From a virus (taxonomy: Duplodnaviria > Caudoviricetes): DNA of 64,000 bases. Location of the stretch: positions 1,261 through 65,260 of IMG/VR virus record IMGVR_UViG_3300042465_002598; one strand, given 5' to 3'. The position numbers and the translations under genes were made by a program. Below the pieces are notes generated by a model, which made no database searches, had not been told where the DNA came from, and saw only the letters and a program-made list of their open reading frames with translations. Positions 1 through 64,000 of the stretch are shown here, piece after piece. Position 1 is the stretch's first letter, and each line of letters opens with the position of its first letter.

Positions 1-193
1 TGCGTCTGGCTTGCTCACTCATGCCATCGATAAACCCGCGTTCGTAGTCTGGTACGGGCTGCTTCAACGCCTTGTCCAGTGCATCCGAAGCCAAGCACAC
101 CGGGCATTGGCAATGATCCCCTTGCGGAGGGATGTGGTCCGCCGCCCAGTTCAGGGCAGTGCGGGCTTGTTCTGCTGCTTCGCGTAGGTTCAT
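1..193 (-). CDS. Hypothetical phage protein, N-terminal part (runs off left edge)
   Basis: ATG overlaps the stop of 190..390 (ATGA); own translation MNLREAAEQARTALNWAADH...YERGFIDGMSEQARR is open to position 1. Confidence 0.7.
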   Translation of the reverse strand, partial: MNLREAAEQARTALNWAADHIPPQGDHCQCPVCLASDALDKALKQPVPDYERGFIDGMSEQARR

Positions 194-390
194 TCCAATC
201 CCTCCATCGCCTCGGTAACCTGCCCACGAATCTCTTCTAAACACTGACGGGCGTCACCGTCGTGCTTCAGGCAGGTGCGGGCGAGTTGGTCGATACGGTG
301 CAGCGTAGCCAACGACCGCAGACCATGAATGGCTGCTTGTGCCTCGTGTGATTCCGTGGGCACGGTGAAGGTCAAGGTGATGGTGCTCAC
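190..390 (-). CDS. Hypothetical protein
   Basis: GTG with GGAGG upstream; coupled to both neighbours. Confidence 0.7.
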   Translation of the reverse strand: MSTITLTFTVPTESHEAQAAIHGLRSLATLHRIDQLARTCLKHDGDARQCLEEIRGQVTEAMEGLE

Positions 391-725
391 GACTTACCTC
401 CAGGCGTCAGCGTAGCGGGTGCTTTACACGGCCATGTCTGGCGCAGGATGACGCGCACGATGATCGCAGCGGGCAAGTGCCGCTTGTCCGGGTTGTTCTG
501 CAACCACTGCTTGATGACATCAGACGCTTGTCCGATCTGCACCTGTTCGGGCGGGCAAATCTCAGTGTTGTAGTGCGCGTCAAGCACGCCCATGACGTAG
601 CCCAGCGCTACCATAGGCTTCACCGGGCCGGGATCGTTCAAACGATCCAGCAACTCGTTGCCGCTCATAAACTGAGCGTGAGCAGTACCCGCCAGCAAAG
701 CGGCGAGCAGGATTAGTTTCTTCAT
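387..725 (-). CDS. Secreted Rap1a/Tai-like immunity family protein
   Basis: Signal peptide MKKLILLAALLAGTAHA; motifs SGNELL, GYVMGV, ICPP, WLQNNP, RHLPAA, WPC. Confidence 0.7.
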   Translation of the reverse strand: MKKLILLAALLAGTAHAQFMSGNELLDRLNDPGPVKPMVALGYVMGVLDAHYNTEICPPEQVQIGQASDVIKQWLQNNPDKRHLPAAIIVRVILRQTWPCKAPATLTPGGKS

Positions 726-922
726 GCTGCTTCCTTTACCCGAGTGCCGCCGTTCTTGTTCTTCAGGTGCCCGTCACGCAAGAGAAGTCGAATTTCCACC
801 AAACGGTCGTTGACAGCGTGACGGATGCGGGTATGACCTATGGCATCGTTTTCCCGCTCCAGAACGTCAATGCGTCGTTGCATAGCGGCCAACTGTTGGT
901 TGGTGATTCCTAGCTCGTTCAT
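722..922 (-). CDS. Hypothetical coiled-coil protein
   Basis: ATGA overlaps at both ends, AAGGA RBS. Confidence 0.65.
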   Translation of the reverse strand: MNELGITNQQLAAMQRRIDVLERENDAIGHTRIRHAVNDRLVEIRLLLRDGHLKNKNGGTRVKEAA

Positions 923-1281
923 GCTGCTTCCTTCCATGCCTGTTGGAGCATCCGCTCCTTCTCACGTTTCTTCTTCTCTCGGTACTTCGCCTTGCGCTCG
1001 TTCGGTGTAAGCGCGGGCTGCTTGGCATCGGTCTTCAGGCCGACTTTGTAAACGGCGATGACTCTGCGTCCCGTGGTCGTTGCCTCCCACATGGAGATGC
1101 GCACCACGCCGTGGTTCCACAGCGCGTTGATGTGCTTGCGTACCGTAGCCTTGGTCAGGCCCGTCTCTTCCACGAGGTCTGCCACTGACGCACCCACCAT
1201 CAGATGCGACAGCATCCGGGCATAGAGCGCTGCGTTGACTTTCTGCCGGTACGAAGGGCGAATGAGTTGGACGTTGCTCAT
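919..1281 (-). CDS. Winged-helix/HTH DNA-binding protein
   Basis: SVADLVEETGLTKATVRKHINAL HTH pattern; GGAG RBS before MSNVQ. Confidence 0.7.
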   Translation of the reverse strand: MSNVQLIRPSYRQKVNAALYARMLSHLMVGASVADLVEETGLTKATVRKHINALWNHGVVRISMWEATTTGRRVIAVYKVGLKTDAKQPALTPNERKAKYREKKKREKERMLQQAWKEAA

Positions 1282-1496
1282 TTCGGCTCCTCCATGAGCC
1301 CGCGCCAAGGCTCGTCTTGCGTGCTAGCGCGGGTGTTTTTGTACTGTGAAGCCGCCTCTACCGTGCTGCACCAAAAGCCCCAGAACTCACCGTTCCAGTA
1401 TTGGTAGCCTACGTCTAGCTCAAGCCCGCACCACTGCATGTACACGCCCGGTCGGACGGGTTTAACGTCTCCGGGAAACCAGGGTGTAAGTATCAT
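1278..1496 (-). CDS. Hypothetical Trp-rich phage protein
   Basis: TPWFPGDVKPVRPGVY...WRGL; ATGA coupling. Confidence 0.7.
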   Translation of the reverse strand: MILTPWFPGDVKPVRPGVYMQWCGLELDVGYQYWNGEFWGFWCSTVEAASQYKNTRASTQDEPWRGLMEEPK

Positions 1497-1687
1497 CCCC
1501 ATACCCCCAACGCAGTCATCACGATGATGCAGATCGCCATCAGAATGGCCGCTGCCAGGAGCGTATCCTCAACGATCTCCCGCATGGGATCGTCCTCGGG
1601 CTCATCGGGCTCCACGATGCCGAGATCAGTCGCCGCTTCAGCGGCTTCTGGGTGGCGACCTTGTTGGTCACATCCTTTGGGGATCAT
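1493..1687 (-). CDS. Small membrane protein
   Basis: C-terminal hydrophobic helix; GGAGA RBS. Confidence 0.65.
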   Translation of the reverse strand: MIPKGCDQQGRHPEAAEAATDLGIVEPDEPEDDPMREIVEDTLLAAAILMAICIIVMTALGVWG

Positions 1688-1920
1688 GTTTTCTCTCCTT
1701 CCGCCCGTGCGATTGCGATGCAGGCGTTTTGCATAGCCAATCCATATGTGCGCAAGTCCGGCGCAGCGGTTATGGCCTTCAACGCCCCCAGCAGTTCGGC
1801 ATTGACGCTATGCAACCGGCGCAGCTCTGCTGCCGCCCTGCGGTCTACCTCGCTGCTGATTACCGTGCCAACCGGTGCCTCAAGTTCATCCGCAAGGAAT
1901 AGGGCTTCGTCTTTCACCAC
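1684..1920 (-). CDS. Hypothetical protein with AAAELRRL module
   Basis: Shares EALxLADxL / AAAELRRLH motifs with 62973..63221 and 63205..63519. Confidence 0.65.
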   Translation of the reverse strand: MVKDEALFLADELEAPVGTVISSEVDRRAAAELRRLHSVNAELLGALKAITAAPDLRTYGLAMQNACIAIARAEGEKT

Positions 1921-2087
1921 TTTGCTTCTCCCAGATGTTTGACCTCGTCAGCTTGACTTCTCTTCTTGGCCTTGTTGACGTACCACCGGCCATCTTGCAC
2001 GTGCCAGCGGAAGGGCCAGCAGCCCTTCTTGACGGCGCGCAGAACTGCCGATGACTGTTCCTGAACCGCCTGAGGCTGTGCTTTCAC
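1914..2087 (-). CDS. Hypothetical protein
   Basis: GTG overlapping upstream TGA, AGGAGG RBS. Confidence 0.6.
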   Translation of the reverse strand: MKAQPQAVQEQSSAVLRAVKKGCWPFRWHVQDGRWYVNKAKKRSQADEVKHLGEAKW

Positions 2088-2260
2088 GCGACCTCCTGCG
2101 GCGTGAGTTGGTCTTTGGTGCGCGGCCTGTTGACTAACCACCTGTCCCCCAGAAGCTCAACCATGCGAAGCCATGCGCGGGCATTGTGACGCCAGACATG
2201 CCTGGGCACACCTGGGGTTTTCCATAGGCGGATGGCCTGTCGGATGCGTTGGATGTTCAT
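2084..2260 (-). CDS. Hypothetical basic protein (58 aa, below ORF-track cut-off)
   Basis: TAGGAGAGAGC-ATG; MNIQRIRQAIRLW...TPQEVA. Confidence 0.65.
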   Translation of the reverse strand: MNIQRIRQAIRLWKTPGVPRHVWRHNARAWLRMVELLGDRWLVNRPRTKDQLTPQEVA

Positions 2261-2278
2261 GCTCTCTCCTAGTTGTTA

Positions 2279-2370
2279 CCGCCCTGCGGGCGAATGACTC
2301 ATCGGACTGCTTCGCAACCCGACTTCCCGCCCTGCGGGCGAATGACTCATCGGACTGCTTCGCAACCCGA
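2279..2370. repeat. Perfect 44-bp direct repeat x2 (48-bp period), each unit with two hairpins
   Basis: ccgccctgcgggcgaatgactcatcggactgcttcgcaacccga at 2279-2322 and 2327-2370. Confidence 0.95.
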
Positions 2371-2380
2371 TTCGCCAATG

Positions 2381-2404
2381 AAAACGCCCTGCCGAGGCAG
2401 AGCG
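2381..2404 (-). terminator. Putative intrinsic terminator
   Basis: cgctctgcc-tc-ggcagggcg followed by TTTT, downstream of 2427..2678. Confidence 0.55.
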
Positions 2405-2426
2405 TTGAGTGAGGCGTTCTGAGGTG

Positions 2427-2678
2427 TTACTCAGTGCGCCAGACGCGGATGCCGTCCTTGACCGTGGCCGTAGACCACTTGCCGCCGTCCATGCGCTTCT
2501 TCGCCACGAGCAGCTTGCGCCGCCACGAGTCCACCGCCTTCTTGTCCGTGGTGTCACACGGGATGAGGAACGAGTTCCCCACGAGCATCTCGTGCAGCGG
2601 GAACGCGGTGGGCTTACGCCCACGACCGCCACGGTTAGACGCGAACGGGACACCAGTTTCGATCTTGAACTCCATCAT
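2427..2678 (-). CDS. Small putative DNA-binding phage protein
   Basis: FKIETGVP...VGNSFLIP...GIRVWR; similar to 50781..51017. Confidence 0.7.
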   Translation of the reverse strand: MMEFKIETGVPFASNRGGRGRKPTAFPLHEMLVGNSFLIPCDTTDKKAVDSWRRKLLVAKKRMDGGKWSTATVKDGIRVWRTE

Positions 2679-2995
2679 TGCTCCTGAGAGGGTTGTGCAT
2701 CGCCGCACCATGCAGCGAGGCGGGTAGTGTCATCGGAAGTCGGCCATTTGTCAACAGCCTCGATCCAGTAATTGGTACCGATCTTCATCCCTATGTTGGG
2801 CACCTTGTACCCGGCACCGGCTGTGTCGAGCAGCTTGATGGCGTCCTGCATCCACGGGGGAAGCATGTCGAAGCGGTACATAGCCTCTACCACGGCTGCG
2901 GGGCCACGCGGGTACACGGTGACGCGGTACAGATCATCCCCCAGGGGGACAGCCCGGTACGTTGTCTCGATTACGCGTACATCAGGCAGGATCAT
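2675..2995 (-). CDS. Hypothetical protein
   Basis: Overlaps both neighbours in the operon. Confidence 0.65.
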   Translation of the reverse strand: MILPDVRVIETTYRAVPLGDDLYRVTVYPRGPAAVVEAMYRFDMLPPWMQDAIKLLDTAGAGYKVPNIGMKIGTNYWIEAVDKWPTSDDTTRLAAWCGDAQPSQEQ

Positions 2996-3275
2996 TCTTG
3001 GCCTTCTCTTTCCTTTCCCGCTCCTGACGAGCCTTGTAGTTCTCCAACGCCTGATGGAACTGCACCGGGCCGAGCAACGTCACGGTGGGCATCTCGTCTG
3101 GCGGCATCAATCGCGCCTCGGGAACGTTTTCGTTTTCACGCCAAGTGGTATCCCACTTGTACATGTCAGTGCCTGCACATATGTCGAGGAACCTGAACGC
3201 TGCCTCCTTGGGTATTGCGTACTTGTAGTACCCAATGGACATCAGGACGTAGTCGAATTCTTTCTTTGTTGCCAT
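2982..3275 (-). CDS. Hypothetical protein
   Basis: TAGGAGG RBS. Confidence 0.75.
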   Translation of the reverse strand: MATKKEFDYVLMSIGYYKYAIPKEAAFRFLDICAGTDMYKWDTTWRENENVPEARLMPPDEMPTVTLLGPVQFHQALENYKARQERERKEKAKNDPA

Positions 3276-3283
3276 AGAACCTC

Positions 3284-3511
3284 CTAGAAAAGTGAGGGTG
3301 AATAACCCACGGTGTATTTACCGTCACCGTTACCCGTCGCCATACCACTACCTGGGCCGTATTGGAAGCCTTCACCATAACCTTCGCCATCGAAGCCCAC
3401 ACCGTAGGTATCACCATCCCCGAATTTATGGGGTGCCAGCATGAGAAACAGGGCGCGATCACCACGACCGTTACCGTGCATGGCGGCGTTGGACAGGTAC
3501 CACATCAGCAT
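3284..3511 (-). CDS. Gly-rich peptide, paralog 1 (MLMWYLSNAAMHGNG...)
   Basis: ATG at 3511; head shared with 4746..4994 and 6056..6256. Confidence 0.7.
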   Translation of the reverse strand: MLMWYLSNAAMHGNGRGDRALFLMLAPHKFGDGDTYGVGFDGEGYGEGFQYGPGSGMATGNGDGKYTVGYSPSLF

Positions 3512-3533
3512 GGACTGACACCCGTTCCCGTTT

Positions 3534-4736
3534 TCAGGCGGGCACATACAGCGTGGTGCCGTTCGGCGCGGTGATGTTCTTGGTGCTGACGCACCACAGC
3601 ACGGGCGCAGGCCACGTGCCCCAGTCCCTGCCGATGTAGCCATCGGTGAACTGAATGACGCAGTCGGGCTTGATGCCGTGCGCGTTCATGTAGCGCTGCA
3701 TGCTGACCGGGTCGGTGCCGCCCCCGCCCTTGGGCTTGGTCACCTCGGCCAGCGTGGTGACCGCGTCACCCTCGTAGACCTCATGCCCTGCCACCTGTGC
3801 GTCCCAGTAGATCACATCGACCATCTCAGGCTTGACGACCTCGCACGCGGCCATGATCTCGGTCAGCGCACGACGAAGCTGCTCGGCACCGATGGAGCCT
3901 GAGGTGTCCACGCCAATGGTGATGCGTTTGGTGGACTCAGAGTACCGCGAGGGCAGCGTGGCGTCGATCGCCATGCCACGACGCGACGGACGCCGCCACG
4001 TGGACAGGTCAGCACCGGTACAGGTGGAACGCAGGAAGTCCTTCAGCATCTCGCGCCAATCGACCGCGACCTCCAGCAAGTCCTTCACGCTGCGGTCCAG
4101 GGACGCACCGGTCTTGCCAGCGATGATCGCTGCCTGACGCACAGCGGTGTCCACCGCCTTCGCCACCTGAGCAGCCTGCGCTTCGCTCAGGGCCTCACCC
4201 ACCTCGCCGTCCTTGTCGCCGCCCGACGCAGGGCGGTGCTCGTCCATCGGCTTGGCCTTGCCGCCCGAGGCAGACTTCTGCTGCTGTTGCTGCTGTTGCT
4301 TGGCCTGCTGCTTCATCCTCCGGTACACCTCACCCGCATCCATGCCGTCGTACTGGTAGTCGAGGATGGCGTCAGGCCACACGGTAAGGAACTTGTCAGC
4401 ACCCGCACCGGCCTGCTTGTCCAGCATGATGTTGATCACCGCATCGCATGCCATGTTCGCAAGCTGCGGGTCTTCATCGAACAGCCGCTTCCACGTAATC
4501 ATGTGCATGAACAGCACGTGGTAATACTCGTGCAGCACAACGAAGCGCAGCGTCTGGTCATCCAGCGTGCCGATGAACTGCTTGCCGATGAGCACATCCC
4601 TGCCGTTTGTCGCAGCAGTGGGTAGGCCATCCACGAGCTTGCACTCGCCTTCCATCATCAGGCCGTTGAGGGCCATGAACCGTGGGTCACGCATGATCGC
4701 AACCCGAGTCCGCAAGAGTCGATCTTCTGGGGACAT
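3534..4736 (-). CDS. Metallopeptidase + vWA domain protein (DUF2201-like)
   Basis: TAATNG and HEYYH zincin motif; C-terminal MIDAS DTSGS, GGGGTD, FTDG. Confidence 0.88.
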   Translation of the reverse strand: MSPEDRLLRTRVAIMRDPRFMALNGLMMEGECKLVDGLPTAATNGRDVLIGKQFIGTLDDQTLRFVVLHEYYHVLFMHMITWKRLFDEDPQLANMACDAVINIMLDKQAGAGADKFLTVWPDAILDYQYDGMDAGEVYRRMKQQAKQQQQQQQKSASGGKAKPMDEHRPASGGDKDGEVGEALSEAQAAQVAKAVDTAVRQAAIIAGKTGASLDRSVKDLLEVAVDWREMLKDFLRSTCTGADLSTWRRPSRRGMAIDATLPSRYSESTKRITIGVDTSGSIGAEQLRRALTEIMAACEVVKPEMVDVIYWDAQVAGHEVYEGDAVTTLAEVTKPKGGGGTDPVSMQRYMNAHGIKPDCVIQFTDGYIGRDWGTWPAPVLWCVSTKNITAPNGTTLYVPA

Positions 4737-4745
4737 GTGAATCTC

Positions 4746-4994
4746 CTAAAAAAGAATAGCCCGCGAGCCGTTGTCGTAGCCGTCGCCGTAGCCGTGACAC
4801 TCACCACTTCTGGGGCCGCAATACGCATTGGCCTGCGTGATGCCGCTACCATTGGCTCCGCCAAATCCGTCGCCGTGACGTAAACCATCACCGAAGAAGT
4901 GCTCGCCTTCCGACAGGACAGATGCGAGAGCTGTGTCCACGCAAAGGCCCGAGCCATGCATAACGGCGTCGGCTAGGTACCAGATGAAGATCAC
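4746..4994 (-). CDS. Gly-rich peptide, paralog 2 (MIFIWYLADAVMHGSG...)
   Basis: GTG overlapping the ATPase TGA; conserved head. Confidence 0.7.
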   Translation of the reverse strand: MIFIWYLADAVMHGSGLCVDTALASVLSEGEHFFGDGLRHGDGFGGANGSGITQANAYCGPRSGECHGYGDGYDNGSRAILF

Positions 4995-6046
4995 TTCATC
5001 ACCCAGTGATTGGCACGGACCCAATCGCCAAAGCTCTCGTTCAGCACGGCCCACTGCTTGCGGGAACGAAGCAACTGCGTGACAAACACGCACTGCATCT
5101 CTGTCGGCAGCCGCTTGATGTAGACCATCACGTTGTCGAGCGTGTCCCTATCGGTACGCATCACTGCACGATAGACGGTCATCATCATGGCCGCAGCGTT
5201 GTCGGGCACCTTGGCCTTGTCCGGGGCGTTGATGATCGTTGCCCAGGCAGGCAGCTTGTCGGCCAGTTCCACGAAGGCCATCAGGTCGAGCGCAGCGCGG
5301 GGGCCGAGGTTGCCAGCGATGGCAGCCAGGGTGATGTCGGCATCACCCACTGCCGTGCGGCGATCCTCACGCAGTTCGATGCTGGCGAGGTACAGCGAGC
5401 GGGGCGTGCAGAACGAGCGGCGCTTCTCCCGGGGGTGGAACCCGTACGGGAAGTCCTCGGGGCGGTCGTGGTCCTTGAAGCTACCGAAGAGCCGTCCCTG
5501 CTCCTCCTTGGCCCAGGCCAGCATCGCCTCGTTCACACCGTTGGCGAGGCCCCACTCCACCCACTCGTCTGCGGTCGGGTTGCGCATCTCGATGAACGAC
5601 ACACGGTTGCAGGCATGGGCTTGGAAGAGATCACCCACACCCTCGGCACCGAGGTTGGTCGCACCGAACACGATGCTGCCCTCGGGCAGAGCCTCTGCAC
5701 CGACGCGGCGCTCCAGCATGACCGGGAGAAGCGCATTCTGCACCGGGCGGGACGCCTTGCCGATCTCGTCCAGCAGCACCACCATCGGCTTGCTGCGGTC
5801 ACCCATGAGCAGTACGTTGGGAAGGAACTCGACCACGCGGCGCTCCTTGTCGATGGCAGGAATCTGCACATCGCCCACATCCCACTGCGTGCAGTCCACG
5901 GTCACCACGTTGTACTTCGTGGTGTTGAACATCTTCACGATGCTCGACTTACCGGAGCCCATCGGACCCTCGATGATGTAGGTCTTATCCACACCGTTGA
6001 TGTTGATGAGCTTGAAAATCTGATTGATGTTGAGCTTGAGGTTCAT
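4991..6046 (-). CDS. MoxR-like AAA+ ATPase
   Basis: Walker A GPMGSGKS, Walker B VVLLDE, GATN sensor, TPRS motif. Confidence 0.9.
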   Translation of the reverse strand: MNLKLNINQIFKLININGVDKTYIIEGPMGSGKSSIVKMFNTTKYNVVTVDCTQWDVGDVQIPAIDKERRVVEFLPNVLLMGDRSKPMVVLLDEIGKASRPVQNALLPVMLERRVGAEALPEGSIVFGATNLGAEGVGDLFQAHACNRVSFIEMRNPTADEWVEWGLANGVNEAMLAWAKEEQGRLFGSFKDHDRPEDFPYGFHPREKRRSFCTPRSLYLASIELREDRRTAVGDADITLAAIAGNLGPRAALDLMAFVELADKLPAWATIINAPDKAKVPDNAAAMMMTVYRAVMRTDRDTLDNVMVYIKRLPTEMQCVFVTQLLRSRKQWAVLNESFGDWVRANHWVMK

Positions 6047-6055
6047 TGTTCACTC

Positions 6056-6256
6056 CTAGAAATTAAAATGACGCCATTCGGGAGAGCGGAAGCCGCCCTC
6101 TCCGTTGCCGTAGCCGTCGCCGTAGCTGTCGCCGTAGCCGTAGCTGTAGCCGTTGCCGTTGCCGTCGCCGTAGCCGTCGCCGTAGCCGTAGCCGTAGCCG
6201 TAGCCGTAGCCGTAGCCGGTGCCATGCGTGACAGCGTCGGCTAGGTACCACAGCAG
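6056..6256 (-). CDS. Gly-Tyr-Asp repeat peptide, paralog 3 (LLWYLADAVTHGTGYGYG...); no canonical start at the head
   Basis: Same head as paralogs 1 and 2; only CTG codons precede it. Confidence 0.55.
   Translation of the reverse strand: MLWYLADAVTHGTGYGYGYGYGYGYGDGYGDGNGNGYSYGYGDSYGDGYGNGEGGFRSPEWRHFNF
6101..6218. repeat. Hexanucleotide microsatellite (gccgta/gccgtc/gccgtt)n
   Basis: Directly visible; encodes GYGYGDG. Confidence 0.95.
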
Positions 6257-6257
6257 G

Positions 6258-6521
6258 CTATTTGATGTGCTTCTTCCACACATCGTTGCACTCGATGAAG
6301 TGGCACAGCCTCGCCTTGGGCACGAGCACCGTAGGCACCGGGTCGAGCGCGGTCTCACCGAGCGGGCCTTCAAAGGCCAGTTGGCCGAAACCCTTCGTGG
6401 TGCCACTCTTGCGCACGTTGAAGCCGTTGGTCACGGCATAGTAATAACCGTCGAAGATGATGTTGCCGACGTAGACGAAGCCGTTGTCCACAACGGCGAG
6501 TTGGATTCCGAAGTCTTTCAT
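6258..6521 (-). CDS. Small beta-rich phage protein
   Basis: TAGGAG RBS; GFVYVG...NVRKSGTTKGFGQLAFEGP. Confidence 0.8.
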   Translation of the reverse strand: MKDFGIQLAVVDNGFVYVGNIIFDGYYYAVTNGFNVRKSGTTKGFGQLAFEGPLGETALDPVPTVLVPKARLCHFIECNDVWKKHIK

Positions 6522-6569
6522 TTCTCTCTCCTAGTGATGCCCCCGTAGGGGCGGGTTGAATTGTACGCT

Positions 6570-7508
6570 TTACAGCGCAAACTTGTCGAGGATTTCCTGC
6601 ATAGCAGTCTTCGTGCTGCGTTGCAGTTCGGGGGACTCCCTGAGGGAGTCAATGTCGATGCGACTCAGTGCCGTCTCCAGATCACGCCGCGCTTCCTCCA
6701 GGCGCGGGTCGTTGGTCACGTTGAGGTCTTTGAGCAGATCGGTCAGGGCAAGGCCCTGCTCCAGCATGCTGTCGTACAGCTTGGGACGGCGCTTCTTCTT
6801 GATCTCGACCGACACCACGGTGCCTGCGTCGTCCGTGGTCTTGATCTCCTCCACCTGATCCGGGTCGTACGCCAGCACGGCGTCCATGCGCTCACGCACC
6901 CACTCGACTTGGGTCTTGACCCGCTCCCACGCGTCGGCCACAGCGCCTGACACCCGTTCCGCGATCTGCCGCTCATACTGCTCGGCCAGTTGGTTCTTCG
7001 CCTCGTTACCGATGTCCACGCGGAAGTCACCCGACATAGGCAGGGGCTCGATCACGTACGAGAAGCGGAACTTGGCAGCCACCTCGTCCTCGTGCGGGTA
7101 CTCGCTGCGGTCGAACAGCGCGCCCATCTCGAAAGCCTGCTTGCTGATCTCGGTGCTGTAGGTACCGATGAAGGCGCGCACCAGCGCGTTGAAGCGCTGC
7201 TCGTACTTGGCAGCCTGACTCGTGATGTCGAGGTACTGGGCTACGGTGATGAGACGCCGACCGTTGTCGTCCCACGGCAGGGTCACCGTGTTGAACCACT
7301 GGCGCACCTCGCCGCGCAGGGACTTGATGGCTTCCAGCGCAGGGCACTCACTGAACAGGTGCTTGTGCACCGTGGCAGCGCGCTTGCTGCGTGCGCCCTT
7401 GGAGACGGCCACCTCCTCGGCAGTCTTCTTGTCTTGCTTCCGTGCTTCCCACACGGAGATGTTGATGCTGCCCAGCATGGCAGCGGCGGTGATGGATGTG
7501 ATACTCAT
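6570..7508 (-). CDS. Conserved helical protein accompanying the AAA/vWA pair (possibly DUF3150-like)
   Basis: 312 aa, TAGGAG RBS, TLPWDDNGRRL and FDRSEYP motifs; family name tentative. Confidence 0.7.
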   Translation of the reverse strand: MSITSITAAAMLGSINISVWEARKQDKKTAEEVAVSKGARSKRAATVHKHLFSECPALEAIKSLRGEVRQWFNTVTLPWDDNGRRLITVAQYLDITSQAAKYEQRFNALVRAFIGTYSTEISKQAFEMGALFDRSEYPHEDEVAAKFRFSYVIEPLPMSGDFRVDIGNEAKNQLAEQYERQIAERVSGAVADAWERVKTQVEWVRERMDAVLAYDPDQVEEIKTTDDAGTVVSVEIKKKRRPKLYDSMLEQGLALTDLLKDLNVTNDPRLEEARRDLETALSRIDIDSLRESPELQRSTKTAMQEILDKFAL

Positions 7509-7556
7509 GGGAACTCCTAGTGATGCCCTCGTAGGGGCGGTGTAGTTAAACGGTGT

Positions 7557-7787
7557 TTAACCGAACGTGATGAAACACACAAGGCACGCGCCCATCGGAC
7601 GCAGTTCGATCATGTCTCCGTGGTCGGTGGTGGTGCAGCGGCGACCGTTCCACCCGATAAGTGCCTTCACCCTACGGACGACGCTGTAATTGGACAGGCA
7701 CTCGGGCACTTCCAACTCGTGACGCTTGACCCACGAGTAGTTAGGCTCGTGCCCGAACAGGTCGGTGACTTCGATGTTGACTTTCAT
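7557..7787 (-). CDS. Hypothetical protein
   Basis: GAGGA RBS, ATGA coupling. Confidence 0.7.
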   Translation of the reverse strand: MKVNIEVTDLFGHEPNYSWVKRHELEVPECLSNYSVVRRVKALIGWNGRRCTTTDHGDMIELRPMGACLVCFITFG

Positions 7788-8077
7788 GGTTCCTCTCGGT
7801 TGCGCCACGGCACGCTTGCCGCTGGCGGTTTGGTAACTGACGGCGCCTTGACCAGCAGCTTCAGAAGTTCTCGTTGGGTCCGGGCATCTGCGATGCGCCG
7901 AAGTCCGAGGCGCAGGCCGGTTTCGTTTGCATAGAAACGATACTCAGAAACAGTCCCGCGCCACCCGGATGTCGGGTGAACGGCGAGCACCTCGCCAACC
8001 TCGAGACCATCCGCCAATAGTGGCGACCTGCGGAAGAATGACGAGATGCCGATTGGATACTTCAGTGTCAGTTTCAT
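7784..8077 (-). CDS. Hypothetical protein
   Basis: Operon context. Confidence 0.6.
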   Translation of the reverse strand: MKLTLKYPIGISSFFRRSPLLADGLEVGEVLAVHPTSGWRGTVSEYRFYANETGLRLGLRRIADARTQRELLKLLVKAPSVTKPPAASVPWRNREEP

Positions 8078-8089
8078 CTCATCATCTCC

Positions 8090-8302
8090 TCAGAACGGCG
8101 CCGGCTTGGCCGGCAGGGGTAGTGCGCTGCTGTCCGTGTCGGAGAACCACTTGGCGAGGATTTCGCGCATGCCTTCAGCCGTGAACCCTGCGGCCATCAA
8201 ATCGTGCGGGTGCTCGCGGCCAGCTTCAAGCAGCGACCTGTAGCGGGTCTGCCGCAAGTCGAATCGATCGGGGCCGGCGCAGACAACGTAATAGGTGTTC
8301 AT
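8090..8302 (-). CDS. Hypothetical protein
   Basis: GGAG RBS before MNTYYVV. Confidence 0.6.
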   Translation of the reverse strand: MNTYYVVCAGPDRFDLRQTRYRSLLEAGREHPHDLMAAGFTAEGMREILAKWFSDTDSSALPLPAKPAPF

Positions 8303-8303
8303 G

Positions 8304-8609
8304 TCACTCTCCCTCCAATGCGTCGATGTACTGCGCCACCACGGTGATGGGCACCCAGCCGTACGGGTCTTCGCCGTCCCCATAGGGGTCAAGCAGCGGG
8401 TGGTGCGGGCACAACCACATCTCCACGGAGTCCTCGTTGCAGTAGTGTGAGGCACCCTGCTGGATGGACACCTCCACCCCGTTCTTCGTGACGAAGTAGT
8501 TGCGGACGGTGATGTGCTCAAACCCACGCTGCGGGAAGATCGCAGGGCTGGACATGTGAATGTTGGCCGGGTCAGCCAGCCAAGCACGGATGCGTTGTTC
8601 GGTGGTCAT
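8304..8609 (-). CDS. Hypothetical phage protein
   Basis: GAGGA RBS; VSIQQGASHYC...PYGWVP. Confidence 0.75.
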   Translation of the reverse strand: MTTEQRIRAWLADPANIHMSSPAIFPQRGFEHITVRNYFVTKNGVEVSIQQGASHYCNEDSVEMWLCPHHPLLDPYGDGEDPYGWVPITVVAQYIDALEGE

Positions 8610-8664
8610 TGTTCCTCTCCGGGGTTGAGCCCCCTTGCGGGGGCGGTAACTTCGATGTTGAGTT

Positions 8665-8958
8665 TCATACCTTATCCAAACCCCGCAGCAGGCGGGAATA
8701 CTTGTTCATCAAATGCCCACGAAAGAAATCGTGGAACACGAAGTGCGGGTTCTCCGCATACTGCGCAGCCCAGTCGTAGCTACGCCAGAAGGCAGCCACC
8801 CCATCGCGGTTTCGCGTGTAGCCCTTCTTAAGGTCAGCGCGGAACTTCATACTGCGCATCCACTCGACAGCCTGATCGAAGGCTGTCCGGTTCTCCGCAC
8901 GCTCACGCAGCAGGTGAAACTCCGTGGCGCTATGCTGGATTGACTGGTCGAACGTCAT
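8665..8958 (-). CDS. Hypothetical protein
   Basis: ATGA coupling, GGAGG upstream. Confidence 0.65.
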   Translation of the reverse strand: MTFDQSIQHSATEFHLLRERAENRTAFDQAVEWMRSMKFRADLKKGYTRNRDGVAAFWRSYDWAAQYAENPHFVFHDFFRGHLMNKYSRLLRGLDKV

Positions 8959-9161
8959 CTGAAAAACCCTCCTTTGGAGTTCACGCCTTTCAGGTCTTCC
9001 TTGTTCGTCAAGAGCACGTAGTTCGATTTGTGCATCGGGACGATGGTCCAGTGGGTCCGCTCCTCGCGGGCAGCTTCCTCGCCGCACATCAGGCAGAGCC
9101 AGTACCCGAGGGCCACTCGGCGCGGGTCGATATCGTCGCCGCAGCGGGGGCATTCATTCAT
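8955..9161 (-). CDS. DksA/TraR-type C4 zinc-finger protein
   Basis: CPRCGDDIDPRRVALGYWLCLMC. Confidence 0.7.
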   Translation of the reverse strand: MNECPRCGDDIDPRRVALGYWLCLMCGEEAAREERTHWTIVPMHKSNYVLLTNKEDLKGVNSKGGFFR

Positions 9162-9190
9162 TGCTTCTCACTCCTAAAAGATCAAACAAC

Positions 9191-9454
9191 TCAGTGGTAC
9201 GCGATCACTTCGCCGTCAGCGAAGCACGCCTCGATCACCTGAAACGTGAACGTCGCACGGTCGGCACCCATCGTGCCATCGTCGCCGCGCCAGCAGAACT
9301 CGGGGTAACCCGCGTCGATGCACGGGCCGGGAGCGTTCATCGTCTCCCACTCATCGATCTCGGCAATCTCTGCGTCGGTGTAGCCCGACGCGTCACCGTT
9401 GATGAGGTACGGTGCCCAGTGGATGGGCAGCAGGAAGGTCTCGGTCTTGATCAC
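9191..9454 (-). CDS. Hypothetical acidic phage protein
   Basis: WAPYLINGDASG; GTGA coupling. Confidence 0.7.
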   Translation of the reverse strand: MIKTETFLLPIHWAPYLINGDASGYTDAEIAEIDEWETMNAPGPCIDAGYPEFCWRGDDGTMGADRATFTFQVIEACFADGEVIAYH

Positions 9455-9738
9455 GCGCAGTACCTCCCAACGATCACCTCGTCGTCACCGACGAGGCGGA
9501 ACAGGATGCCGGAGAAAAAGCTATCGGACACGATGCTGTCCCATCCCTTGAACTGGTCGAAGCCCAACTCGCGGGTGACGGACTGGCTATCGTATACGTC
9601 GTACCAGTGGCCTTTGTACTGGACGAAGCGGTACGACAAGTCGTAGTTCTCGACGTAGTCGAAGTCGAGTTGAGTTTTCGCGGGCAGGTCCGCGAGGCAC
9701 GCCAGCGGGCGCGGGCGGTTGTTCGTTGTGATGATCAT
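9451..9738 (-). CDS. Hypothetical protein, first gene after the long leader
   Basis: GGAG RBS before MIITT. Confidence 0.75.
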   Translation of the reverse strand: MIITTNNRPRPLACLADLPAKTQLDFDYVENYDLSYRFVQYKGHWYDVYDSQSVTRELGFDQFKGWDSIVSDSFFSGILFRLVGDDEVIVGRYCA

Positions 9739-9744
9739 CTCACT

Positions 9745-10210
9745 CTCCGGTGTTCGCAGCACGACGCTGCTTAGAGCACTCCACACCTCACGCCTGCCTA
9801 GGCAGGCAGCGGACGCAAAGCGCGAAGCGCTCTAAGCAGGGGGCGTTTAGGCAGGCGAGTATTTCCGAACCTACCATGCACCCCCGTGCAGGATATTTGT
9901 AATATCACCGAAGGATTCTTACCCCCAAGTGATACGCAGGGAGTGTTACGGATTATTCATGATGTGCTGCACCCTTGCACGGGGATACATTCACCTTCTT
10001 ACCTGCCACAGACCTCTTACTGCGTGATGAAACACGCACGGGTTGATGTGACTCAGCAATAACACAAGTCATGAACGATAGCGCTGTGGATCACTGCGCG
10101 ACTGAACACTATGCCTACGGCGCCTCACGGCGTTGATGCGATACGTGAATTGTTAGAGAGCGGGAGTTAAACGCTGTTTAACTCGTCGTTGTGTGATTTC
10201 CCACCCAACA
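9745..10210 (-). ncRNA. Candidate long structured leader RNA
   Basis: About 470 nt between promoter and first RBS with no long ORF; two 14-15 bp long-range stems and several hairpins. Confidence 0.45.
10151..10162 (-). promoter_or_regulatory. boxA-like antitermination site
   Basis: CGCTCTCTAACA vs consensus YGCTCTTTAACA, just after a hairpin and about 50 nt into the transcript. Confidence 0.6.
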
Positions 10211-10216
10211 GACTAT

Positions 10217-10245
10217 ATTGTATCACAAGTAGGGGGTTATGTCAA
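10217..10245 (-). promoter_or_regulatory. Strong sigma70 early promoter
   Basis: TTGACA, 17 bp, TACAAT with extended TG. Confidence 0.85.
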
Positions 10246-10323
10246 GGGTTTAGCGATACCGTCAGTCGGCTGTTTCAACAGTGGGTTATGTCAAGGGTTT
10301 AGTGTTGGGTTTAGTGTTGGTTT

Positions 10324-11364
10324 CTAGTCGGTTTCGGCACCTCGGCGACGGCGGGGAACGGGTGTCGGCATGGGCGAAGCAGTGGGATGCTTCTCCCTCC
10401 ACGCTTCGTAATGATCTTTGATCTCAGGCAGGGTCTTCAGGATCGCAGGGAGTTCAACGACGGTCATCCCTTCGATCAGTTTCCGCCCTATCTTACTTAC
10501 GATAACTATGTTACCAGAGATGAAAGGCTTGTTCCTGTCGTATCTAGCTATACGCGGCGAGTGGAATGACTTACGCAGAACCCAATCGAACTCCTCCCCC
10601 GTCGCTGGGCAGTGGGTGGGGTACCCGCCTGGGGCGTACTCGTCATGCAGGTCGGCCAGAACGAACTTGTGCCCTATGCCTCGCCTGTTTGCGTCTGTAC
10701 GGCACTCCTCAACGGAGGTTTCGAGCGTCTTCCACTTCAACTCATGCTCATACGCCTTGCTGAACTTGTGCGGAGTGGTGTCTCCCTTGGCACGCTGCGC
10801 GGTGTTCTCCACTGCTCGCAGGACGGGTATGCCACGCTCGGTCAGCACCTTACGCACGAGGTCTTCGGATACGCACATGCGGGAGGCAGTGGTCTTCAAG
10901 GCGCGGTACCGCACAGCGTCGGGCGTCAACGTGCTGGGGTCCCGGTCCCGCTGGCGGGTGTACATGCGCTCGATGATGTTGTCACGGGCTCTGCGCAGGG
11001 CCTCCTGGGTGGAGGCACCGCCGAAGGCTTTGTAGTGGTCGTGCGCGACCTGCGCATGGTCGTGGGGCGATATGTTGTGCGCGATGCGTTCGGCGGGGGT
11101 GTCAGGGGGGTAGGTGTGAGCAGCGGCAGTGAGGACGCCGCCGTAGATCGATAGGGGGACGATGAAGTTTTCAAAGGCAGCGTCACCGGAGAAGGCAGGG
11201 ACGGGCTGGCCCCAGACGGCGCGGGGGTTGAGGGCGTTGGAGCGGTAGATGACTTGGGGACGGCCATCGGGGGTGGTGCGCACGGTGAGGCGACGGCAGG
11301 CGAGGTGGGGGTCGGGGTGCTGCATGGGGAGGGCTCCGGGGGAGAGTTGAGGTGGGGGGAGCAT
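10324..11364 (-). CDS. Putative DNA-binding protein with degenerate HNH-like C-terminal domain (start uncertain)
   Basis: HCPATG...SPRIARYDRNKPFISGNIVIVS resembles the CP..G...SPSLDRID...GY..GNV motif. Confidence 0.6.
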   Translation of the reverse strand: MLPPPQLSPGALPMQHPDPHLACRRLTVRTTPDGRPQVIYRSNALNPRAVWGQPVPAFSGDAAFENFIVPLSIYGGVLTAAAHTYPPDTPAERIAHNISPHDHAQVAHDHYKAFGGASTQEALRRARDNIIERMYTRQRDRDPSTLTPDAVRYRALKTTASRMCVSEDLVRKVLTERGIPVLRAVENTAQRAKGDTTPHKFSKAYEHELKWKTLETSVEECRTDANRRGIGHKFVLADLHDEYAPGGYPTHCPATGEEFDWVLRKSFHSPRIARYDRNKPFISGNIVIVSKIGRKLIEGMTVVELPAILKTLPEIKDHYEAWREKHPTASPMPTPVPRRRRGAETD

Positions 11365-11558
11365 AGCATGGGGATCGGAGATTGGGTAGAAAAATGTTGA
11401 ATGATAGGGATAATTGAGTGCAAAAGTCTTGCATTGAGTCGCTGTTTTGGGCAGGACGGCACGCGTAGTTGCCCGGATAACATCCGGGTTTGTTGGGGGA
11501 ATTTCTCGATCCAGTTTTTGGAAAAACGGTCTTTTTTGTATTCAGTTTTTCATGTAAA

Positions 11559-11712
11559 TGTGGATAACTCCTGTGGATAAGTCGTCAAAACAGGCAAAAG
11601 TGTTGCGTGGTGGCTACAAAACCGGGGAATGTTCTGGAAAGTTCTAAATTCTGAGGGGTGCTTGGAACACGGCAAGTTGTTGATTTATAAAGGAAAAGTG
11701 GAGTTATCCACA
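11559..11712. promoter_or_regulatory. Three DnaA boxes plus an IHF site (origin-like locus)
   Basis: TGTGGATAA 11559-67 and 11572-80, TTATCCACA 11704-12; AATCAACAACTTG (minus) 11673-85 matches WATCAAN4TTR. Confidence 0.7.
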
Positions 11713-11938
11713 GGAATGTGGTTTGTGTCAGCCATAATCATTCAGTCCAGGGGAGCTTGCCCCCTCATTGAGAACGTGGAAAACCGGGGTTTCCGGGGGT
11801 TTCGATTTAGGGGAACTACCAACTGGGATATGAATGAAATTCTAGAAGAAGAACTTAGAACAAAGGAACAAACCGGCCCGGGCTGGCCCGCTGCCTTCCT
11901 CGCCCCTGCTTGGGACCGGGTGTCGGCGTGGGGCGAAA

Positions 11939-11956
11939 GTTAGTAAGCTTCCTAAC
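11939..11956. promoter_or_regulatory. 18-bp palindrome copy 1
   Basis: GTTAGTAAGCTTCCTAAC, one mismatch to the 12819 copy. Confidence 0.6.
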
Positions 11957-12085
11957 TTTTCTGCGCTGACAAAGCGCCGCACGGCGTGCGCAGCATGCGT
12001 GGGCTCGCGTGCAGGCGTTGGGGCCTCGTACTCGCGTGCTGGCGTGCCGCTCGCGTACTCTTGACACCCGGTCCCGACCGGACAC

Positions 12086-12119
12086 AAAAAAACCCCGCAG
12101 GGCGTGTACCCTGCGGGGT
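12086..12119 (-). terminator. Intrinsic terminator
   Basis: ccccgcaggg stem with T7 tail, after 12132..12746. Confidence 0.8.
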
Positions 12120-12131
12120 CTAGCGAAGCCG

Positions 12132-12746
12132 TTAGGCTTTGCGATGCGCCCTTATCAGGGCGATGCATTCCATCAGCGCGTTTTCGAACTTGTCCACGTT
12201 TGCAACATCCACGAGTTTCGTTTTGTTAGCTGCGAACCCTTGCAGGATGACGACAGGGTCGGTGGATTCAACGGGCTTTTCTTCCGCCCTACCCTTCTTT
12301 GTGCGTACCTTGTCGGGATTCTGTACTCGGTCAACGTACCGGCGCACAAGGCCGAAGATGCTGCCCACTTGTTGCTGCCAATACTTGCGGGTTTGACTCA
12401 GGACCTTATCGTCGGCATCCCGCAGGGCTTCACGGCTCATGCCCACAAGCTCTCCGACAGTGTAGGTACCGTTCGTGAATTTCATGGGCTTGACGGAAGC
12501 GCTGAGGGCTTCAGTTATCATGCGCTCAATAGTAGCGATGAGCGAATCATCTTGCGCCGGGTTCGGCTCATCCTTCGTCCCCTTCGTCAGGGCTTCAACG
12601 CGTGCGCCTGCCTTGTAGAGAGACTTGCCGGCCTTCGCCCAACGATCCCGTGCGGTATTCTCGGCGTTGACGGCAGAGGCAAGGGTAGTACCGCACTGTT
12701 CTGCAACAGCTTCGGCAACAAGGGAAAGGGCAAACTGCTTTGTCAT
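12132..12746 (-). CDS. Hypothetical 204-aa protein in its own transcription unit
   Basis: AAGGA RBS, own terminator, flanked by palindromes. Confidence 0.8.
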   Translation of the reverse strand: MTKQFALSLVAEAVAEQCGTTLASAVNAENTARDRWAKAGKSLYKAGARVEALTKGTKDEPNPAQDDSLIATIERMITEALSASVKPMKFTNGTYTVGELVGMSREALRDADDKVLSQTRKYWQQQVGSIFGLVRRYVDRVQNPDKVRTKKGRAEEKPVESTDPVVILQGFAANKTKLVDVANVDKFENALMECIALIRAHRKA

Positions 12747-12818
12747 GATGCTATCCTTTTCACGGGGTTAGGTTGAATGTAGGTTTGTCACGCCTACACT
12801 ATAGGGAAACGCGTGTTT

Positions 12819-12836
12819 GTTAGGAAGCTTCCTAAC
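12819..12836. promoter_or_regulatory. 18-bp perfect palindrome copy 2
   Basis: GTTAGGAAGCTTCCTAAC; overlaps a weak -35 (TTCCTA) 17 bp from TATAGT on the minus strand. Confidence 0.65.
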
Positions 12837-13075
12837 CTTACCCACCACACCCGGAGCCCCCCAATACGCGTTGGGACTCCGCCGCCGCGCTTCGCGCTGT
12901 ATTCCAGACCCACTACCCCCACAAAAAAGGCTACACCTACATAAACCTACCCTCATAAACCTACCTCCACAACCATCCCACAAAAATAAATCCGCCAAAC
13001 TTGCCCCCACCCACCCCCTTAAATAGAAACACCCCCCGTCAGGAGTCCCAGAATCCCGACGACCATACCCATCAC

Positions 13076-13104
13076 TTGCAGAAAAACGAAACGGGGGGTA
13101 CCAT
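13076..13104 (+). promoter_or_regulatory. Putative sigma70 promoter for the packaging operon
   Basis: TTGCAG, 17 bp, TACCAT. Confidence 0.5.
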
Positions 13105-13138
13105 CCGCTGCCACTCCCTGCGCACCCTCGGGGGTCAG

Positions 13139-13759
13139 ATGATCAATTGCCCTGTTGACGAGTTCATTCCACTGCCGACCAGCCCCAGCCGGTCTGCCAA
13201 GACTTCGGGTATGGGGTACCGGGAAGTCCGTGAGCGCGCTCGCGCTGCATGTGCCGCCGCCCTCCTGTTGAACGCCGAGGGGTACTCCGACCCCCCTGCC
13301 GATATGGAGTTCGTCCAAGTGGTCGCGCAGAACAACCTGCGCCGCCTGTCAGAGGGGGCCACAGTTCCCGCAAAGGAAATGAACGCAACGGTCAATACCC
13401 CCGAGGGTGCCCTCTACGTGGACAGCCTGCTGGCTGCCTACGACATGGCCGTGGTGAAGGACTCCAAGCGCCTGCGCCACTACGTCACCAACAAGCTCAT
13501 CCTTGAGGCTGAGAACCCCGACCCGCGCATCAGGATGCAAGCGCTCGCCCTGCTTGGGAAGATCAGCGATGTGGGCCTGTTCACCGAACGCACCGAGATC
13601 ACCGTCAACAACCGGTCCACCGTCGAGCTTGAGAACTCCCTGCGAGACAAGCTGCGCCGCCTGATGAACCCGGGTGACGTTGAAGATGCCCGCGTAGTCT
13701 CCCCTCCGCTCGACACGCCCGTCTTGGTGCCCCCTAGCATCGCGCTGGCGGACCTGTAA
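13139..13759 (+). CDS. Putative terminase small subunit
   Basis: Directly upstream of terL; RMQALALLGKISDVGLFTER. Confidence 0.65.
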   Translation: MINCPVDEFIPLPTSPSRSAKTSGMGYREVRERARAACAAALLLNAEGYSDPPADMEFVQVVAQNNLRRLSEGATVPAKEMNATVNTPEGALYVDSLLAAYDMAVVKDSKRLRHYVTNKLILEAENPDPRIRMQALALLGKISDVGLFTERTEITVNNRSTVELENSLRDKLRRLMNPGDVEDARVVSPPLDTPVLVPPSIALADL

Positions 13760-13760
13760 C

Positions 13761-15317
13761 GTGGTAACGCTCACCGAGACCGAGATCGAGGCGCTGGCTG
13801 CCAACATCGGCCAGTTCTCCCCCGAGGAGCAGACTCAGATTGCGGTCATCATCGATGAGCTTGAGCGCCGGAAACAGGCCAAACTCTGCCAAGACAGCCT
13901 GATTGAGTTCTGCAAGTATATGGACCCGACATATGTCGTGGCTCCTCACCACAAAAGACTTGCAGAACTGCTCACTCAGATTGCCTACGGCCACAAAGAC
14001 CGCATCGCAGTATCAATTCCGCCCCGCCACGGTAAGTCCCACCTCGTCAGTACGCTGTTTCCAGCATGGTTTTTGGGTAAATTCCCCGGCAAAAAGGTGC
14101 TGATGGTGTCCCATACGGGGGATTTGGCGGTCGATTTCGGTCGAAAAGTGCGAAATATCATCGCAGACCCCCGATATACGTCCATTTTCCCTGGAATTAC
14201 CCTCGCTGCCGACTCAAAAAGTGCTGGTAGATGGTCCACGAACCACGGCGGGGAGTATTTTGCCACCGGTGTGGGTGCCGCACTGGCTGGACGGGGGGCC
14301 GACTTACTCTTGGTTGACGATCCGCACTCGGAACAAGACCTTTTGGCGGGTAATTTCGAGGAATTGGAGAAAACCTACCAGTGGTTTGCCTTCGGTGCGC
14401 GTACTCGCTTGATGTCAGGGGGCAGGATAGCTGTAATCCATACCCGGTGGCACCAAGATGACCTCATTGGGCACCTCGTCAAGGACGGTGCCAATAACCC
14501 CAAGGCGGATCAGTACGAGGTTTTCGAGTTCCCCGCTGTCATGACCACCACCGTCAACACCGACGAGGGCGAGAAGGTCGTAGAGAAGGCTCTGTGGCCC
14601 GAGAAGTTCGATCTGGAGGCGCTGGAGCGCACCAAGGCGTCGATGCCTGCGTTCCAGTGGAACGCCCAGTACATGCAGAACCCCACCGGGGAGAAGGGCG
14701 CGATCATTCAGCGCGACTGGTGGATGCCGTGGACGAAGGACGACCCACCCACCTGCGAGTACATCATCATGGCCCTGGACGCCGCTGCGGAGAAGAACAA
14801 CCGGGCGGACTTCACGGCACTGCTGACCTTCGGCGTGTTCAGCGACGACAACCTGACGGACGGGGCGCAGCACATCATCCTGCTCAACGCGATCAACATT
14901 CGGGTCGAGTTTCCCGAGTTGAAAGACCTCGCCATCCGAGAGTGGAAAGAGTGGAACCCCGACTCGTTCATTGTTGAAAAGAAGTCCAGCGGCACGCCGC
15001 TGTACCAAGAACTGCGTCGGATGGGTATTCCGGTGCAGGAGTTCACGCCGAACCGTGGCACAGGCGATAAGATTGCCCGACTGAACGCCGTTGCGGATAT
15101 CATCCGCTCGGGTATGGTCTGGTACCCGGAGGGGCGCAGGTGGGCCGAGGAGGTTATCGAGCAGTCGGTGGCGTTTCCTTACGGGTCGCATGACGACCTC
15201 GTGGACTGCCTATCCATGTGCCTCACCAGATACCGTCAGGGCGGGTTTATTACTCTGCCGTCTGATTATCGAGACCCAGAATACCTGAACCGCCCGCGAC
15301 GGGTGGCGTATTATTAA
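13761..15317 (+). CDS. terL: Terminase large subunit
   Basis: Walker A PPRHGKS, Walker B LLLVDDPH, TRWH, C-terminal HDDLVD. Confidence 0.96.
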   Translation: MVTLTETEIEALAANIGQFSPEEQTQIAVIIDELERRKQAKLCQDSLIEFCKYMDPTYVVAPHHKRLAELLTQIAYGHKDRIAVSIPPRHGKSHLVSTLFPAWFLGKFPGKKVLMVSHTGDLAVDFGRKVRNIIADPRYTSIFPGITLAADSKSAGRWSTNHGGEYFATGVGAALAGRGADLLLVDDPHSEQDLLAGNFEELEKTYQWFAFGARTRLMSGGRIAVIHTRWHQDDLIGHLVKDGANNPKADQYEVFEFPAVMTTTVNTDEGEKVVEKALWPEKFDLEALERTKASMPAFQWNAQYMQNPTGEKGAIIQRDWWMPWTKDDPPTCEYIIMALDAAAEKNNRADFTALLTFGVFSDDNLTDGAQHIILLNAINIRVEFPELKDLAIREWKEWNPDSFIVEKKSSGTPLYQELRRMGIPVQEFTPNRGTGDKIARLNAVADIIRSGMVWYPEGRRWAEEVIEQSVAFPYGSHDDLVDCLSMCLTRYRQGGFITLPSDYRDPEYLNRPRRVAYY

Positions 15318-15325
15318 GGCCCATT

Positions 15326-15601
15326 ATGGCGAACACCACTGACTTCATGGGTAAGAACCAGCTCATAGATAGGCTGGCGGCGCAGCTTCGCGTTAACGGT
15401 ATGACAGGGGATACTCGCGCAGCCGCGATGGATATACTCAAGCGGCGGGGACACCTGAACGGCAAAGGTGAACTAACGGCTGATGGCCGTGCGCGTGACG
15501 GTATGACAGCAGAAGAACGTGCAATCGATCGCGCCAAGCGTGCTGCACCCGGTGCGCAGTTTGTCTACAACCCCAACACGAATCGCGCCACACGGCGCTG
15601 A
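15326..15601 (+). CDS. Hypothetical protein between terL and portal
   Basis: Fills the gap exactly. Confidence 0.7.
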   Translation: MANTTDFMGKNQLIDRLAAQLRVNGMTGDTRAAAMDILKRRGHLNGKGELTADGRARDGMTAEERAIDRAKRAAPGAQFVYNPNTNRATRR

Positions 15602-15610
15602 AAGAGCATC

Positions 15611-18094
15611 ATGGCAATCTCCCCCGCGCTGACCGAGTTCGACCCCGCGCTTCTCTCCGACGAGCCCGCCATCGAGATTGAGATCGAAGACCCAGAGGAC
15701 GTAACGCTCCACGCCGGAGGCGTCGAGATCGACCTGATGCCGGGGTCAGACGCGGGGGCGCTCTCCGAAGAGTTCGACGCCAACCTCGCAGAAACCCTCG
15801 ACTCGGATGTGCTGGAGACGCTGGGCTCCGAATTGCTGGAACTCATCGAGGCAGACATCAACTCCCGCAAAGACTGGGTGGAGATGTACGTCAAGGGCCT
15901 GGAAGTCCTGGGGATGAAGTACGAGGAGCGCACCGAGCCCTGGAGCGGTGCCTGCGGGGTGTTCTCGCCCCTGCTGACGGAGGCGGCGGTGCGCTTTCAG
16001 TCAGAGATGATCACCGAGACCTTCCCCGCTCAGGGGCCGGTCAAGACGCAAGTCATCGGAGCGATCGACAAGCTCAAGGAAGAGATCGCAGACCGTGTCC
16101 GCGACGACATGAACCTGTGGCTCACGGAGAAGATGATCGACTACCGCTCGGAGCATGAGCGGCTGCTGTTCTCCCTGGGCCTCATCGGCGCTGCGTTCAA
16201 GAAGGTGTACCCGGACACCAACACGGAGATGCCTGCGGCTCCGTTCGTCCCTGCCGAAGACCTGATCATCCCGTATGGCGCGTCCAACGTGTACACGGCA
16301 GAGCGCGTGACGCACGTAATGAGGAAGACCAAGAACGAGATCAAGAAGCTCCAAGTGTCGGGCTTTTACATTGACGTTGACCTTGGTGAACCCACGCGCT
16401 TTTTCTCTGACATCGAGAAGAAAAAGGCAGAAGACCAAGGGTATTCCCTTAATGACGACGAGCGCTACCACGTTTACGAGGCGCACGTAGACTGGGACTT
16501 GGGTGAGGACGAAGATGAGGTGGCGCTGCCTTACGTCATCACCATCGACAAGGGGACGCAGAAGGTTCTGTCGATCCGGCGCAACTGGAACGAAGGCGAC
16601 TCCAAACGCCTCAAGCGGCAGCACTTCGTCCAGTACACCTACATCCCCGGCTTCGGTGCGTACGGCCTGGGCTACATCCACCTGATCGGCGGCTACGCCC
16701 GTGCGGGCACAAGCATCATCCGTCAACTGGTCGATGCGGGCACTCTGTCCAATCTCCCTGGCGGTCTGAAGACCCGTGGCCTGCGGATCAAGGGCGACGA
16801 CACGCCCATCGCTCCGGGCGAGTTCAGGGATGTGGATGTCGGGTCAGGCTCGGTCAGGGACAACATCATGCCCCTGCCGTACAAGGAGCCGAGCCAAGTC
16901 CTGGCCGCTTTGCTGGAGCGCATCACGGAAGAAGGGCGCAGGCTTGCAGCCATCGCAGACCTGAAGGTCTCCGACATGAGCGCGCAGGCCCCCGTGGGCA
17001 CCACGCTGGCGATCCTTGAGCGCCAACTCAAGACGATGTCGGCAGTGCAGGCGCGTGTACACGCCAGCCTGCGGATGGAGTTCAAGCTCCTCAAGGCAAT
17101 CATCCGGGACTTCACACCGGAGTTCTACTCGTACACCCCCGAGGGTGGCGATCCTGGCGTCAAGCAAGCCGACTACGACATGGTGGAGGTCATCCCCGTG
17201 TCCGATCCCAACGCGGCCACGATGGCGCAGCGGATCATGCAGTACCAAGCCGCATTGCAACTGGCTCAAGGCGCTCCGCAGATTTACGACCTCCCTCAAC
17301 TGCACCGGCAGATGCTGGAGGTTTTGGGCATCAAGAACGCGGACAAGCTCGTGCCCATCGATGAGGACCAGAAGCCTCGTGATCCGGTGACGGAGAACAT
17401 GGCGATCATGCGGATGGAGCCGATCAAGGCGTTTGCCTACCAAGACCATCAGGCGCACATGATGACGCACCAAGCGTTCATGCAAGACCCCAACATCGCA
17501 GCGGTCCTGGGGCAGAACCCGATGGCCCAGCAGATGATGGCCGCGCTTATGGCGCACATGGCCGAGCACGCTGCATTTGCGTATCGGGCTCAGGTAGAGA
17601 TGCAGCTTGGTGTGCCGCTCCCGGCCCTGGACGAAACCAACAACGCGCCCATCGCGCCCGAAGACGAGAAGGCCCTGGCCCCGCTGATCGCAGCGGCGGC
17701 TCAGAGGACGATGGTGCAGAACCAAGCCATGTTCGCCCAGCAGCAAGCCCAGCAGCAGGCGCAGAATCCTGAACTCCAGATGCAGCAGATGGAGCTTCAA
17801 CTGAAGGCCGAGGAACTCAAGCGCAAGGAGGCCGACAGCCAGCGCGACTTCCAGATCGCGCAGGGCAAGTTGCAGATCGAGCAGGCCAGACTTGCCCTGG
17901 AGGCCCGACGCAATCAGGGAGAAGACCCTCGGATTGGGGCAGCGCGTGCGCAGCAGGAGATGTCGCAGAAGCAAGCCCGCGCCCAGCAGGACATGACCCA
18001 CAAGGAGCAGATGCACCGCATGAAGCTACGCCAGCAGGCCGAGGCCCGGGCCGCGAAAGCCACACAGCAACCTGCGCAGCCCAAGGAGCAGTAA
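15611..18094 (+). CDS. Portal protein with Gln-rich C-terminal barrel
   Basis: Position after terL, 827 aa, long Q-rich helical tail as in P22-like portals. Confidence 0.85.
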   Translation: MAISPALTEFDPALLSDEPAIEIEIEDPEDVTLHAGGVEIDLMPGSDAGALSEEFDANLAETLDSDVLETLGSELLELIEADINSRKDWVEMYVKGLEVLGMKYEERTEPWSGACGVFSPLLTEAAVRFQSEMITETFPAQGPVKTQVIGAIDKLKEEIADRVRDDMNLWLTEKMIDYRSEHERLLFSLGLIGAAFKKVYPDTNTEMPAAPFVPAEDLIIPYGASNVYTAERVTHVMRKTKNEIKKLQVSGFYIDVDLGEPTRFFSDIEKKKAEDQGYSLNDDERYHVYEAHVDWDLGEDEDEVALPYVITIDKGTQKVLSIRRNWNEGDSKRLKRQHFVQYTYIPGFGAYGLGYIHLIGGYARAGTSIIRQLVDAGTLSNLPGGLKTRGLRIKGDDTPIAPGEFRDVDVGSGSVRDNIMPLPYKEPSQVLAALLERITEEGRRLAAIADLKVSDMSAQAPVGTTLAILERQLKTMSAVQARVHASLRMEFKLLKAIIRDFTPEFYSYTPEGGDPGVKQADYDMVEVIPVSDPNAATMAQRIMQYQAALQLAQGAPQIYDLPQLHRQMLEVLGIKNADKLVPIDEDQKPRDPVTENMAIMRMEPIKAFAYQDHQAHMMTHQAFMQDPNIAAVLGQNPMAQQMMAALMAHMAEHAAFAYRAQVEMQLGVPLPALDETNNAPIAPEDEKALAPLIAAAAQRTMVQNQAMFAQQQAQQQAQNPELQMQQMELQLKAEELKRKEADSQRDFQIAQGKLQIEQARLALEARRNQGEDPRIGAARAQQEMSQKQARAQQDMTHKEQMHRMKLRQQAEARAAKATQQPAQPKEQ

Positions 18095-18283
18095 ATGGCA
18101 ACCGTTTTCGACCGGGTTCTGAAAGAAATCGAAGAGCGCCGCGATGTTCTTACGCAAACACTTATGTCAGGTGCGGCAAAGAGCTTCGAAGAATACCGAG
18201 GTATGTGCGGAGAGGTGCGAGGACTATCCTTCTCTTACAACCAAATCATTGACCTTCAGAAGAAACTGGAGCAGGAAGACTGA
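18095..18283 (+). CDS. Small conserved head-module protein
   Basis: AGGAG RBS; YRGMCGEVRGL. Confidence 0.8.
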   Translation: MATVFDRVLKEIEERRDVLTQTLMSGAAKSFEEYRGMCGEVRGLSFSYNQIIDLQKKLEQED

Positions 18284-18332
18284 AGACGGGGTTTCGGGGG
18301 TGCCCCATTCCACCCCCTGCGAGAGGAAAACG

Positions 18333-18731
18333 ATGAGTGAACTACTCCTGAGCGATGGGGATAGCGTATCTACGCTCCCCGCAACGGACGCAGAAAGGGC
18401 CAAACAGGTGCCCGATCCTGTGTCGTACAACATCCTGTGCGTGCTCCCGCGTGCGGAAGAGGAATACGAGAGCGGTCTCGTGAAAGCGGGTCAGACGATG
18501 CATTACGAAGAGGTGCTGTCGCCAGTGCTTTTCGTGATGAAGATGGGTCCGGACGCATACAAAGACCCCATCCGATTCCCGTCAGGCCCGTCCTGCAAGG
18601 TTGGAGACTTCGTGCTGGTGCGCCCCAATACGGGAACCCGCCTGAAGATTCACGGGCAGGAATTCCGCATCATCAACGATGATTCGGTCGAGGCGGTGGT
18701 CCAAGACCCGCGTGGTATCAAGCGCGCATAA
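18333..18731 (+). CDS. groES: GroES-like co-chaperonin
   Basis: ESGLVK mobile loop, KMGPDAY, CKVGDFV, RIINDDSVEAVV. Confidence 0.8.
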   Translation: MSELLLSDGDSVSTLPATDAERAKQVPDPVSYNILCVLPRAEEEYESGLVKAGQTMHYEEVLSPVLFVMKMGPDAYKDPIRFPSGPSCKVGDFVLVRPNTGTRLKIHGQEFRIINDDSVEAVVQDPRGIKRA

Positions 18732-18741
18732 GGAGTAATTC

Positions 18742-19683
18742 ATGGACAATTACGGCGACGTAGACGAAAAGTACAACTACAAGTTCCCGGACGAGCAGAA
18801 AAAGCCCCAAGACATCGAGATTGAGATCGAGGGCGAGACCGAGATCGAGGTCGTAGACGACACTCCTGAGCAAGATCGTGGGCGCGAGCCCATGAAGGAG
18901 CCTCCTGCGGAAGTGACCGACGATGAGTTGGCGCAGTATTCCGAAGGGGTCAAGAAGCGCATCAAGCACTTCTCCAAGGGATACCACGACGAGCGCCGCG
19001 CCAAGGAAGCCGCGCAGCGTGAGAAGGATGAGGCACTACGCCTTGCCCAATCCCTGATCGAGGAGAACAAGAAACTTCAAGGCAGTTTGGGTCAGGGCCA
19101 GCAGGCGCTGCTTGAGCAGGCCAAGAAGGTGGTTGCCACCGAGGTGGAAGACGCCAAGCGCAGGCTCAAGGAGGCGCACGAATCAGGAGATACTGAGGCA
19201 TTCATCGCTGCCCAGGAAGAACTGACTACGGCAAAGATCAGAGCCGAGCGGGTAAACAATTTCAAGCCCGCTGTTGCAAAAGCCCCGGAACCTGTGGTAC
19301 AACCCGCGTCACAGCCTCCGGAGCCTGCTCCTCAGGTCGATTCCAAAGCCCGTGCGTGGCAAGACGCCAATCCGTGGTTTGGGAAGAACCGAGAGATGAC
19401 GGCAACGGCGCTGGCAATTCATCAAGACCTTGTTGAGAACGGAGTTGACCCGACCAGCGATCAATACTACGAGAGCATCAATGCTCGTGTCCGTAAGCGG
19501 TTTCCGGAAGCGTTTCCCTCCGCCCGCAAGCCGACCAACGTAGTCGCCCCGGCAACCCGTAGCACTGCACCCAAGAAAATCGTGCTGACCCAATCACAAG
19601 TGTCCATCGCCAAGCGGCTTGGGGTTCCCCTGGAAGCCTACGCTCGGTCTGTGGCGGAACAGATGAGGAAAGAAAATGGCTGA
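18742..19683 (+). CDS. Putative scaffolding protein
   Basis: Acidic N-terminus, coiled coil, upstream of capsid genes. Confidence 0.65.
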   Translation: MDNYGDVDEKYNYKFPDEQKKPQDIEIEIEGETEIEVVDDTPEQDRGREPMKEPPAEVTDDELAQYSEGVKKRIKHFSKGYHDERRAKEAAQREKDEALRLAQSLIEENKKLQGSLGQGQQALLEQAKKVVATEVEDAKRRLKEAHESGDTEAFIAAQEELTTAKIRAERVNNFKPAVAKAPEPVVQPASQPPEPAPQVDSKARAWQDANPWFGKNREMTATALAIHQDLVENGVDPTSDQYYESINARVRKRFPEAFPSARKPTNVVAPATRSTAPKKIVLTQSQVSIAKRLGVPLEAYARSVAEQMRKENG

Positions 19684-20143
19684 GAACACCCGCGTCCCTC
19701 GTGAGTTTGATACCCGCGCAAAGGCCGAAAGGCCCAAGAAGTGGATGCCCCCGTCGCTGCTGCCCGACCCCAATCCGGAGCCGGGTTACGTGTATCGGTG
19801 GATTCGTCTCAGCACGCTCGGCACAGATGATCCCAGCAACATCTCGTCCAAACTGCGCGAAGGGTACGAGCCTGTCAAGGCTTCGGACCACCCGGAAGTG
19901 CAGGTCTTTGGCTCCGAGATCAAGGGCCGGTTCGCTGACACCATTCAGGTTGGCGGTCTGATGCTGTGCAAAATCCCTGCGGAGTTCGCTGAACAACGTA
20001 ATGAGTTCTACCGCCGTCAGGCGGAGGGCCAGATGGAGTCAGTGGACAATGCGTTCATGCGCGAGAACGACCCTCGTATGCCGCTCTTCCGGGAGCGTCA
20101 GTCTCAGGTGAAGTTCGGACGCGGTTCCCAATCTTCGGAGTAA
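19676..20143 (+). CDS. Conserved head-module protein
   Basis: PGYVYRWIR...EGYEPV...GGLMLCKIP. Confidence 0.75.
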   Translation: MAENTRVPREFDTRAKAERPKKWMPPSLLPDPNPEPGYVYRWIRLSTLGTDDPSNISSKLREGYEPVKASDHPEVQVFGSEIKGRFADTIQVGGLMLCKIPAEFAEQRNEFYRRQAEGQMESVDNAFMRENDPRMPLFRERQSQVKFGRGSQSSE

Positions 20144-20146
20144 ACG

Positions 20147-20989
20147 ATGGCATACCCTACCGTTGACCGTCCCTACGGTCTTCAGCCGGTCAATCTGATC
20201 GGCGGGCAGGTGTTTGCGGGCTCCACCCGCTCCCTGCCGATCCAGTACGCCTACGCTACGGACATCTTCTACGGTGACTTCGTGGTGCTGGCTCGCGGTT
20301 TCATCACCCGTGCGTCGGTCTCGACCGGCACGGGCGTGAACCAAGTCACTGGCATTTTCCTCGGCTGCTCGTACACCGACCCGGTGACCAAGCAGAAGCG
20401 CTTCTCGCAATACTGGCCCGCCTCGACGCTGGCTGGTGACGCGGTGGCTATCGTCTGTGACGATCCGGATACCGTCTTCAAGGCGGTGGTCTGCTCGTCC
20501 GGTACGACGGTTGCCTCGGGCGCGCTGTCGCTGGTTGGCACCAACCTGAGCATGGTCAACAACACGGGCTCCACCGCCACGGGCAACTCGGCCAACGCCG
20601 TGCTGGCCCCTGCGGCTACCCCGGTGTCCACGATCCTGCCGGTGCGCTGCGTGGGCGTGGTGGATGACACTGCGTTCTCCGTCTCGGCTGCGGGTTCTTC
20701 GTCTGGCACCACCATCACCCTCACGGGTACGGGCCTGCCTGCGGCGATCCCAGTCGGCACCAGCGTGGCGTATATCGCTGCAAACGGGCAGATCATCGAG
20801 ACCTCGTCCTTCGTGGCAACCGCCGCGTCGGCTGGGGCGACCTCGGTGACGCTCAATGCGGCCATCGCGGTTCCTGGCGGCGTGACGGCAATCCCGGCAG
20901 CTTCGACCATCGTTTTCACGCAGTACCCCGAGGTGCTGGTGAAGGTCAACCTGCTGGTCCACGGTTACTACAGCAGCGCGACTGCCTAA
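20147..20989 (+). CDS. Putative capsid decoration/cement protein
   Basis: Beta-rich, immediately upstream of the MCP. Confidence 0.6.
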   Translation: MAYPTVDRPYGLQPVNLIGGQVFAGSTRSLPIQYAYATDIFYGDFVVLARGFITRASVSTGTGVNQVTGIFLGCSYTDPVTKQKRFSQYWPASTLAGDAVAIVCDDPDTVFKAVVCSSGTTVASGALSLVGTNLSMVNNTGSTATGNSANAVLAPAATPVSTILPVRCVGVVDDTAFSVSAAGSSSGTTITLTGTGLPAAIPVGTSVAYIAANGQIIETSSFVATAASAGATSVTLNAAIAVPGGVTAIPAASTIVFTQYPEVLVKVNLLVHGYYSSATA

Positions 20990-21001
20990 AGGAGCACTCA
21001 C

Positions 21002-21910
21002 ATGGCAATCTCTCGTGCCCAACTTCTCAAGGAACTGCTCCCTGGCCTGAACGCTCTGTTCGGCATGGAGTACAAGCGCTACGGCGAAGAACACAAGGAA
21101 ATCTACGAACAGGAGAGTTCCGAGCGTTCATTTGAAGAGGAGACCAAGCTCTCCGGCTTCAGCGCCGCACCGGTCAAGAACGAAGGTTCGGCCATTCGCT
21201 ACGACAACGCCCAAGAGGCTTGGACGGCGCGCTACAACCACGAGACCATCGCTATGGGTTTCGCCATCACCGAAGAGGCGATGGAAGACAACCTGTACGA
21301 CTCGCTGTCGCAGCGCTACACCAAGGCCCTCGCCCGGGGCATGGCGTACACGAAGCAAGTGAAGGCTGCGGCCATCCTGAACAGCGGATTCTCCAGCGCC
21401 GTCACGTACGGCGACGGTCAGGCTCTGTTCAGCACGGCGCATCCGCTCACGAGCGGCGGGACCAACAGCAACCGCCCGACCACCGGCTCTGACCTGAACG
21501 AGACTTCCCTGGAAGCCGCCGTCATTCAGATCGCCGGTTGGACGGACGAGCGTGGCCTGCTGATCGCAGCCAAGCCCCGCAAGCTGATCGTTCCGCCGAG
21601 CCTGATGTTCGTTGCCACCCGCCTGCTGGAGACCTCTCTGCGCGTCGGGACCACTGACAACGACATCAACGCGCTGAAGAGCAACGGTTCGATCCCGGAA
21701 GGGTACACCGTGAACCACTTCTTGACCGACACGAACGCATGGTTCCTCAAGACCGACGTTCCCAACGGCCTGAAGCATTTCGTGCGCGTGGGCATGTCCA
21801 CCAGCATGGACCCGGACTTCGACACCGGCAACATGCGCTACAAGGCCCGTGAGCGCTATTCTTTCGGCGTCTCGGACCCGCTCGGCATGTTTGCAAGCCC
21901 CGGCGCGTAA
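21002..21910 (+). CDS. Major capsid protein
   Basis: 302 aa, strong RBS, KPRKLIVPPSL, followed by a terminator. Confidence 0.88.
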   Translation: MAISRAQLLKELLPGLNALFGMEYKRYGEEHKEIYEQESSERSFEEETKLSGFSAAPVKNEGSAIRYDNAQEAWTARYNHETIAMGFAITEEAMEDNLYDSLSQRYTKALARGMAYTKQVKAAAILNSGFSSAVTYGDGQALFSTAHPLTSGGTNSNRPTTGSDLNETSLEAAVIQIAGWTDERGLLIAAKPRKLIVPPSLMFVATRLLETSLRVGTTDNDINALKSNGSIPEGYTVNHFLTDTNAWFLKTDVPNGLKHFVRVGMSTSMDPDFDTGNMRYKARERYSFGVSDPLGMFASPGA

Positions 21911-21925
21911 GGGTTTACCCTCAGA

Positions 21926-21949
21926 AAAAGGCCCTTCGGGGCCTTTTTT
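21926..21949 (+). terminator. Intrinsic terminator after MCP
   Basis: aaaaaggccc-ttcg-gggcctttttt. Confidence 0.9.
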
Positions 21950-22010
21950 GTTGTCTTTTGCGTTACAAAGCCAAAGAAGGCTTGACCCCAGACGTTCAGT
22001 AGCTTAGTAT

Positions 22011-22132
22011 CGCAGCAAGGAAAACTGCGGCCACGCCTGAAATAACAGGGCTGAGCAGCGGCGATGCAACAGCCTTCTAAGCCGGAGCGCAGCGCCAATC
22101 CTTAAAGCCCGCTTCGGCGGGCTTTTTCTTTT
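22011..22132 (+). ncRNA. Candidate small RNA with its own promoter and terminator
   Basis: TTGACC-17-TAGTAT at 21982-22010; four-way junction fold; gcccgc-ttcg-gcgggc-U-tract terminator. Confidence 0.55.
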
Positions 22133-22137
22133 GGGGC

Positions 22138-22251
22138 TTGCGTAAACGGCGATACTGTGATACAAAAGGGCGTTCCGAGATTCACCCCCAGCCCGCCGAC
22201 TGACTCGGCAGACCTTCCTCAAGGACGACGGGCGCAGACTGAGGAAAAATT
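22138..22251 (+). promoter_or_regulatory. Sigma70 promoter and structured 5' UTR with anti-SD pseudoknot
   Basis: TTGCGT-17-TACAAA; TTCCTCA 22215-21 is complementary to TGAGGAA 22240-46. Confidence 0.55.
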
Positions 22252-22731
22252 ATGGGTTTCTCGACCTTCTCTGGCCCCCTTCGTGCGGGTACGGTGCGCG
22301 AAGGCGCGACCGAAAACACCGGCCTCGTGACGCTGACCCAGTCGTTCGACACTGGGAATCTGGCAAATCCGACCGTCATCGGCAACTACGACGCGCTCCT
22401 GGGATATCTCCCGGCTGGTGCGCAGATCATCAACATCCTCGTTGACCAAGTGGTGGCGGTGGCTGGTGGCGCGACGATGACCATCTCGGTGGGCTCGACC
22501 TCCGGCGGCTCGGAACTGATGGCAGGCGTCTCCACGGGCGCTGGTGGCCGCTTCTCGGGTACGGCAACTGCCGCAACTCAACTGGCATGGCAGACCTCGA
22601 CCACGGCGGATACGGCGGTCTACGTGCGCAACGCCATCACGGTGGCCTCTGCGACCGCTGGTCGAGCAATCGTCACGGTGGCCTACGCCCAACGCGCTTC
22701 TGACGGTTCGCGCAATCCGGCCAGCGCTTAA
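22252..22731 (+). CDS. Virion structural protein
   Basis: STFSGPLRAG start, LPAGAQI; beta-sandwich composition. Confidence 0.7.
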   Translation: MGFSTFSGPLRAGTVREGATENTGLVTLTQSFDTGNLANPTVIGNYDALLGYLPAGAQIINILVDQVVAVAGGATMTISVGSTSGGSELMAGVSTGAGGRFSGTATAATQLAWQTSTTADTAVYVRNAITVASATAGRAIVTVAYAQRASDGSRNPASA

Positions 22732-22757
22732 TCGTTGACTCTTAAAAGGAGGCCACG

Positions 22758-25439
22758 ATGGGTGGTTTTGCTCCGTTGACGGACAGTGGCACTGGGCGTG
22801 CGTCTCTGTGGAAAGCCGTAGATGGCCGCGCCTGTGTAGATACTGCAAACATCACGAACAAAATTCGTGAAGCGTTTGAAAACTACAGCCCCAATACGGA
22901 GGGCTCCCGCTGGTCTCAGACGCTGGGTTCTGGTGACCTTGTATTCGTAGACGGCAACGCTGCCGCCGCGTCTTACCTCGTCATCAGCAAGAACCCGCTG
23001 GTTGCGGGTCAGCAAACGGACGTTGAATCCACCTTCACGTTCTCCATGCCCATCGAACTGGCTGTTGGCCTTTCGATGTCGCAGCGGACCCTGGGGCAGG
23101 AGTTCAGCGTCGAGGTGGTGGATGTGAACGGGGCGCTTCCCGTTCGCTCCGACTTGGCGATCAACGTCATCACCCAGGCTACCACGACGCTGACCGTCGA
23201 TACGGTGCTGCCGCACAGGCTCTCGGTCGGTTCGTGCATCGGCATTCGGGACTGCTCCAACCAGCTTGCCAACTACCCAGCGCTGGTGGTGGCGACGACG
23301 CCGAGTCCGACGCAGTTTACGGCCACCGCTGGCCCTGGCGGCACGATTGCGTCCCAGACCATCACCAACCCGGCTGGTGCGAAGGGCTTCGTGTTCTTCC
23401 GCGAACGCCTGGGCCGTGCGCAGAATGGTGTCTCGGAGATTTTCGAGAACGCGACTGCCACCAACGCTTCACTCTACATTCGCTCGGAGTCGGGCGATGT
23501 TCTGCCCAGCGGTACGGTAGCTGGCAACCAGTCGGTCACCATTGCAACGACGGCTTCCATCCAGCTTGCTGGCGCAGTCGCGTATCAATACAGTTTTAGC
23601 CCAACGTCCGAGTATCGCTTGCTGGTGCAAGCGGATCGCACACAGTGGGCGGACGTTGGTGTGGATGCTGTTGGACAAAGCACTTCGCGTGGCCTGCGCA
23701 CCCAGGTGTGCCCAGACCCGGGCGAGACCTACAAGCTGCGCTTCCGGTCGAACAACGCCAAGAGCCTGACGGTCCCCAGTGCGCAGATCGTCTCGGCGGT
23801 CAAGAGCGCCAGCACCACCGGCACGATCACGACTGATGTAGCTCACGGTTTGGTGACCGGCGACTTGGTTGTGATCTACGGCATCCGCGCACAAGGTGCT
23901 GCGGAGTTCCCGAACCTGACCACGGCTACCGCCGTCACGGTCACGGGCGCGACCACGTTCACGATCACCATCGGCACCTCTGGCACCATCACCAGCTACG
24001 GCGGCTACGTCGCCAAGGTGCAGGGGGGCAACCTGATGTCGGCCCTCGGTGCGGCGGCGATGGCGATCCAGTCTGCCTCGATGCAGACGCTCGCTGACGG
24101 CACGCGCCAGCTTGCCCTGACAATCAGCGCGACGACCGGCTTTGCGGTTGGCGATCTGGTCAACATTGTTGGCGTGCGCGACAACACGACGGGCGCTACG
24201 CTCAATCTGGATGGTGCCTGGAAGATCGGCAACGCCTCTGCTGCCTCGCTGTGGCTGGTGCCTCCGACCGGCAGCTACGCCCCGCCGACAGCGTACCCGG
24301 CTGATACGCTGGGCACCACGATTGCTGCGGGTTCCAACAACCTCACGCTGCCCCAGGCTACGGTGAACGTGGTATCCACTGCGGGATACCCGGCCTCGGG
24401 CTCGTTCTGGGTCAACACCACGCAGGGCTTCCAACTGGTTGCCTACACCGGCACGACGGGCACCTCGTTTACGGGCTGCACGGGCGGCACCGGCCTGCTC
24501 CTGACGGGTCAAGCGGTCAATGGTGTGACGCTGTGCGGTGGTGGCGTGATCCGGCGTACGGACCTCCGTGTGTCGTTCGTAAGGCTGTTCGACTACGAGC
24601 GGTTCCGCGTTGAAACGCTGGCGCGGCCCACGGGCGACATCTCGGCTGCTGCTCCGGTATCGATCCAAAACACCCCTTCGGTTACGGTTGCTTCCGGCAC
24701 GATCACGGTCGGCGGCAGCACGAACGAAGACGCGGCGACAACTGTCGGCCCGGTGATTGTTGGAGGTGTAGTTCGCACTGCGGTAGCTCCGACCACGCTG
24801 GTTGCTGGTGATGCGGCGCGTCTGACGATGACGACTGGTGCGGCGGCTGTGGTGGCTCCGTATTCGGTCCCCGAAGTCTCGTGGCAGACCCCTGCCAACG
24901 TGGGCGGTCTTGTCAACACCGCCACCCCGCTGCAAGTCAAGGAAGCGGCTGGTGCACTGCTGTGCAACTACGTCACGGCCATCGACCTGTTCTCGGAGGC
25001 GCTGACCAACGCGACTGACCTGCGCATCCGTGAGCCCGACCTGACCTGCTCTTCGCAGACCATCGCGACCAACACCCTGACGGTCTCCGCCACGCACAAC
25101 CTGCGCGTCGGTGATGCGGTGGTGTTCACGGCGTCCACGGTGACGGGCATCTCGGCGGGTGTGACGTACTACGTCCTGACCGTGCCCGCGACCACAACGA
25201 TCACGCTGTCGGCTACCCGGGGCGGCTCGACGCTGGCGATCAGCGGCACGGGCGTGACGGCCACGTTCCACAAGGTGTTGTGGATGACCCGCATTCCGAC
25301 CACGGGCGTGACGCCTCGGGCGCTTCAGTTCTTGGTCCCGCTGCGCGGCTCGGTCAACACGGCGCTGCAACTTCAGACCGCTACGGCTTCTGGTGCGGGC
25401 GCGGTGTACGCTTCTCTCCAGGGGTTCGCAGCACAGTAA
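22758..25439 (+). CDS. Large Thr/Ala/Gly-rich fibre or adhesin-like virion protein
   Basis: 893 aa; repeated T...H(G/N)L..GD.V beta domains. Confidence 0.7.
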   Translation: MGGFAPLTDSGTGRASLWKAVDGRACVDTANITNKIREAFENYSPNTEGSRWSQTLGSGDLVFVDGNAAAASYLVISKNPLVAGQQTDVESTFTFSMPIELAVGLSMSQRTLGQEFSVEVVDVNGALPVRSDLAINVITQATTTLTVDTVLPHRLSVGSCIGIRDCSNQLANYPALVVATTPSPTQFTATAGPGGTIASQTITNPAGAKGFVFFRERLGRAQNGVSEIFENATATNASLYIRSESGDVLPSGTVAGNQSVTIATTASIQLAGAVAYQYSFSPTSEYRLLVQADRTQWADVGVDAVGQSTSRGLRTQVCPDPGETYKLRFRSNNAKSLTVPSAQIVSAVKSASTTGTITTDVAHGLVTGDLVVIYGIRAQGAAEFPNLTTATAVTVTGATTFTITIGTSGTITSYGGYVAKVQGGNLMSALGAAAMAIQSASMQTLADGTRQLALTISATTGFAVGDLVNIVGVRDNTTGATLNLDGAWKIGNASAASLWLVPPTGSYAPPTAYPADTLGTTIAAGSNNLTLPQATVNVVSTAGYPASGSFWVNTTQGFQLVAYTGTTGTSFTGCTGGTGLLLTGQAVNGVTLCGGGVIRRTDLRVSFVRLFDYERFRVETLARPTGDISAAAPVSIQNTPSVTVASGTITVGGSTNEDAATTVGPVIVGGVVRTAVAPTTLVAGDAARLTMTTGAAAVVAPYSVPEVSWQTPANVGGLVNTATPLQVKEAAGALLCNYVTAIDLFSEALTNATDLRIREPDLTCSSQTIATNTLTVSATHNLRVGDAVVFTASTVTGISAGVTYYVLTVPATTTITLSATRGGSTLAISGTGVTATFHKVLWMTRIPTTGVTPRALQFLVPLRGSVNTALQLQTATASGAGAVYASLQGFAAQ

Positions 25440-25447
25440 GGACGGCC

Positions 25448-25609
25448 ATGAGCATCGATGACCTGATCACGCTCTTACAAAACCGACTCTCTTTCAACGC
25501 CCAGCAGCGAGCCGCCGCAGCGCAGCGAGGGGACATCGCTCAAGTGTCTGCACTGGACGCAGATAGCGCCACCACGCAATCCACACTAGACGCCTTGCAG
25601 GCGGTGTGA
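25448..25609 (+). CDS. Small hypothetical protein
   Basis: AAGGA RBS; MSIDDLITLLQNRL. Confidence 0.65.
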   Translation: MSIDDLITLLQNRLSFNAQQRAAAAQRGDIAQVSALDADSATTQSTLDALQAV

Positions 25610-25610
25610 C

Positions 25611-25865
25611 ATGGCTAAGTCTCCTGCGTGGCAGCGCAAGGAAGGTAAGTCCGAAGCCGGAGGTTTGAACGCCAAAGGCCGCGCTTCCTACAACAAAGCC
25701 AACCCCGGCAAGCCAGGGCTGAAAGCCCCCCAGCCAGAAGGCGGTCCCAGGCGTGATTCATTCTGTGCCCGAATGAGTGGCATGAAAAAGAAGCTGACTT
25801 CAGAGAAGACGGCTAATGATCCGAATTCGCGTATCAATAAAAGCCTGAGAGCGTGGAAGTGCTGA
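25611..25865 (+). CDS. Small basic conserved phage protein
   Basis: AWQRKEGK...GGLNAKGR...SFCARM...LRAWKC. Confidence 0.8.
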   Translation: MAKSPAWQRKEGKSEAGGLNAKGRASYNKANPGKPGLKAPQPEGGPRRDSFCARMSGMKKKLTSEKTANDPNSRINKSLRAWKC

Positions 25866-25866
25866 G

Positions 25867-26115
25867 ATGGAAAACATCGCAATCTGGAACCTCATTCTGT
25901 CGGTCCTCCTTGCTGTGGTCGGATTCTTTATGGCCTCCAAGTTCAAAGAGCTTGATAGGCTGAGCGTCCTGCTCAACCGAACTCGGGAAGAGGTGGCCCG
26001 TGACCATATCACTCGGGCAGAGTTTCGGCAGGACATGAATGAGTTACTGAAGCGGCTTGACGCGCTTTCTCTTAAGCTGGACACTCTGCGAGAGCGCAGG
26101 GTTCCCCAGGATTAA
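25867..26115 (+). CDS. Membrane-anchored coiled-coil protein
   Basis: N-terminal TM helix plus coiled coil. Confidence 0.75.
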   Translation: MENIAIWNLILSVLLAVVGFFMASKFKELDRLSVLLNRTREEVARDHITRAEFRQDMNELLKRLDALSLKLDTLRERRVPQD

Positions 26116-26118
26116 GCC

Positions 26119-26427
26119 GTGCCGGTTCAGTCCGAGAAACAGCGCCGGTTCATGTACGCCTCGCTGGCGGGTAAGACAGACGTTCCGCCCAGCGTAGCCA
26201 AGAAGTTTGTCGGGCCGAAGGCCCATAACGACGGTGGTGCCGTCAAGGAGCCTCAAATGAAGAAACCCCTTCCCCCCTTCCTGATGAAGAAGAAGGACGA
26301 GAAGAAGAAACCCGCTGCCAAGAAGATGATGGGCGGCGGTATGTCCTACGCCAAGGGCGGCGGCATCGAGTCCAAGGGCAAGACCAAGGGCAAGATGGTC
26401 AAGATGATGGGCGGAGGTAAGTGCTGA
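26119..26427 (+). CDS. Lys-rich small protein with xxGG motifs; possible in-frame second start at 26257
   Basis: HNDGG, MMGGG, YAKGG; internal AAGGAG-N6-ATG. Confidence 0.7.
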   Translation: MPVQSEKQRRFMYASLAGKTDVPPSVAKKFVGPKAHNDGGAVKEPQMKKPLPPFLMKKKDEKKKPAAKKMMGGGMSYAKGGGIESKGKTKGKMVKMMGGGKC

Positions 26428-26924
26428 TGAAGTCCAAGCGCTACAACGAAGGCGGCGACGTTGATCCTCTTGAGGAGTACAACAAGAGCGAAGGCATCGC
26501 TGTCGAGCCGGGGCCGAAGGCTGAACCCGAGCCGGAGAAGCCCAAGGCGGCGAAGCCCCGCCCGAAGCCTGTTGCCAAGGCCGCTGCCCCTGCGAAGCCT
26601 GCTCCCGCAGCGGCGGAACCCCCGAAGGCCAAGTCCGAAGGGTACAAAGGTCTCCCTACTGCCGCAGAGCGGTTCTCGGAAATTCGCAAGAAGCTCTCCG
26701 ATGCCGAGGCAGAAAACGTACGCAAACGCAACGAACGGGCTGAGTCCAGTAAGAAGTCTTTCGGGGACTTCATGAAGGGTGTGAAGCGTCGGTTCGGTAC
26801 TCAGGCCATGCGGGATGAGGCTAACATGAAGTCGGGTGGTTCGGTGAAAGGCTACACCAAAGGTGGCTCTGTCCGTGGTGGTGGCTGCGAGCAGCGCGGC
26901 AAGACCAAAGGGCGGTTCGTGTGA
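26427..26924 (+). CDS. Lys/Pro/Ala-rich protein with xxGG motifs
   Basis: YNEGG, MKSGG, YTKGG. Confidence 0.75.
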   Translation: MKSKRYNEGGDVDPLEEYNKSEGIAVEPGPKAEPEPEKPKAAKPRPKPVAKAAAPAKPAPAAAEPPKAKSEGYKGLPTAAERFSEIRKKLSDAEAENVRKRNERAESSKKSFGDFMKGVKRRFGTQAMRDEANMKSGGSVKGYTKGGSVRGGGCEQRGKTKGRFV

Positions 26925-27193
26925 GAAACTCACGCGATATGGGCGCGGTCAACAGGGCGAAGCTCCCCAAGTCCATCGTCCGCCGCGATGGGCCGGAGCC
27001 AACCAAGCTGTACGCCGAAGGCGGGGAAGCGAAAGCCAACAACTCCTCGCTCTGGTCTAAGGTCAAGGCTGAAGCCCGCAGCAAGTTCGATGTGTACCCG
27101 AGCGCTTACGCAAATGCGTGGGCAGCGAAGGAGTACAAGAAGCGCGGTGGGTCTTGGTCTGGCGCAGACAACCGGGTGAAGAAGCGTGGCTAA
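26921..27193 (+). CDS. Small basic protein
   Basis: YAEGG; YPSAYANAW...YKKRGG. Confidence 0.75.
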   Translation: MRNSRDMGAVNRAKLPKSIVRRDGPEPTKLYAEGGEAKANNSSLWSKVKAEARSKFDVYPSAYANAWAAKEYKKRGGSWSGADNRVKKRG

Positions 27194-27416
27194 GGCAGGG
27201 CTTGGCAAGTGGTTTGGCGAGAAGTGGGTCGATGTGAAGACCGGAAAAGCCTGCGGGCGCTCTGGCTCTGAGAAGACCTCACGCGCCTATCCCGCCTGCC
27301 GTCCTGCCAAAGCTGCAAGCAAGATGTCTACCGCCCAGAAGCGAGCTATGTCGAGCAAGAAGACTGGCCCCGCCCGCGAGTCGTGGCCCGTAAGCCCGTC
27401 TGGAAAGAGTAAGTAA
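27186..27416 (+). CDS. Small basic protein
   Basis: KWFGEKWVDVKTGKACGR...YPACRP. Confidence 0.75.
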   Translation: MAKAGLGKWFGEKWVDVKTGKACGRSGSEKTSRAYPACRPAKAASKMSTAQKRAMSSKKTGPARESWPVSPSGKSK

Positions 27417-28111
27417 TGCCCACCTCCGGCACCGCAACATTTGACCTCGATCTCAACGAGATCGTTGAAGAAGCGTTTGAGCGTTGCGGCTCGGAGTTGC
27501 GCACGGGCTACGATCTACGTACGGCGAGGCGTAGCCTTAACCTTCTCTTTGCAGACTGGGCGAACCGGGGGATTAACCTCTGGACCATCGAGCAGGGCCA
27601 GCAAGTCCTGACTCCCGGCACGGCAACGTACACGCTGCCTGCTGATACGGTGGACCTGATTGAGCATGTGATCCGTACCGGCGCGGGCAACGTCTCCACG
27701 CAGACCGACTTGACCATCACGCGCATCTCAGTCTCCACGTACTCCTCGATTCCCAACAAACTCCAGCAAGCACGCCCGATCCAAGTCTGGATCAACCGGC
27801 AGCAAGCCGCTCCGCAATTCACCGTCTGGCCGGTGCCGGATAGCTCGCAGACGTACACGTTCGTGTACTGGCGCTTGCGCAGGATTCAAGACGCCGGGGC
27901 TGGTGGGACGTACACACAGGACATCCCGTTCCGCTTTCTGAATGCCTTGGTGGCGGGTTTGGCGTACTACCTGTCGATGAAAATTCCTGGCGCTGAAGAC
28001 AGGATGCAGGTGCTGAAGGCTCAGTACGACGAAGCGTGGGATTTGGCGAGTACCGAGGACAGAGACCGCTCAGCGGTTCGTTTTGTTCCCCGGCAGTATT
28101 TTATTGGCTAG
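27416..28111 (+). CDS. Putative head-tail adaptor protein
   Basis: Position; helical N-terminus, VWPVPD, IPFRFLNALVAGLAYYL. Confidence 0.6.
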   Translation: MPTSGTATFDLDLNEIVEEAFERCGSELRTGYDLRTARRSLNLLFADWANRGINLWTIEQGQQVLTPGTATYTLPADTVDLIEHVIRTGAGNVSTQTDLTITRISVSTYSSIPNKLQQARPIQVWINRQQAAPQFTVWPVPDSSQTYTFVYWRLRRIQDAGAGGTYTQDIPFRFLNALVAGLAYYLSMKIPGAEDRMQVLKAQYDEAWDLASTEDRDRSAVRFVPRQYFIG

Positions 28112-28113
28112 TT

Positions 28114-28800
28114 ATGCCGCACAAAGATCCGCTTGCTGCTAAAGCTGCTAAACGTGCGTACTATTTGGCGCACAAGGAGCAGTTTTATCTAAGCGGGAAG
28201 CGCCGCAGAGAAAGGCTTCAACAAGAAGCAAAGGCAAGAAAAGAAGCCGAAGCGTTAATTGTAAAGCCCGTAATCCAACGGGCATGTGTAGACTGTGGTG
28301 TAGACATTACGTTTGTGTACAACCCAAAACACGGTCCGCACTGCAAACCATGCGTTTCAGCATATAACAAGGCCTACAGAGAAGCACATGCTGCAACAAT
28401 TGCCGCTCAAAAAGCCGAATGGAAGCAAGCTAATAAAGAGCGTGTAGCTGCAAAAGACAAAGCATACGCAGAAGCAAACCCAGATAAAAAAATAAAAGCG
28501 AGGAAAAAGTGGCTTGCTAACAATCCAGGCAAAGATACTGCCGCAAAAGCATTAAACGCCCAGAAGCGCAAACAGCGTATACCTACTTGGCTATCAGATG
28601 AAGACAAATGGGTAGTTGAGCAGGCGTACGAACTTGCTGCGCTACGCACTAAAATGTTTGGTTTTAAGTGGCATGTAGATCACATAATTCCATTAAATGG
28701 GAAAAACGTTTCTGGATTGCATGTTCCTACAAATTTACAAGTCGTGCCCTGGGTAGAAAACCTCAAAAAACACAACAAATTTGAGGTGACGCATGGCTAA
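28114..28800 (+). CDS. HNH homing endonuclease
   Basis: WHVDHIIPLNGKNVSGLHVPTNLQV...N; AT-rich relative to flanks. Confidence 0.88.
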   Translation: MPHKDPLAAKAAKRAYYLAHKEQFYLSGKRRRERLQQEAKARKEAEALIVKPVIQRACVDCGVDITFVYNPKHGPHCKPCVSAYNKAYREAHAATIAAQKAEWKQANKERVAAKDKAYAEANPDKKIKARKKWLANNPGKDTAAKALNAQKRKQRIPTWLSDEDKWVVEQAYELAALRTKMFGFKWHVDHIIPLNGKNVSGLHVPTNLQVVPWVENLKKHNKFEVTHG

Positions 28801-29179
28801 CCGGTTTGCCAATGGTGCTAAAGCATTCGGGTTCTGCGATCTGTGTGGTTTCCGTTTTGACCTGAAGAAGCTCAAGAACCTCGTAGTCAAGACCAAGCAA
28901 ACGCAGATTCGTGCGTGCCCCCAGTGCTGGACTCCGGATCAGCCGCAGCTTCAGCTTGGCATGTACCCAATTTCAGACCCGCAGGCCATCCGAGACCCCC
29001 GGCCTGATACGAATACGTGGCTTCAGTCTGGGACGAACACGCTTGGATTCCCGGGCGAGGGTATGTTGACCATCCAGTGGGGCTGGAACCCGATTGGGGG
29101 CTCGCAGGGGTTTGATGCTGCGCTCACGCCAAATACCTTGGTCGGGCGCGGGGAAGTTGGTACAGTAACGGTCACATGA
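28793..29179 (+). CDS. Conserved protein with N-terminal CxxC...CxxC
   Basis: CDLCGF...CPQCW...DPRPD. Confidence 0.75.
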   Translation: MANRFANGAKAFGFCDLCGFRFDLKKLKNLVVKTKQTQIRACPQCWTPDQPQLQLGMYPISDPQAIRDPRPDTNTWLQSGTNTLGFPGEGMLTIQWGWNPIGGSQGFDAALTPNTLVGRGEVGTVTVT

Positions 29180-29189
29180 CCAAGGAGCC

Positions 29190-29354
29190 ATGATGAAGAA
29201 AGATGCGATGGCCGCGCTCCGAGCGCACGCCAAGAAGCCCGCTAAGGAAGCCCACGGCAAGGCCGCTGCCTTCAAGAAGGGTGGTCCCACCTCTGAGGAC
29301 CGTATGCGCCTGGGCAAGAACATGTCCCGCGCCATGAACCAGAAGACGGGGTGA
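29190..29354 (+). CDS. Small basic protein (FKKGG motif)
   Basis: AAGGAG RBS; 54 aa, own translation. Confidence 0.7.
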   Translation: MMKKDAMAALRAHAKKPAKEAHGKAAAFKKGGPTSEDRMRLGKNMSRAMNQKTG

Positions 29355-29357
29355 ACC

Positions 29358-29537
29358 ATGAAGAAGACGCAAGCGCCCGCCCCTGCGGGCAAGACTGAGA
29401 AGGGTGTCGAGCACCTGAACGTCTCGATTGGCAACGAACGCGCCAAGGCATACCCGGAGGTCAAGACCTCGGGCATCAAGATTCGCGGCACTGGCGCAGC
29501 CACCAAGGGCACGATGGCCCGTGGGCCGATGGCGTGA
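29358..29537 (+). CDS. Small basic protein (RGTGAATKG motif)
   Basis: 59 aa filling the gap; own translation. Confidence 0.7.
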   Translation: MKKTQAPAPAGKTEKGVEHLNVSIGNERAKAYPEVKTSGIKIRGTGAATKGTMARGPMA

Positions 29538-29548
29538 GGGTGTAAATC

Positions 29549-30208
29549 GTGGCGATGACTTACACGCAGTTGCAGACTGCTGTTCAGGACTACACTGAAA
29601 ATACCTTCAGTGCGACTGACTTCGCCACGATGGTTCGGCTTGCCGAACAGAAGATTTACAACGCCACTCAGGCCCCGATCACCCGCAAGAACTCGGTGAT
29701 TCCGCTCGTCATTGGGACGAGTACGGTCAGCCTCCCGGCAGACTTCCTGTCTGCTTTCAGCGTGGCGGTGGTGCTGGCGAACAACAACTGGGAGTACCTC
29801 CTGAACAAGGATGTGAACTTCCTGCGCGAGTCGTACCAGAGCCCGACCGTGACGGGGACTCCCAAGTATTACGCCCTGTACGGCAACATCTCCGACCCGC
29901 TCGTGCAAACGCTGCAAGTGGCCCCGACGCCCAGCGCTACGCTGAACCTTCAGGTGGCGTACAACGCCTACCCGGAGAGCATCACGACGGCAGCAACGGG
30001 CCGGTCATGGCTGGGCGAAAACTACGAGTCGGTGCTGTTTAACGGCGTGATGGCCGAGGCGGCTAGGTTTATGAAGCAAGAGCCTGACATCGTGGCGATG
30101 TACGACAAGGAGTTCGTGGCCTCGCTGTCGCTCTTCAAGAACCTCGCGGACGGCAAGAACCGGCAGGATTCCTACCGCAGCGGACAGGCTAAGGTTCAGG
30201 TGTCGTAA
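29549..30208 (+). CDS. Putative tail adaptor/tubular protein
   Basis: MTYTQLQTAVQDYTEN...LPADFL...GTPKYYA. Confidence 0.6.
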   Translation: MAMTYTQLQTAVQDYTENTFSATDFATMVRLAEQKIYNATQAPITRKNSVIPLVIGTSTVSLPADFLSAFSVAVVLANNNWEYLLNKDVNFLRESYQSPTVTGTPKYYALYGNISDPLVQTLQVAPTPSATLNLQVAYNAYPESITTAATGRSWLGENYESVLFNGVMAEAARFMKQEPDIVAMYDKEFVASLSLFKNLADGKNRQDSYRSGQAKVQVS

Positions 30209-30621
30209 TGATCCTCCAAGGTCTGACCTCTTCGTTCAAGCTGGAGTCCTGGCAGGGTATCCACGACCTCGACACGGACACGCTCAAGTTTGCTCTGTAC
30301 ACGGGCAACGCCACGCTGGACTCCACCACGACGGTTTACACGACCTCCAACGAGGTTGTGGGCGCTGGGTACACGGCTGGTGGCGTGCTGCTGACGGGGG
30401 TGGTGCTGACGCTCTCCGGGACTACGGCGTACCTGACCTTCGACAACCCAACGTGGTCGGGGACTTCCTTCATCTGCCGTGGGGCGCTGGTTTACAACTT
30501 CAGTAAGGCCGACCGGTCCATCGCAGTCATCGACTTCGGTGACGACAAGACGGCGTCTGGTTCGTTTGTGGTCAACATGCCGGTGGCAACTGCCACTACG
30601 GCGCTCATCAGGTTTGCATAA
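30208..30621 (+). CDS. Virion structural protein
   Basis: FKxE...HDLDTDTLKFALYT...GYTAGG. Confidence 0.7.
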   Translation: MILQGLTSSFKLESWQGIHDLDTDTLKFALYTGNATLDSTTTVYTTSNEVVGAGYTAGGVLLTGVVLTLSGTTAYLTFDNPTWSGTSFICRGALVYNFSKADRSIAVIDFGDDKTASGSFVVNMPVATATTALIRFA

Positions 30622-30623
30622 AC

Positions 30624-31904
30624 ATGCCGTCCACCTACACCTCCAGACTGCGGTTTACACTGCCTGCAACCGGCGAACTCACGAATGTGTGGGGCAACAC
30701 GGTCAACAACGGCATCACTGAGCTTGTCGAGTCGGCCATCGCTGGTGCGGCAACGCTGAGCACCTGGGGCGGGGCGGGGGTTGCCTACACGCTGAGCAAC
30801 AACAACGGCGCGGCGGACGAAGCGCGGTGCATGTTCCTCGTGGCCTCGGGTACGCCGGGGGAGAACAAGAACATCATCTGCCCTGCCGTCACCAAGCTGT
30901 ACGTGGTGCAGAACAACGTGTCTGGCGGGTTCAGCGTGACGCTGAAGACCTCTGCCGGTACGGGCATCACTGTGCCCAACGGCACGACCATGTTCCTGCG
31001 CTGCGACGGAACCGATGTGGTGGACGCCTTCACGCGGGCGTCAAGTTTGTCGCTGGGGACTGCGCTGACTGTTGCAAATGGTGGAACGGGTCAGACAACA
31101 GCCTCCGCTGCGTTTAACGCACTGTCGCCTATCACTACTACAGGCGACTTGATACTGGGTAACGGGGTAAACAGCGCAACCCGACTTCCGATAGGTTCAA
31201 GCGGTTTTGTACTCACCAGTGACGGAACTACGGCCTCTTGGCAGGCCGCTGTTACTGTGTCTGGGAATAATACGTGGACAGGCATCCAGACGTTTACCAA
31301 CAGCCTGCTGCGCCTGCTTGGTTCGTCCACTGGTTATACAACCTTTACCAGCCTAAACGTAAGCGCAAGCAACTTTACGCTTACGTTGCCAGCAGCAAAC
31401 ACGACGGTTCCAGTCGCAACACAGGTTCTGACGTTTAGCGGCCCCACGGCGGCGCGGACGATCACATTCCCTGACGCCAACTTCACCGCAGCGCGAACGG
31501 ACGCGGCCAACTCTTTCACTGGCACGCAGACATTCCTAGGTTCTGTAGTCCCCGCAACGCTGACAGCCGACTCGGTGGGGTACACGGGTACGCCCCTCAA
31601 CGAGCAGTCTACTGCGTACACCCTGGTAGCCGCAGATGCTGGTAAATCTGTTGTCCACCCGATCAGCGACAACAACGCCAGAACGTTCACCATCCCGGCC
31701 AACGGCTCGGTAGCCTATCCAGTGGGCACCACGATCACGTTCATCAACATGATCAACACCGTGACGATTGCGATCACGACGGATACGATGTACCTCGCGG
31801 GCGCGGGCACCACGGGCAGCAGAACGCTCGCTGCCTACGGCATGGCAACGGCAGTCAAGATGACCAGCACGACTTGGATCATCAGCGGAAACGGGCTCAC
31901 TTAA
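30624..31904 (+). CDS. Tail fibre protein
   Basis: VANGGTG and TTTGDLI fibre motifs; Thr-rich. Confidence 0.75.
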   Translation: MPSTYTSRLRFTLPATGELTNVWGNTVNNGITELVESAIAGAATLSTWGGAGVAYTLSNNNGAADEARCMFLVASGTPGENKNIICPAVTKLYVVQNNVSGGFSVTLKTSAGTGITVPNGTTMFLRCDGTDVVDAFTRASSLSLGTALTVANGGTGQTTASAAFNALSPITTTGDLILGNGVNSATRLPIGSSGFVLTSDGTTASWQAAVTVSGNNTWTGIQTFTNSLLRLLGSSTGYTTFTSLNVSASNFTLTLPAANTTVPVATQVLTFSGPTAARTITFPDANFTAARTDAANSFTGTQTFLGSVVPATLTADSVGYTGTPLNEQSTAYTLVAADAGKSVVHPISDNNARTFTIPANGSVAYPVGTTITFINMINTVTIAITTDTMYLAGAGTTGSRTLAAYGMATAVKMTSTTWIISGNGLT

Positions 31905-31905
31905 A

Positions 31906-32793
31906 ATGGCTGGCATCCTTCAAACGCTGATTGGTTCGCTCGCAGGGATTACTGCGCCTTCTACTGTCGAGTACCTTGTAATTGCTGGAGGTGGTTCTGG
32001 CGGCGGAAACCTTGGTGGTGGTGGTGGGGCGGGCGGTTACCGCACGGCGGCTGGCTTTTCCGTAACTGCTGGTACCAGCTATACCGTAACAGTCGGGGCA
32101 GGTGCAGCGGCAAGCGGTAACGGTTCGCCGGGTACCCAAGGCAGCAACTCTGTATTTAGCACCGTTACTTCTGACGGCGGCGGCGGCGGCTCATACGCCT
32201 CTTTACCGTCACCCGCAGCGGGGAATGGCGGCTCTGGTGGCGGTGGGGCCTATGGTAGCGGCGCAGGTGGCACCGCTACATCTGGCCAAGGAAACAATGG
32301 CGGCGCGTCTGCTGGCCCTAACGCCGCAACAAACAGTGCGGGCGGCGGCGGCGCAGGTGCAGTTGGCGCAGATGGCACAGCTTTTAGTGGCGTTACACCT
32401 ATTGCGGGCGGGAATGGCGGCGCAGGCTCGGCTTCAAGTATCACTGGGACATCTGTGACTCGTGCTGGCGGCGGCGGCGGCGGCGGGTATCTCACAAATG
32501 GAGGCTCTGGAGGCTCTGGCGGTGGCGGGGCTGGAGGAAACGGGACATCTGGCGGGCAGGCAAACCCTGTCGCCGGAAGCGCCAACACGGGCAGTGGAGG
32601 GGGTGGGGGATATAACGACGGCAGCACATTTACTGGCGGCGCAGCGGGCGGCTCCGGCATCGTCATTATTGCCTACTCCAACACAAAGAAAGACTTGGCG
32701 AGTATTGGCGGTGGCTTGACATACACCAAGACAACGTCAGGCGGGAACACCATCTACACCTTTACAGCCGGAACCGGCACGATTAGTTGGTAA
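31906..32793 (+). CDS. Glycine-rich tail-associated protein
   Basis: VEYLVIAGGGSGG...ANTGSGGGG...GGSGIVII. Confidence 0.8.
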   Translation: MAGILQTLIGSLAGITAPSTVEYLVIAGGGSGGGNLGGGGGAGGYRTAAGFSVTAGTSYTVTVGAGAAASGNGSPGTQGSNSVFSTVTSDGGGGGSYASLPSPAAGNGGSGGGGAYGSGAGGTATSGQGNNGGASAGPNAATNSAGGGGAGAVGADGTAFSGVTPIAGGNGGAGSASSITGTSVTRAGGGGGGGYLTNGGSGGSGGGGAGGNGTSGGQANPVAGSANTGSGGGGGYNDGSTFTGGAAGGSGIVIIAYSNTKKDLASIGGGLTYTKTTSGGNTIYTFTAGTGTISW

Positions 32794-32796
32794 ATC

Positions 32797-33174
32797 ATGG
32801 CTCACTACGCATTCCTTGACGAAAACAACATCGTCACTGAAGTCATCGTAGGAAAAGACGATGACGAGACAGGCATTGATTGGGAGCAGCACTACGGGGA
32901 GTTTCGTGGTCAGGTGTGTAAGCGCACCAGCTACAACACCCGTGGCGGTGTTTACTACGGCAAGTTTGGTGAAGCACCGTTTCGTAAGAACTATGCCGGG
33001 ATTGGTTTCACATACGACGCCCAACGCGATGCGTTCATCCCGCCCAAACCAAACTTGTCTTGGGTGTTGAACGACAACACCTGTTTGTGGGAAGCGCCTG
33101 TCCCGTATCCAGACGACGGCAAGCCGTATCGTTGGGATGAAGAAGCAGTAACTTGGATTGAGGTGACATCATGA
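32797..33174 (+). CDS. Conserved partner of Gly-rich fibre proteins
   Basis: MAHYAFLDENNIV...RKNYAGIGFTYD...W. Confidence 0.75.
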   Translation: MAHYAFLDENNIVTEVIVGKDDDETGIDWEQHYGEFRGQVCKRTSYNTRGGVYYGKFGEAPFRKNYAGIGFTYDAQRDAFIPPKPNLSWVLNDNTCLWEAPVPYPDDGKPYRWDEEAVTWIEVTS

Positions 33175-33425
33175 TCCCACGCGACAAACTCCTCCATTTC
33201 GGCCTTGGGTGCGTCTGGCTGTTTGCCGCGATGGTGAGCTACTGGGTGCTGGTGCTCTTCGGCATCGGCCCGTTCTTGGCCTACCATACGACAGTGTACG
33301 CGCTGCTGTACGAGATCAACCAACTGATCCGCAAAGAGGGTCAGCCTGATCCGTGGGACGCTGCCGCAACTGCGCTTCCGGGCTTCATTGCCTGGGGGGT
33401 GCTGGAGCTATTGGAGAAGCTGTAA
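33171..33425 (+). CDS. Small membrane protein
   Basis: DKLLHF...E...D; hydrophobic. Confidence 0.7.
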   Translation: MIPRDKLLHFGLGCVWLFAAMVSYWVLVLFGIGPFLAYHTTVYALLYEINQLIRKEGQPDPWDAAATALPGFIAWGVLELLEKL

Positions 33426-33904
33426 TGTGGGAACTTTTGTTTGGCGCACTGGGCGGGCTTTTTGGCGGGCTGTTCCGTCTTGCTCCGGAGGTGCTGAAGC
33501 TCATTGACAAGAAGAGTGAGCGAGCGCATGAACTTGCGATGTTCGGCCTGCAAACCGATCTGGAGAAGATGCGCGGCACGTTCCGCATGGAAGAGCGCTA
33601 CGCAGAATACTCCACGGCTCAGCTTGACACCATCAAGGAAGCATTCAAGGAGCAGGCCACCACCGCCAAAGAGGCGGGACCGTTCGTCTCAGCCATCTCT
33701 GCGCTTGTCCGTCCCGGCATCACCTGGGCGCTCTTTTTCATGTACGCGACCGTCAAGCTCGCGGCACTTGTCATGGCGCTTCAAAGCGGCGGACCCTGGA
33801 CAGACATTGTTGTAAACACCTGGGGCGCAGAAGACGTAGCCATGTTCAACATGGTGCTGACGTTCTGGTTTGTTGGCCGCAGTATCGAGAAATACCAGAA
33901 GTGA
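33425..33904 (+). CDS. Putative 3TM holin
   Basis: VRPGITW...LTFWFVGRS; adjacent to the lysozyme. Confidence 0.7.
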   Translation: MWELLFGALGGLFGGLFRLAPEVLKLIDKKSERAHELAMFGLQTDLEKMRGTFRMEERYAEYSTAQLDTIKEAFKEQATTAKEAGPFVSAISALVRPGITWALFFMYATVKLAALVMALQSGGPWTDIVVNTWGAEDVAMFNMVLTFWFVGRSIEKYQK

Positions 33905-33905
33905 A

Positions 33906-34373
33906 ATGGATGAGGCCATCCGTCTCGCAACCGAAGGGCTGATTAAGCCTTTCGAGGGATACCACAGGAAGCTGCCTGATGGTGGGTGTAAGGCTTACCC
34001 TGATCCTGGCACTGGCGGCAAGCCCTGGACAATTGGCTGGGGGTCCACAGGCGCTGACATTACACCAGACACTGTTTGGACTGCTCAGCAAGCCGAGGAG
34101 CGCCTGCGAGCAGAAGTTAGGCACTTCGCACGCGAAGTTCTCGCACTGTCTCCGTTTCTAGACAAAACCCTTCCGAGAAGGTTTGCGGCAATCATCTCTT
34201 TCGCGTATAACTGCGGCGCGGGCAACTACCGCATCAGCACGCTGCGCAAGCGTGTAAACGCCCAAGACTGGGCTGGTGCCCAGGAAGAGATTGTGAAGTG
34301 GAACAAGGCCGCTGGGCGGGTTCTCCCCGGCCTGACCCGTCGCCGCGCTGCGGAAGCCGCTTTGCTGGGATAA
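33906..34373 (+). CDS. Endolysin, GH24 lysozyme
   Basis: FEG...AYPD...WTIGWG...SFAYNCG...GLTRRRAAE. Confidence 0.92.
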   Translation: MDEAIRLATEGLIKPFEGYHRKLPDGGCKAYPDPGTGGKPWTIGWGSTGADITPDTVWTAQQAEERLRAEVRHFAREVLALSPFLDKTLPRRFAAIISFAYNCGAGNYRISTLRKRVNAQDWAGAQEEIVKWNKAAGRVLPGLTRRRAAEAALLG

Positions 34374-34376
34374 CTC

Positions 34377-36227
34377 ATGCCCCTGAAGAAAATCGTATTC
34401 AAGCCCGGTGTAAACCGCGAAAACACGCGGTACACAACCGAGGGTGGTTGGTACGACTGCGACAAAGTTCGTTTCCGTCAGGGCACGCCTGAGAAGATCG
34501 GCGGATGGACACGTATCTCGGCAGATACGTACTACGGCATCTGTCGCTCCATGTGGGCCTGGGCCACGTTCACCGGTGTCAAGTACCTGGGCATGGGTAC
34601 GAACTCCAAGTATTACGCTATGGGTGGCGGGGCGTACTACGACATTACGCCTGTGGTTGCTACCGTCACGCTGACAAACCCCTTCACTACGACATCTGGA
34701 TCAACCACGGTACTGGTCACTGAGATAGCGCACGGGCGGACTAACGAGACCTTTGTGACGTACAGCGGAGCTTCTGCTGTTGGCGGAATCACGATAAACG
34801 GTGAATACCAGATCACGTACCTGACCGTCGATACGTACGAGATCACTGCGGCGTCTCCGGCGTCTTCCAACGCTACGGGGGGCGGAACAGTCACGGCTGC
34901 GTACCAAGTCAACGCAGGGGCTCCGATTGAAATCCCGCTGTCTGGCTGGGGCGCGGGGGCTTGGGGTGCTGGTGCCTGGGGTATTGGCACGACGGCCTTC
35001 GATTCGCTGCGCATCTGGAATCACCAGAACTTCGGTGAAGACCTGATCTTCGGCCCCAAGGGCGGAGCGCTGTACTATTGGGACTCTTCCGTAGGCACGG
35101 GCACGCGAGGTGTTCCGGTCTCGGGGCTTTCGGGTGCGTCGGACGTTCCCTCGTCGCACTTGCTGCTGGTGGTCTCCGATACGTCGCGCTTCGTGTTCGC
35201 GCTGGGTTGTCCAGACTACGGCTCCACCACGCTCGACCCGATGCTGGTTCGCTGGTCGGATCAGGAGAGCGCAGTCAACTGGACGCCCTCCGCCACTGGG
35301 CAGGCCGGGTCTTTGCGCCTGTCTCACGGTTCCACGATCCTTGCGTACCTGCAAGTCCGCCAAGAGATTCTTGTTTGGACAGACACCTCGCTGTATTCGT
35401 TGCAGTACCTGGGGCCTCCGATTGTCTGGGGTTCGCAAATCCTGTCCGACAACGTGACCATCATCAACGACCGCGCCTGCGCAGTGGCGGCTGGCATTAC
35501 GTACTGGATGGGAGAGAAGAAGTTCTACATGTACGATGGCCGGGTAACCACACTGCCCTGTGACGTTCGCCAGTACGTGTTTGGGGACTTTAACTTCGAC
35601 CAAGCAGAACAAGTGTTCGCGGGGTCTGTCGAGCAGTTTGGCGAAATCTGGTGGTTCTACTGCTCGGCCAACAGCACTGTCGTAGACAAGTACGTGATCT
35701 ACAACTACCTTGAAAAGGCATGGTACTACGGCACGCTTGGCAGGACTGCGTGGATTGACGCCAGCATCGTCAGCGACTACCCGATTGCGGCCACGTACTC
35801 CAACAACCTCGTTTACCACGAGTTCGGCACAGACAACCTTGAAACGCAGAGTTCTCAAGCCATCGAGGCGTACATCACATCTTCTGAGTTTGACATCGAG
35901 GACGGACACAACTTCGGGTTTGTATGGCGGGTGATTCCTGACATCACATTCCGTGGATCGAGCGCGGGCTCCCCTGCTGCAACGATGACGCTACTGCCGC
36001 TTCAGAACTCAGGCTCGGGCTACAACAATCCCGCCTCTGTTGGCGGCTCTGACAACGGCGTTGTGACGCGCAGTGCGACGGTGCCTATTGAGCAGTTCAC
36101 CCAGCAGATTAACGTGCGCGTACGCGGGCGGCAGATGGCGTTTAAGGTTGCGTCTAGTGCGCTCGGCGTTCAGTGGCAGCTTGGGTCTCCCAGAATCGAC
36201 ATCCGGCCTGATGGGCGTAAATCGTGA
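34377..36227 (+). CDS. Tail nozzle / DNA stabilization protein (P22 gp10-like)
   Basis: 616 aa, beta-propeller-like composition, VRWSDQE; upstream of ejection genes. Confidence 0.65.
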   Translation: MPLKKIVFKPGVNRENTRYTTEGGWYDCDKVRFRQGTPEKIGGWTRISADTYYGICRSMWAWATFTGVKYLGMGTNSKYYAMGGGAYYDITPVVATVTLTNPFTTTSGSTTVLVTEIAHGRTNETFVTYSGASAVGGITINGEYQITYLTVDTYEITAASPASSNATGGGTVTAAYQVNAGAPIEIPLSGWGAGAWGAGAWGIGTTAFDSLRIWNHQNFGEDLIFGPKGGALYYWDSSVGTGTRGVPVSGLSGASDVPSSHLLLVVSDTSRFVFALGCPDYGSTTLDPMLVRWSDQESAVNWTPSATGQAGSLRLSHGSTILAYLQVRQEILVWTDTSLYSLQYLGPPIVWGSQILSDNVTIINDRACAVAAGITYWMGEKKFYMYDGRVTTLPCDVRQYVFGDFNFDQAEQVFAGSVEQFGEIWWFYCSANSTVVDKYVIYNYLEKAWYYGTLGRTAWIDASIVSDYPIAATYSNNLVYHEFGTDNLETQSSQAIEAYITSSEFDIEDGHNFGFVWRVIPDITFRGSSAGSPAATMTLLPLQNSGSGYNNPASVGGSDNGVVTRSATVPIEQFTQQINVRVRGRQMAFKVASSALGVQWQLGSPRIDIRPDGRKS

Positions 36228-37576
36228 GTATCTGGGCAAATGTTGTCAAGCGGTTCACATCGCCTTCGCTGCCAAGGCCACCAGCGGAGTATGAGCAGAG
36301 CTACCAAAACAACTTCATCAACATCCTTCGTCTGTACTTTAACCAGTTAGACGAGCTTCTGAGGCAAATCGTGTCAGCACAACCCGTAAGCGTCAATTTC
36401 TACGGCAGTGCGGTTGATGCGTTTGGCCGCGCCAGAACGAGCCTGCCTTACACGCTCTTTGACTCTCAGAACCGCTACGAGAAGAACGACCTGTTTAGCG
36501 AGACCACCGCCACGGGCGGGACGGTGACGTACACGGCCAACGAGAGCACGGTCAACCTGAACGTCACGACAAGCAGCGGCTCCGAGGTTGTGCGTCAGAC
36601 GCTCCGCTCTTTCCCTTACCAGCCGGGTAAGGGCCTGTTGGCAATGAACACCTTCGTCATGGGCGCGGCGCAGGCGAACTTGCGGATGCGGGTGGGGTAC
36701 TTCAACACGGAGAACGGCGTCTTCTTTGAGCGCGACGGCTCGGCGTTGTACATGGTGCGCCGCACCTACGTGTCGGGCACTGCCGTGGATACGCGAGTGG
36801 CGCAGACAGACTGGAACGGCGACAAACTCAACGGCACGGGGGACTCAGGGTTCACCCTTGACCTGACCAAGGCGCAAATCTTCTGGGAGGACTTTGAGTG
36901 GCTGGGCGTGGGCTCGGTGCGGTGCGGGTTCGTCATTGACGGGCAGACCATCGTCTGCCACACGTTCAACAATGCAAACAACCTGACCACCGTCTACATG
37001 ACCACGGCGATCCTGCCCGTGCGGTACGAGGTCACAAACACCGGAGCCACTGCCGCGTCGGCAACGCTCAAGCAAATCTGCTCCACGGTGATCTCCGAGG
37101 GCGGCTACGAGAAGAAAGTGGTTCCGACCGTGGTCAGGATGACAACGGCCAACACGAACATTGGCAGTGCTTTTGTCCCGTTGATGTCGATCCGGCTGGC
37201 CTCGGGCAGGACGGGCGCGGTCATCGTGCCTGATGGGTACTCGGTGCTCCCTACAGCGTCTTCGTCCGTGACGTTTGAGGTCGTCGCAGTCAAGAACCCC
37301 ACCCTGACCGGCGCGTCCTGGGGGGCAACGGACTCCAACAACGTTGAGCGAGACCTGTCGGCCACGAGCTACACGGGCGGCACGATTGTGTTTTCGCAGT
37401 ACGTACTGGCTTCAAACCAGTCCAGCGGCCTGATCGGAAACGGTCAAGAATACAACTGGGAGTTGCAGCTTGGCGCTACCATCGGGGGTGTGAGTGACAT
37501 TTACACCATCGCCGTCCGGGCGCTCAGCGGCACGCAGACAGCCATCGGCTCCATGTCCTTCTGGGATTTGACATGA
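36224..37576 (+). CDS. Tail-associated protein with C-terminal beta-sandwich domains
   Basis: Helical N-terminus LRLYFNQLD, then DAFGR...YQPGK...EWLGVG. Confidence 0.65.
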   Translation: MSIWANVVKRFTSPSLPRPPAEYEQSYQNNFINILRLYFNQLDELLRQIVSAQPVSVNFYGSAVDAFGRARTSLPYTLFDSQNRYEKNDLFSETTATGGTVTYTANESTVNLNVTTSSGSEVVRQTLRSFPYQPGKGLLAMNTFVMGAAQANLRMRVGYFNTENGVFFERDGSALYMVRRTYVSGTAVDTRVAQTDWNGDKLNGTGDSGFTLDLTKAQIFWEDFEWLGVGSVRCGFVIDGQTIVCHTFNNANNLTTVYMTTAILPVRYEVTNTGATAASATLKQICSTVISEGGYEKKVVPTVVRMTTANTNIGSAFVPLMSIRLASGRTGAVIVPDGYSVLPTASSSVTFEVVAVKNPTLTGASWGATDSNNVERDLSATSYTGGTIVFSQYVLASNQSSGLIGNGQEYNWELQLGATIGGVSDIYTIAVRALSGTQTAIGSMSFWDLT

Positions 37577-39888
37577 TCGACCGCAGACTCATGGGTGAGG
37601 GAGACGACTTCTTCAACCCCAGGGACGCCTCGTTCCTGACAAATATCGTTGGTGGCACTACCGCCGCTCCCGCCGCATCTCCTGCCGCTGTCTCCCCCTC
37701 TGACTGGGCGCGCACTTACCTAGACACTTACCGCACCCCGGGCAGCGAAGAAGTTCTAGCGTACGAGACAAAGCCGTATGAGTTTGGGGCAAGAGACGAA
37801 GATATCCTTCGTTCGCTCGGGTTTACAGGTGGCGCACTCAAAGATGTAACAGAGGGCTTCGGAGAGTACGCCAACACCTACCAAGAGCTAAGCCCCGAAG
37901 CACAAGAGTTTCTCCGTCAAGGCGGCTACCAACTCGCGTCCAAGCGTGGCAAAGGCGGAGATTGGTTCACGGCTCTGGACCCCACTGGTAAGGCGGTCGG
38001 GCAGTCGTTCTTCCGCGAAGACCCAAAAGACAGTGCTGCGGTAAACCTTGGGTTTGCCGCTTTTCAAGCCATGATTGGCAATCTTGCCGGTCCAGGCATG
38101 GCGCTTGTAAACGCCGCTCGTGCTGCGGATCAGGGGGACATCCTTGGTGTCATTGCTTCCGGCGCATCCGGCCTCGGCGGGCTTGGCGCGGTTCCGGCAG
38201 ACCTTGCCAAGACTGTTGGACAGGCTGCTCAGGTTGGGCGTGCCATTCAGCGTGAAGACCCACTCGGCCTCTTGGCCTCTGGTTCAGCGTTGCTCGATGT
38301 CAAGAATATCGCCGGGATGCCGGTCAAAGATGTATTGAACTACGGCAAAGTCGCTCAGGCTATTGCTAACGAAGACCCGTTGGCGGCGCTTATGGCGCTT
38401 GGAAACACGCCGGTCGGTAAGGACATGAAGCCCTCAACGGAAATCACAAATCCGCTGAGCATTGTGTCGAATCTGTACAGCGCTTCGCAGGGCGACCCGC
38501 GTGCGTTGCTTGACGCCATAAAGACCATTGGTTATGAGGCAGAGGCCCGTTCAGTTGATGAACCGTCCGCGCCCAAGACAACCGACCCGATCCTCTCACA
38601 GATCATCGATGCGTTTCAGAACGCAGACCTTGGCAGTGCAGGTGTAGGGACGCAGGTGGCGTCTACGGGCGACGATGTGCTGTCGCTGCTTGGCGGCTCC
38701 AAGATCACGAGTGGCCTAGACCCTGACGAGATTCTTGCCGGGTCCGTTGCTGAGCGGGCGAGCGACGAAGAACTACTCAGGTACATCCTGCCGGATTACT
38801 TGTTTGATAGGAGCACTGCCGACCAACGCATCGAGATCACCGCACCGCCTGAACCCATTCCGCCCACGCTCGACGTTGATGAGATTCTTCGCACGCCGAT
38901 TCCACGGGAAGACTTGGGTATCTCGGCAACTCCAGCCGACCAACGCATCGAGATTACTGCGCCGCCTGAACCCATTCCGCCCACGCTTGATGTCGAAGAG
39001 ATTCTTCGCACACCGATTCCTCTGGAGGACATCGGCGTTCCCGCTACGCCGGTAGATCAGCGGGTAGAAGTCGTAGCTCCACGCAGCACCCCTGAACCCA
39101 TTCCGCCCACGCTTGATGTCGAAGAGATTCTTCGCACACCGATTCCTTTGGAAGACATCGGCGTTCCGCCCACTCCTGCTGATCAGCGGGTGGAGGTTGT
39201 AGCTCCGCGAGGCACCCCTGAACCCATTCCGCCCACGCTTGATGTCGAAGAGATTCTTCGCACACCGATTCCTTTGGAAGACATCGGCGTCCCGCCCACT
39301 CCCGCTGACCAAAGGATAGAAGTTGTAGCTCCGCGAGGCACCCCCGCACCTATCCCGCCTGTACTCGACGTTGACGAGATTCTTCGCACACCGATTCCTC
39401 TGGAGGACATCGGCGTTCCCGCTACGCCTGTTCTTGAGCCTCTGACGGATGGTGAGCGGCGGTTTGACGTAAAGGAAGGCGAGCCTGCCCGGGTAGAGAT
39501 TGTTGCGCCGCGTGGTGGAATCGAGCCAATCCCTCCCATACTCGACGTTGACGAGATTCTTCGCACACCGATTCCTCTGGAGGACATCGGCGTTCCCGCT
39601 ACGCCTGTTCTAGACTACCCCCCGCCAGCACCCACCCCTGCTCCGGCTCCGGCTCCGGCTCCTGCGCCCGCATCTCCCCCCGCCGCTCCTACTCCTCCCC
39701 CTGCTCCGGCTCCTGCGGCAAAACCCAAGGACATGGACTGGCTTGCATTGCTGGCGCTTCTCGGCCAGCAGGGGCAGCGGGCACCAGAACCCTACCAAGT
39801 TGCGCAGATTACTGCGCGCTCTCCCTTCGGGTCGATACTGGACGACGAAACATCGCAGGACGACCTACTGAGAATTCTGAGAGGTTGA
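37573..39888 (+). CDS. Putative internal virion (ejection) protein with tandem repeats
   Basis: 771 aa, acidic, six internal repeats, Pro-Ala linker. Confidence 0.6.
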   Translation: MIDRRLMGEGDDFFNPRDASFLTNIVGGTTAAPAASPAAVSPSDWARTYLDTYRTPGSEEVLAYETKPYEFGARDEDILRSLGFTGGALKDVTEGFGEYANTYQELSPEAQEFLRQGGYQLASKRGKGGDWFTALDPTGKAVGQSFFREDPKDSAAVNLGFAAFQAMIGNLAGPGMALVNAARAADQGDILGVIASGASGLGGLGAVPADLAKTVGQAAQVGRAIQREDPLGLLASGSALLDVKNIAGMPVKDVLNYGKVAQAIANEDPLAALMALGNTPVGKDMKPSTEITNPLSIVSNLYSASQGDPRALLDAIKTIGYEAEARSVDEPSAPKTTDPILSQIIDAFQNADLGSAGVGTQVASTGDDVLSLLGGSKITSGLDPDEILAGSVAERASDEELLRYILPDYLFDRSTADQRIEITAPPEPIPPTLDVDEILRTPIPREDLGISATPADQRIEITAPPEPIPPTLDVEEILRTPIPLEDIGVPATPVDQRVEVVAPRSTPEPIPPTLDVEEILRTPIPLEDIGVPPTPADQRVEVVAPRGTPEPIPPTLDVEEILRTPIPLEDIGVPPTPADQRIEVVAPRGTPAPIPPVLDVDEILRTPIPLEDIGVPATPVLEPLTDGERRFDVKEGEPARVEIVAPRGGIEPIPPILDVDEILRTPIPLEDIGVPATPVLDYPPPAPTPAPAPAPAPAPASPPAAPTPPPAPAPAAKPKDMDWLALLALLGQQGQRAPEPYQVAQITARSPFGSILDDETSQDDLLRILRG
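38818..39610 (+). repeat. Six in-frame repeats of about 39-42 aa
   Basis: DQR(I/V)E(IT/VV)AP...PIPPxLDVxEILRTPIPLEDIG. Confidence 0.95.
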
Positions 39889-39889
39889 T

Positions 39890-40699
39890 ATGAACGACGA
39901 CGAAAAGTACGGCATCGGTGATGCCCAGCAGTTTTTTGGTAATGTTGCGCCGTGGGCTCAGGAGTTCTACAGTAACGAGGGGCGTAATTACACGACGCCC
40001 ATTACCACGGACGAAGGCTACTACAGTAACGAGGGGCGTAATTACACGACACCCATTATCACGGACGAAGGCTACTACAGTAACGAGGGGCGCAACTACC
40101 CAACGCCTGAATCTACCCAAGGCCCAGGTGGTAGTCCTATAAATGCCTCGATGGCGACAGGTTTGGACAGGTTCTTAAACGCCCTCAAAGGTCTTGGCTC
40201 CAAGGCGGGTAATTTTGCCCAGACCCCCCAGGGCATCATGTCTCTGCTGGCTGCACTGGCTGCGTACAGAGATCGCGCTCGTCCGTCCGGTGGTGGGACA
40301 ACGATGGCTTATGCAGGCCCCAAGCCGGTGACGCGCACGATGACGCAGGGCAAGTACGGACCCATCGCCCAATACGCAGCCCAAGGCGGGCTCATGCAAG
40401 CCTACGCCCAAGGCGGACACGTGAAGATGGAAGATGGTGGTTTCGTGCTGACCAAGCGGGCCGTTGATGGCGCAGGTGGTCCAAAAGGCTTGGCGGCGCT
40501 GATGCCGCAGGCTAGAATGATCCAAGGCCCCGGCACGGGCACGAGCGATAGTATCCCGGCCAGCATCCAAGGCCGCAGCGGTGTCACTCCCGCCAAGGTA
40601 TCAAACGGTGAAGCGTACGTTCCCCGTAAGGCGGTTGAAGACGCCGGAGGCCCCGAAGCCATGTACGCGCTGATGCACAAACTCCAGCGGAGGGCATGA
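39890..40699 (+). CDS. Putative internal virion protein
   Basis: YSNEGRNY x3; AQGG x2; GPGTGTSDSIPA...SNGE motif. Confidence 0.7.
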   Translation: MNDDEKYGIGDAQQFFGNVAPWAQEFYSNEGRNYTTPITTDEGYYSNEGRNYTTPIITDEGYYSNEGRNYPTPESTQGPGGSPINASMATGLDRFLNALKGLGSKAGNFAQTPQGIMSLLAALAAYRDRARPSGGGTTMAYAGPKPVTRTMTQGKYGPIAQYAAQGGLMQAYAQGGHVKMEDGGFVLTKRAVDGAGGPKGLAALMPQARMIQGPGTGTSDSIPASIQGRSGVTPAKVSNGEAYVPRKAVEDAGGPEAMYALMHKLQRRA

Positions 40700-42246
40700 T
40701 GGCTAATACGTGGTACAGCCCGACACTAGGTAAGTCCTTTGACTTCGCTGAAGGATATACACCCCCAACAAGCGAAGGTTGGACGCAAGGCTCTTCCGCA
40801 ACATCTATGGTGCCCAACACAACGCCGACTACTACGTCCAACCCTGTAGGCGGTGCAACGACTGCGGGACTTGACCCAACTCAGTCCACTCTCTCCCCCA
40901 ACTTCTCACAGTATGCCTACAACATGCTGGGGAAGGCGGAGGGGCTCGCCAACCTGCCATATCAGGAGTACACAGGTCAGCGCTTTGCTGGCCCTTCGGC
41001 GCTTCAGCAGCAGGCGTTCCAGGGACTTGGCGCACTTGGCCCTTCGGCAGGTACTCAGGCCGGGGTGCAGGCAGCGCAGGGCGCACTGACGGGGCTCCAG
41101 AATTTGCAGCCCTACCAAGCGGGCACGTTCAATGTTCCGGGTGTCAGTGCGCAGCAAATCTCAGCCAATTACCAAGCACCGACCGCCTTTACCCCGTCAG
41201 ACATCTCTTCCACCTTCAAGGCACCAACGCCTTATCAAGCGGGTACGTTCCAGACGGGCTACACGCCCGGGGCGTTTGATACAGGGCTTGGAGGTGTTAA
41301 GTCCATTCAGGAGTACATGTCGCCGTATCAGCAGGGCGTCGTTGACATCCAGGCTCGTGAAGCTCGGCGGCAGGCGGATATCGGACGGCAGGCAGAGCAG
41401 GCGCGTCTTGCTCAGGCCGGTGCCTATGGCGGCTCTCGTCAGGCCATCATGGAGGCTGAGCGCCAGCGCAACCTCGGTCAGCAGATCGGGGATATCCAAG
41501 AGAAGGGCCTTCAGTCTGCGTATGACCGTGCGCTTCAGCAGCGTCTCCAAGAGTCGGGTCTTGGCCTTCAGGCTCAAGAAATGGGGGAGCGGGCCAAACA
41601 GTTCGGTGTCACCTCGGGGCTTCAGGCCCAGCAGATGGGTGAGACATCGCGGCAGTTTGCTGCACAGCAGGGCATGACCGCTGCTCAACTCCAAGCGCAG
41701 TTCGGGCTCGACGCGGCCAAGGCAAACGAGCTTTCTCGCCAGTTTGGCTACCAGCAGCAGATGACGGCGCAACAGCTTCGGGCGCAGTTCGGACTCGACG
41801 CGGCCAAGGCCAACCAGATGGCCTCACTCCAGGCAGCGCAGGCCACGCAGAACGCAGCGATGGAGGCGCAACGCTTGCAGGAGCAGTCCCGCCAGTTTGG
41901 TGCGAACTACGGACTCCAGGGGCTTCAAGCACAGGTGGGGGCTGCGGGCACGCTCGGCACGCTTGGCGGGCAAGAATTCCAGCAGGGGCTTAGTGCGTTG
42001 CAGCAACAGCTTGCAGCCGGGGCCACACAGCAGCAGTTTGAGCAGCAGCCGCTGGACTTCGGTTATCAGCAGTTCCAAGAGTCTATGAAGTACCCTTATC
42101 AGCAGGCGACGTTCATGCAGAGTATGTTGCAGGGTATGCCGCTGGCTTCGCGTCCGTATGACTCAGGGGCCTCTGGGATGACTTCCGCGCTTCAGGGCGG
42201 GCTGAGTTCGTTGGCGTTGCTCAAGGCGTTGGGGATCGGGGGCTAA
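40696..42246 (+). CDS. Gln-rich DNA ejection/pilot-like protein
   Basis: YMSPYQQGVV, GAYGGSRQA, repeated SRQFG. Confidence 0.7.
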   Translation: MMANTWYSPTLGKSFDFAEGYTPPTSEGWTQGSSATSMVPNTTPTTTSNPVGGATTAGLDPTQSTLSPNFSQYAYNMLGKAEGLANLPYQEYTGQRFAGPSALQQQAFQGLGALGPSAGTQAGVQAAQGALTGLQNLQPYQAGTFNVPGVSAQQISANYQAPTAFTPSDISSTFKAPTPYQAGTFQTGYTPGAFDTGLGGVKSIQEYMSPYQQGVVDIQAREARRQADIGRQAEQARLAQAGAYGGSRQAIMEAERQRNLGQQIGDIQEKGLQSAYDRALQQRLQESGLGLQAQEMGERAKQFGVTSGLQAQQMGETSRQFAAQQGMTAAQLQAQFGLDAAKANELSRQFGYQQQMTAQQLRAQFGLDAAKANQMASLQAAQATQNAAMEAQRLQEQSRQFGANYGLQGLQAQVGAAGTLGTLGGQEFQQGLSALQQQLAAGATQQQFEQQPLDFGYQQFQESMKYPYQQATFMQSMLQGMPLASRPYDSGASGMTSALQGGLSSLALLKALGIGG

Positions 42247-42248
42247 GC

Positions 42249-43946
42249 ATGTTCGCACAGTCGCAGGGTATTCAGGGGCTCCCCAGCGCTCAACAAGCGC
42301 CGGGGCAAGGGGCGGGGATGGCTCCGGGTCAGGCTGCGCCGCAGCAGGTGGTCCCACAGAAACAGAGCGCTACGCCCGCGTCGAAGATTGCCGCCCTTGA
42401 GTCGCAGCTAATCCCGCTGAGTCCGGGTAACGCGGCGATGCTGGAACAGCGCAAGATGCAACTCATGCAGATGTATGCGCAAGAGCCCACGATTGAACTG
42501 CTTGAGAGGCTGACCAAGACAGCGGAGGCAATCAAGACCGCCAATGCTCAGACCCAGCAGCAAGCGATGGCCGCGTATGCCCAGCAGGGTCCACAGACTG
42601 TTGCGGATATGGTCAGGCAAGACGCGATGGCAACCACGCCCGCCGCTCAGGGCGGCATCATGCAGGGCTTCTCGGGCGGTGGTGCGGTTGCGTTCCAGAG
42701 CGGTGGCTACGCCCCTGACTACCAAGACGCACGCCGGTTTGGTATTGATTTGAGCCCTTACGATTCCCCCGCAGTTCGCGCCCAAAAACTAGAACGCCTC
42801 AAGAAGATGCGCGAGTTTGAAGCGCAGATGGCACAGGGCCGTGCCGAGATTCCTACGGAGGCGGGACTCGCAGCGGCGGAAGCTGCTTCTGAAACCCAAC
42901 GCCTGAAGGCACGACCGACTAACGTCATGGGGCAGATTGCCCCCACCCCTCAACGCGCACCTCGTCCGGGTACTGGTCGCCCTGCCGCTGCCCCTGCTCC
43001 CGCCGCTGCGGCTCCTACGCCTGAGGTAACCCCTGCGCCCAAGACCGACAACTGGGCTGACATCGAACAGCAGGGGCTCAAGGGCATCGCTGCCTTGCAG
43101 GATGTGTACCGCAAGCAGAGCGAAGTGGACCCGGAGCTTGCGCGCCTCCGTGGGGCTGCGTACGAGTCGGCTCAAAGCATCGCTCAGCGTCGGGAGCGTG
43201 ATCGCCTTGCCGCGCTTGAAGCGGCTCAGAGGGCTGCGTCTGCACCCCTGCTTGACAGTCAAGAAGCTATGCTCCACCTTGCCGGGTCTATCAACAGCAG
43301 GATGCGGGCGGGTGATGCGCTTAGCGCAATGGCTGGCACCGCTGGTGGCATCCGTGGCGAGCAGCGCAAGGCGCTTGAAGCAGCCCAGCGTGAGAGTCGT
43401 CTGGAGCAGAACGCCATCGATCAACTCAACCAAGCGCTGGCCGAGAAGCGTGTGGCGGATCGCAGCGGTGACGTTGATCGGATGCGTGCAGCGGATACCA
43501 AGGTGGCCGAGGCCCAACTCAAGGTCACTGAACTGCGTTCCAACGTCCAAGAGAAACGTGCTACCGAAGCAGATCGCGCTGAACAGCGGGCGCTTACGAA
43601 GCGAGGGCAGGACATCACCCGGCAAACATCTCTTGATGTGGCGCGTATTGGAGCATCGGCTCGGGAAGGTACCGCCGATGTCGCCCAACAGCGCCTTGCG
43701 ATCCAAGCTATGCGGGCCGATCCTAACTACGCTTCGGTAGTGAAGGAATTGACTGAGGCGCAGAAAGTAGCCGCGATCAGCAAGTCCCCCGCTGCCCAGG
43801 CCCGCCTGTCCGCTGCCAAGGCCGCTGCCAGCAATTTGGCTAACGCGTACGGAGTGAATCCTGCTATGGTGGGCGGTGCAGCACCTGCTGCACCTACTGA
43901 CACCGCAGCGCCTGCGGGTTGGGGCAAGGCAACCGAGGTAAAGTAA
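42249..43946 (+). CDS. Putative internal virion protein
   Basis: Ala/Gln-rich helical; AQGG, FSGGG, FQSGG. Confidence 0.65.
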   Translation: MFAQSQGIQGLPSAQQAPGQGAGMAPGQAAPQQVVPQKQSATPASKIAALESQLIPLSPGNAAMLEQRKMQLMQMYAQEPTIELLERLTKTAEAIKTANAQTQQQAMAAYAQQGPQTVADMVRQDAMATTPAAQGGIMQGFSGGGAVAFQSGGYAPDYQDARRFGIDLSPYDSPAVRAQKLERLKKMREFEAQMAQGRAEIPTEAGLAAAEAASETQRLKARPTNVMGQIAPTPQRAPRPGTGRPAAAPAPAAAAPTPEVTPAPKTDNWADIEQQGLKGIAALQDVYRKQSEVDPELARLRGAAYESAQSIAQRRERDRLAALEAAQRAASAPLLDSQEAMLHLAGSINSRMRAGDALSAMAGTAGGIRGEQRKALEAAQRESRLEQNAIDQLNQALAEKRVADRSGDVDRMRAADTKVAEAQLKVTELRSNVQEKRATEADRAEQRALTKRGQDITRQTSLDVARIGASAREGTADVAQQRLAIQAMRADPNYASVVKELTEAQKVAAISKSPAAQARLSAAKAAASNLANAYGVNPAMVGGAAPAAPTDTAAPAGWGKATEVK

Positions 43947-43948
43947 TC

Positions 43949-46900
43949 ATGCCGGTCTACCAGATCACGGCACCAAACGGCAGAACGTACCGCATCGAAG
44001 GACCGCCCGGTGCCAGTGATGCAGACGTAGCTCAGGCTGTTCTTGCCCAATACCCCGAAGCGGGGAAACCACCCGCCGAGTCCACCATCATGGGCGAGAT
44101 CGTCCGTGGTGGTAAGCAGCTTACCTCGTCTGTTCGCACAGGGCTTGGTAGCCTCACCGCGCCGGAAGAAGCTGCGCTGGCTGGGTTGGAGCGTGGTGAG
44201 AAGATCGCTGCCGAGGCCGGAGAAGGTCCGTCCTTTGCCGCCGTACGCAAGGCGTACGAGGAGCGTGGCTTGTTGCCCGCCGCAGGAGAGGTGGCGTCTC
44301 AGATTCCCCGGGCGGTTGCAGGGCAGCTTCCGCAACTGGCTGCGATGGCTGGTGGTGCGCGGCTTGGTGCAATGGCAGGGGCAGGGATCGGCTCTATCGT
44401 TCCCGTAGTAGGTACTGGTGCCGGTGCGCTTGTTGGCGGTGTCCTTGGTGCTGGGGCCACGCTGCTGCCGCAGTTCATGGGGGCCAACGTCGAGCGTCAG
44501 GCGAAAGAGCAACTTGAACGCGGCGAGCCGGTCAGCATCGACCGGACCAAAGCCTACGGCGCTGCGGCAGGACAAGCGGCGGTTGAGAGCGCGGGCACTG
44601 CGTTCGTCTTGGGCAAGCGGGTTGTCAAGGGCGTCCTTGGCATCACAGACGATGCTGCACTTACCACCGCCAAGGCGGGGAAAGCATTGGAAGAGACCGC
44701 AAAGCGGTCGCTTGCCGCGTCCGCTGGACGCGGGGCTCTCCGTGGCACTGCCGAGATTCCGGTCGAAATCGCCCAGGCTGTGATTGAGCGGGCGCAGGCG
44801 GGGCTGGACCTGACCTCTCCTGAGGCGATGGAAGAGTACGGCGAGAACGCGTACCTCGCTGGCCTTGTGGGTCCGACGATTGGTAGCGCAGCGAACGTCG
44901 TAGAACGACGGGGCGCGCAGCGTGCGCTGGCTGCCACGGCTCCTCCGGTAGAGGCCCCCATCGAACGTGCAGAACGGCTGAAAGCCGAGAAGGCAGCGGC
45001 TGAAACCCCGCCCCCTGCGCCTCCGGTGACCGAACCCGCGCCCCCTCCCGTCGTTGAAACCCCTGCGCCTCCTCCGGTGGCCGAGACTCCTGCGCCTCCT
45101 CCGGTGGCCGAGACCCCGGCACCGCCCGTCGAAGAGCCCAAGGTCAGGAAACCCGGTGAGCCCCCCGCCACTGGCTTACAACCTGCTGACATTGAAGCGC
45201 TTGGCATCAGCAAGAAGCAGCCGATCTACCGGCGCATGCTGGGCAAAGACATGAACGATCCCGCGCAGCGGGATGCCATCCTCGCTGACATCGAGAACTA
45301 CCTGACCAGAGGGAACGGTAGCGAGGAGTCCCGCGCCAAGCTGACAGAGTTCAAAGCCAAGTTCGCCCCCGCTGCCCCTGCCGCACCGCCTACTACGGAG
45401 ACACCAAGTGCTGATGCAACTCAACCAGAAGCAGGTGGAGCAGGCGCTCCAGTGGCTGGCGAGCCCGGTGCAGGAGCCGCCCCCGGAGGGGCTGGAGTCA
45501 CTGAGCCAAGTGGAGTGGTTCCTCCTGTCGCGGATGCTCAACAGCCTGCTGGAGGAGAAGGACAGCAACCCGCTCCAATAACGCCCCCTGCGCCCGCTCC
45601 TGCTCCCGCTCCCGCGCCCGCTCCTGCCCCGGCCCCGGCCCCCACGCCTGCTCAAGTCGAGCAGGAACTCACCGCACTGGTTGAGTCTGGGCGGATCACC
45701 GAGGAGCAGGCAGCGACATACCGCGAGGAACTGCTGGGCGAAGCGGAAGAAGCCCCCCAGACCGCGATGGGGCAGGCGTTTCAGAAGCAGGTGGACAGCC
45801 TCAAGGCGCAGATGGATGCCTTGCGTCAGAAGAGCGGGAAGAAGCCAGCACCGAAGTCCAAGAACCGGGCGAAGTTTGATGAGTTGGAAGCACAACTCCA
45901 AACCCTCCTGCCTGCTGAAACCGGCCCACTCAAGGAGAAATTAAAGAAGGCGGGGGCAACGGCTGTTGTTACGTCATCTAACGTAGTAAGAGAAGCAGAG
46001 AAACTTGAAAAGCAAGCTGCTGAACTTGAAGCCAAAGAAGGAAGGGTTACGCCGGAAGTAGCAGGACTGCGTTCGCGGGCAGCGTCTTTGAGGGACGCGT
46101 CGGCTCCGGTGATTGACATCCCAGCAGTCCGCAAGGCGCTTAAGAATCGTGGCCCGAAGATGCTCAAGGCGGTACTGACCTACATCGGCGTCGATGAGGA
46201 TGGTAACTACCTGCCAACCACTTACTCTACCGACGAAGCTGCGGAGTCTGTTGGCTTGAAGAAAAGCTCCGGCTCAAACGTACGGCGTATTGCGGAAGCA
46301 TTGGGTATCACAGAGGATGTCCGGAGCCGTTTCCATGCAGCTCAGACCGGCGTTGTCGGTATCGCCAAGAATGTATCTGAGGCAAGTCTATCTGGTATCT
46401 CGGTAGAGAACCCTAAGGCGGGGGTTTTGTATGAGGCTCCTGTAAAGCCAGTCTCGACCGATGCTGAATACGACGCCCTTGTTGCCAGAGTAAAAGAGCT
46501 TGAAGTTAACGGGAAAGAGCCTGAGAAGGGTAGTCCCAACTTCAAAGCGTACAAGACTGCTGAGAAAGCACTTAGACAAGCAACACCAGCGGCACCGAGT
46601 TTCCTACGCCCCGCCTTAACTAAGATTGGTCAGCTTGACTTCACCAAGCTCGACATGCGCCAACTGGCGGACATCTACTCCCGCGCCTCCCGGTACGACG
46701 CCAAGGACAACGCGGAGGTGATGCAGCAGTTGAACAGCGAAGTCGAGGCACGGCGCAAAGCAGATCGGAAAGGTACCGACGCAGCCGTCAACCGTGCTTA
46801 TGGGAAGTTGGTCGAGGAAGAGGAAACTCAGGCAGAGACGGAAGTCGAAACTGTCGAGGAAGCGCCGGAAGAGGTCGAGGTCGAGGTCGAAGACAGGACT

Positions 46901-49900
46901 GCGCGGCTGAGTGATGAGGACGTTAACTACCGCACTATTCCGCAAAGCCCCGTCGTCACCAATCGTGCGTCTCACGCTGAACTCGAAAAGGTTGTTTCCG
47001 ACATTGGCAAGGCTCTGGGCGGTGAGGTGTCAGTCACCATCCTCGATGATGTAACCGACGTTGACGCCAAGCAGCAGCCGGGTACTCGTGCCGGTGCGCT
47101 GATCAAAGGTCAGATTTACCTCTTCCGTAGCGGTATCGCCAAGGGCATCGAAGGGCAGAAGACTGTCTTCCACGAACTGTTCCATAAGGGCCTGAAGAAC
47201 CTCCTGCCTGAGGCTGAGTACCGGGCGCTGATGTCGCGGTTCTACAACCAGAGCGCAGAGGTCCGCAGGATGGCGGATGCCTACCTCGCGTCCGATACAG
47301 GCAAGAAGGACACCGAGGGCATGAGCCCACAGGAAGCCCGCGTCCTGGCTGTCGAAGAATCGCTGGCAGAGGTTGCGGAGCAGACCAAGCTCAAGCCTAC
47401 TCTGGTGCGTCAGGTGGGCAATTTCCTCGCTCGTGTTGCTGACCGGTTTGGCATGTCGCAGCTTGCCCGTGCCATTCGCACGATGGGACTGAACGAGCAG
47501 CAGAAGTTCATTCAGGATGCCTTGCAGGCAGGACTCGGACCAAGTGCCGGGGAAGGCGCGACGAGGTTCCGTGTTGGGGAAGAAAGACCGATTAGGCAGA
47601 TCGGTAAGTTTGGCCCTATAGAAAATGCCAGCGTATTTTACTGGTCAAATGATACTGGCGTTGCTGTCCAAGTATTTGACCAAGACCTCATAGATAGCGG
47701 TGTTAAACTGTCAAGAGCGGTGGTTGATCAGTTTGACTTAGACATATCTAAAGACGGAAAAACCGCTGAGATTCACACGCACGGGGTACCTCCGGGCGCA
47801 TCCGCTGTATTGTCTAAATACAAAGAGCAGATTAGTAGGGTTAAGCCTGTTGGTTTTTCTGGCGACCCTTACTATAAGTTTGCGCCTGGGTCTTTCAGTA
47901 ACAAAGATATACGCGAACTGATCAGGAGTCTACGTGACATCGCTGTAAAAGAAGGACAGTTCGACAAAGTTGAAACTGTCAAGATTAAACGTGCTACAGG
48001 TGCAACTGCCGGTAGAGGTCCGCGAGAAATAAGCCGCGAAGCGGCGATGCGGTTCCGCACCGTCACCCCCCAGACCGAAGCCGCTGTCAAGGGTATCGAT
48101 GTCATCGGGGAGCAGGACAAGCGCACCTTCGGTCAGCGTGTCGCCCGAGAACTCAAGGGCAACCCCGCTCTGCGCCTGCGCGAGAAGTTCACCGACTCGC
48201 TGGCACCGCTGGAAGACCTCTTCGTCAATGCCTACGGCGGCGCAACCCGCACAGCCAAGGGCCGACTCAACCCGATGGTGCTGCTCTCCCGGGCGCTCGA
48301 CGCGCTGCGCGTCAGCAAGGCGGCACAGGAGATTGGTGGTCTGGGCAGGGAAGACGGGCTCATCGTCGCCAAAGCTCTGCCGGTCAACTACAAGGACATC
48401 CTCAAGCGCATCGCGGATGCCGCCAAAGAGCGTGGGCAGACCTACGAGGAGTTCCGCAAGACGGTGGATACTGTCCTGTACGCGCACCGTGAGTACAACC
48501 TGCGCGAGAAGAACAAGACCCTGCCCCAAGACGAGCAGATCGAACTGCTCCTGAAAGATCACCAGATTGATCGACTGGAAGCTGCGTTCCAGCAGGACGA
48601 CTTCATCAAGGGCATCAGCACAGACCTTGACACCATCCGCTTCAACCTACTCGACACGCTGGTGGACACCGGGCGAATCTCCGCTGAGCAAGCCAAGGAC
48701 TACCGAGACGCCATCGGCTACATCCCCTTTGAGCGGATCGGTGAGTACGAGAACCAGTGGAACAATGCCACTCGTGGCGCGAACCGTGGGGTGGCTGCGC
48801 TGAAGAAAATGCGCAGTCTGGAGGGCAGCGACAGGAAGTCTACCTCCGTCGTGGAGAACTTCTCCGGACTCATGGACTGGGCTACGAAGGAGGCGATGAA
48901 GAACGAAGCCGCCCTTCGCGCCCTCAAGGACATGGAACTGCTGGGTGCAGCGGTCAAGCGCCCGAACAAACCAAAGACAGACGCGCCGGGGGATACTGTC
49001 GATGTCTTCGACGGGGGCAAGAAGGTCTCCTACTATATCCCGGACCCTGCGCACCTCGTAGCGTTCAGCATCGCTGACCCGCAGCTTTCCAAAATCCTCA
49101 AGGCATTCCAACGGGGCTCCCAGGTGCTCCGCGCTGGCGTCACTGCCATGCCGCCGTTCGCCATCAAGCAGGTGTTTGACGACGTTATACGTGCGTACAC
49201 TTACGCAGGTGTCAAGAACAACGGCGAGTTGGTCAAGAACGTACTCTTCAACTTCCCGAAGAACTGGGTCAACGAGGTGATGCGGCGCGAGTCGAAGGGT
49301 GTCCGCGAACTGAAGAATCTTGGTATCGTTGGCACGTTCGACTTCACTCAACAGACCAACCTGAAGGACATCCTTGAGGAGGCAGGGGCGAAGAAGGAAG
49401 GGATCGGCAGTGCCATCATCCGTGTGATGGAAGCCGGTGCCAAGGCATCGGACCTCGCCGTGCGTGAGGCCATCTACAAGCAGGTGCTCAAGGAGACCGG
49501 AGACAAGGCTCAGGCCGAGTCCGCTGCACGGGAAATCATCAACTTCAGCCGTCGTGGTTCATCGAAGATGATGGGTCAGATGATCAGCATCATCCCCTTC
49601 TTCAACGCCTATGCGCGAGGCATGGACAAGCTGGCGACGGCAGCGGCTGGAAGAGTTGTGGGTCAGTCCACAGGCACCGCCCGGTCAATGTTCTACCAAC
49701 GCATGGGTGTGCTGACCTCGATGGGCCTGCTGTACGCCCTGATGATGCAGGACGACGAGGAGTACAACAAGCTGCCTGACCACGTGCGGGATACGAACTG
49801 GGTGCTGCCCTACGGTAAGGGGCTTGGCTTCACGCCCGTCATTCCCATCCCGGCTGAACTCGCGTTCTTCTTCAAGGCGATCCCTGAGCGGATCGTGCGG

Positions 49901-50698
49901 TACTACAAGTACCAGGGCACCGAGGGAGAGCAGGCAGCGATGTCTGTGCTCGGTGAGTTGGCTAAGCGAGGAATCGACGTTTTCTCGTCGCCCAACGTCA
50001 CGCCTCAGGTGCTGCGTCCCTTCCTTGAGAACATCGTCAACTACTCGTTCTTCCTGGGCAGGCCGCTGGAGTCGCAGGCTCAGTTGCAGCTTCGCCCGTT
50101 TGAACGGTACGGTACCGGCACCTCTGACGCCATGAAGGCTGTTGCGAGGGGTCTGGAGGACGTTGCCAACGCCACGGGTATCGAAGCCTTCGCCGTGTCC
50201 CCGATCAAGCTGGAGAACGCTGTGCGTGGCCTCATGGGTACCGCTGCGGGGCTCACCCTGTCGATGGCTGACATGATGGTCAACCCTGACCGGACAGACC
50301 GCCCCCTGCACCAGCAGTTGACGCCTCAGTTGACCGGTGCCTCGGCTGTGATGAAGACCGCAGTGGGTACGCGGTACATGGACGAAATCTACGATCTGGA
50401 GAAGCGGGTCGAACAGGTCAACGGCACCTACAACCGGCTGATGAAGACGCAGCCCGAGAAGGTCGAGGAGTACCTCAAGGACAACATCGGCATGTACTCC
50501 ATCCGGGAGCCGGTGAAGAGCGTCATGGACGCCATCCGCACGCTCAACGAGACTGCCATGACCATCGACCGGGACACCTCTCTGAGCCCGGAGGAGCGCC
50601 GCAAGCTCATCGATGAACTGCGTGTCGAGCAGAACGAGATCGCCCGAGTAGTCTTCTCCTTGCGCAAGCAGGCCCGCGACATCCAAGCAGGGCTCTGA
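43949..50698 (+). CDS. Large polyvalent internal virion protein (zincin-like HELFH domain; LPD38-like C-terminus)
   Basis: 2249 aa; HELFH...EE; INFSRRG, IPFFNA, IPIPAELAFFFKAIPE. Confidence 0.75.
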   Translation: MPVYQITAPNGRTYRIEGPPGASDADVAQAVLAQYPEAGKPPAESTIMGEIVRGGKQLTSSVRTGLGSLTAPEEAALAGLERGEKIAAEAGEGPSFAAVRKAYEERGLLPAAGEVASQIPRAVAGQLPQLAAMAGGARLGAMAGAGIGSIVPVVGTGAGALVGGVLGAGATLLPQFMGANVERQAKEQLERGEPVSIDRTKAYGAAAGQAAVESAGTAFVLGKRVVKGVLGITDDAALTTAKAGKALEETAKRSLAASAGRGALRGTAEIPVEIAQAVIERAQAGLDLTSPEAMEEYGENAYLAGLVGPTIGSAANVVERRGAQRALAATAPPVEAPIERAERLKAEKAAAETPPPAPPVTEPAPPPVVETPAPPPVAETPAPPPVAETPAPPVEEPKVRKPGEPPATGLQPADIEALGISKKQPIYRRMLGKDMNDPAQRDAILADIENYLTRGNGSEESRAKLTEFKAKFAPAAPAAPPTTETPSADATQPEAGGAGAPVAGEPGAGAAPGGAGVTEPSGVVPPVADAQQPAGGEGQQPAPITPPAPAPAPAPAPAPAPAPAPTPAQVEQELTALVESGRITEEQAATYREELLGEAEEAPQTAMGQAFQKQVDSLKAQMDALRQKSGKKPAPKSKNRAKFDELEAQLQTLLPAETGPLKEKLKKAGATAVVTSSNVVREAEKLEKQAAELEAKEGRVTPEVAGLRSRAASLRDASAPVIDIPAVRKALKNRGPKMLKAVLTYIGVDEDGNYLPTTYSTDEAAESVGLKKSSGSNVRRIAEALGITEDVRSRFHAAQTGVVGIAKNVSEASLSGISVENPKAGVLYEAPVKPVSTDAEYDALVARVKELEVNGKEPEKGSPNFKAYKTAEKALRQATPAAPSFLRPALTKIGQLDFTKLDMRQLADIYSRASRYDAKDNAEVMQQLNSEVEARRKADRKGTDAAVNRAYGKLVEEEETQAETEVETVEEAPEEVEVEVEDRTARLSDEDVNYRTIPQSPVVTNRASHAELEKVVSDIGKALGGEVSVTILDDVTDVDAKQQPGTRAGALIKGQIYLFRSGIAKGIEGQKTVFHELFHKGLKNLLPEAEYRALMSRFYNQSAEVRRMADAYLASDTGKKDTEGMSPQEARVLAVEESLAEVAEQTKLKPTLVRQVGNFLARVADRFGMSQLARAIRTMGLNEQQKFIQDALQAGLGPSAGEGATRFRVGEERPIRQIGKFGPIENASVFYWSNDTGVAVQVFDQDLIDSGVKLSRAVVDQFDLDISKDGKTAEIHTHGVPPGASAVLSKYKEQISRVKPVGFSGDPYYKFAPGSFSNKDIRELIRSLRDIAVKEGQFDKVETVKIKRATGATAGRGPREISREAAMRFRTVTPQTEAAVKGIDVIGEQDKRTFGQRVARELKGNPALRLREKFTDSLAPLEDLFVNAYGGATRTAKGRLNPMVLLSRALDALRVSKAAQEIGGLGREDGLIVAKALPVNYKDILKRIADAAKERGQTYEEFRKTVDTVLYAHREYNLREKNKTLPQDEQIELLLKDHQIDRLEAAFQQDDFIKGISTDLDTIRFNLLDTLVDTGRISAEQAKDYRDAIGYIPFERIGEYENQWNNATRGANRGVAALKKMRSLEGSDRKSTSVVENFSGLMDWATKEAMKNEAALRALKDMELLGAAVKRPNKPKTDAPGDTVDVFDGGKKVSYYIPDPAHLVAFSIADPQLSKILKAFQRGSQVLRAGVTAMPPFAIKQVFDDVIRAYTYAGVKNNGELVKNVLFNFPKNWVNEVMRRESKGVRELKNLGIVGTFDFTQQTNLKDILEEAGAKKEGIGSAIIRVMEAGAKASDLAVREAIYKQVLKETGDKAQAESAAREIINFSRRGSSKMMGQMISIIPFFNAYARGMDKLATAAAGRVVGQSTGTARSMFYQRMGVLTSMGLLYALMMQDDEEYNKLPDHVRDTNWVLPYGKGLGFTPVIPIPAELAFFFKAIPERIVRYYKYQGTEGEQAAMSVLGELAKRGIDVFSSPNVTPQVLRPFLENIVNYSFFLGRPLESQAQLQLRPFERYGTGTSDAMKAVARGLEDVANATGIEAFAVSPIKLENAVRGLMGTAAGLTLSMADMMVNPDRTDRPLHQQLTPQLTGASAVMKTAVGTRYMDEIYDLEKRVEQVNGTYNRLMKTQPEKVEEYLKDNIGMYSIREPVKSVMDAIRTLNETAMTIDRDTSLSPEERRKLIDELRVEQNEIARVVFSLRKQARDIQAGL

Positions 50699-50700
50699 TG

Positions 50701-50735
50701 AAAAAGCGCCCCGGGGACTTGCGCCGCCCGGGGCT
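50701..50735 (-). terminator. Terminator at the convergence of late and replication arms
   Basis: gccccggg stem with T-tract on the minus strand. Confidence 0.55.
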
Positions 50736-50780
50736 AAGACTAGGAGGGAGACGCTGGCAACTGCTTACCAGCGGGCCGGA

Positions 50781-51017
50781 TTATGCCATGCGCCAGACCC
50801 GGATGCCAAGTACCCCGCCCTCGACCCGCTCCACCCAGGCCAACGTGTATTTAAGAGTGTGGTAGTGGACGCGCACGGCGTTGAACACCATCTGAGGTTT
50901 CAGCGCTGGCAGAAAGAAACTGTGCCCGATGCCTAGAGTGCGCGGCACCCTGAAGACCGCCGAGTTGATCTCCAGTATGTCAGTCTGGCTTATCCGTGAC
51001 CAGTTCACTGTCTTCAA
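50781..51017 (-). CDS. Small putative DNA-binding protein (start uncertain)
   Basis: IGHSFFLP...GIRVWR, like 2427..2678. Confidence 0.6.
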   Translation of the reverse strand: MKTVNWSRISQTDILEINSAVFRVPRTLGIGHSFFLPALKPQMVFNAVRVHYHTLKYTLAWVERVEGGVLGIRVWRMA

Positions 51018-53796
51018 ACCCTAGTACCTGGGCAGCGTTGATGATGCAGTAAGCATTCACTGCACCGAAGTCCGCGTCCCAGCCAGCGCCCATCCGCTTC
51101 TTCACCACCAATAGCTTGCTACCCGTCTCAGCCTCAAACATGTTGGGCAGTTCTCGGGTGTTGATATAGTTCTCACTGCACCAGCGGTTGAAGTCCTTTT
51201 GGACAATGAAGAGGTTCTTTGTATCAGGCTCGTACCGAATGATGAGGTTGTGCTTGGGCTTGATATACGGCTCGTTTTGCAGCCCGTTCGCACGCTGCTT
51301 GGAGTCGATGGTCAGCATGCTGTTGACGTTGTGATTCACGAAAGCAGCGATGGTTTCCGAAGCCTGCACGCTGCGCATGGCCTGCTCCACTACCCCCACG
51401 CGGATCACTTCGATCATGCGCCGTGCGATGCGGGAAAGGTTGAAGTTGGTCAGACCGAGGTTGTTCGTGATGACCCCTGCCGTGATGGCGCAGATCACAG
51501 CGTTCAGCCGGTACCGCTCCGTCTGAGTCCACTTGCCCTTGGAGTAGATAAGGTCACGAGTCTCGGCCCACATCTTCTTCACGAGGTCTAGATTCGACAC
51601 TACGTAATTGACGAAGATATCCCCAGCGTAGCCGTAGTTGTCATTGAGATCGTTGAATAGCTTCTGCGACTCCAACACATCGGAGGGAACGGGTGTCTGT
51701 AGGTTGACCTCGATGACGCGAGCGAGTTCGCCCTGTGGGTCCACCTTGATCATGCCGAGCCGGTCTTCGACGCTGGTGTTGCTGGACCATACGGTGATCA
51801 TCTTCCAGACAAGATCGTTGGACCGCTCCATGTTGCGGCCAGACTCCATGCGATCCCGCGCCCGCCCCTGCGTGCTGCCGTAGAGCAGCCCAGACAACTC
51901 CTGCGGCGAAGCGTTCGTCATCTCGTCCAGGCACATCGGGATGCCATTCAGCGTGCCCATGCGGTGCACCTTGGTCAGATGCGTGTCCTGCGCATCCTTC
52001 ATCAGCGCCCGGGAGTCACCGAAGATCGAGTTGATGCACCGCAGGATCGTGGTCTTGCCCGTGCCGCTCTTCTTGGAGAAGTAGTTGATCACCGCCCCAT
52101 TCTCGGGCGACATCATCATGAGGACGCTGCCGAACCCGGAGAGCACACCGAACGCATGGAGGTCGAACTCCGGCGCGTTGTAGGCGTCGATGATGTCCTT
52201 CCACACTTCCAGCGATCCCTTCGGTGTGAACCAGGGAATGTACTTTTCCAGATGGCGGGCGACAGGCGCGTGGACAACACCCCTCGGTGTGTACTCCCGG
52301 TTACCTATGATGAACGTGTTCTCTCTTGTCCAGCCAAAACGGGTATACATCTCTTCCGCCTTATCACGCATTTGCAGTTCTTGAATTGACTTGGCAACGT
52401 AGGCTTGCAGTTTAGTCAGTTGCGCCGGGGTGAAGACTGCTACCCCCTGCTCGTTCAGCTTCTCGCGGAACTTGTCTATCGCACCGACTTCCTTCTGCGC
52501 AATCATGAAGTCACGAATAGCGTCGTTAGGCAAGTGGTGGCGCATCCAGACAACGTCACCTAAGTCGCTCTCCCGCATGCGACGGTATACATACAAGTCG
52601 TGCGGATAGATGATCTCGACCTCAGGCTCCCCATCTTCGACAGCCTTCTTGTGCATGTACACACCGCCGCTGGCTCCTCGGGTGTAGGGGAACGGGAGCA
52701 CCGGGATAACGATAGCCTTGCCATCCACCTCGACCTTGCTCGGCTCACGGGGCGCTTCCTTGATCGTGGAACCAAGCTGGATCGGTGAGGTGATCTTCCC
52801 AGCATGCTGACACCCTGCGCACAGGTGGGCCATGTCCAGCCCGTTGAAGGTCTCGCAGGTGTAGGGGCCACGCGTGTTGACCGCCTTCGTCTCAGTCTCG
52901 TCAGGCGCGTAGTTGGGGTGGTTCTTGGAGACCTCGTGGATGCCCCAGTCATGATCTTCGCAATGCTGCGCTATCGACAGCACTCCGCGCCATACCGGTT
53001 CGGGCAGCGTGTCGGAGTTCACAACGGCGTTCCGGACCTGGGCACACCCCGTGCCGCTCATGGACTTCGCCCAGATGATCTGGAACTTGCTGATCCGGTT
53101 AGGGTCACCTTGCGCGAGGCTCTGCGTCAGCTTGCTGCTCGTGCCCTTGGACAACGCTCGCGCCTTGGCGAACATGTCTTTCGACGGGATCATGATCTGC
53201 CCGATGACCGCACGCAGGGCAGCGAACTCGTAATGGACGATGGGCGTCAGCAGCGTAACCGCTTGCCCGTTCTTGCTGTTGATGGTGTCTGGTACACGGA
53301 GCACTCGCACGGTGTCAGCCGTACATGCGCTATCGACGTTGAAGCCCTTGTCCTTGCAGAGAGCTTTGAGTGAGGTAGCTACCTCAGACCACTCGTGAAC
53401 CGCCACCGCCTGCACGAATATCCAATGGGCGTGCAATCCGTTACCGGAGTCAACGATAGTGGGGCGGGGTAGATTCGTCTCCTTACAAAAGGCGCGCAGT
53501 GCAGTGGCACCTTCGTTCTTGTCTGCGTACGGCTTCCCAGAGCCGCAGTCTATGTCAATGTACAGTTCCCTCTTAGATACTGCGTTGTCGGCTACGGCGG
53601 TATCGCCCGCGCCGAATCCAGCAGTCACATAGTAAACGTCCAGTCCTTGGTCTACGAAGTTCTGTGTACTGTCAGCCATCTTGCTGACCGATGAGAAGAA
53701 CCTATTGAACGCAGCGCCGGATGTTCTATTGATCAGCCTAAGTGAGTACCGTGTTCCTTCTGGGAGAATACCTTCTAGGAATTCAAGTTGGGACAT
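50980..53796 (-). CDS. Primase-helicase (AEP/RepB-like primase + DUF927-type helicase)
   Basis: IDID, SGNGLHAHW, RVLRVP; Cys cluster; SGTGKTT, CLDEMTN. Confidence 0.85.
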   Translation of the reverse strand: MSQLEFLEGILPEGTRYSLRLINRTSGAAFNRFFSSVSKMADSTQNFVDQGLDVYYVTAGFGAGDTAVADNAVSKRELYIDIDCGSGKPYADKNEGATALRAFCKETNLPRPTIVDSGNGLHAHWIFVQAVAVHEWSEVATSLKALCKDKGFNVDSACTADTVRVLRVPDTINSKNGQAVTLLTPIVHYEFAALRAVIGQIMIPSKDMFAKARALSKGTSSKLTQSLAQGDPNRISKFQIIWAKSMSGTGCAQVRNAVVNSDTLPEPVWRGVLSIAQHCEDHDWGIHEVSKNHPNYAPDETETKAVNTRGPYTCETFNGLDMAHLCAGCQHAGKITSPIQLGSTIKEAPREPSKVEVDGKAIVIPVLPFPYTRGASGGVYMHKKAVEDGEPEVEIIYPHDLYVYRRMRESDLGDVVWMRHHLPNDAIRDFMIAQKEVGAIDKFREKLNEQGVAVFTPAQLTKLQAYVAKSIQELQMRDKAEEMYTRFGWTRENTFIIGNREYTPRGVVHAPVARHLEKYIPWFTPKGSLEVWKDIIDAYNAPEFDLHAFGVLSGFGSVLMMMSPENGAVINYFSKKSGTGKTTILRCINSIFGDSRALMKDAQDTHLTKVHRMGTLNGIPMCLDEMTNASPQELSGLLYGSTQGRARDRMESGRNMERSNDLVWKMITVWSSNTSVEDRLGMIKVDPQGELARVIEVNLQTPVPSDVLESQKLFNDLNDNYGYAGDIFVNYVVSNLDLVKKMWAETRDLIYSKGKWTQTERYRLNAVICAITAGVITNNLGLTNFNLSRIARRMIEVIRVGVVEQAMRSVQASETIAAFVNHNVNSMLTIDSKQRANGLQNEPYIKPKHNLIIRYEPDTKNLFIVQKDFNRWCSENYINTRELPNMFEAETGSKLLVVKKRMGAGWDADFGAVNAYCIINAAQVLGFEDSELVTDKPD

Positions 53797-53847
53797 GGTG
53801 GCGAAAAGTTAGCCACTGACGCGTGACGCATCGTGACGGGGGACCGC

Positions 53848-54081
53848 TCAGGTCGGGGGGAGGGTCGAACGATAGTACGCGAGAACCTTGGCGCGCAAGT
53901 GCTTTCCGACCTCTCGTTTACCCGAGAACCACCGGTAGATGGTGGCCTTCGACACATCGAGGTCTTGGCAGACCCGGGCAACCGGAATCTGCCTGTAGAT
54001 GCACAAGCGCCCCAAGGCAACCCCGATGAGGACGGGGTCCGCGTCAGCGTTCAGCCTGACGATCTTGGCTGAGTAGGGCAT
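53848..54081 (-). CDS. Cro-like HTH regulator
   Basis: VARVCQDLDVSKATIYRWFSG. Confidence 0.8.
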   Translation of the reverse strand: MPYSAKIVRLNADADPVLIGVALGRLCIYRQIPVARVCQDLDVSKATIYRWFSGKREVGKHLRAKVLAYYRSTLPPT

Positions 54082-54111
54082 GGTTGTAGCAGGGGTTGCC
54101 CCCTGCGTTCC

Positions 54112-55047
54112 TCAGTCGTCTGCGTCTGCCCAGTCGCTCAGGATCGACTTCACGCTGCGCGTCTCGACCTCCGCCGCCTTCGTCGCTTCACGGACCACGG
54201 GCTCTTGCACCGCTTCAGGAGCGGCCTCCGCCTTGGGCTTGGCCTTCGGCGCGGGAGCGGGCGCAGCGGCCTTGGGTTGCACGAACACCGGGGCTTCCGC
54301 AGGCGCGGGGGCGGCAGCGGGGGCTTCCTCCACCCCGTCAATGTCCGCCACGGTCATCGTCACCGCGTCGATGGCAGCCTGCTCGTCCATGCGAGCGGTC
54401 ACCTTGGCCCACTCGTGCTCCTCCAGCGGGCGCACCGCGCTGAAGACCAGCTTCATGTTGGCAGAGGTGTCGAAGCGCATCTCGGTCACCACAGCGTTGA
54501 CCTCGATCCCGTGCCCGCCCAGGAAGCGGGCGTACTGCTGCAAGCCCATCTTGCGGCCTTCACCCTGCGCGAACAGGCTGGACGCATTGATGTTCATCGC
54601 GTAGATGTCCCCATCGATGTCAGAGGCCAGCAGAACGGCCAGACGGCGGCTGTAGCGACACGCCTTGGAGTCACCCTGCCCAGACCCCTTGATGTCTTGC
54701 GGGCAGCCGTTGCAGGTCTTGTGCTGCGGGGCCTTGACGTTTGCATTGGGCGTCACGCTGTCATCAGACCAGCACTTCGGATGGGCCTTGACACCCTTCT
54801 CGTACTGCCCACCGTAGTAGGTGCGGGAGTTGGCATCCGCTGCACGGACGACGATGATGTTCATCGCACGGTCTTCGTTGACGGCGACCGACTTGCCGCC
54901 GACCATCATGGTGAAGACGTTGTTGTCGATGCTGATGCGCTTGCTGTTGCCGCCGCCCATCAGGGACTTGGTCAGGTCGCTCAGTTGCCCACGACGCAGG
55001 TGAGCAGGCAGTGCGTTGCCGGTTTGAAAAAGAGTCAGTTCAGACAT
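54112..55047 (-). CDS. Putative ssDNA-binding protein
   Basis: Replication context, Cys motif, Pro/Ala linker, acidic tail DWADADD. Confidence 0.6.
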   Translation of the reverse strand: MSELTLFQTGNALPAHLRRGQLSDLTKSLMGGGNSKRISIDNNVFTMMVGGKSVAVNEDRAMNIIVVRAADANSRTYYGGQYEKGVKAHPKCWSDDSVTPNANVKAPQHKTCNGCPQDIKGSGQGDSKACRYSRRLAVLLASDIDGDIYAMNINASSLFAQGEGRKMGLQQYARFLGGHGIEVNAVVTEMRFDTSANMKLVFSAVRPLEEHEWAKVTARMDEQAAIDAVTMTVADIDGVEEAPAAAPAPAEAPVFVQPKAAAPAPAPKAKPKAEAAPEAVQEPVVREATKAAEVETRSVKSILSDWADADD

Positions 55048-55048
55048 G

Positions 55049-55453
55049 TTAGCTCCTACGGACAGTAACCGTGTACTTCGATTCGACATTCATGCCCTTG
55101 GGCATCTTGTCGGGATTAGCCTTGAGGAACTCCCCCATAGCCTTCTGCGCAATGCGCCGTTCAAGCAAATCTATCGCTTCGTTCTCCTTGACAAAGTTGT
55201 GCATGGCTTCCCAGTCGGAAGTCCAATAGCGGGTAGACACACCGCGAATGACAGTGCCTACACCAGGGATGCTGACGTTGCCGCCAGCACGCTTGCAGGT
55301 TTCGAGGAGATAGGCTTCAACCATCTCCATCTGCTCCTTGATCTTCTTGTCTTCTTCCTCGTACTTTGCAGAGAGCACAGCACGGGCATCGCGCATCTTG
55401 ATGTACGCCTTGACCAACTTCGGGGTCGGAGGCAGTTCTTCGCCTTCTTGCAT
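55049..55453 (-). CDS. Conserved replication-module coiled-coil protein
   Basis: YIKMRD...DWEAMHNFV...LLERRI. Confidence 0.75.
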   Translation of the reverse strand: MQEGEELPPTPKLVKAYIKMRDARAVLSAKYEEEDKKIKEQMEMVEAYLLETCKRAGGNVSIPGVGTVIRGVSTRYWTSDWEAMHNFVKENEAIDLLERRIAQKAMGEFLKANPDKMPKGMNVESKYTVTVRRS

Positions 55454-55479
55454 GGTTCGCTCCTAGTGAACAGAGACAA

Positions 55480-55508
55480 AGTTTACTCTTCAACTTTTCA
55501 GGTGTCAA
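55480..55508 (-). promoter_or_regulatory. Sigma70 promoter for the SSB/primase operon
   Basis: TTGACA, 17 bp, TAAACT. Confidence 0.75.
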
Positions 55509-57039
55509 GCTCCTCCTTGTACAAGCTGAGCAGGGTATCCATGTCCTCGGTCTTGGCATCGAGTGCCTCGTAGAGCTTGCGCTCCACCGCGCACCCACAA
55601 AGCCTGACCACGAGGCAGGGGTTCTTCTGGCCCGCCCGGTGCACGCGGGCGTTGGCTTGGTGCCAGATTTCGTTGCTGGTCACTGGCCCCCACCAGACCA
55701 CCGTGTTGGCCGCGTGGAGGGTCACACCGTGCGATGCAGCCGCAGGCTGGATGAGAAGGATGCGGGGCTCTGCTTCGGTCTGGAACGCTTGGAAGACTTC
55801 CGTACGGCGGGTCACTGAGACGCCTCCGTGGATCACCTCCACTGCGAAGCCGTCCTTGCGCAGCCGGTCGCGTAGAACCTCGATGGCATGCCGGAACGGG
55901 ACGAAGACCAGCACCTTGTGAGTGCTCTCTTCAATCGCCTCCACCAGCACGTTGTACCGGTGCGTGATGTCGAACTCTACAGTATTACCATTGTCAGAAT
56001 ACACCGCACCGGACGCTACCTGAAGTAGCTTGTTGAGGTTGGTCGCCGCGTTGACCGAGGTGACGGTTTCCCCCGCTGCGGTCATGATGAACTGCTCTTT
56101 CAGCAGCTTGTAGTATTTCATCTGCTGCGGGGTCAGCGATACTTCGCGTGTGGTATAGAGCATATCTGGCAGGTCCAGGCATTCTTCCTTGGTGAAACGT
56201 ATCGCTGGCTGAAGTACCCTGTTGACAACCTCTGCCGAATTACTCTTAGCCTTCCACTTGAACTGCGTCACCTTCCACATCACCATGTCACGGAACGAGT
56301 AGAAGTTCGGCGGCACCGATGACGGGTTCATCATCTTCGCTAGACCGTAGGCATCGGTCGGAGACTGAGACGCTGGTGTGCCCGTCGCCATCCATAGCCA
56401 CGTGTCGGGCTGGATCAGGGAGTTGATCGCCTTCCATCGCTTAGTGGTTGCGGTCTTCACTGCGTTCGCCTCGTCAATCACTACGAGGTCAAACTTACCC
56501 TCACGCAGTTCATCAAGCACGGTCTCCACACCGTCGAAGTTAATGACGACAAACTCGGCATCCGACTGGATGACTTTGATCCGCTTGTCCCGGCTACCAT
56601 GCGCTACATCGACGCGTCGATGCATCAGGGTCTTGAACAAGTCAGCCTGCCACGCAGACTTCATGATCGACAGCGGGCAGATCACCAACACCCGCTTGAT
56701 GTGCTTCCTCTCCATCAGGTAATCGGCAGCCCACGCAATGCTGGCGGTCTTCCCCGTACCGGGCTCATTGAAGATGAACGCCCTGCGGTAGAGGGTCGTG
56801 AACGACGCAGTCTCTTTCTGGTGACTGAAAGGCTTGAAGAGACCGGGCCACTTGTAGCGCCGCTCGATGGGAGACGGCACGGACTTGACCCCGAGGTTCT
56901 TCAGAACCTGCGCCTCCTCAAGCCCCCAGTGCACCAGCACCCGACCATCCTCAAGCTGCTTGGACTTGGGGATCGTTGCGAGCACCCGCTCGGGGTGCCG
57001 CAGCTTTAAGAGCAGTGCCCGGTCGTCAATGATCTCCAT
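55498..57039 (-). CDS. SNF2-like SF2 helicase
   Basis: EPGTGKT, VIDEAN, TGTP, QANARVHRAGQ. Confidence 0.92.
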   Translation of the reverse strand: MEIIDDRALLLKLRHPERVLATIPKSKQLEDGRVLVHWGLEEAQVLKNLGVKSVPSPIERRYKWPGLFKPFSHQKETASFTTLYRRAFIFNEPGTGKTASIAWAADYLMERKHIKRVLVICPLSIMKSAWQADLFKTLMHRRVDVAHGSRDKRIKVIQSDAEFVVINFDGVETVLDELREGKFDLVVIDEANAVKTATTKRWKAINSLIQPDTWLWMATGTPASQSPTDAYGLAKMMNPSSVPPNFYSFRDMVMWKVTQFKWKAKSNSAEVVNRVLQPAIRFTKEECLDLPDMLYTTREVSLTPQQMKYYKLLKEQFIMTAAGETVTSVNAATNLNKLLQVASGAVYSDNGNTVEFDITHRYNVLVEAIEESTHKVLVFVPFRHAIEVLRDRLRKDGFAVEVIHGGVSVTRRTEVFQAFQTEAEPRILLIQPAAASHGVTLHAANTVVWWGPVTSNEIWHQANARVHRAGQKNPCLVVRLCGCAVERKLYEALDAKTEDMDTLLSLYKEELDT

Positions 57040-57572
57040 TACTTCAACTCAAAGCCGTGGGTCTTAGCAAGCTCGATCAACGTCATAGCCTGCGTCACTG
57101 CGTCGTCCAACGCGTTGTGTTCTACACCGACGTTCTTTCTCTTAGCCTTGGCGAAGAGTGCGAAGACCGTACGGTAGCAGCGGTCGTTCCAGAAGTGCCA
57201 CGGTACATCCATCTTCAGAGCGCGGTACGCCGCAGCGAGCAGGGCATTGTCGAAGTTCGCGCCGTTGCCCCAGACCACAGCGTCGTCCAGCGGCGGCATC
57301 CACATGGTCAGCTTGAGCAGCGCGGCGTCGAGACTGAACTCGCCCTTGAACGCAGCAGTACGGGCAGCTTCGGACTGCTTATCCCACCACTCTAACGTGC
57401 TCTTTTGCGCCCGTAGACCCGCCGCCTTGCAGGATTCAGGGTCGATAGTGACGTAGAACTTCTCGATGATCTCCTTGTCGGCGTCGAACTTCACTGCGCC
57501 AATCGAGAGGATAGTGTCCCCCGGGCGGGTGCCTAGTGTCTCAAGATCAATCATCACATGCCGTCGGTTCAT
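57039..57572 (-). CDS. DEDDh 3'-5' exonuclease
   Basis: MIDLETLG, WGNGANFD, HNALDDA; TAGGAGG RBS. Confidence 0.9.
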   Translation of the reverse strand: MNRRHVMIDLETLGTRPGDTILSIGAVKFDADKEIIEKFYVTIDPESCKAAGLRAQKSTLEWWDKQSEAARTAAFKGEFSLDAALLKLTMWMPPLDDAVVWGNGANFDNALLAAAYRALKMDVPWHFWNDRCYRTVFALFAKAKRKNVGVEHNALDDAVTQAMTLIELAKTHGFELK

Positions 57573-57679
57573 TTGTCCTCCTAGTGCAGATAGCAAAACA
57601 GCCCGATGGTGGAACCCCATCGAGCCAACAACCCCAGTCCTGCTGGGGATCGAAAGCGTAGCCCTATACGGGCTACGTG

Positions 57680-57949
57680 TCAACGTCCGCCTGAGCGCGG
57701 ACCTTTGAAATTCTTGGCGCTGTTCTTGCTGAAGTTTGTCAGCTTCACGTTGCCCGGTTTACTCTTCCCACCATCTTTGATGGGCTTCACATGGTGGAGG
57801 GCTTTGCCCTCTCGGGACTCTTTCCCGTTCTCCTTGTCCCAGGCACGACGCGCCCGTTGTCTTTCGGACTGCTTGGCTCGACCACCATTGGCAAGGAAGT
57901 CCTTGTACTCTTTCTTATGGTCCCGGTCTGACATGTCCTTGTATGGCAT
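57680..57949 (-). CDS. Small HNH-like protein
   Basis: HHVKPIKDGG...GNV...N. Confidence 0.65.
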   Translation of the reverse strand: MPYKDMSDRDHKKEYKDFLANGGRAKQSERQRARRAWDKENGKESREGKALHHVKPIKDGGKSKPGNVKLTNFSKNSAKNFKGPRSGGR

Positions 57950-57956
57950 ATCTACC

Positions 57957-58538
57957 TCAATTGTTCACCCCGTTAGGTGGTTGCTTTGTTGCGTTACTTC
58001 TATGAAACCTATCGCGTAATGTGTTATATGGTACACCAACCTGTTTAGCGTAGTCAGTCAAACACATACCTTCAACTTCTAGATTACGCGAAGTATTTCT
58101 CGCTTGCTCTTCGGGGGTAGCCCACCGAATATTTCCAGGAAAGTACCCACGACTGTTATCAATACGATCAACTGAATGTTTACTGCTTGGGCGCGGTCCT
58201 ATCGCTTCAAAGAACAGTCTGAAATCTCTTGCCCAAGGTTCGTACATCCCGATAGAATTGTAGAAAGCAGATTTCTCTCTATTCGGGTTAAACACTCGGG
58301 TTTTTATACCGCACCATATCCGGTACTCTACAGGGTGTTTACTCGCGTAACCCGAACGGCGACATGACCTGCACCCTCCTTTACGCTCGTTCATCCTCAG
58401 TATTGTACCTGCTACAGACTGCTCTAAGCCGCACTCTGTACACCTGCATATCCAATACGCGCGTTGTACTTTAGTTTTGTCTCTACCAATCACGCGCCAC
58501 ATTCCTATCGTGCGCCCCGCCATGTCGATTACTTCCAC
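57957..58538 (-). CDS. HNH-type homing endonuclease
   Basis: WICRCTECG, SVDRIDNSRGYFPGNIRWAT...QARN; AT-rich; GGAGG-GTG. Confidence 0.85.
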   Translation of the reverse strand: MEVIDMAGRTIGMWRVIGRDKTKVQRAYWICRCTECGLEQSVAGTILRMNERKGGCRSCRRSGYASKHPVEYRIWCGIKTRVFNPNREKSAFYNSIGMYEPWARDFRLFFEAIGPRPSSKHSVDRIDNSRGYFPGNIRWATPEEQARNTSRNLEVEGMCLTDYAKQVGVPYNTLRDRFHRSNATKQPPNGVNN

Positions 58539-59218
58539 TAGTAACCTCCACTTCCAGCACCCCAATGTGAGCACGTTGTAACAATGCAGTGCTTTTTGCA
58601 GAGCCCCGAAGGGTTTGGGTTCCACACACCGGTCTTGTAGGCGGTCTCCAACCTGCCGATGTCCTGCATCCACTGTCGCCAGTAGACCTTCTCCTGCTCT
58701 CGCTCGTACTCAGCGGGCCTGAAGTGGTTCGCCACCACGAAGAGCAGGCCCCCCTTGACCTTGCGAACCTTGGGGAAGTGCTTGAAGACCATGAGGGCCA
58801 TCAGTTCCAACTGCGCGGTGTCCGCGTACTTGGCCGACTTCCCCGTCTTGTAGTCCAGCGTCCGAGCCGTGCCCTTCTCTTCGTTGATGATGAGCAAGTC
58901 GGCTACACCCCTGCACCATACATCGGGCGCGTCGAACGCGCAAGGCTCCAGGGCCTGCGTCAGGCCCATCTTGTGCTCGCAGAGCTTCTGTCCGGGGATC
59001 GACAGCAGGGCATCGAGGTGCGGCTTGACGTAAGCGAACGCCCCAGGCAGGGGGGTGCCGTCCCGCACGTAGTGTTCAGCGGCCTCGTGGAAGTCCGTGC
59101 CGTAGAGCGTGGCCTCGGTGAAGGGCGGCTCGGTGAAATTGCGCGCTACCTTTATCTCGTAATACTTCTTCGCACAAGTCTTGAAGGATTTCAGAGACGA
59201 GTAGGACCACGCTTTCAC
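58538..59218 (-). CDS. PD-(D/E)XK exonuclease (Cas4/RecB-like)
   Basis: SYSSL...C, GTDFHE, D...DYKTGK, QL, C-terminal Cys cluster. Confidence 0.88.
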   Translation of the reverse strand: MKAWSYSSLKSFKTCAKKYYEIKVARNFTEPPFTEATLYGTDFHEAAEHYVRDGTPLPGAFAYVKPHLDALLSIPGQKLCEHKMGLTQALEPCAFDAPDVWCRGVADLLIINEEKGTARTLDYKTGKSAKYADTAQLELMALMVFKHFPKVRKVKGGLLFVVANHFRPAEYEREQEKVYWRQWMQDIGRLETAYKTGVWNPNPSGLCKKHCIVTTCSHWGAGSGGY

Positions 59219-59397
59219 GGCTTCTCCATCATCAGTTCCAGCATACGCTGAAGGATTCGCGCCTCTGCACCCAGCCGCATCGCCGTATCATACGCAGTCT
59301 TGAGGTCGTTCTCCAGTGCATGGTGGTGCACCTCCTTCGCCAGCCGCTCCACGTTCATCAGCGGCTTCGCGTAATCGATGATGTCCTCAGTCTTCAC
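59215..59397 (-). CDS. Hypothetical protein
   Basis: GTG near the polymerase end; IIDYAKPL. Confidence 0.6.
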   Translation of the reverse strand: MKTEDIIDYAKPLMNVERLAKEVHHHALENDLKTAYDTAMRLGAEARILQRMLELMMEKP

Positions 59398-61258
59398 GCA
59401 TCTCTCCGTAGTTGTAGCCCCACTTGGACTCACAGTTGATCGGCAGGCCAGCGGCCCACGCAGGCACCCAGCGCATGCAGGACTCGACGTAGGCCCGTGC
59501 CTCGTCACGCTCGTCCTCCCGTGCCAGGGCGATGATACTATCATGGACGGTGAGCGCAACCCTGAGTTTCTTGGAGATACGGACAAGCTGCGACATGACG
59601 ATGATCCGCGCCAGTGCCTGCACGATATTCTCTGTGAACTTACCACCGTAGATATCCACAAGCCCCGTGTCGTCCTTATACGCCCACTTCATCACACTAC
59701 GGTTGGGGTCTTGGTAGCGGTGCAGTTGCGGGTAGCTGATATACAAGCCGCTGGGTAGCTTGATTCCCTTGCGGCCTTCCACCAGCACGACACCCTGCTT
59801 GCCGAACCACCGGGTCTTGTTGGCGTGCATAGCCTCGATGCACTGCTCGCCCTCGTACCACAGATTCCTAATGCGTGGATACGTCATGCGGTAAATGTCA
59901 ACGATACGTTGGCACTCATCCAACGGCAAGTCCATCGGCGGGGACGCGGTCTTCAAAGTCGCCTGTAGTTTGTAGTGGCCGGTCTGGTACCCGCAACCGA
60001 GGGTCACGGTCTTCCCTACAAATCTTTCCTGTTTATCCGCCTTAGTCACCGCCCGTACGTATATCTTCGTCGCCATCTTGCAGTAGACATCGACCTTGTT
60101 GGCAAAGTCCTGCACCAGATCGTTCTGTCCAGCCAGCCACGCCAGCACCCGCGCCTCGATGTTGGATGAGTCACAGTCGATCAGCACGTACCCGGGCGGT
60201 GCCTCGATGCAGGCTTTGAGTTCCGTCCCGCCCCGGGCCGGGAGGTTCTGGAGGTTGATCCCGTCGCCCCCGCTGGAGCGCTTGGTCCGGGCGTAGCTGT
60301 ACTTCAGTGGTACGGGCAGGGTGTTGCCCCGTGTGGTGATGCCGATGAAGGTCTGCGTGCGCGTCTCCTCCAGGGTGCTCTTGGTCCCCAGCCGTGCAGC
60401 CACGGCAGCCTGCACCCGCTCGTCGGGGTGGTCCAGCAGCGCCTTGAGTTCCGGGTTGGTCTTGGCAAAGGCGAACGCCGTCTTGCCCGTCGTCTTGCTG
60501 ATCTTGGTCGGAGGCACCACGCCCAACTCACTCAGCACCTCTGCGAACTGTGGGTTGGAAGCCAGCCGCTCCTTGCTGAACTCTGTCCTGCTGAGTAGCT
60601 CTTCCTTGCGCCGGATCACACCTTCAAGGTGCGCCTCCAGCTTGGGCCGGTTCAGTCGCAGTACCGGCTCAGAGAACATCCTGATGTGCAGATCGATGAG
60701 CTTCAGTTCCTCCCGGGGGTAGTCTTCTCGCTTGTCGAACTCCTCGATGTTGTACCAGCCCTCAGACATCAGACACCACATGTCGTAGTCAAGCTGAACG
60801 TCGTTGAGGCAGTAGGTAGCGTATCGCTTGAACTCTTCAGGCTCAAAGTCCTGACGACGCATAGCTATGGCATTGACGACTTCGTCACCCTTCTCACCTA
60901 CACCGTACCGCTTGGCGAGCATAGCGAGGGAGTTGTTCCGCGCACCGAACATGGCACGGGCCATCGACAGGGTATCTAGCCACAGGCGGGGCCGCACGCC
61001 GAAGTGCCACGTGAATATCGCTGCGTCGAACAGGGTGTTGTGGCATAGGACTGCGTACTTACCCCAGTCGATAGCGTCGAGCCGGTACTGAATCTCGGCG
61101 TGCGTACCTGTAACTACCTCCTTCGTCCCATCCGGCCAGCGCAGGCCGAGCATGATGACCTCAAACTTGGGGTCGCGGATGTAGGCTTCAGTGGTAAGTT
61201 TGGTAAGGCTGTACTCCTTGGTGTAGTAGGTTTCAAAGTCGGCTGTGATTATTTCCAT
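59387..61258 (-). CDS. polA: Family A DNA polymerase with 3'-5' exonuclease
   Basis: DFET, HNTLFD, NLQNLP, DSSNIEAR, RxxGKxxxLGxGY, TVHDS. Confidence 0.95.
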   Translation of the reverse strand: MEIITADFETYYTKEYSLTKLTTEAYIRDPKFEVIMLGLRWPDGTKEVVTGTHAEIQYRLDAIDWGKYAVLCHNTLFDAAIFTWHFGVRPRLWLDTLSMARAMFGARNNSLAMLAKRYGVGEKGDEVVNAIAMRRQDFEPEEFKRYATYCLNDVQLDYDMWCLMSEGWYNIEEFDKREDYPREELKLIDLHIRMFSEPVLRLNRPKLEAHLEGVIRRKEELLSRTEFSKERLASNPQFAEVLSELGVVPPTKISKTTGKTAFAFAKTNPELKALLDHPDERVQAAVAARLGTKSTLEETRTQTFIGITTRGNTLPVPLKYSYARTKRSSGGDGINLQNLPARGGTELKACIEAPPGYVLIDCDSSNIEARVLAWLAGQNDLVQDFANKVDVYCKMATKIYVRAVTKADKQERFVGKTVTLGCGYQTGHYKLQATLKTASPPMDLPLDECQRIVDIYRMTYPRIRNLWYEGEQCIEAMHANKTRWFGKQGVVLVEGRKGIKLPSGLYISYPQLHRYQDPNRSVMKWAYKDDTGLVDIYGGKFTENIVQALARIIVMSQLVRISKKLRVALTVHDSIIALAREDERDEARAYVESCMRWVPAWAAGLPINCESKWGYNYGEMRED

Positions 61259-61551
61259 TACGATCTCTCGCGGAACCACTGCTCAAGCAGTTCGATGGTG
61301 TCTTCGCGCACCACCATAGCGCTGCCGCCAGCCTTGTGGATGTTGACGATCTCCCGCTCTTGCAGGGCAGTGGGTTTATTGAACCCAGCCTTACATTCTA
61401 CCGCAAGAAACATCCCGCGAAAGCAGATGATGATGTCGGGAATACCCGCACGACCGTAGCCGTTCTGGGCGGGAAAGAAGTGCCATGCCTTGTACTTCTC
61501 GATGATGCTGATACACGCTTGCTTGACTTTCTTCTCAGGAGTTGCGGCCAT
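61258..61551 (-). CDS. VRR-NUC nuclease
   Basis: PEKKVK, GIPDII, VECKA, PTALQ. Confidence 0.88.
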   Translation of the reverse strand: MAATPEKKVKQACISIIEKYKAWHFFPAQNGYGRAGIPDIIICFRGMFLAVECKAGFNKPTALQEREIVNIHKAGGSAMVVREDTIELLEQWFRERS

Positions 61552-61750
61552 TTTCAATCTCAATCAGTTTTTCAATGTAGTGCTTTGCCTTATGGAGGTC
61601 TTGCACTCCACCTTTCTTGCGCCAGCGAGAGAGGTACTTGACAGCATTGCCGTCGAAGTACCCCAGACCCCACGCATGGATAACATCCCACGTTTCGTAC
61701 TGGAGGTCTTTATAGTGCGTACCTCCGTGTTGGGTATCATTCGCGCTCAT
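61535..61750 (-). CDS. DUF3310 (T7 gp1.7-like) protein
   Basis: GGTHY...GNAVKYLSRW...DLHKAKHY. Confidence 0.85.
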   Translation of the reverse strand: MSANDTQHGGTHYKDLQYETWDVIHAWGLGYFDGNAVKYLSRWRKKGGVQDLHKAKHYIEKLIEIENGRNS

Positions 61751-62000
61751 CGGTTTCCTTGAAAAGTTTCGCCTTGGGGCCGCACTCACGGCCTTCCAGG
61801 CGGGCGTCGAGGCAGTATGCCCACTCCCTGCGCCCAGCGGGCGTGCGCACAGCCGTGCAGCGTAGCACCTCGCTCTGCTCTTTGCGGCCCTCCAGGCGTC
61901 GATCGACATGCGCGCAGCGCATGCACTGCTCGCGCTGCTGCCACCACAGGGCCGTTGCCGGGTGGACGCGCAGGAACGTCTCAGAAAGAAGGGTTGCCAT
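61737..62000 (-). CDS. Cys-containing hypothetical protein
   Basis: CMRCAH...C...CLDAR...CGPKAKLF. Confidence 0.65.
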   Translation of the reverse strand: MATLLSETFLRVHPATALWWQQREQCMRCAHVDRRLEGRKEQSEVLRCTAVRTPAGRREWAYCLDARLEGRECGPKAKLFKETDERE

Positions 62001-62274
62001 CGTGGTCGTCCTCGTCTGGAAGCTGGATGCCGTGGCGTGCGAGGCGGTCAGCGGCTTGGGCGCGGATGGCGGCGGCATAGTGACCTCCAGGCCGTATTTC
62101 TCCAAGCCAATCCCAGGCCCTCGACGGGTCGTCCTCACACACCTTCGCACACGCCTCGCGCTCGGCAGCAAGCATTCGACCAAGGTCGTCAGAATTGACC
62201 CTGAACACACCTTCAACTTCAGTCTCTGGAAGTCCTTGCTCCCGCGCCATGCGCACAATGTCGTCTCTGTTCAT
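61981..62274 (-). CDS. Hypothetical protein (AEREACAKVCE module)
   Basis: Paralog of 62271..62510. Confidence 0.7.
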   Translation of the reverse strand: MNRDDIVRMAREQGLPETEVEGVFRVNSDDLGRMLAAEREACAKVCEDDPSRAWDWLGEIRPGGHYAAAIRAQAADRLARHGIQLPDEDDHDGNPSF

Positions 62275-62510
62275 TTGTTCCCCCTTGCGCGGATGGCGTC
62301 TGCTGCACCATTCAGTATTGCCACAGACCCAGTACCCGGCGTCTGCCTACTTTCACACACCTTCGCACACGCCTCCCTCTCGGCTGCGGCACCGGCCTCG
62401 TAGGCCAGCTTGAAGAAGCGTTCCAAACGATCCTCGATTGAAGTCGTGTGTACTTCGGGCCAGTTCCAACCAGCCTCCCGCGCCATGCGGGTGATGTCGT
62501 CGCGGGTCAT
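62271..62510 (-). CDS. Hypothetical protein (AEREACAKVCE module)
   Basis: MTRDDITRMAREAG; GAGGAG RBS. Confidence 0.7.
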   Translation of the reverse strand: MTRDDITRMAREAGWNWPEVHTTSIEDRLERFFKLAYEAGAAAEREACAKVCESRQTPGTGSVAILNGAADAIRARGNK

Positions 62511-62749
62511 GTCTTGCTCCTCTCCTGAATCATGGCGTCTGCCACCCGGTACGACGCCTTCGCTAGCACACCCAACCAATGCGCGGCTTCCGGCGCAATG
62601 GGGTCTGCCTCAATGCCCGGTATATGAGCGTCGACTAAGGCGCTTTGCATAGCCCGCCCGGCGAAGTAGTCGCGCAGGCTCATCCCATGCTCATGCTCGG
62701 CGAGGTCGAAGTGCTGGGCGGGGAAGGCCCACCCTCCGGTGTCTTTCAT
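62507..62749 (-). CDS. Conserved small phage protein
   Basis: GGWAFP...GMSLRDYFAGRAMQ...YRVADAMI. Confidence 0.8.
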   Translation of the reverse strand: MKDTGGWAFPAQHFDLAEHEHGMSLRDYFAGRAMQSALVDAHIPGIEADPIAPEAAHWLGVLAKASYRVADAMIQERSKT

Positions 62750-62976
62750 GTCTTGCTCCTCTCAGGCCACCACGCGGGCCGGTCTGTCCATTCGATGCGG
62801 TCTTGGCATGCGTCTTTGCTGCGCGCAGCCCTTGCGGCCTTTTTGGCATAAAAGTCAGGCCACGCCACTTCCGACCACCATTCGCCGTTGTAGTAGCGAT
62901 GCGCGTCGGGGTTGCGGCAGTTACTCGCAGGCCACCAGCCGATGCTGGGCGGCGGGCCTTTGTGCCATGTTGTCAT
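62746..62976 (-). CDS. Trp-rich hypothetical protein
   Basis: WHKGPPPSIGWWPAS; ATGA coupling. Confidence 0.7.
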   Translation of the reverse strand: MTTWHKGPPPSIGWWPASNCRNPDAHRYYNGEWWSEVAWPDFYAKKAARAARSKDACQDRIEWTDRPAWWPERSKT

Positions 62977-63221
62977 TTCGCTTCTCCTTCCGCTTTGGCG
63001 ATGGCGGCGCGGGCCAGCACAAGCCATCGGTTGTTCTCTGCCCCTGACAAATGATTGCGCTGGATGTAGTCCATCGTGTCTGCATAACCCATCTTCAACG
63101 CCTCCAGCAGTTCGGCATTCACCGCGTGCAACCGGCGCAGTTCGGCGGCGGATTTGTGTTGACCAATGTGCGGCAGGTCAAGATATTCAGCCAGCCGCAA
63201 AGCCTCAGATTTTTCGGTCAT
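62973..63221 (-). CDS. Hypothetical protein with AAAELRRL module
   Basis: EALRLAE...AAELRRLH...ARAAIAKAEG. Confidence 0.7.
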   Translation of the reverse strand: MTEKSEALRLAEYLDLPHIGQHKSAAELRRLHAVNAELLEALKMGYADTMDYIQRNHLSGAENNRWLVLARAAIAKAEGEAK

Positions 63222-63519
63222 GGTTCTTCTTCCTCTCCTTCATTGCGTCAATCCGAGTGCGCATCTGTTCCGCTGCACGAAGCGCGGTGATCTGCCCGGT
63301 ATAGTCGTAGCAGAGGTTGGATAGGCGCTCGTTCTCGGCGTGCAACCGGCGCAGTTCGGCGGCGGCCTGTCGTTCGCGGTCGTGGCCGATGTCTGCGCCC
63401 CAGAACGCTTCAAGCGCATCAGCCAGCCGCAGGGCTTCGGGCCTATTTGCTTTCGCATCTTTGCGCAACTGCTGCATCCACCAACCGTGGTTTTCCAGCG
63501 GGGATATTTCTTCAGCCAT
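63205..63519 (-). CDS. Hypothetical protein with AAAELRRL module
   Basis: PEALRLADAL...AAAELRRLH. Confidence 0.7.
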   Translation of the reverse strand: MAEEISPLENHGWWMQQLRKDAKANRPEALRLADALEAFWGADIGHDRERQAAAELRRLHAENERLSNLCYDYTGQITALRAAEQMRTRIDAMKERKKNHDRKI

Positions 63520-63745
63520 GTTCCTTCTCCACCGGCACATCTCGCCACTCACCCCGCGTGGGCGACGGCACGGGGTTTCCATCTTGGTCGGTGATGTGCA
63601 CCGTGAGCATGATGTTTCTGTCCTCCCACCATTGCTGGAGGATGCGAACGGTGCGGGTGGTGACGCACCCGAATACTTGGCTGAATGTCGGTGCTTCGCG
63701 CTCCACTTCGCGCTCCACGAAGCGCAGATTGTTTGTCGGGGTCAT
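63512..63745 (-). CDS. Hypothetical protein
   Basis: LRFVER...RILQQWW...EWRDVP. Confidence 0.7.
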   Translation of the reverse strand: MTPTNNLRFVEREVEREAPTFSQVFGCVTTRTVRILQQWWEDRNIMLTVHITDQDGNPVPSPTRGEWRDVPVEKEHG

Positions 63746-64000
63746 GTGTTTCGCTCCTTCAGTGCGGCCTCGATGGCGCGGGCGATTTCCCTCAGAGCGT
63801 CGGAGTCGTCGCAGATCAGTAGCAGTTGCTCTTGGCGAGCAAGCTCGGCTAGTCCCTCCTCCGTCAGCGACACCCACTCGCGGCGGGGTGGGTGGGTGTA
63901 GAGGGGTATCTTCCACTTCAGGCTTTGCGGAGGAAACTGAAACCGCATTGTTGTGTTCATCCTGATTGAACCGTATGGCGATTCCAGCCACGCCACCGGC
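63742..64000 (-). CDS. Hypothetical protein, C-terminal part (starts beyond right edge)
   Basis: PVAW...PLYTHPPRREWVSLT...ARAIEAALKERN. Confidence 0.7.
   Translation of the reverse strand, partial: PVAWLESPYGSIRMNTTMRFQFPPQSLKWKIPLYTHPPRREWVSLTEEGLAELARQEQLLLICDDSDALREIARAIEAALKERNT

Follow-up and report, generated by a model that had tools for sequence, protein, structure and literature searches.

Three small glycine-rich genes in a lake phage are fast-changing but behave as real protein-coding genes, and they are best read as members of a widespread and apparently undescribed phage gene pair, in which a Gly-X repeat peptide lies next to a small protein with a predicted Sm-like fold, rather than as partners of the ATPase and peptidase genes between which they sit. 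The window, the whole 64-kb stretch of viral DNA analysed here, contains three paralogous small ORFs at three consecutive gene junctions on the minus strand, each with a constant WYLxxAxxHGxG head, a Gly-rich body, and a Phe-TAG end in which the TAG opens a TAGGAG Shine-Dalgarno. The original prediction described this arrangement correctly, although its interpretation of the peptides is only partly supported.

Organization and coding status of the three glycine-rich genes

In minus-strand order the region contains an 87-aa gene (p87; 6521-6258), peptide 3 (6283-6056, stop included), an AAA ATPase gene (6046-4991; phrog_1297, N4 gp24-like), peptide 2 (4994-4746; 82 aa plus stop), a vWA-metallopeptidase gene (4736-3534; DUF2201_N and DUF2201 by Pfam, phrog_1314), peptide 1 (3511-3284; 75 aa plus stop, starting at ATG 3511), and a 97-aa gene (3275-2982) for which no family was found. 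A degenerate DNA pattern for the head matches exactly these three places in the 64 kb, against 0.02 expected, none of 100 shuffles reaches three, and the whole 65-kb record holds no further copy. The first 17 bases of the head are identical in peptides 2 and 3. All three ORFs end TTY-TAG (in peptide 3 the TAG is at 6058-6056), with the TAGGAG sequences at 6053-6058, 4743-4748 and 3281-3286, the first being the Shine-Dalgarno of the ATPase gene, and the next start codon follows 8-9 nt later.

Several details of the original prediction need correction. Peptide 2 starts at a GTG codon (4994-4992) that overlaps the ATPase stop (GTGA). Peptide 3 (head at 6250-6222) has no ATG, GTG or TTG between the p87 stop and its head, and its likely start is the in-frame ATG at 6283, which overlaps p87 by 26 nt. 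The peptide 3 body is a hexanucleotide microsatellite, (GGC-NAC)n, of 19.5 copies (6218-6102). The body of peptide 2 is degenerate, with a conserved CVDxALxxVLSEGxxFFGDG stretch, and that of peptide 1 is degenerate and uses mostly GGT. TAGGAG is simply the local Shine-Dalgarno and is not enriched in the window (15 found, 16.3 expected); seven copies lie on the minus strand between 2266 and 9176, and four of those precede genes with no peptide upstream. Annotation tools had been expected to miss such ORFs or call them in the wrong frame, but gene callers did call them elsewhere: peptide 2 orthologs are called in other metagenomes, and the protein library searched contains a protein identical to peptide 1 (P0006) and a relative at 41-48% identity (P0007).

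The pattern of substitution is that of protein-coding genes. In all 10 pairs of five heads, pS is 0.33-0.87 and pN is 0.03-0.22, such that the differences are mostly synonymous. Peptide 2 compared with its counterpart in locus L002, a close relative with a 93%-identical ATPase, gives a dN/dS of 0.205 (0.10 for the first 37 codons and 0.28 for the rest), whereas the five neighbouring genes give 0.03-0.18. A tail motif, (K/R)xA(K/I)(L/T)F, is kept across lineages with different codons and different stop codons, and peptide 1 retains glycine using GGT 13, GGC 4 and GGG 1, whereas peptide 3 uses GGC 20 and GGA 1. Indels inside the peptides in lake contigs sum to multiples of 3; a 78-nt skip, a 3-nt deletion and a paired 2+4-nt insertion appear in one run, and a set of three 1-nt insertions in the peptide 2 tail is complete in one run, with one of the three also seen in a second run.

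The copies also turn over rapidly. In L002 the peptide 3 and peptide 1 sites are empty, and contigs of two lake runs join across peptide 3 (joint 6046-6265). The dS of peptide 2 against L002 is 1.42, compared with 0.29-0.75 for its neighbours, tandem copies occur, and copies within a genome are homogenised, in that the two heads within L023, and likewise the two within L028 (two further peptide-bearing loci), are identical over about 50 nt. These features could indicate selfish or neutral mini-cassettes, slippage-prone repeats that spread between gene junctions by recombination and persist because they bring their own Shine-Dalgarno, with no benefit to the phage. We consider this unlikely, because purifying selection acts on head, tail and body, the pairing described below is conserved across very different phages and GC contents, and no transposase, integrase or terminal repeats beyond the coding head and tail were seen.

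Relationship to the ATPase and vWA-peptidase genes

The original prediction offered two readings: that the peptides are substrates or specificity adaptors of the MoxR-type ATPase and vWA-HExxH peptidase, recognised by the head and processed in the manner of RiPP precursors, or that they are translational couplers gating each downstream gene. For the first, we note that all three copies in the window, and both copies in L002, touch the ATPase or vWA gene, that peptide 2 type orthologs keep the ATPase-vWA junction in both genomes, and that a constant head with a variable body is indeed present. However, co-occurrence with the AAA and vWA genes, which had been set in advance as a test of this reading, is not supported. 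Only 6 of 80 loci encoding vWA relatives carry the peptides, and more than 2000 vWA relatives in the protein library stand against only about 10 peptide clusters. The pair itself is a known one (N4 gp24/gp25-like) that occurs in hundreds of phages without the peptides. In L002, despite its 93%-identical ATPase, two of the three sites are empty. In L023 and L028 the peptides flank p87 and do not touch the vWA gene, and similar Gly-X ORFs occur in three phage groups with no AAA/vWA gene in the stretches inspected (1.5-2 kb on each side, and the whole record for Rhodobacter phage RcapNL). Two of the three copies in the window sit next to the ATPase or vWA gene and not next to p87, such that a secondary link to those genes in this lineage cannot be excluded, but the substrate or adaptor reading is improbable on present evidence.

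RiPP precursors likewise include paralogs that share a conserved N-terminal segment and have a hypervariable remainder. Here, however, the C-terminal tail is conserved as well, the variability comes from microsatellite slippage and not from diversified cores, and Pfam and PHROG scans of the neighbours give only AAA, DUF2201_N and DUF2201, with no modifying enzyme or leader-recognition (RRE) domain; p87 is predicted to fold as an Sm-like barrel and not a winged helix.

The coupling reading, in which translation of the ORFs delivers ribosomes to the next gene and the peptide product itself would be irrelevant, draws on the stop codons within the next Shine-Dalgarno, the overlap of the peptide 2 start with the ATPase stop, and tight coupling generally in the family. 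It too is not supported and seems unlikely. The empty sites of L002 keep a Shine-Dalgarno and start codon for the same downstream genes (TAGGAG before the ATPase, GGGAG before the 97-aa gene), and in another lineage the peptides end TTT-TAA with a different Shine-Dalgarno. Head, tail and even the degenerate bodies are under purifying selection at the protein level, arrays of 60-90 codons are far longer than coupling needs, and fusions to the Sm-like domain exist.

Pairing of Gly-X repeat ORFs with a predicted Sm-like gene

The conserved genomic partner is the 87-aa gene, which had been listed only as a boundary. Among the 80 vWA loci, 8 hold a p87-like ORF, the 6 loci with peptides are all among these 8, and none of the 72 loci without p87 has a peptide. 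In L023 and L028 the peptides lie on both sides of p87. The pairing is not strict, as one p87-containing locus, L032, has no peptide within its 8 kb, and independent lineages of the head-bearing type number only three: the window with L002, the L023 set, and L028.

The AF2 model of p87 is confident (pLDDT 95.7, pTM 0.85) and predicts an Sm/LSm-like barrel. The top Foldseek matches in the PDB are all Sm/LSm-like (3by7, SmAP and spliceosomal Sm), although the similarity is moderate, with TM 0.5-0.62 and a best E-value of 1.2e-3 (3by7, TM about 0.6). BFVD proteins labelled DUF6948 have TM 0.75-0.87, the closest reaching 0.85-0.87, at 19-30% identity. At the sequence level no Pfam or PHROG model reaches significance on p87 itself, and none of 27 p87 family members matches DUF6948 (PF22253) at E up to 1; the RcapNL homolog scores 22.5 bits against the gathering cut-off of 27, and that of phage ctOK67 scores 13.7.

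A tblastn search of phage records with p87 finds 119 records in three groups, and in the one record inspected from each group the next gene is a (Gly-Tyr/Asp/Asn)n ORF: RcapNL gp47/gp46, ctOK67, and Rheinheimera phage Barba9A gp018/gp017. The ctOK67 ORF is annotated as 'lamprin', a vertebrate cartilage protein with GGLGY-type repeats; the phage ORF shares a Gly/Tyr-rich composition but is a Gly-X dipeptide array, and the label reflects composition only. In three near-identical Barba isolates the Gly-X CDS is 210, 216 and 252 nt, while the Sm-like CDS stays 315 nt.

In the converse comparison, 80 IMG/VR loci were chosen only for a (GGN-NAY)x8 pattern. A p87 profile matches 25 loci in the first pass and 55 after iteration. 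Of the 25, 24 were tallied from the listing as lying on the same strand within 400 nt of the repeat ORF, and a scripted count with a stricter window gives 22, while 13.8% of the bases lie within 400 nt of a repeat ORF. With the iterated profile the Sm-like ORF lies on the same strand within 150 nt upstream in 47 loci, overlaps in 4, lies within 150 nt downstream in 3 (54 of 80 in all), and is further off in one. Twenty-five loci have none, of which 11 have less than 400 nt of upstream sequence; among the 14 with enough flank, several are large proteins. The same iterated profile gives 9 matches, all true p87 ORFs, in 643 kb of control loci. In 37 of 49 adjacent pairs the start of the repeat ORF overlaps the end of the Sm-like gene by 1-20 nt, and the start is ATG in 36 of 49; a start overlapping the end of the Sm-like gene, as proposed for peptide 3, is the usual layout of the wider family. 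In one pattern-selected locus, L127, a single 236-aa ORF holds the Sm-like domain followed in frame by a Gly-X array, and L035 has a Gly-rich N-terminal part ahead of a p87-like part.

In the window, peptide 3 likewise abuts p87. The peptides of the window share composition, period, codon unit and partner gene with the headless Gly-X ORFs of other phages, although the repeats cannot be aligned reliably and the WYLADAVMHG head is confined to the three lineages named above.

Codon usage within the arrays raises the alternative that the functional entity is the nucleic acid repeat, for example an RNA ligand or sponge wound around the Sm-like ring, in the manner of TRAP or Hfq binding to repeated triplets, with the ORF being secondary. 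Gly codons in the arrays of 84 loci are GGC 1966, GGT 159, GGA 154 and GGG 143, and X codons are mostly NAC. In loci with GC of 45% or less, arrays use GGC in 339 of 498 Gly codons, against 583 of 2758 in long ORFs of the same loci, which points to a constraint at the nucleotide level that a protein-only model does not explain. The array lies directly 3' of an Sm-like gene in the same transcript direction in the 47 loci noted above, and the peptide 3 RNA folds slightly better than shuffles (z -2.4; 2 of 200 shuffles fold as well). Nonetheless, the ORFs have proper start codons with conserved heads and tails in frame with the array, the degenerate peptides 1 and 2 have lost the nucleotide repeat but keep Gly positions and dN/dS below 1, some arrays use only GGA, GGT or GGG, an in-frame fusion to the Sm-like domain exists, and no Rfam family matches. 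We regard this alternative as doubtful, though less so than the others.

Evolution and possible roles of the gene pair

A plausible scenario, to which we assign a probability of about 0.6, is that the three ORFs are translated paralogs of a widespread phage family of (Gly-X)n dipeptide-repeat microproteins, X being mostly Tyr, Asp or Asn, whose constant genomic partner is a small Sm-fold, DUF6948-like protein. In this phage lineage the microprotein carries an N-terminal WY(L/M)A(D/E)A(A/V)MHG head and a short tail ending in Phe. In this view copies have been duplicated, swapped and lost at neighbouring gene junctions, each slotted between an upstream stop and the downstream Shine-Dalgarno so that the operon keeps working, and the body grows, shrinks and decays by slippage of a GGC-NAC hexanucleotide. 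The microprotein would act as a detached, disordered, acidic and aromatic low-complexity tail or cofactor of a ring-forming Sm-like protein, tuning its nucleic acid binding or assembly during early infection, with repeat number as an easily changed dial. Coding status, family membership and the partnership with p87 are the most secure parts of this scenario and are very probable; the tail-in-trans mechanism is tentative. The gene arrangement, the purifying selection and the genomic pairing are shown by the sequence comparisons, whereas translation, the Sm-like fold, ring assembly, RNA binding, any contact between the two proteins and the function of the pair are inferred from sequence or from a predicted structure.

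Sm, LSm and Hfq proteins with glycine-rich low-complexity tails provide the closest parallel, including the RG-rich tails of eukaryotic SmB/D1/D3 and LSm4, the Gly-rich C-terminal repeats of Acinetobacter Hfq, and the acidic Hfq tip that mimics nucleic acid. As in these, a small core with a predicted Sm fold is paired with a disordered Gly-rich repeat, and L127 provides a natural fusion. Here, however, the repeat is usually a separate, translationally coupled gene, often in several copies, it is a strict dipeptide (Gly-Tyr/Asp/Asn) and not RG/RGG or GGGFGGQ, it is encoded by a near-fixed hexanucleotide, and the Sm-like protein belongs to an uncharacterised, DUF6948-like phage family. Contingency loci of bacterial phase variation are coding microsatellites whose copy number changes by slippage, as the array does between Barba isolates and between lake variants, but because the unit is 6 nt slippage changes length and not frame, and would act as a dial rather than an on/off switch. 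A more speculative possibility, which is not excluded but is unlikely, is that in many phages the microprotein works in trans as the low-complexity arm of an Sm-like ring, and that this microprotein mimics nucleic acid or drives RNA-protein condensates to take over host RNA metabolism, with repeat number and copy number as a fast evolutionary dial; the repeat RNA may at the same time be a ligand of the ring, one sequence being read at two levels.

No paper in the literature library searched names DUF6948, searches aimed at the module and at the Barba phages surfaced nothing on the pairing, and a term search of two Barba papers found no mention of the genes in their main text. These findings move the question from one odd operon to a recurrent phage module, present in lake, marine and prophage-type phages from 30% to 69% GC and in cultured systems such as the Rheinheimera Barba phages (115 genome records) and Rhodobacter phage RcapNL. 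The near-universal GGC-NAC coding of the repeat poses the question of whether selection acts at the protein or the RNA level. If the Sm-like protein binds RNA, these would be phage-encoded Hfq/Sm-type factors with a detachable, length-variable low-complexity arm, and a simple natural system for studying how disordered repeats tune RNA chaperones. Dipeptide-repeat microgenes such as these are easy to dismiss as low-complexity noise or to mislabel, but they are conserved genes.

Organization and coding status of the three glycine-rich ORFs

The 65,260 bp IMG/VR record, of which the window is almost the whole, is rated complete. Its minus-strand genes between 7508 and 2982 are, in order, a 312-aa gene, an 87-aa gene (p87, 6521-6258), peptide 3, an AAA ATPase (6046-4991; AAA_5/AAA, phrog_1297), peptide 2, a DUF2201_N metallopeptidase plus DUF2201 vWA protein (4736-3534; phrog_1314), peptide 1 and a 97-aa gene. 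The observation of the original prediction holds: the three constant heads are as it described them, a degenerate DNA pattern for the head finds exactly these three places against 0.02 expected, and the whole record contains no further copy. Each peptide ends in TTY-TAG, the TAG opens a TAGGAG sequence, and the next start codon follows 8-9 nt later. Peptide 2 starts at a GTG that overlaps the ATPase stop (GTGA), whereas peptide 1 has its own ATG 22 nt after the vWA stop, and peptide 3 has no canonical start after the p87 stop, although an in-frame ATG at 6283 overlaps the end of p87 by 26 nt. The body of peptide 3 is a 6 nt microsatellite of 19.5 units. TAGGAG is the local Shine-Dalgarno sequence and is not enriched in the window (15 found, 16.3 expected); four of the seven minus-strand copies in the first 9.2 kb serve genes with no peptide upstream. 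We note that a GC-rich hairpin followed by (AT)CAC/AAC and TAGGAG lies on the minus strand before the 312-aa gene (7519-7545), the 87-aa gene (6533-6560) and a gene starting near 2260 (about 2271-2295); two of the three units are nearly identical, and they look like terminator- or promoter-type punctuation of this operon. The window also contains, at 2279-2370, 38842-39419 and 43919-50698, an exact 48 nt tandem duplication (1.9 copies) and a run of 126 nt repeats (3.6 copies) inside a 771-aa ORF, and a 2259-aa ORF that matches only PHROGs of unknown function. The label 'N4-like phage' was dropped, as only the ATPase/vWA pair resembles N4 genes and no virion RNA polymerase was recognised.

As far as sequence can tell, the three ORFs are genes. 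Across five heads (three here and two in L002, a relative with a 93%-identical ATPase) the differences sit mostly at third codon positions, and in all ten pairs pS is 0.33-0.87 and pN is 0.03-0.22. Peptide 2 compared with its L002 counterpart has a dN/dS of 0.205 (0.10 for the first 37 codons and 0.28 for the remainder), compared with 0.03-0.18 for the five flanking genes. A C-terminal motif, basic-x-Ala-x-(Leu/Thr)-Phe, recurs in distant copies with different codons and even different stop codons. Peptide 1 keeps its glycines with GGT (13 GGT, 4 GGC, 1 GGG) while peptide 3 is nearly all GGC, and glycine is therefore retained even though the nucleotide repeat has decayed. No RNA sequencing run was listed for this phage, and these inferences rest on sequence alone. 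Other gene callers have called such ORFs: a word-indexed protein search gave 4 clusters and an exhaustive profile search of 1.84 billion representatives gave 6, with no fused forms apart from upstream read-through. In contigs of other lake metagenomes the indels inside the peptides add up to multiples of three.

AF2 modelling of peptide 2 with 14 sequences gave no usable model (pLDDT 41), which is consistent with disorder but proves nothing, and the ESM Atlas gave no usable hit. Megablast of the region against phage records found no match, scans of metagenome contigs with the peptide and ATPase alignments yielded no confirmed locus, a scan of genome contigs with the peptide alignment found none, and scans of viral contigs with peptide alignments recovered only the L002 contig. 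A weak TrAA12 Pfam hit on the Gly-rich bodies is below its cut-off and is treated as compositional.

Association of the peptides with the 87-aa gene

The interpretation offered in the original prediction is only partly supported, in that the ORFs behave as genes with a conserved head but a tie to the ATPase and the vWA-peptidase is not supported. In L002 the p87-ATPase junction is empty, with only 32 nt between the genes and TAGGAG retained, and the vWA-97-aa junction is also empty, with a GGGAG Shine-Dalgarno, while the ATPase-vWA junction contains two peptides in tandem, one only 30 aa long. L002 (3088-3672) also has an extra 194-aa ORF between the 312-aa gene and p87, with an internal exact repeat of about 17 residues, which the window lacks, so this junction is a hot spot for insertions. 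Contigs from two further lake runs join 6046 to 6265, that is, without peptide 3. The vWA protein has more than 2000 relatives in the protein library, and among the best 80 of 472 confirmed viral loci (38-91% identity) a loose head expression found 11 matches in 6 loci, with no false match in 579 kb read in six frames; a composition scan found no other Gly-X ORFs beside these genes. The vWA-peptidase itself carries a poly-Gln tract in its linker (4279-4300, a TGCTGCTGT repeat on the plus strand), at which one lake contig has a 3 nt deletion.

Mapping of the neighbouring genes, listed for the first 40 loci and checked with a profile in all 80, showed that the peptides occur only where p87 occurs. 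Eight of the 80 loci have a p87-like ORF, the 6 peptide-bearing loci are among these 8, and none of the 72 loci without p87 has a peptide, although four of the six are near-identical and the independent lineages number three. In two of the peptide-bearing loci, L023 and L028, the order is 312-aa gene, peptide, p87, peptide, ATPase; the two copies share identical heads and tails, the start is a GTG overlapping the p87 stop (ATGTGA), and the end is TTT-TAA followed by a different Shine-Dalgarno. A sister locus, L022, has the 312-aa gene followed directly by the ATPase. The Phe end is therefore a property of the peptide, and the TAG within TAGGAG is a local detail. A frameshift fusion of p87 to the peptide was considered, but the peptide frame is +1 relative to p87 in the window and -1 in L023 and L028, and proper starts overlap the stop; coupled re-initiation is therefore the simpler reading.

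No Pfam or PHROG family matches p87, and PHROGs likewise has no family for its distant relatives or for the Gly-X ORFs. With 27 homologues p87 is predicted to fold at pLDDT 95.7, and the best solved Foldseek matches are all Sm/LSm-like (3by7, archaeal SmAP and spliceosomal Sm proteins), with TM of 0.5-0.62 and a best E-value of 1.2e-3. Among predicted viral structures the best matches include proteins labelled DUF6948 (TM 0.85-0.87), and the homologue in Rhodobacter phage RcapNL matches PF22253 below its cut-off (22.5 bits against 27). In the p87 alignment a Cys-His pair and a further Cys are nearly invariant (C73, H74 and C78 of the window protein) and a fourth Cys is frequent near position 62, which may be a metal site in an Sm-like barrel. 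A prediction of the complex of p87 with peptide 2 gave a score of 0.00 without controls, which counts neither for nor against binding.

The gene pair in other phages

A tblastn search with p87 against 50,697 phage records found 119 records in three groups, of which one record each was inspected. In RcapNL, gp47 is followed by a 75-aa Gly-Tyr/Asp array ending in Phe (gp46); in Caudoviricetes sp. ctOK67 the next ORF overlaps by 19 nt and is annotated 'lamprin'; and in Rheinheimera phage Barba9A, gp018 is followed 3 nt later by a 69-aa array (gp017). No AAA/vWA gene is annotated in the stretches inspected (1.5-2 kb on each side, and the whole record for RcapNL). The RcapNL pair lies in the leftward operon between the CI-like repressor and the integrase. 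We considered whether it corresponds to AcrIC9, which is described as a 79-aa acidic protein in a three-gene directon with an HTH gene second (PMC7391736), but in the record that layout fits gp33-gp31 and not gp47/gp46.

In the reverse direction, a pattern for eight Gly-(NAY) units found at least 118 stretches in IMG/VR, of which 80 became loci (684 kb in all). A profile of the p87 alignment hit 25 of these loci; by our tally 24 of the hits lie on the same strand within 400 nt of the repeat ORF, and a stricter window counted by script gives 22 of 25, whereas only 13.8% of the bases lie within 400 nt of a repeat ORF. Iterating the profile on the same ORF set gave 44, 53 and then 55 loci, and with the iterated profile the Sm-like ORF is directly upstream (150 nt or less, same strand) in 47 loci, overlapping in 4, directly downstream in 3 and further away in 1. 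The remaining 25 loci have none; 11 of these have under 400 nt of upstream sequence, and several of the other 14 carry the pattern inside large proteins. The same iterated profile finds only the 9 true p87 ORFs in 643 kb of control loci, so drift is unlikely. In 37 of 49 adjacent pairs the start of the repeat ORF overlaps the end of the Sm-like gene by 1-20 nt and in 10 it lies 0-30 nt downstream; the start codon is ATG in 36, GTG in 8 and TTG in 5.

Different arrangements are seen among these loci. L127 carries the Sm-like domain and a Gly-X array in a single 236-aa ORF, and in a further locus, L035, a Gly-rich N-terminal part lies ahead of a p87-like part. Heads differ between lineages, and L108 (1479-2593, minus strand) has four tandem Gly-X ORFs that each carry the same short head (MKEKHNM..) with an Sm-like gene next to them, the same logic of constant head and variable body in an unrelated lineage. 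In a second class (loci L106, L118, L137, L151, L164, L171 and L178) a Gly-X array forms the N-terminus of a 190-290-aa protein with a conserved C-terminal domain, and in all but L178, for which upstream sequence is lacking, it also lies directly after an Sm-like gene. A third class (L131-L133, L138, L140, L146, L154, L165 and L173) has a short M..RPVG head, a Gly-X array and a GT(V/I)S...RR(R) basic tail and, where there is enough flanking sequence, is paired with an Sm-like subfamily carrying DRGWIFAGDV.

Repeat dynamics, codon choice and interpretation

Among Barba isolates the Gly-X CDS is 210, 216 or 252 nt, while the Sm-like CDS stays at 315 nt. The synonymous distance of peptide 2 to L002 (dS 1.42) far exceeds that of its neighbours (0.29-0.75), which suggests replacement by a more distant copy or a locally high mutation rate, and one lake contig joins a peptide 2 head to a peptide 3-like body. 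Contig depth from lake metagenomes across 6040-6353, a stretch that holds the array (6102-6218) and the head of peptide 3, jumps from a few or a few hundred to 3,000-13,000 in three of the four runs examined, and sequences of this kind are therefore very common in those samples.

A more puzzling feature is that the arrays use GGC for glycine almost everywhere, with 1966 GGC, 159 GGT, 154 GGA and 143 GGG over 84 loci (80 of the pattern-selected L104-L183, plus L092, L093, L023 and L028). This is also true of AT-rich phages (30-45% GC), in which arrays use GGC in 339 of 498 Gly codons, against 583 of 2758 in long ORFs of the same loci. The X codon is mostly NAC, such that the unit is close to a fixed hexanucleotide; NAY codons are the four read by queuosine tRNAs, which may or may not be relevant. 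Slippage explains uniformity within one array but not the same choice across lineages, and this keeps a role at the RNA or DNA level alive as a rival or an additional layer. The peptide 3 RNA folds only slightly better than shuffles (z -2.4), and no Rfam family matches within 2500-8000.

The closest known kinds are Sm/LSm/Hfq proteins with low-complexity tails and slippage-driven contingency repeats, from which the present form differs in being split, coupled and multi-copy, with a dipeptide repeat beside a DUF6948-like protein. We did not find this form in print: no paper on DUF6948 was found, literature searches on glycine-rich, small-ORF, Sm-like and lamprin proteins of phages, on RcapNL and on Barba did not reveal it, and term searches of the main text of two Barba papers found no mention of the genes, although the supplements may list expression values for them.

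We regard as established by the sequence comparisons, with a probability of about 0.85, that the ORFs are coding, that they belong to a family, that they are genomically and, judging from the gene overlaps, translationally coupled to a gene with a predicted Sm fold, that fusions exist, and that repeat length and copy number turn over. What the microprotein does is inferred, and the mechanism is tentative, being somewhat less likely than not. A plausible scenario is that the Gly-X microprotein is a detached low-complexity arm or cofactor of a putative Sm-like ring and, by analogy with Sm and Hfq proteins that carry Gly-rich or acidic tails, would tune nucleic-acid binding or assembly, with extra copies having spread in this lineage to the two adjacent junctions.
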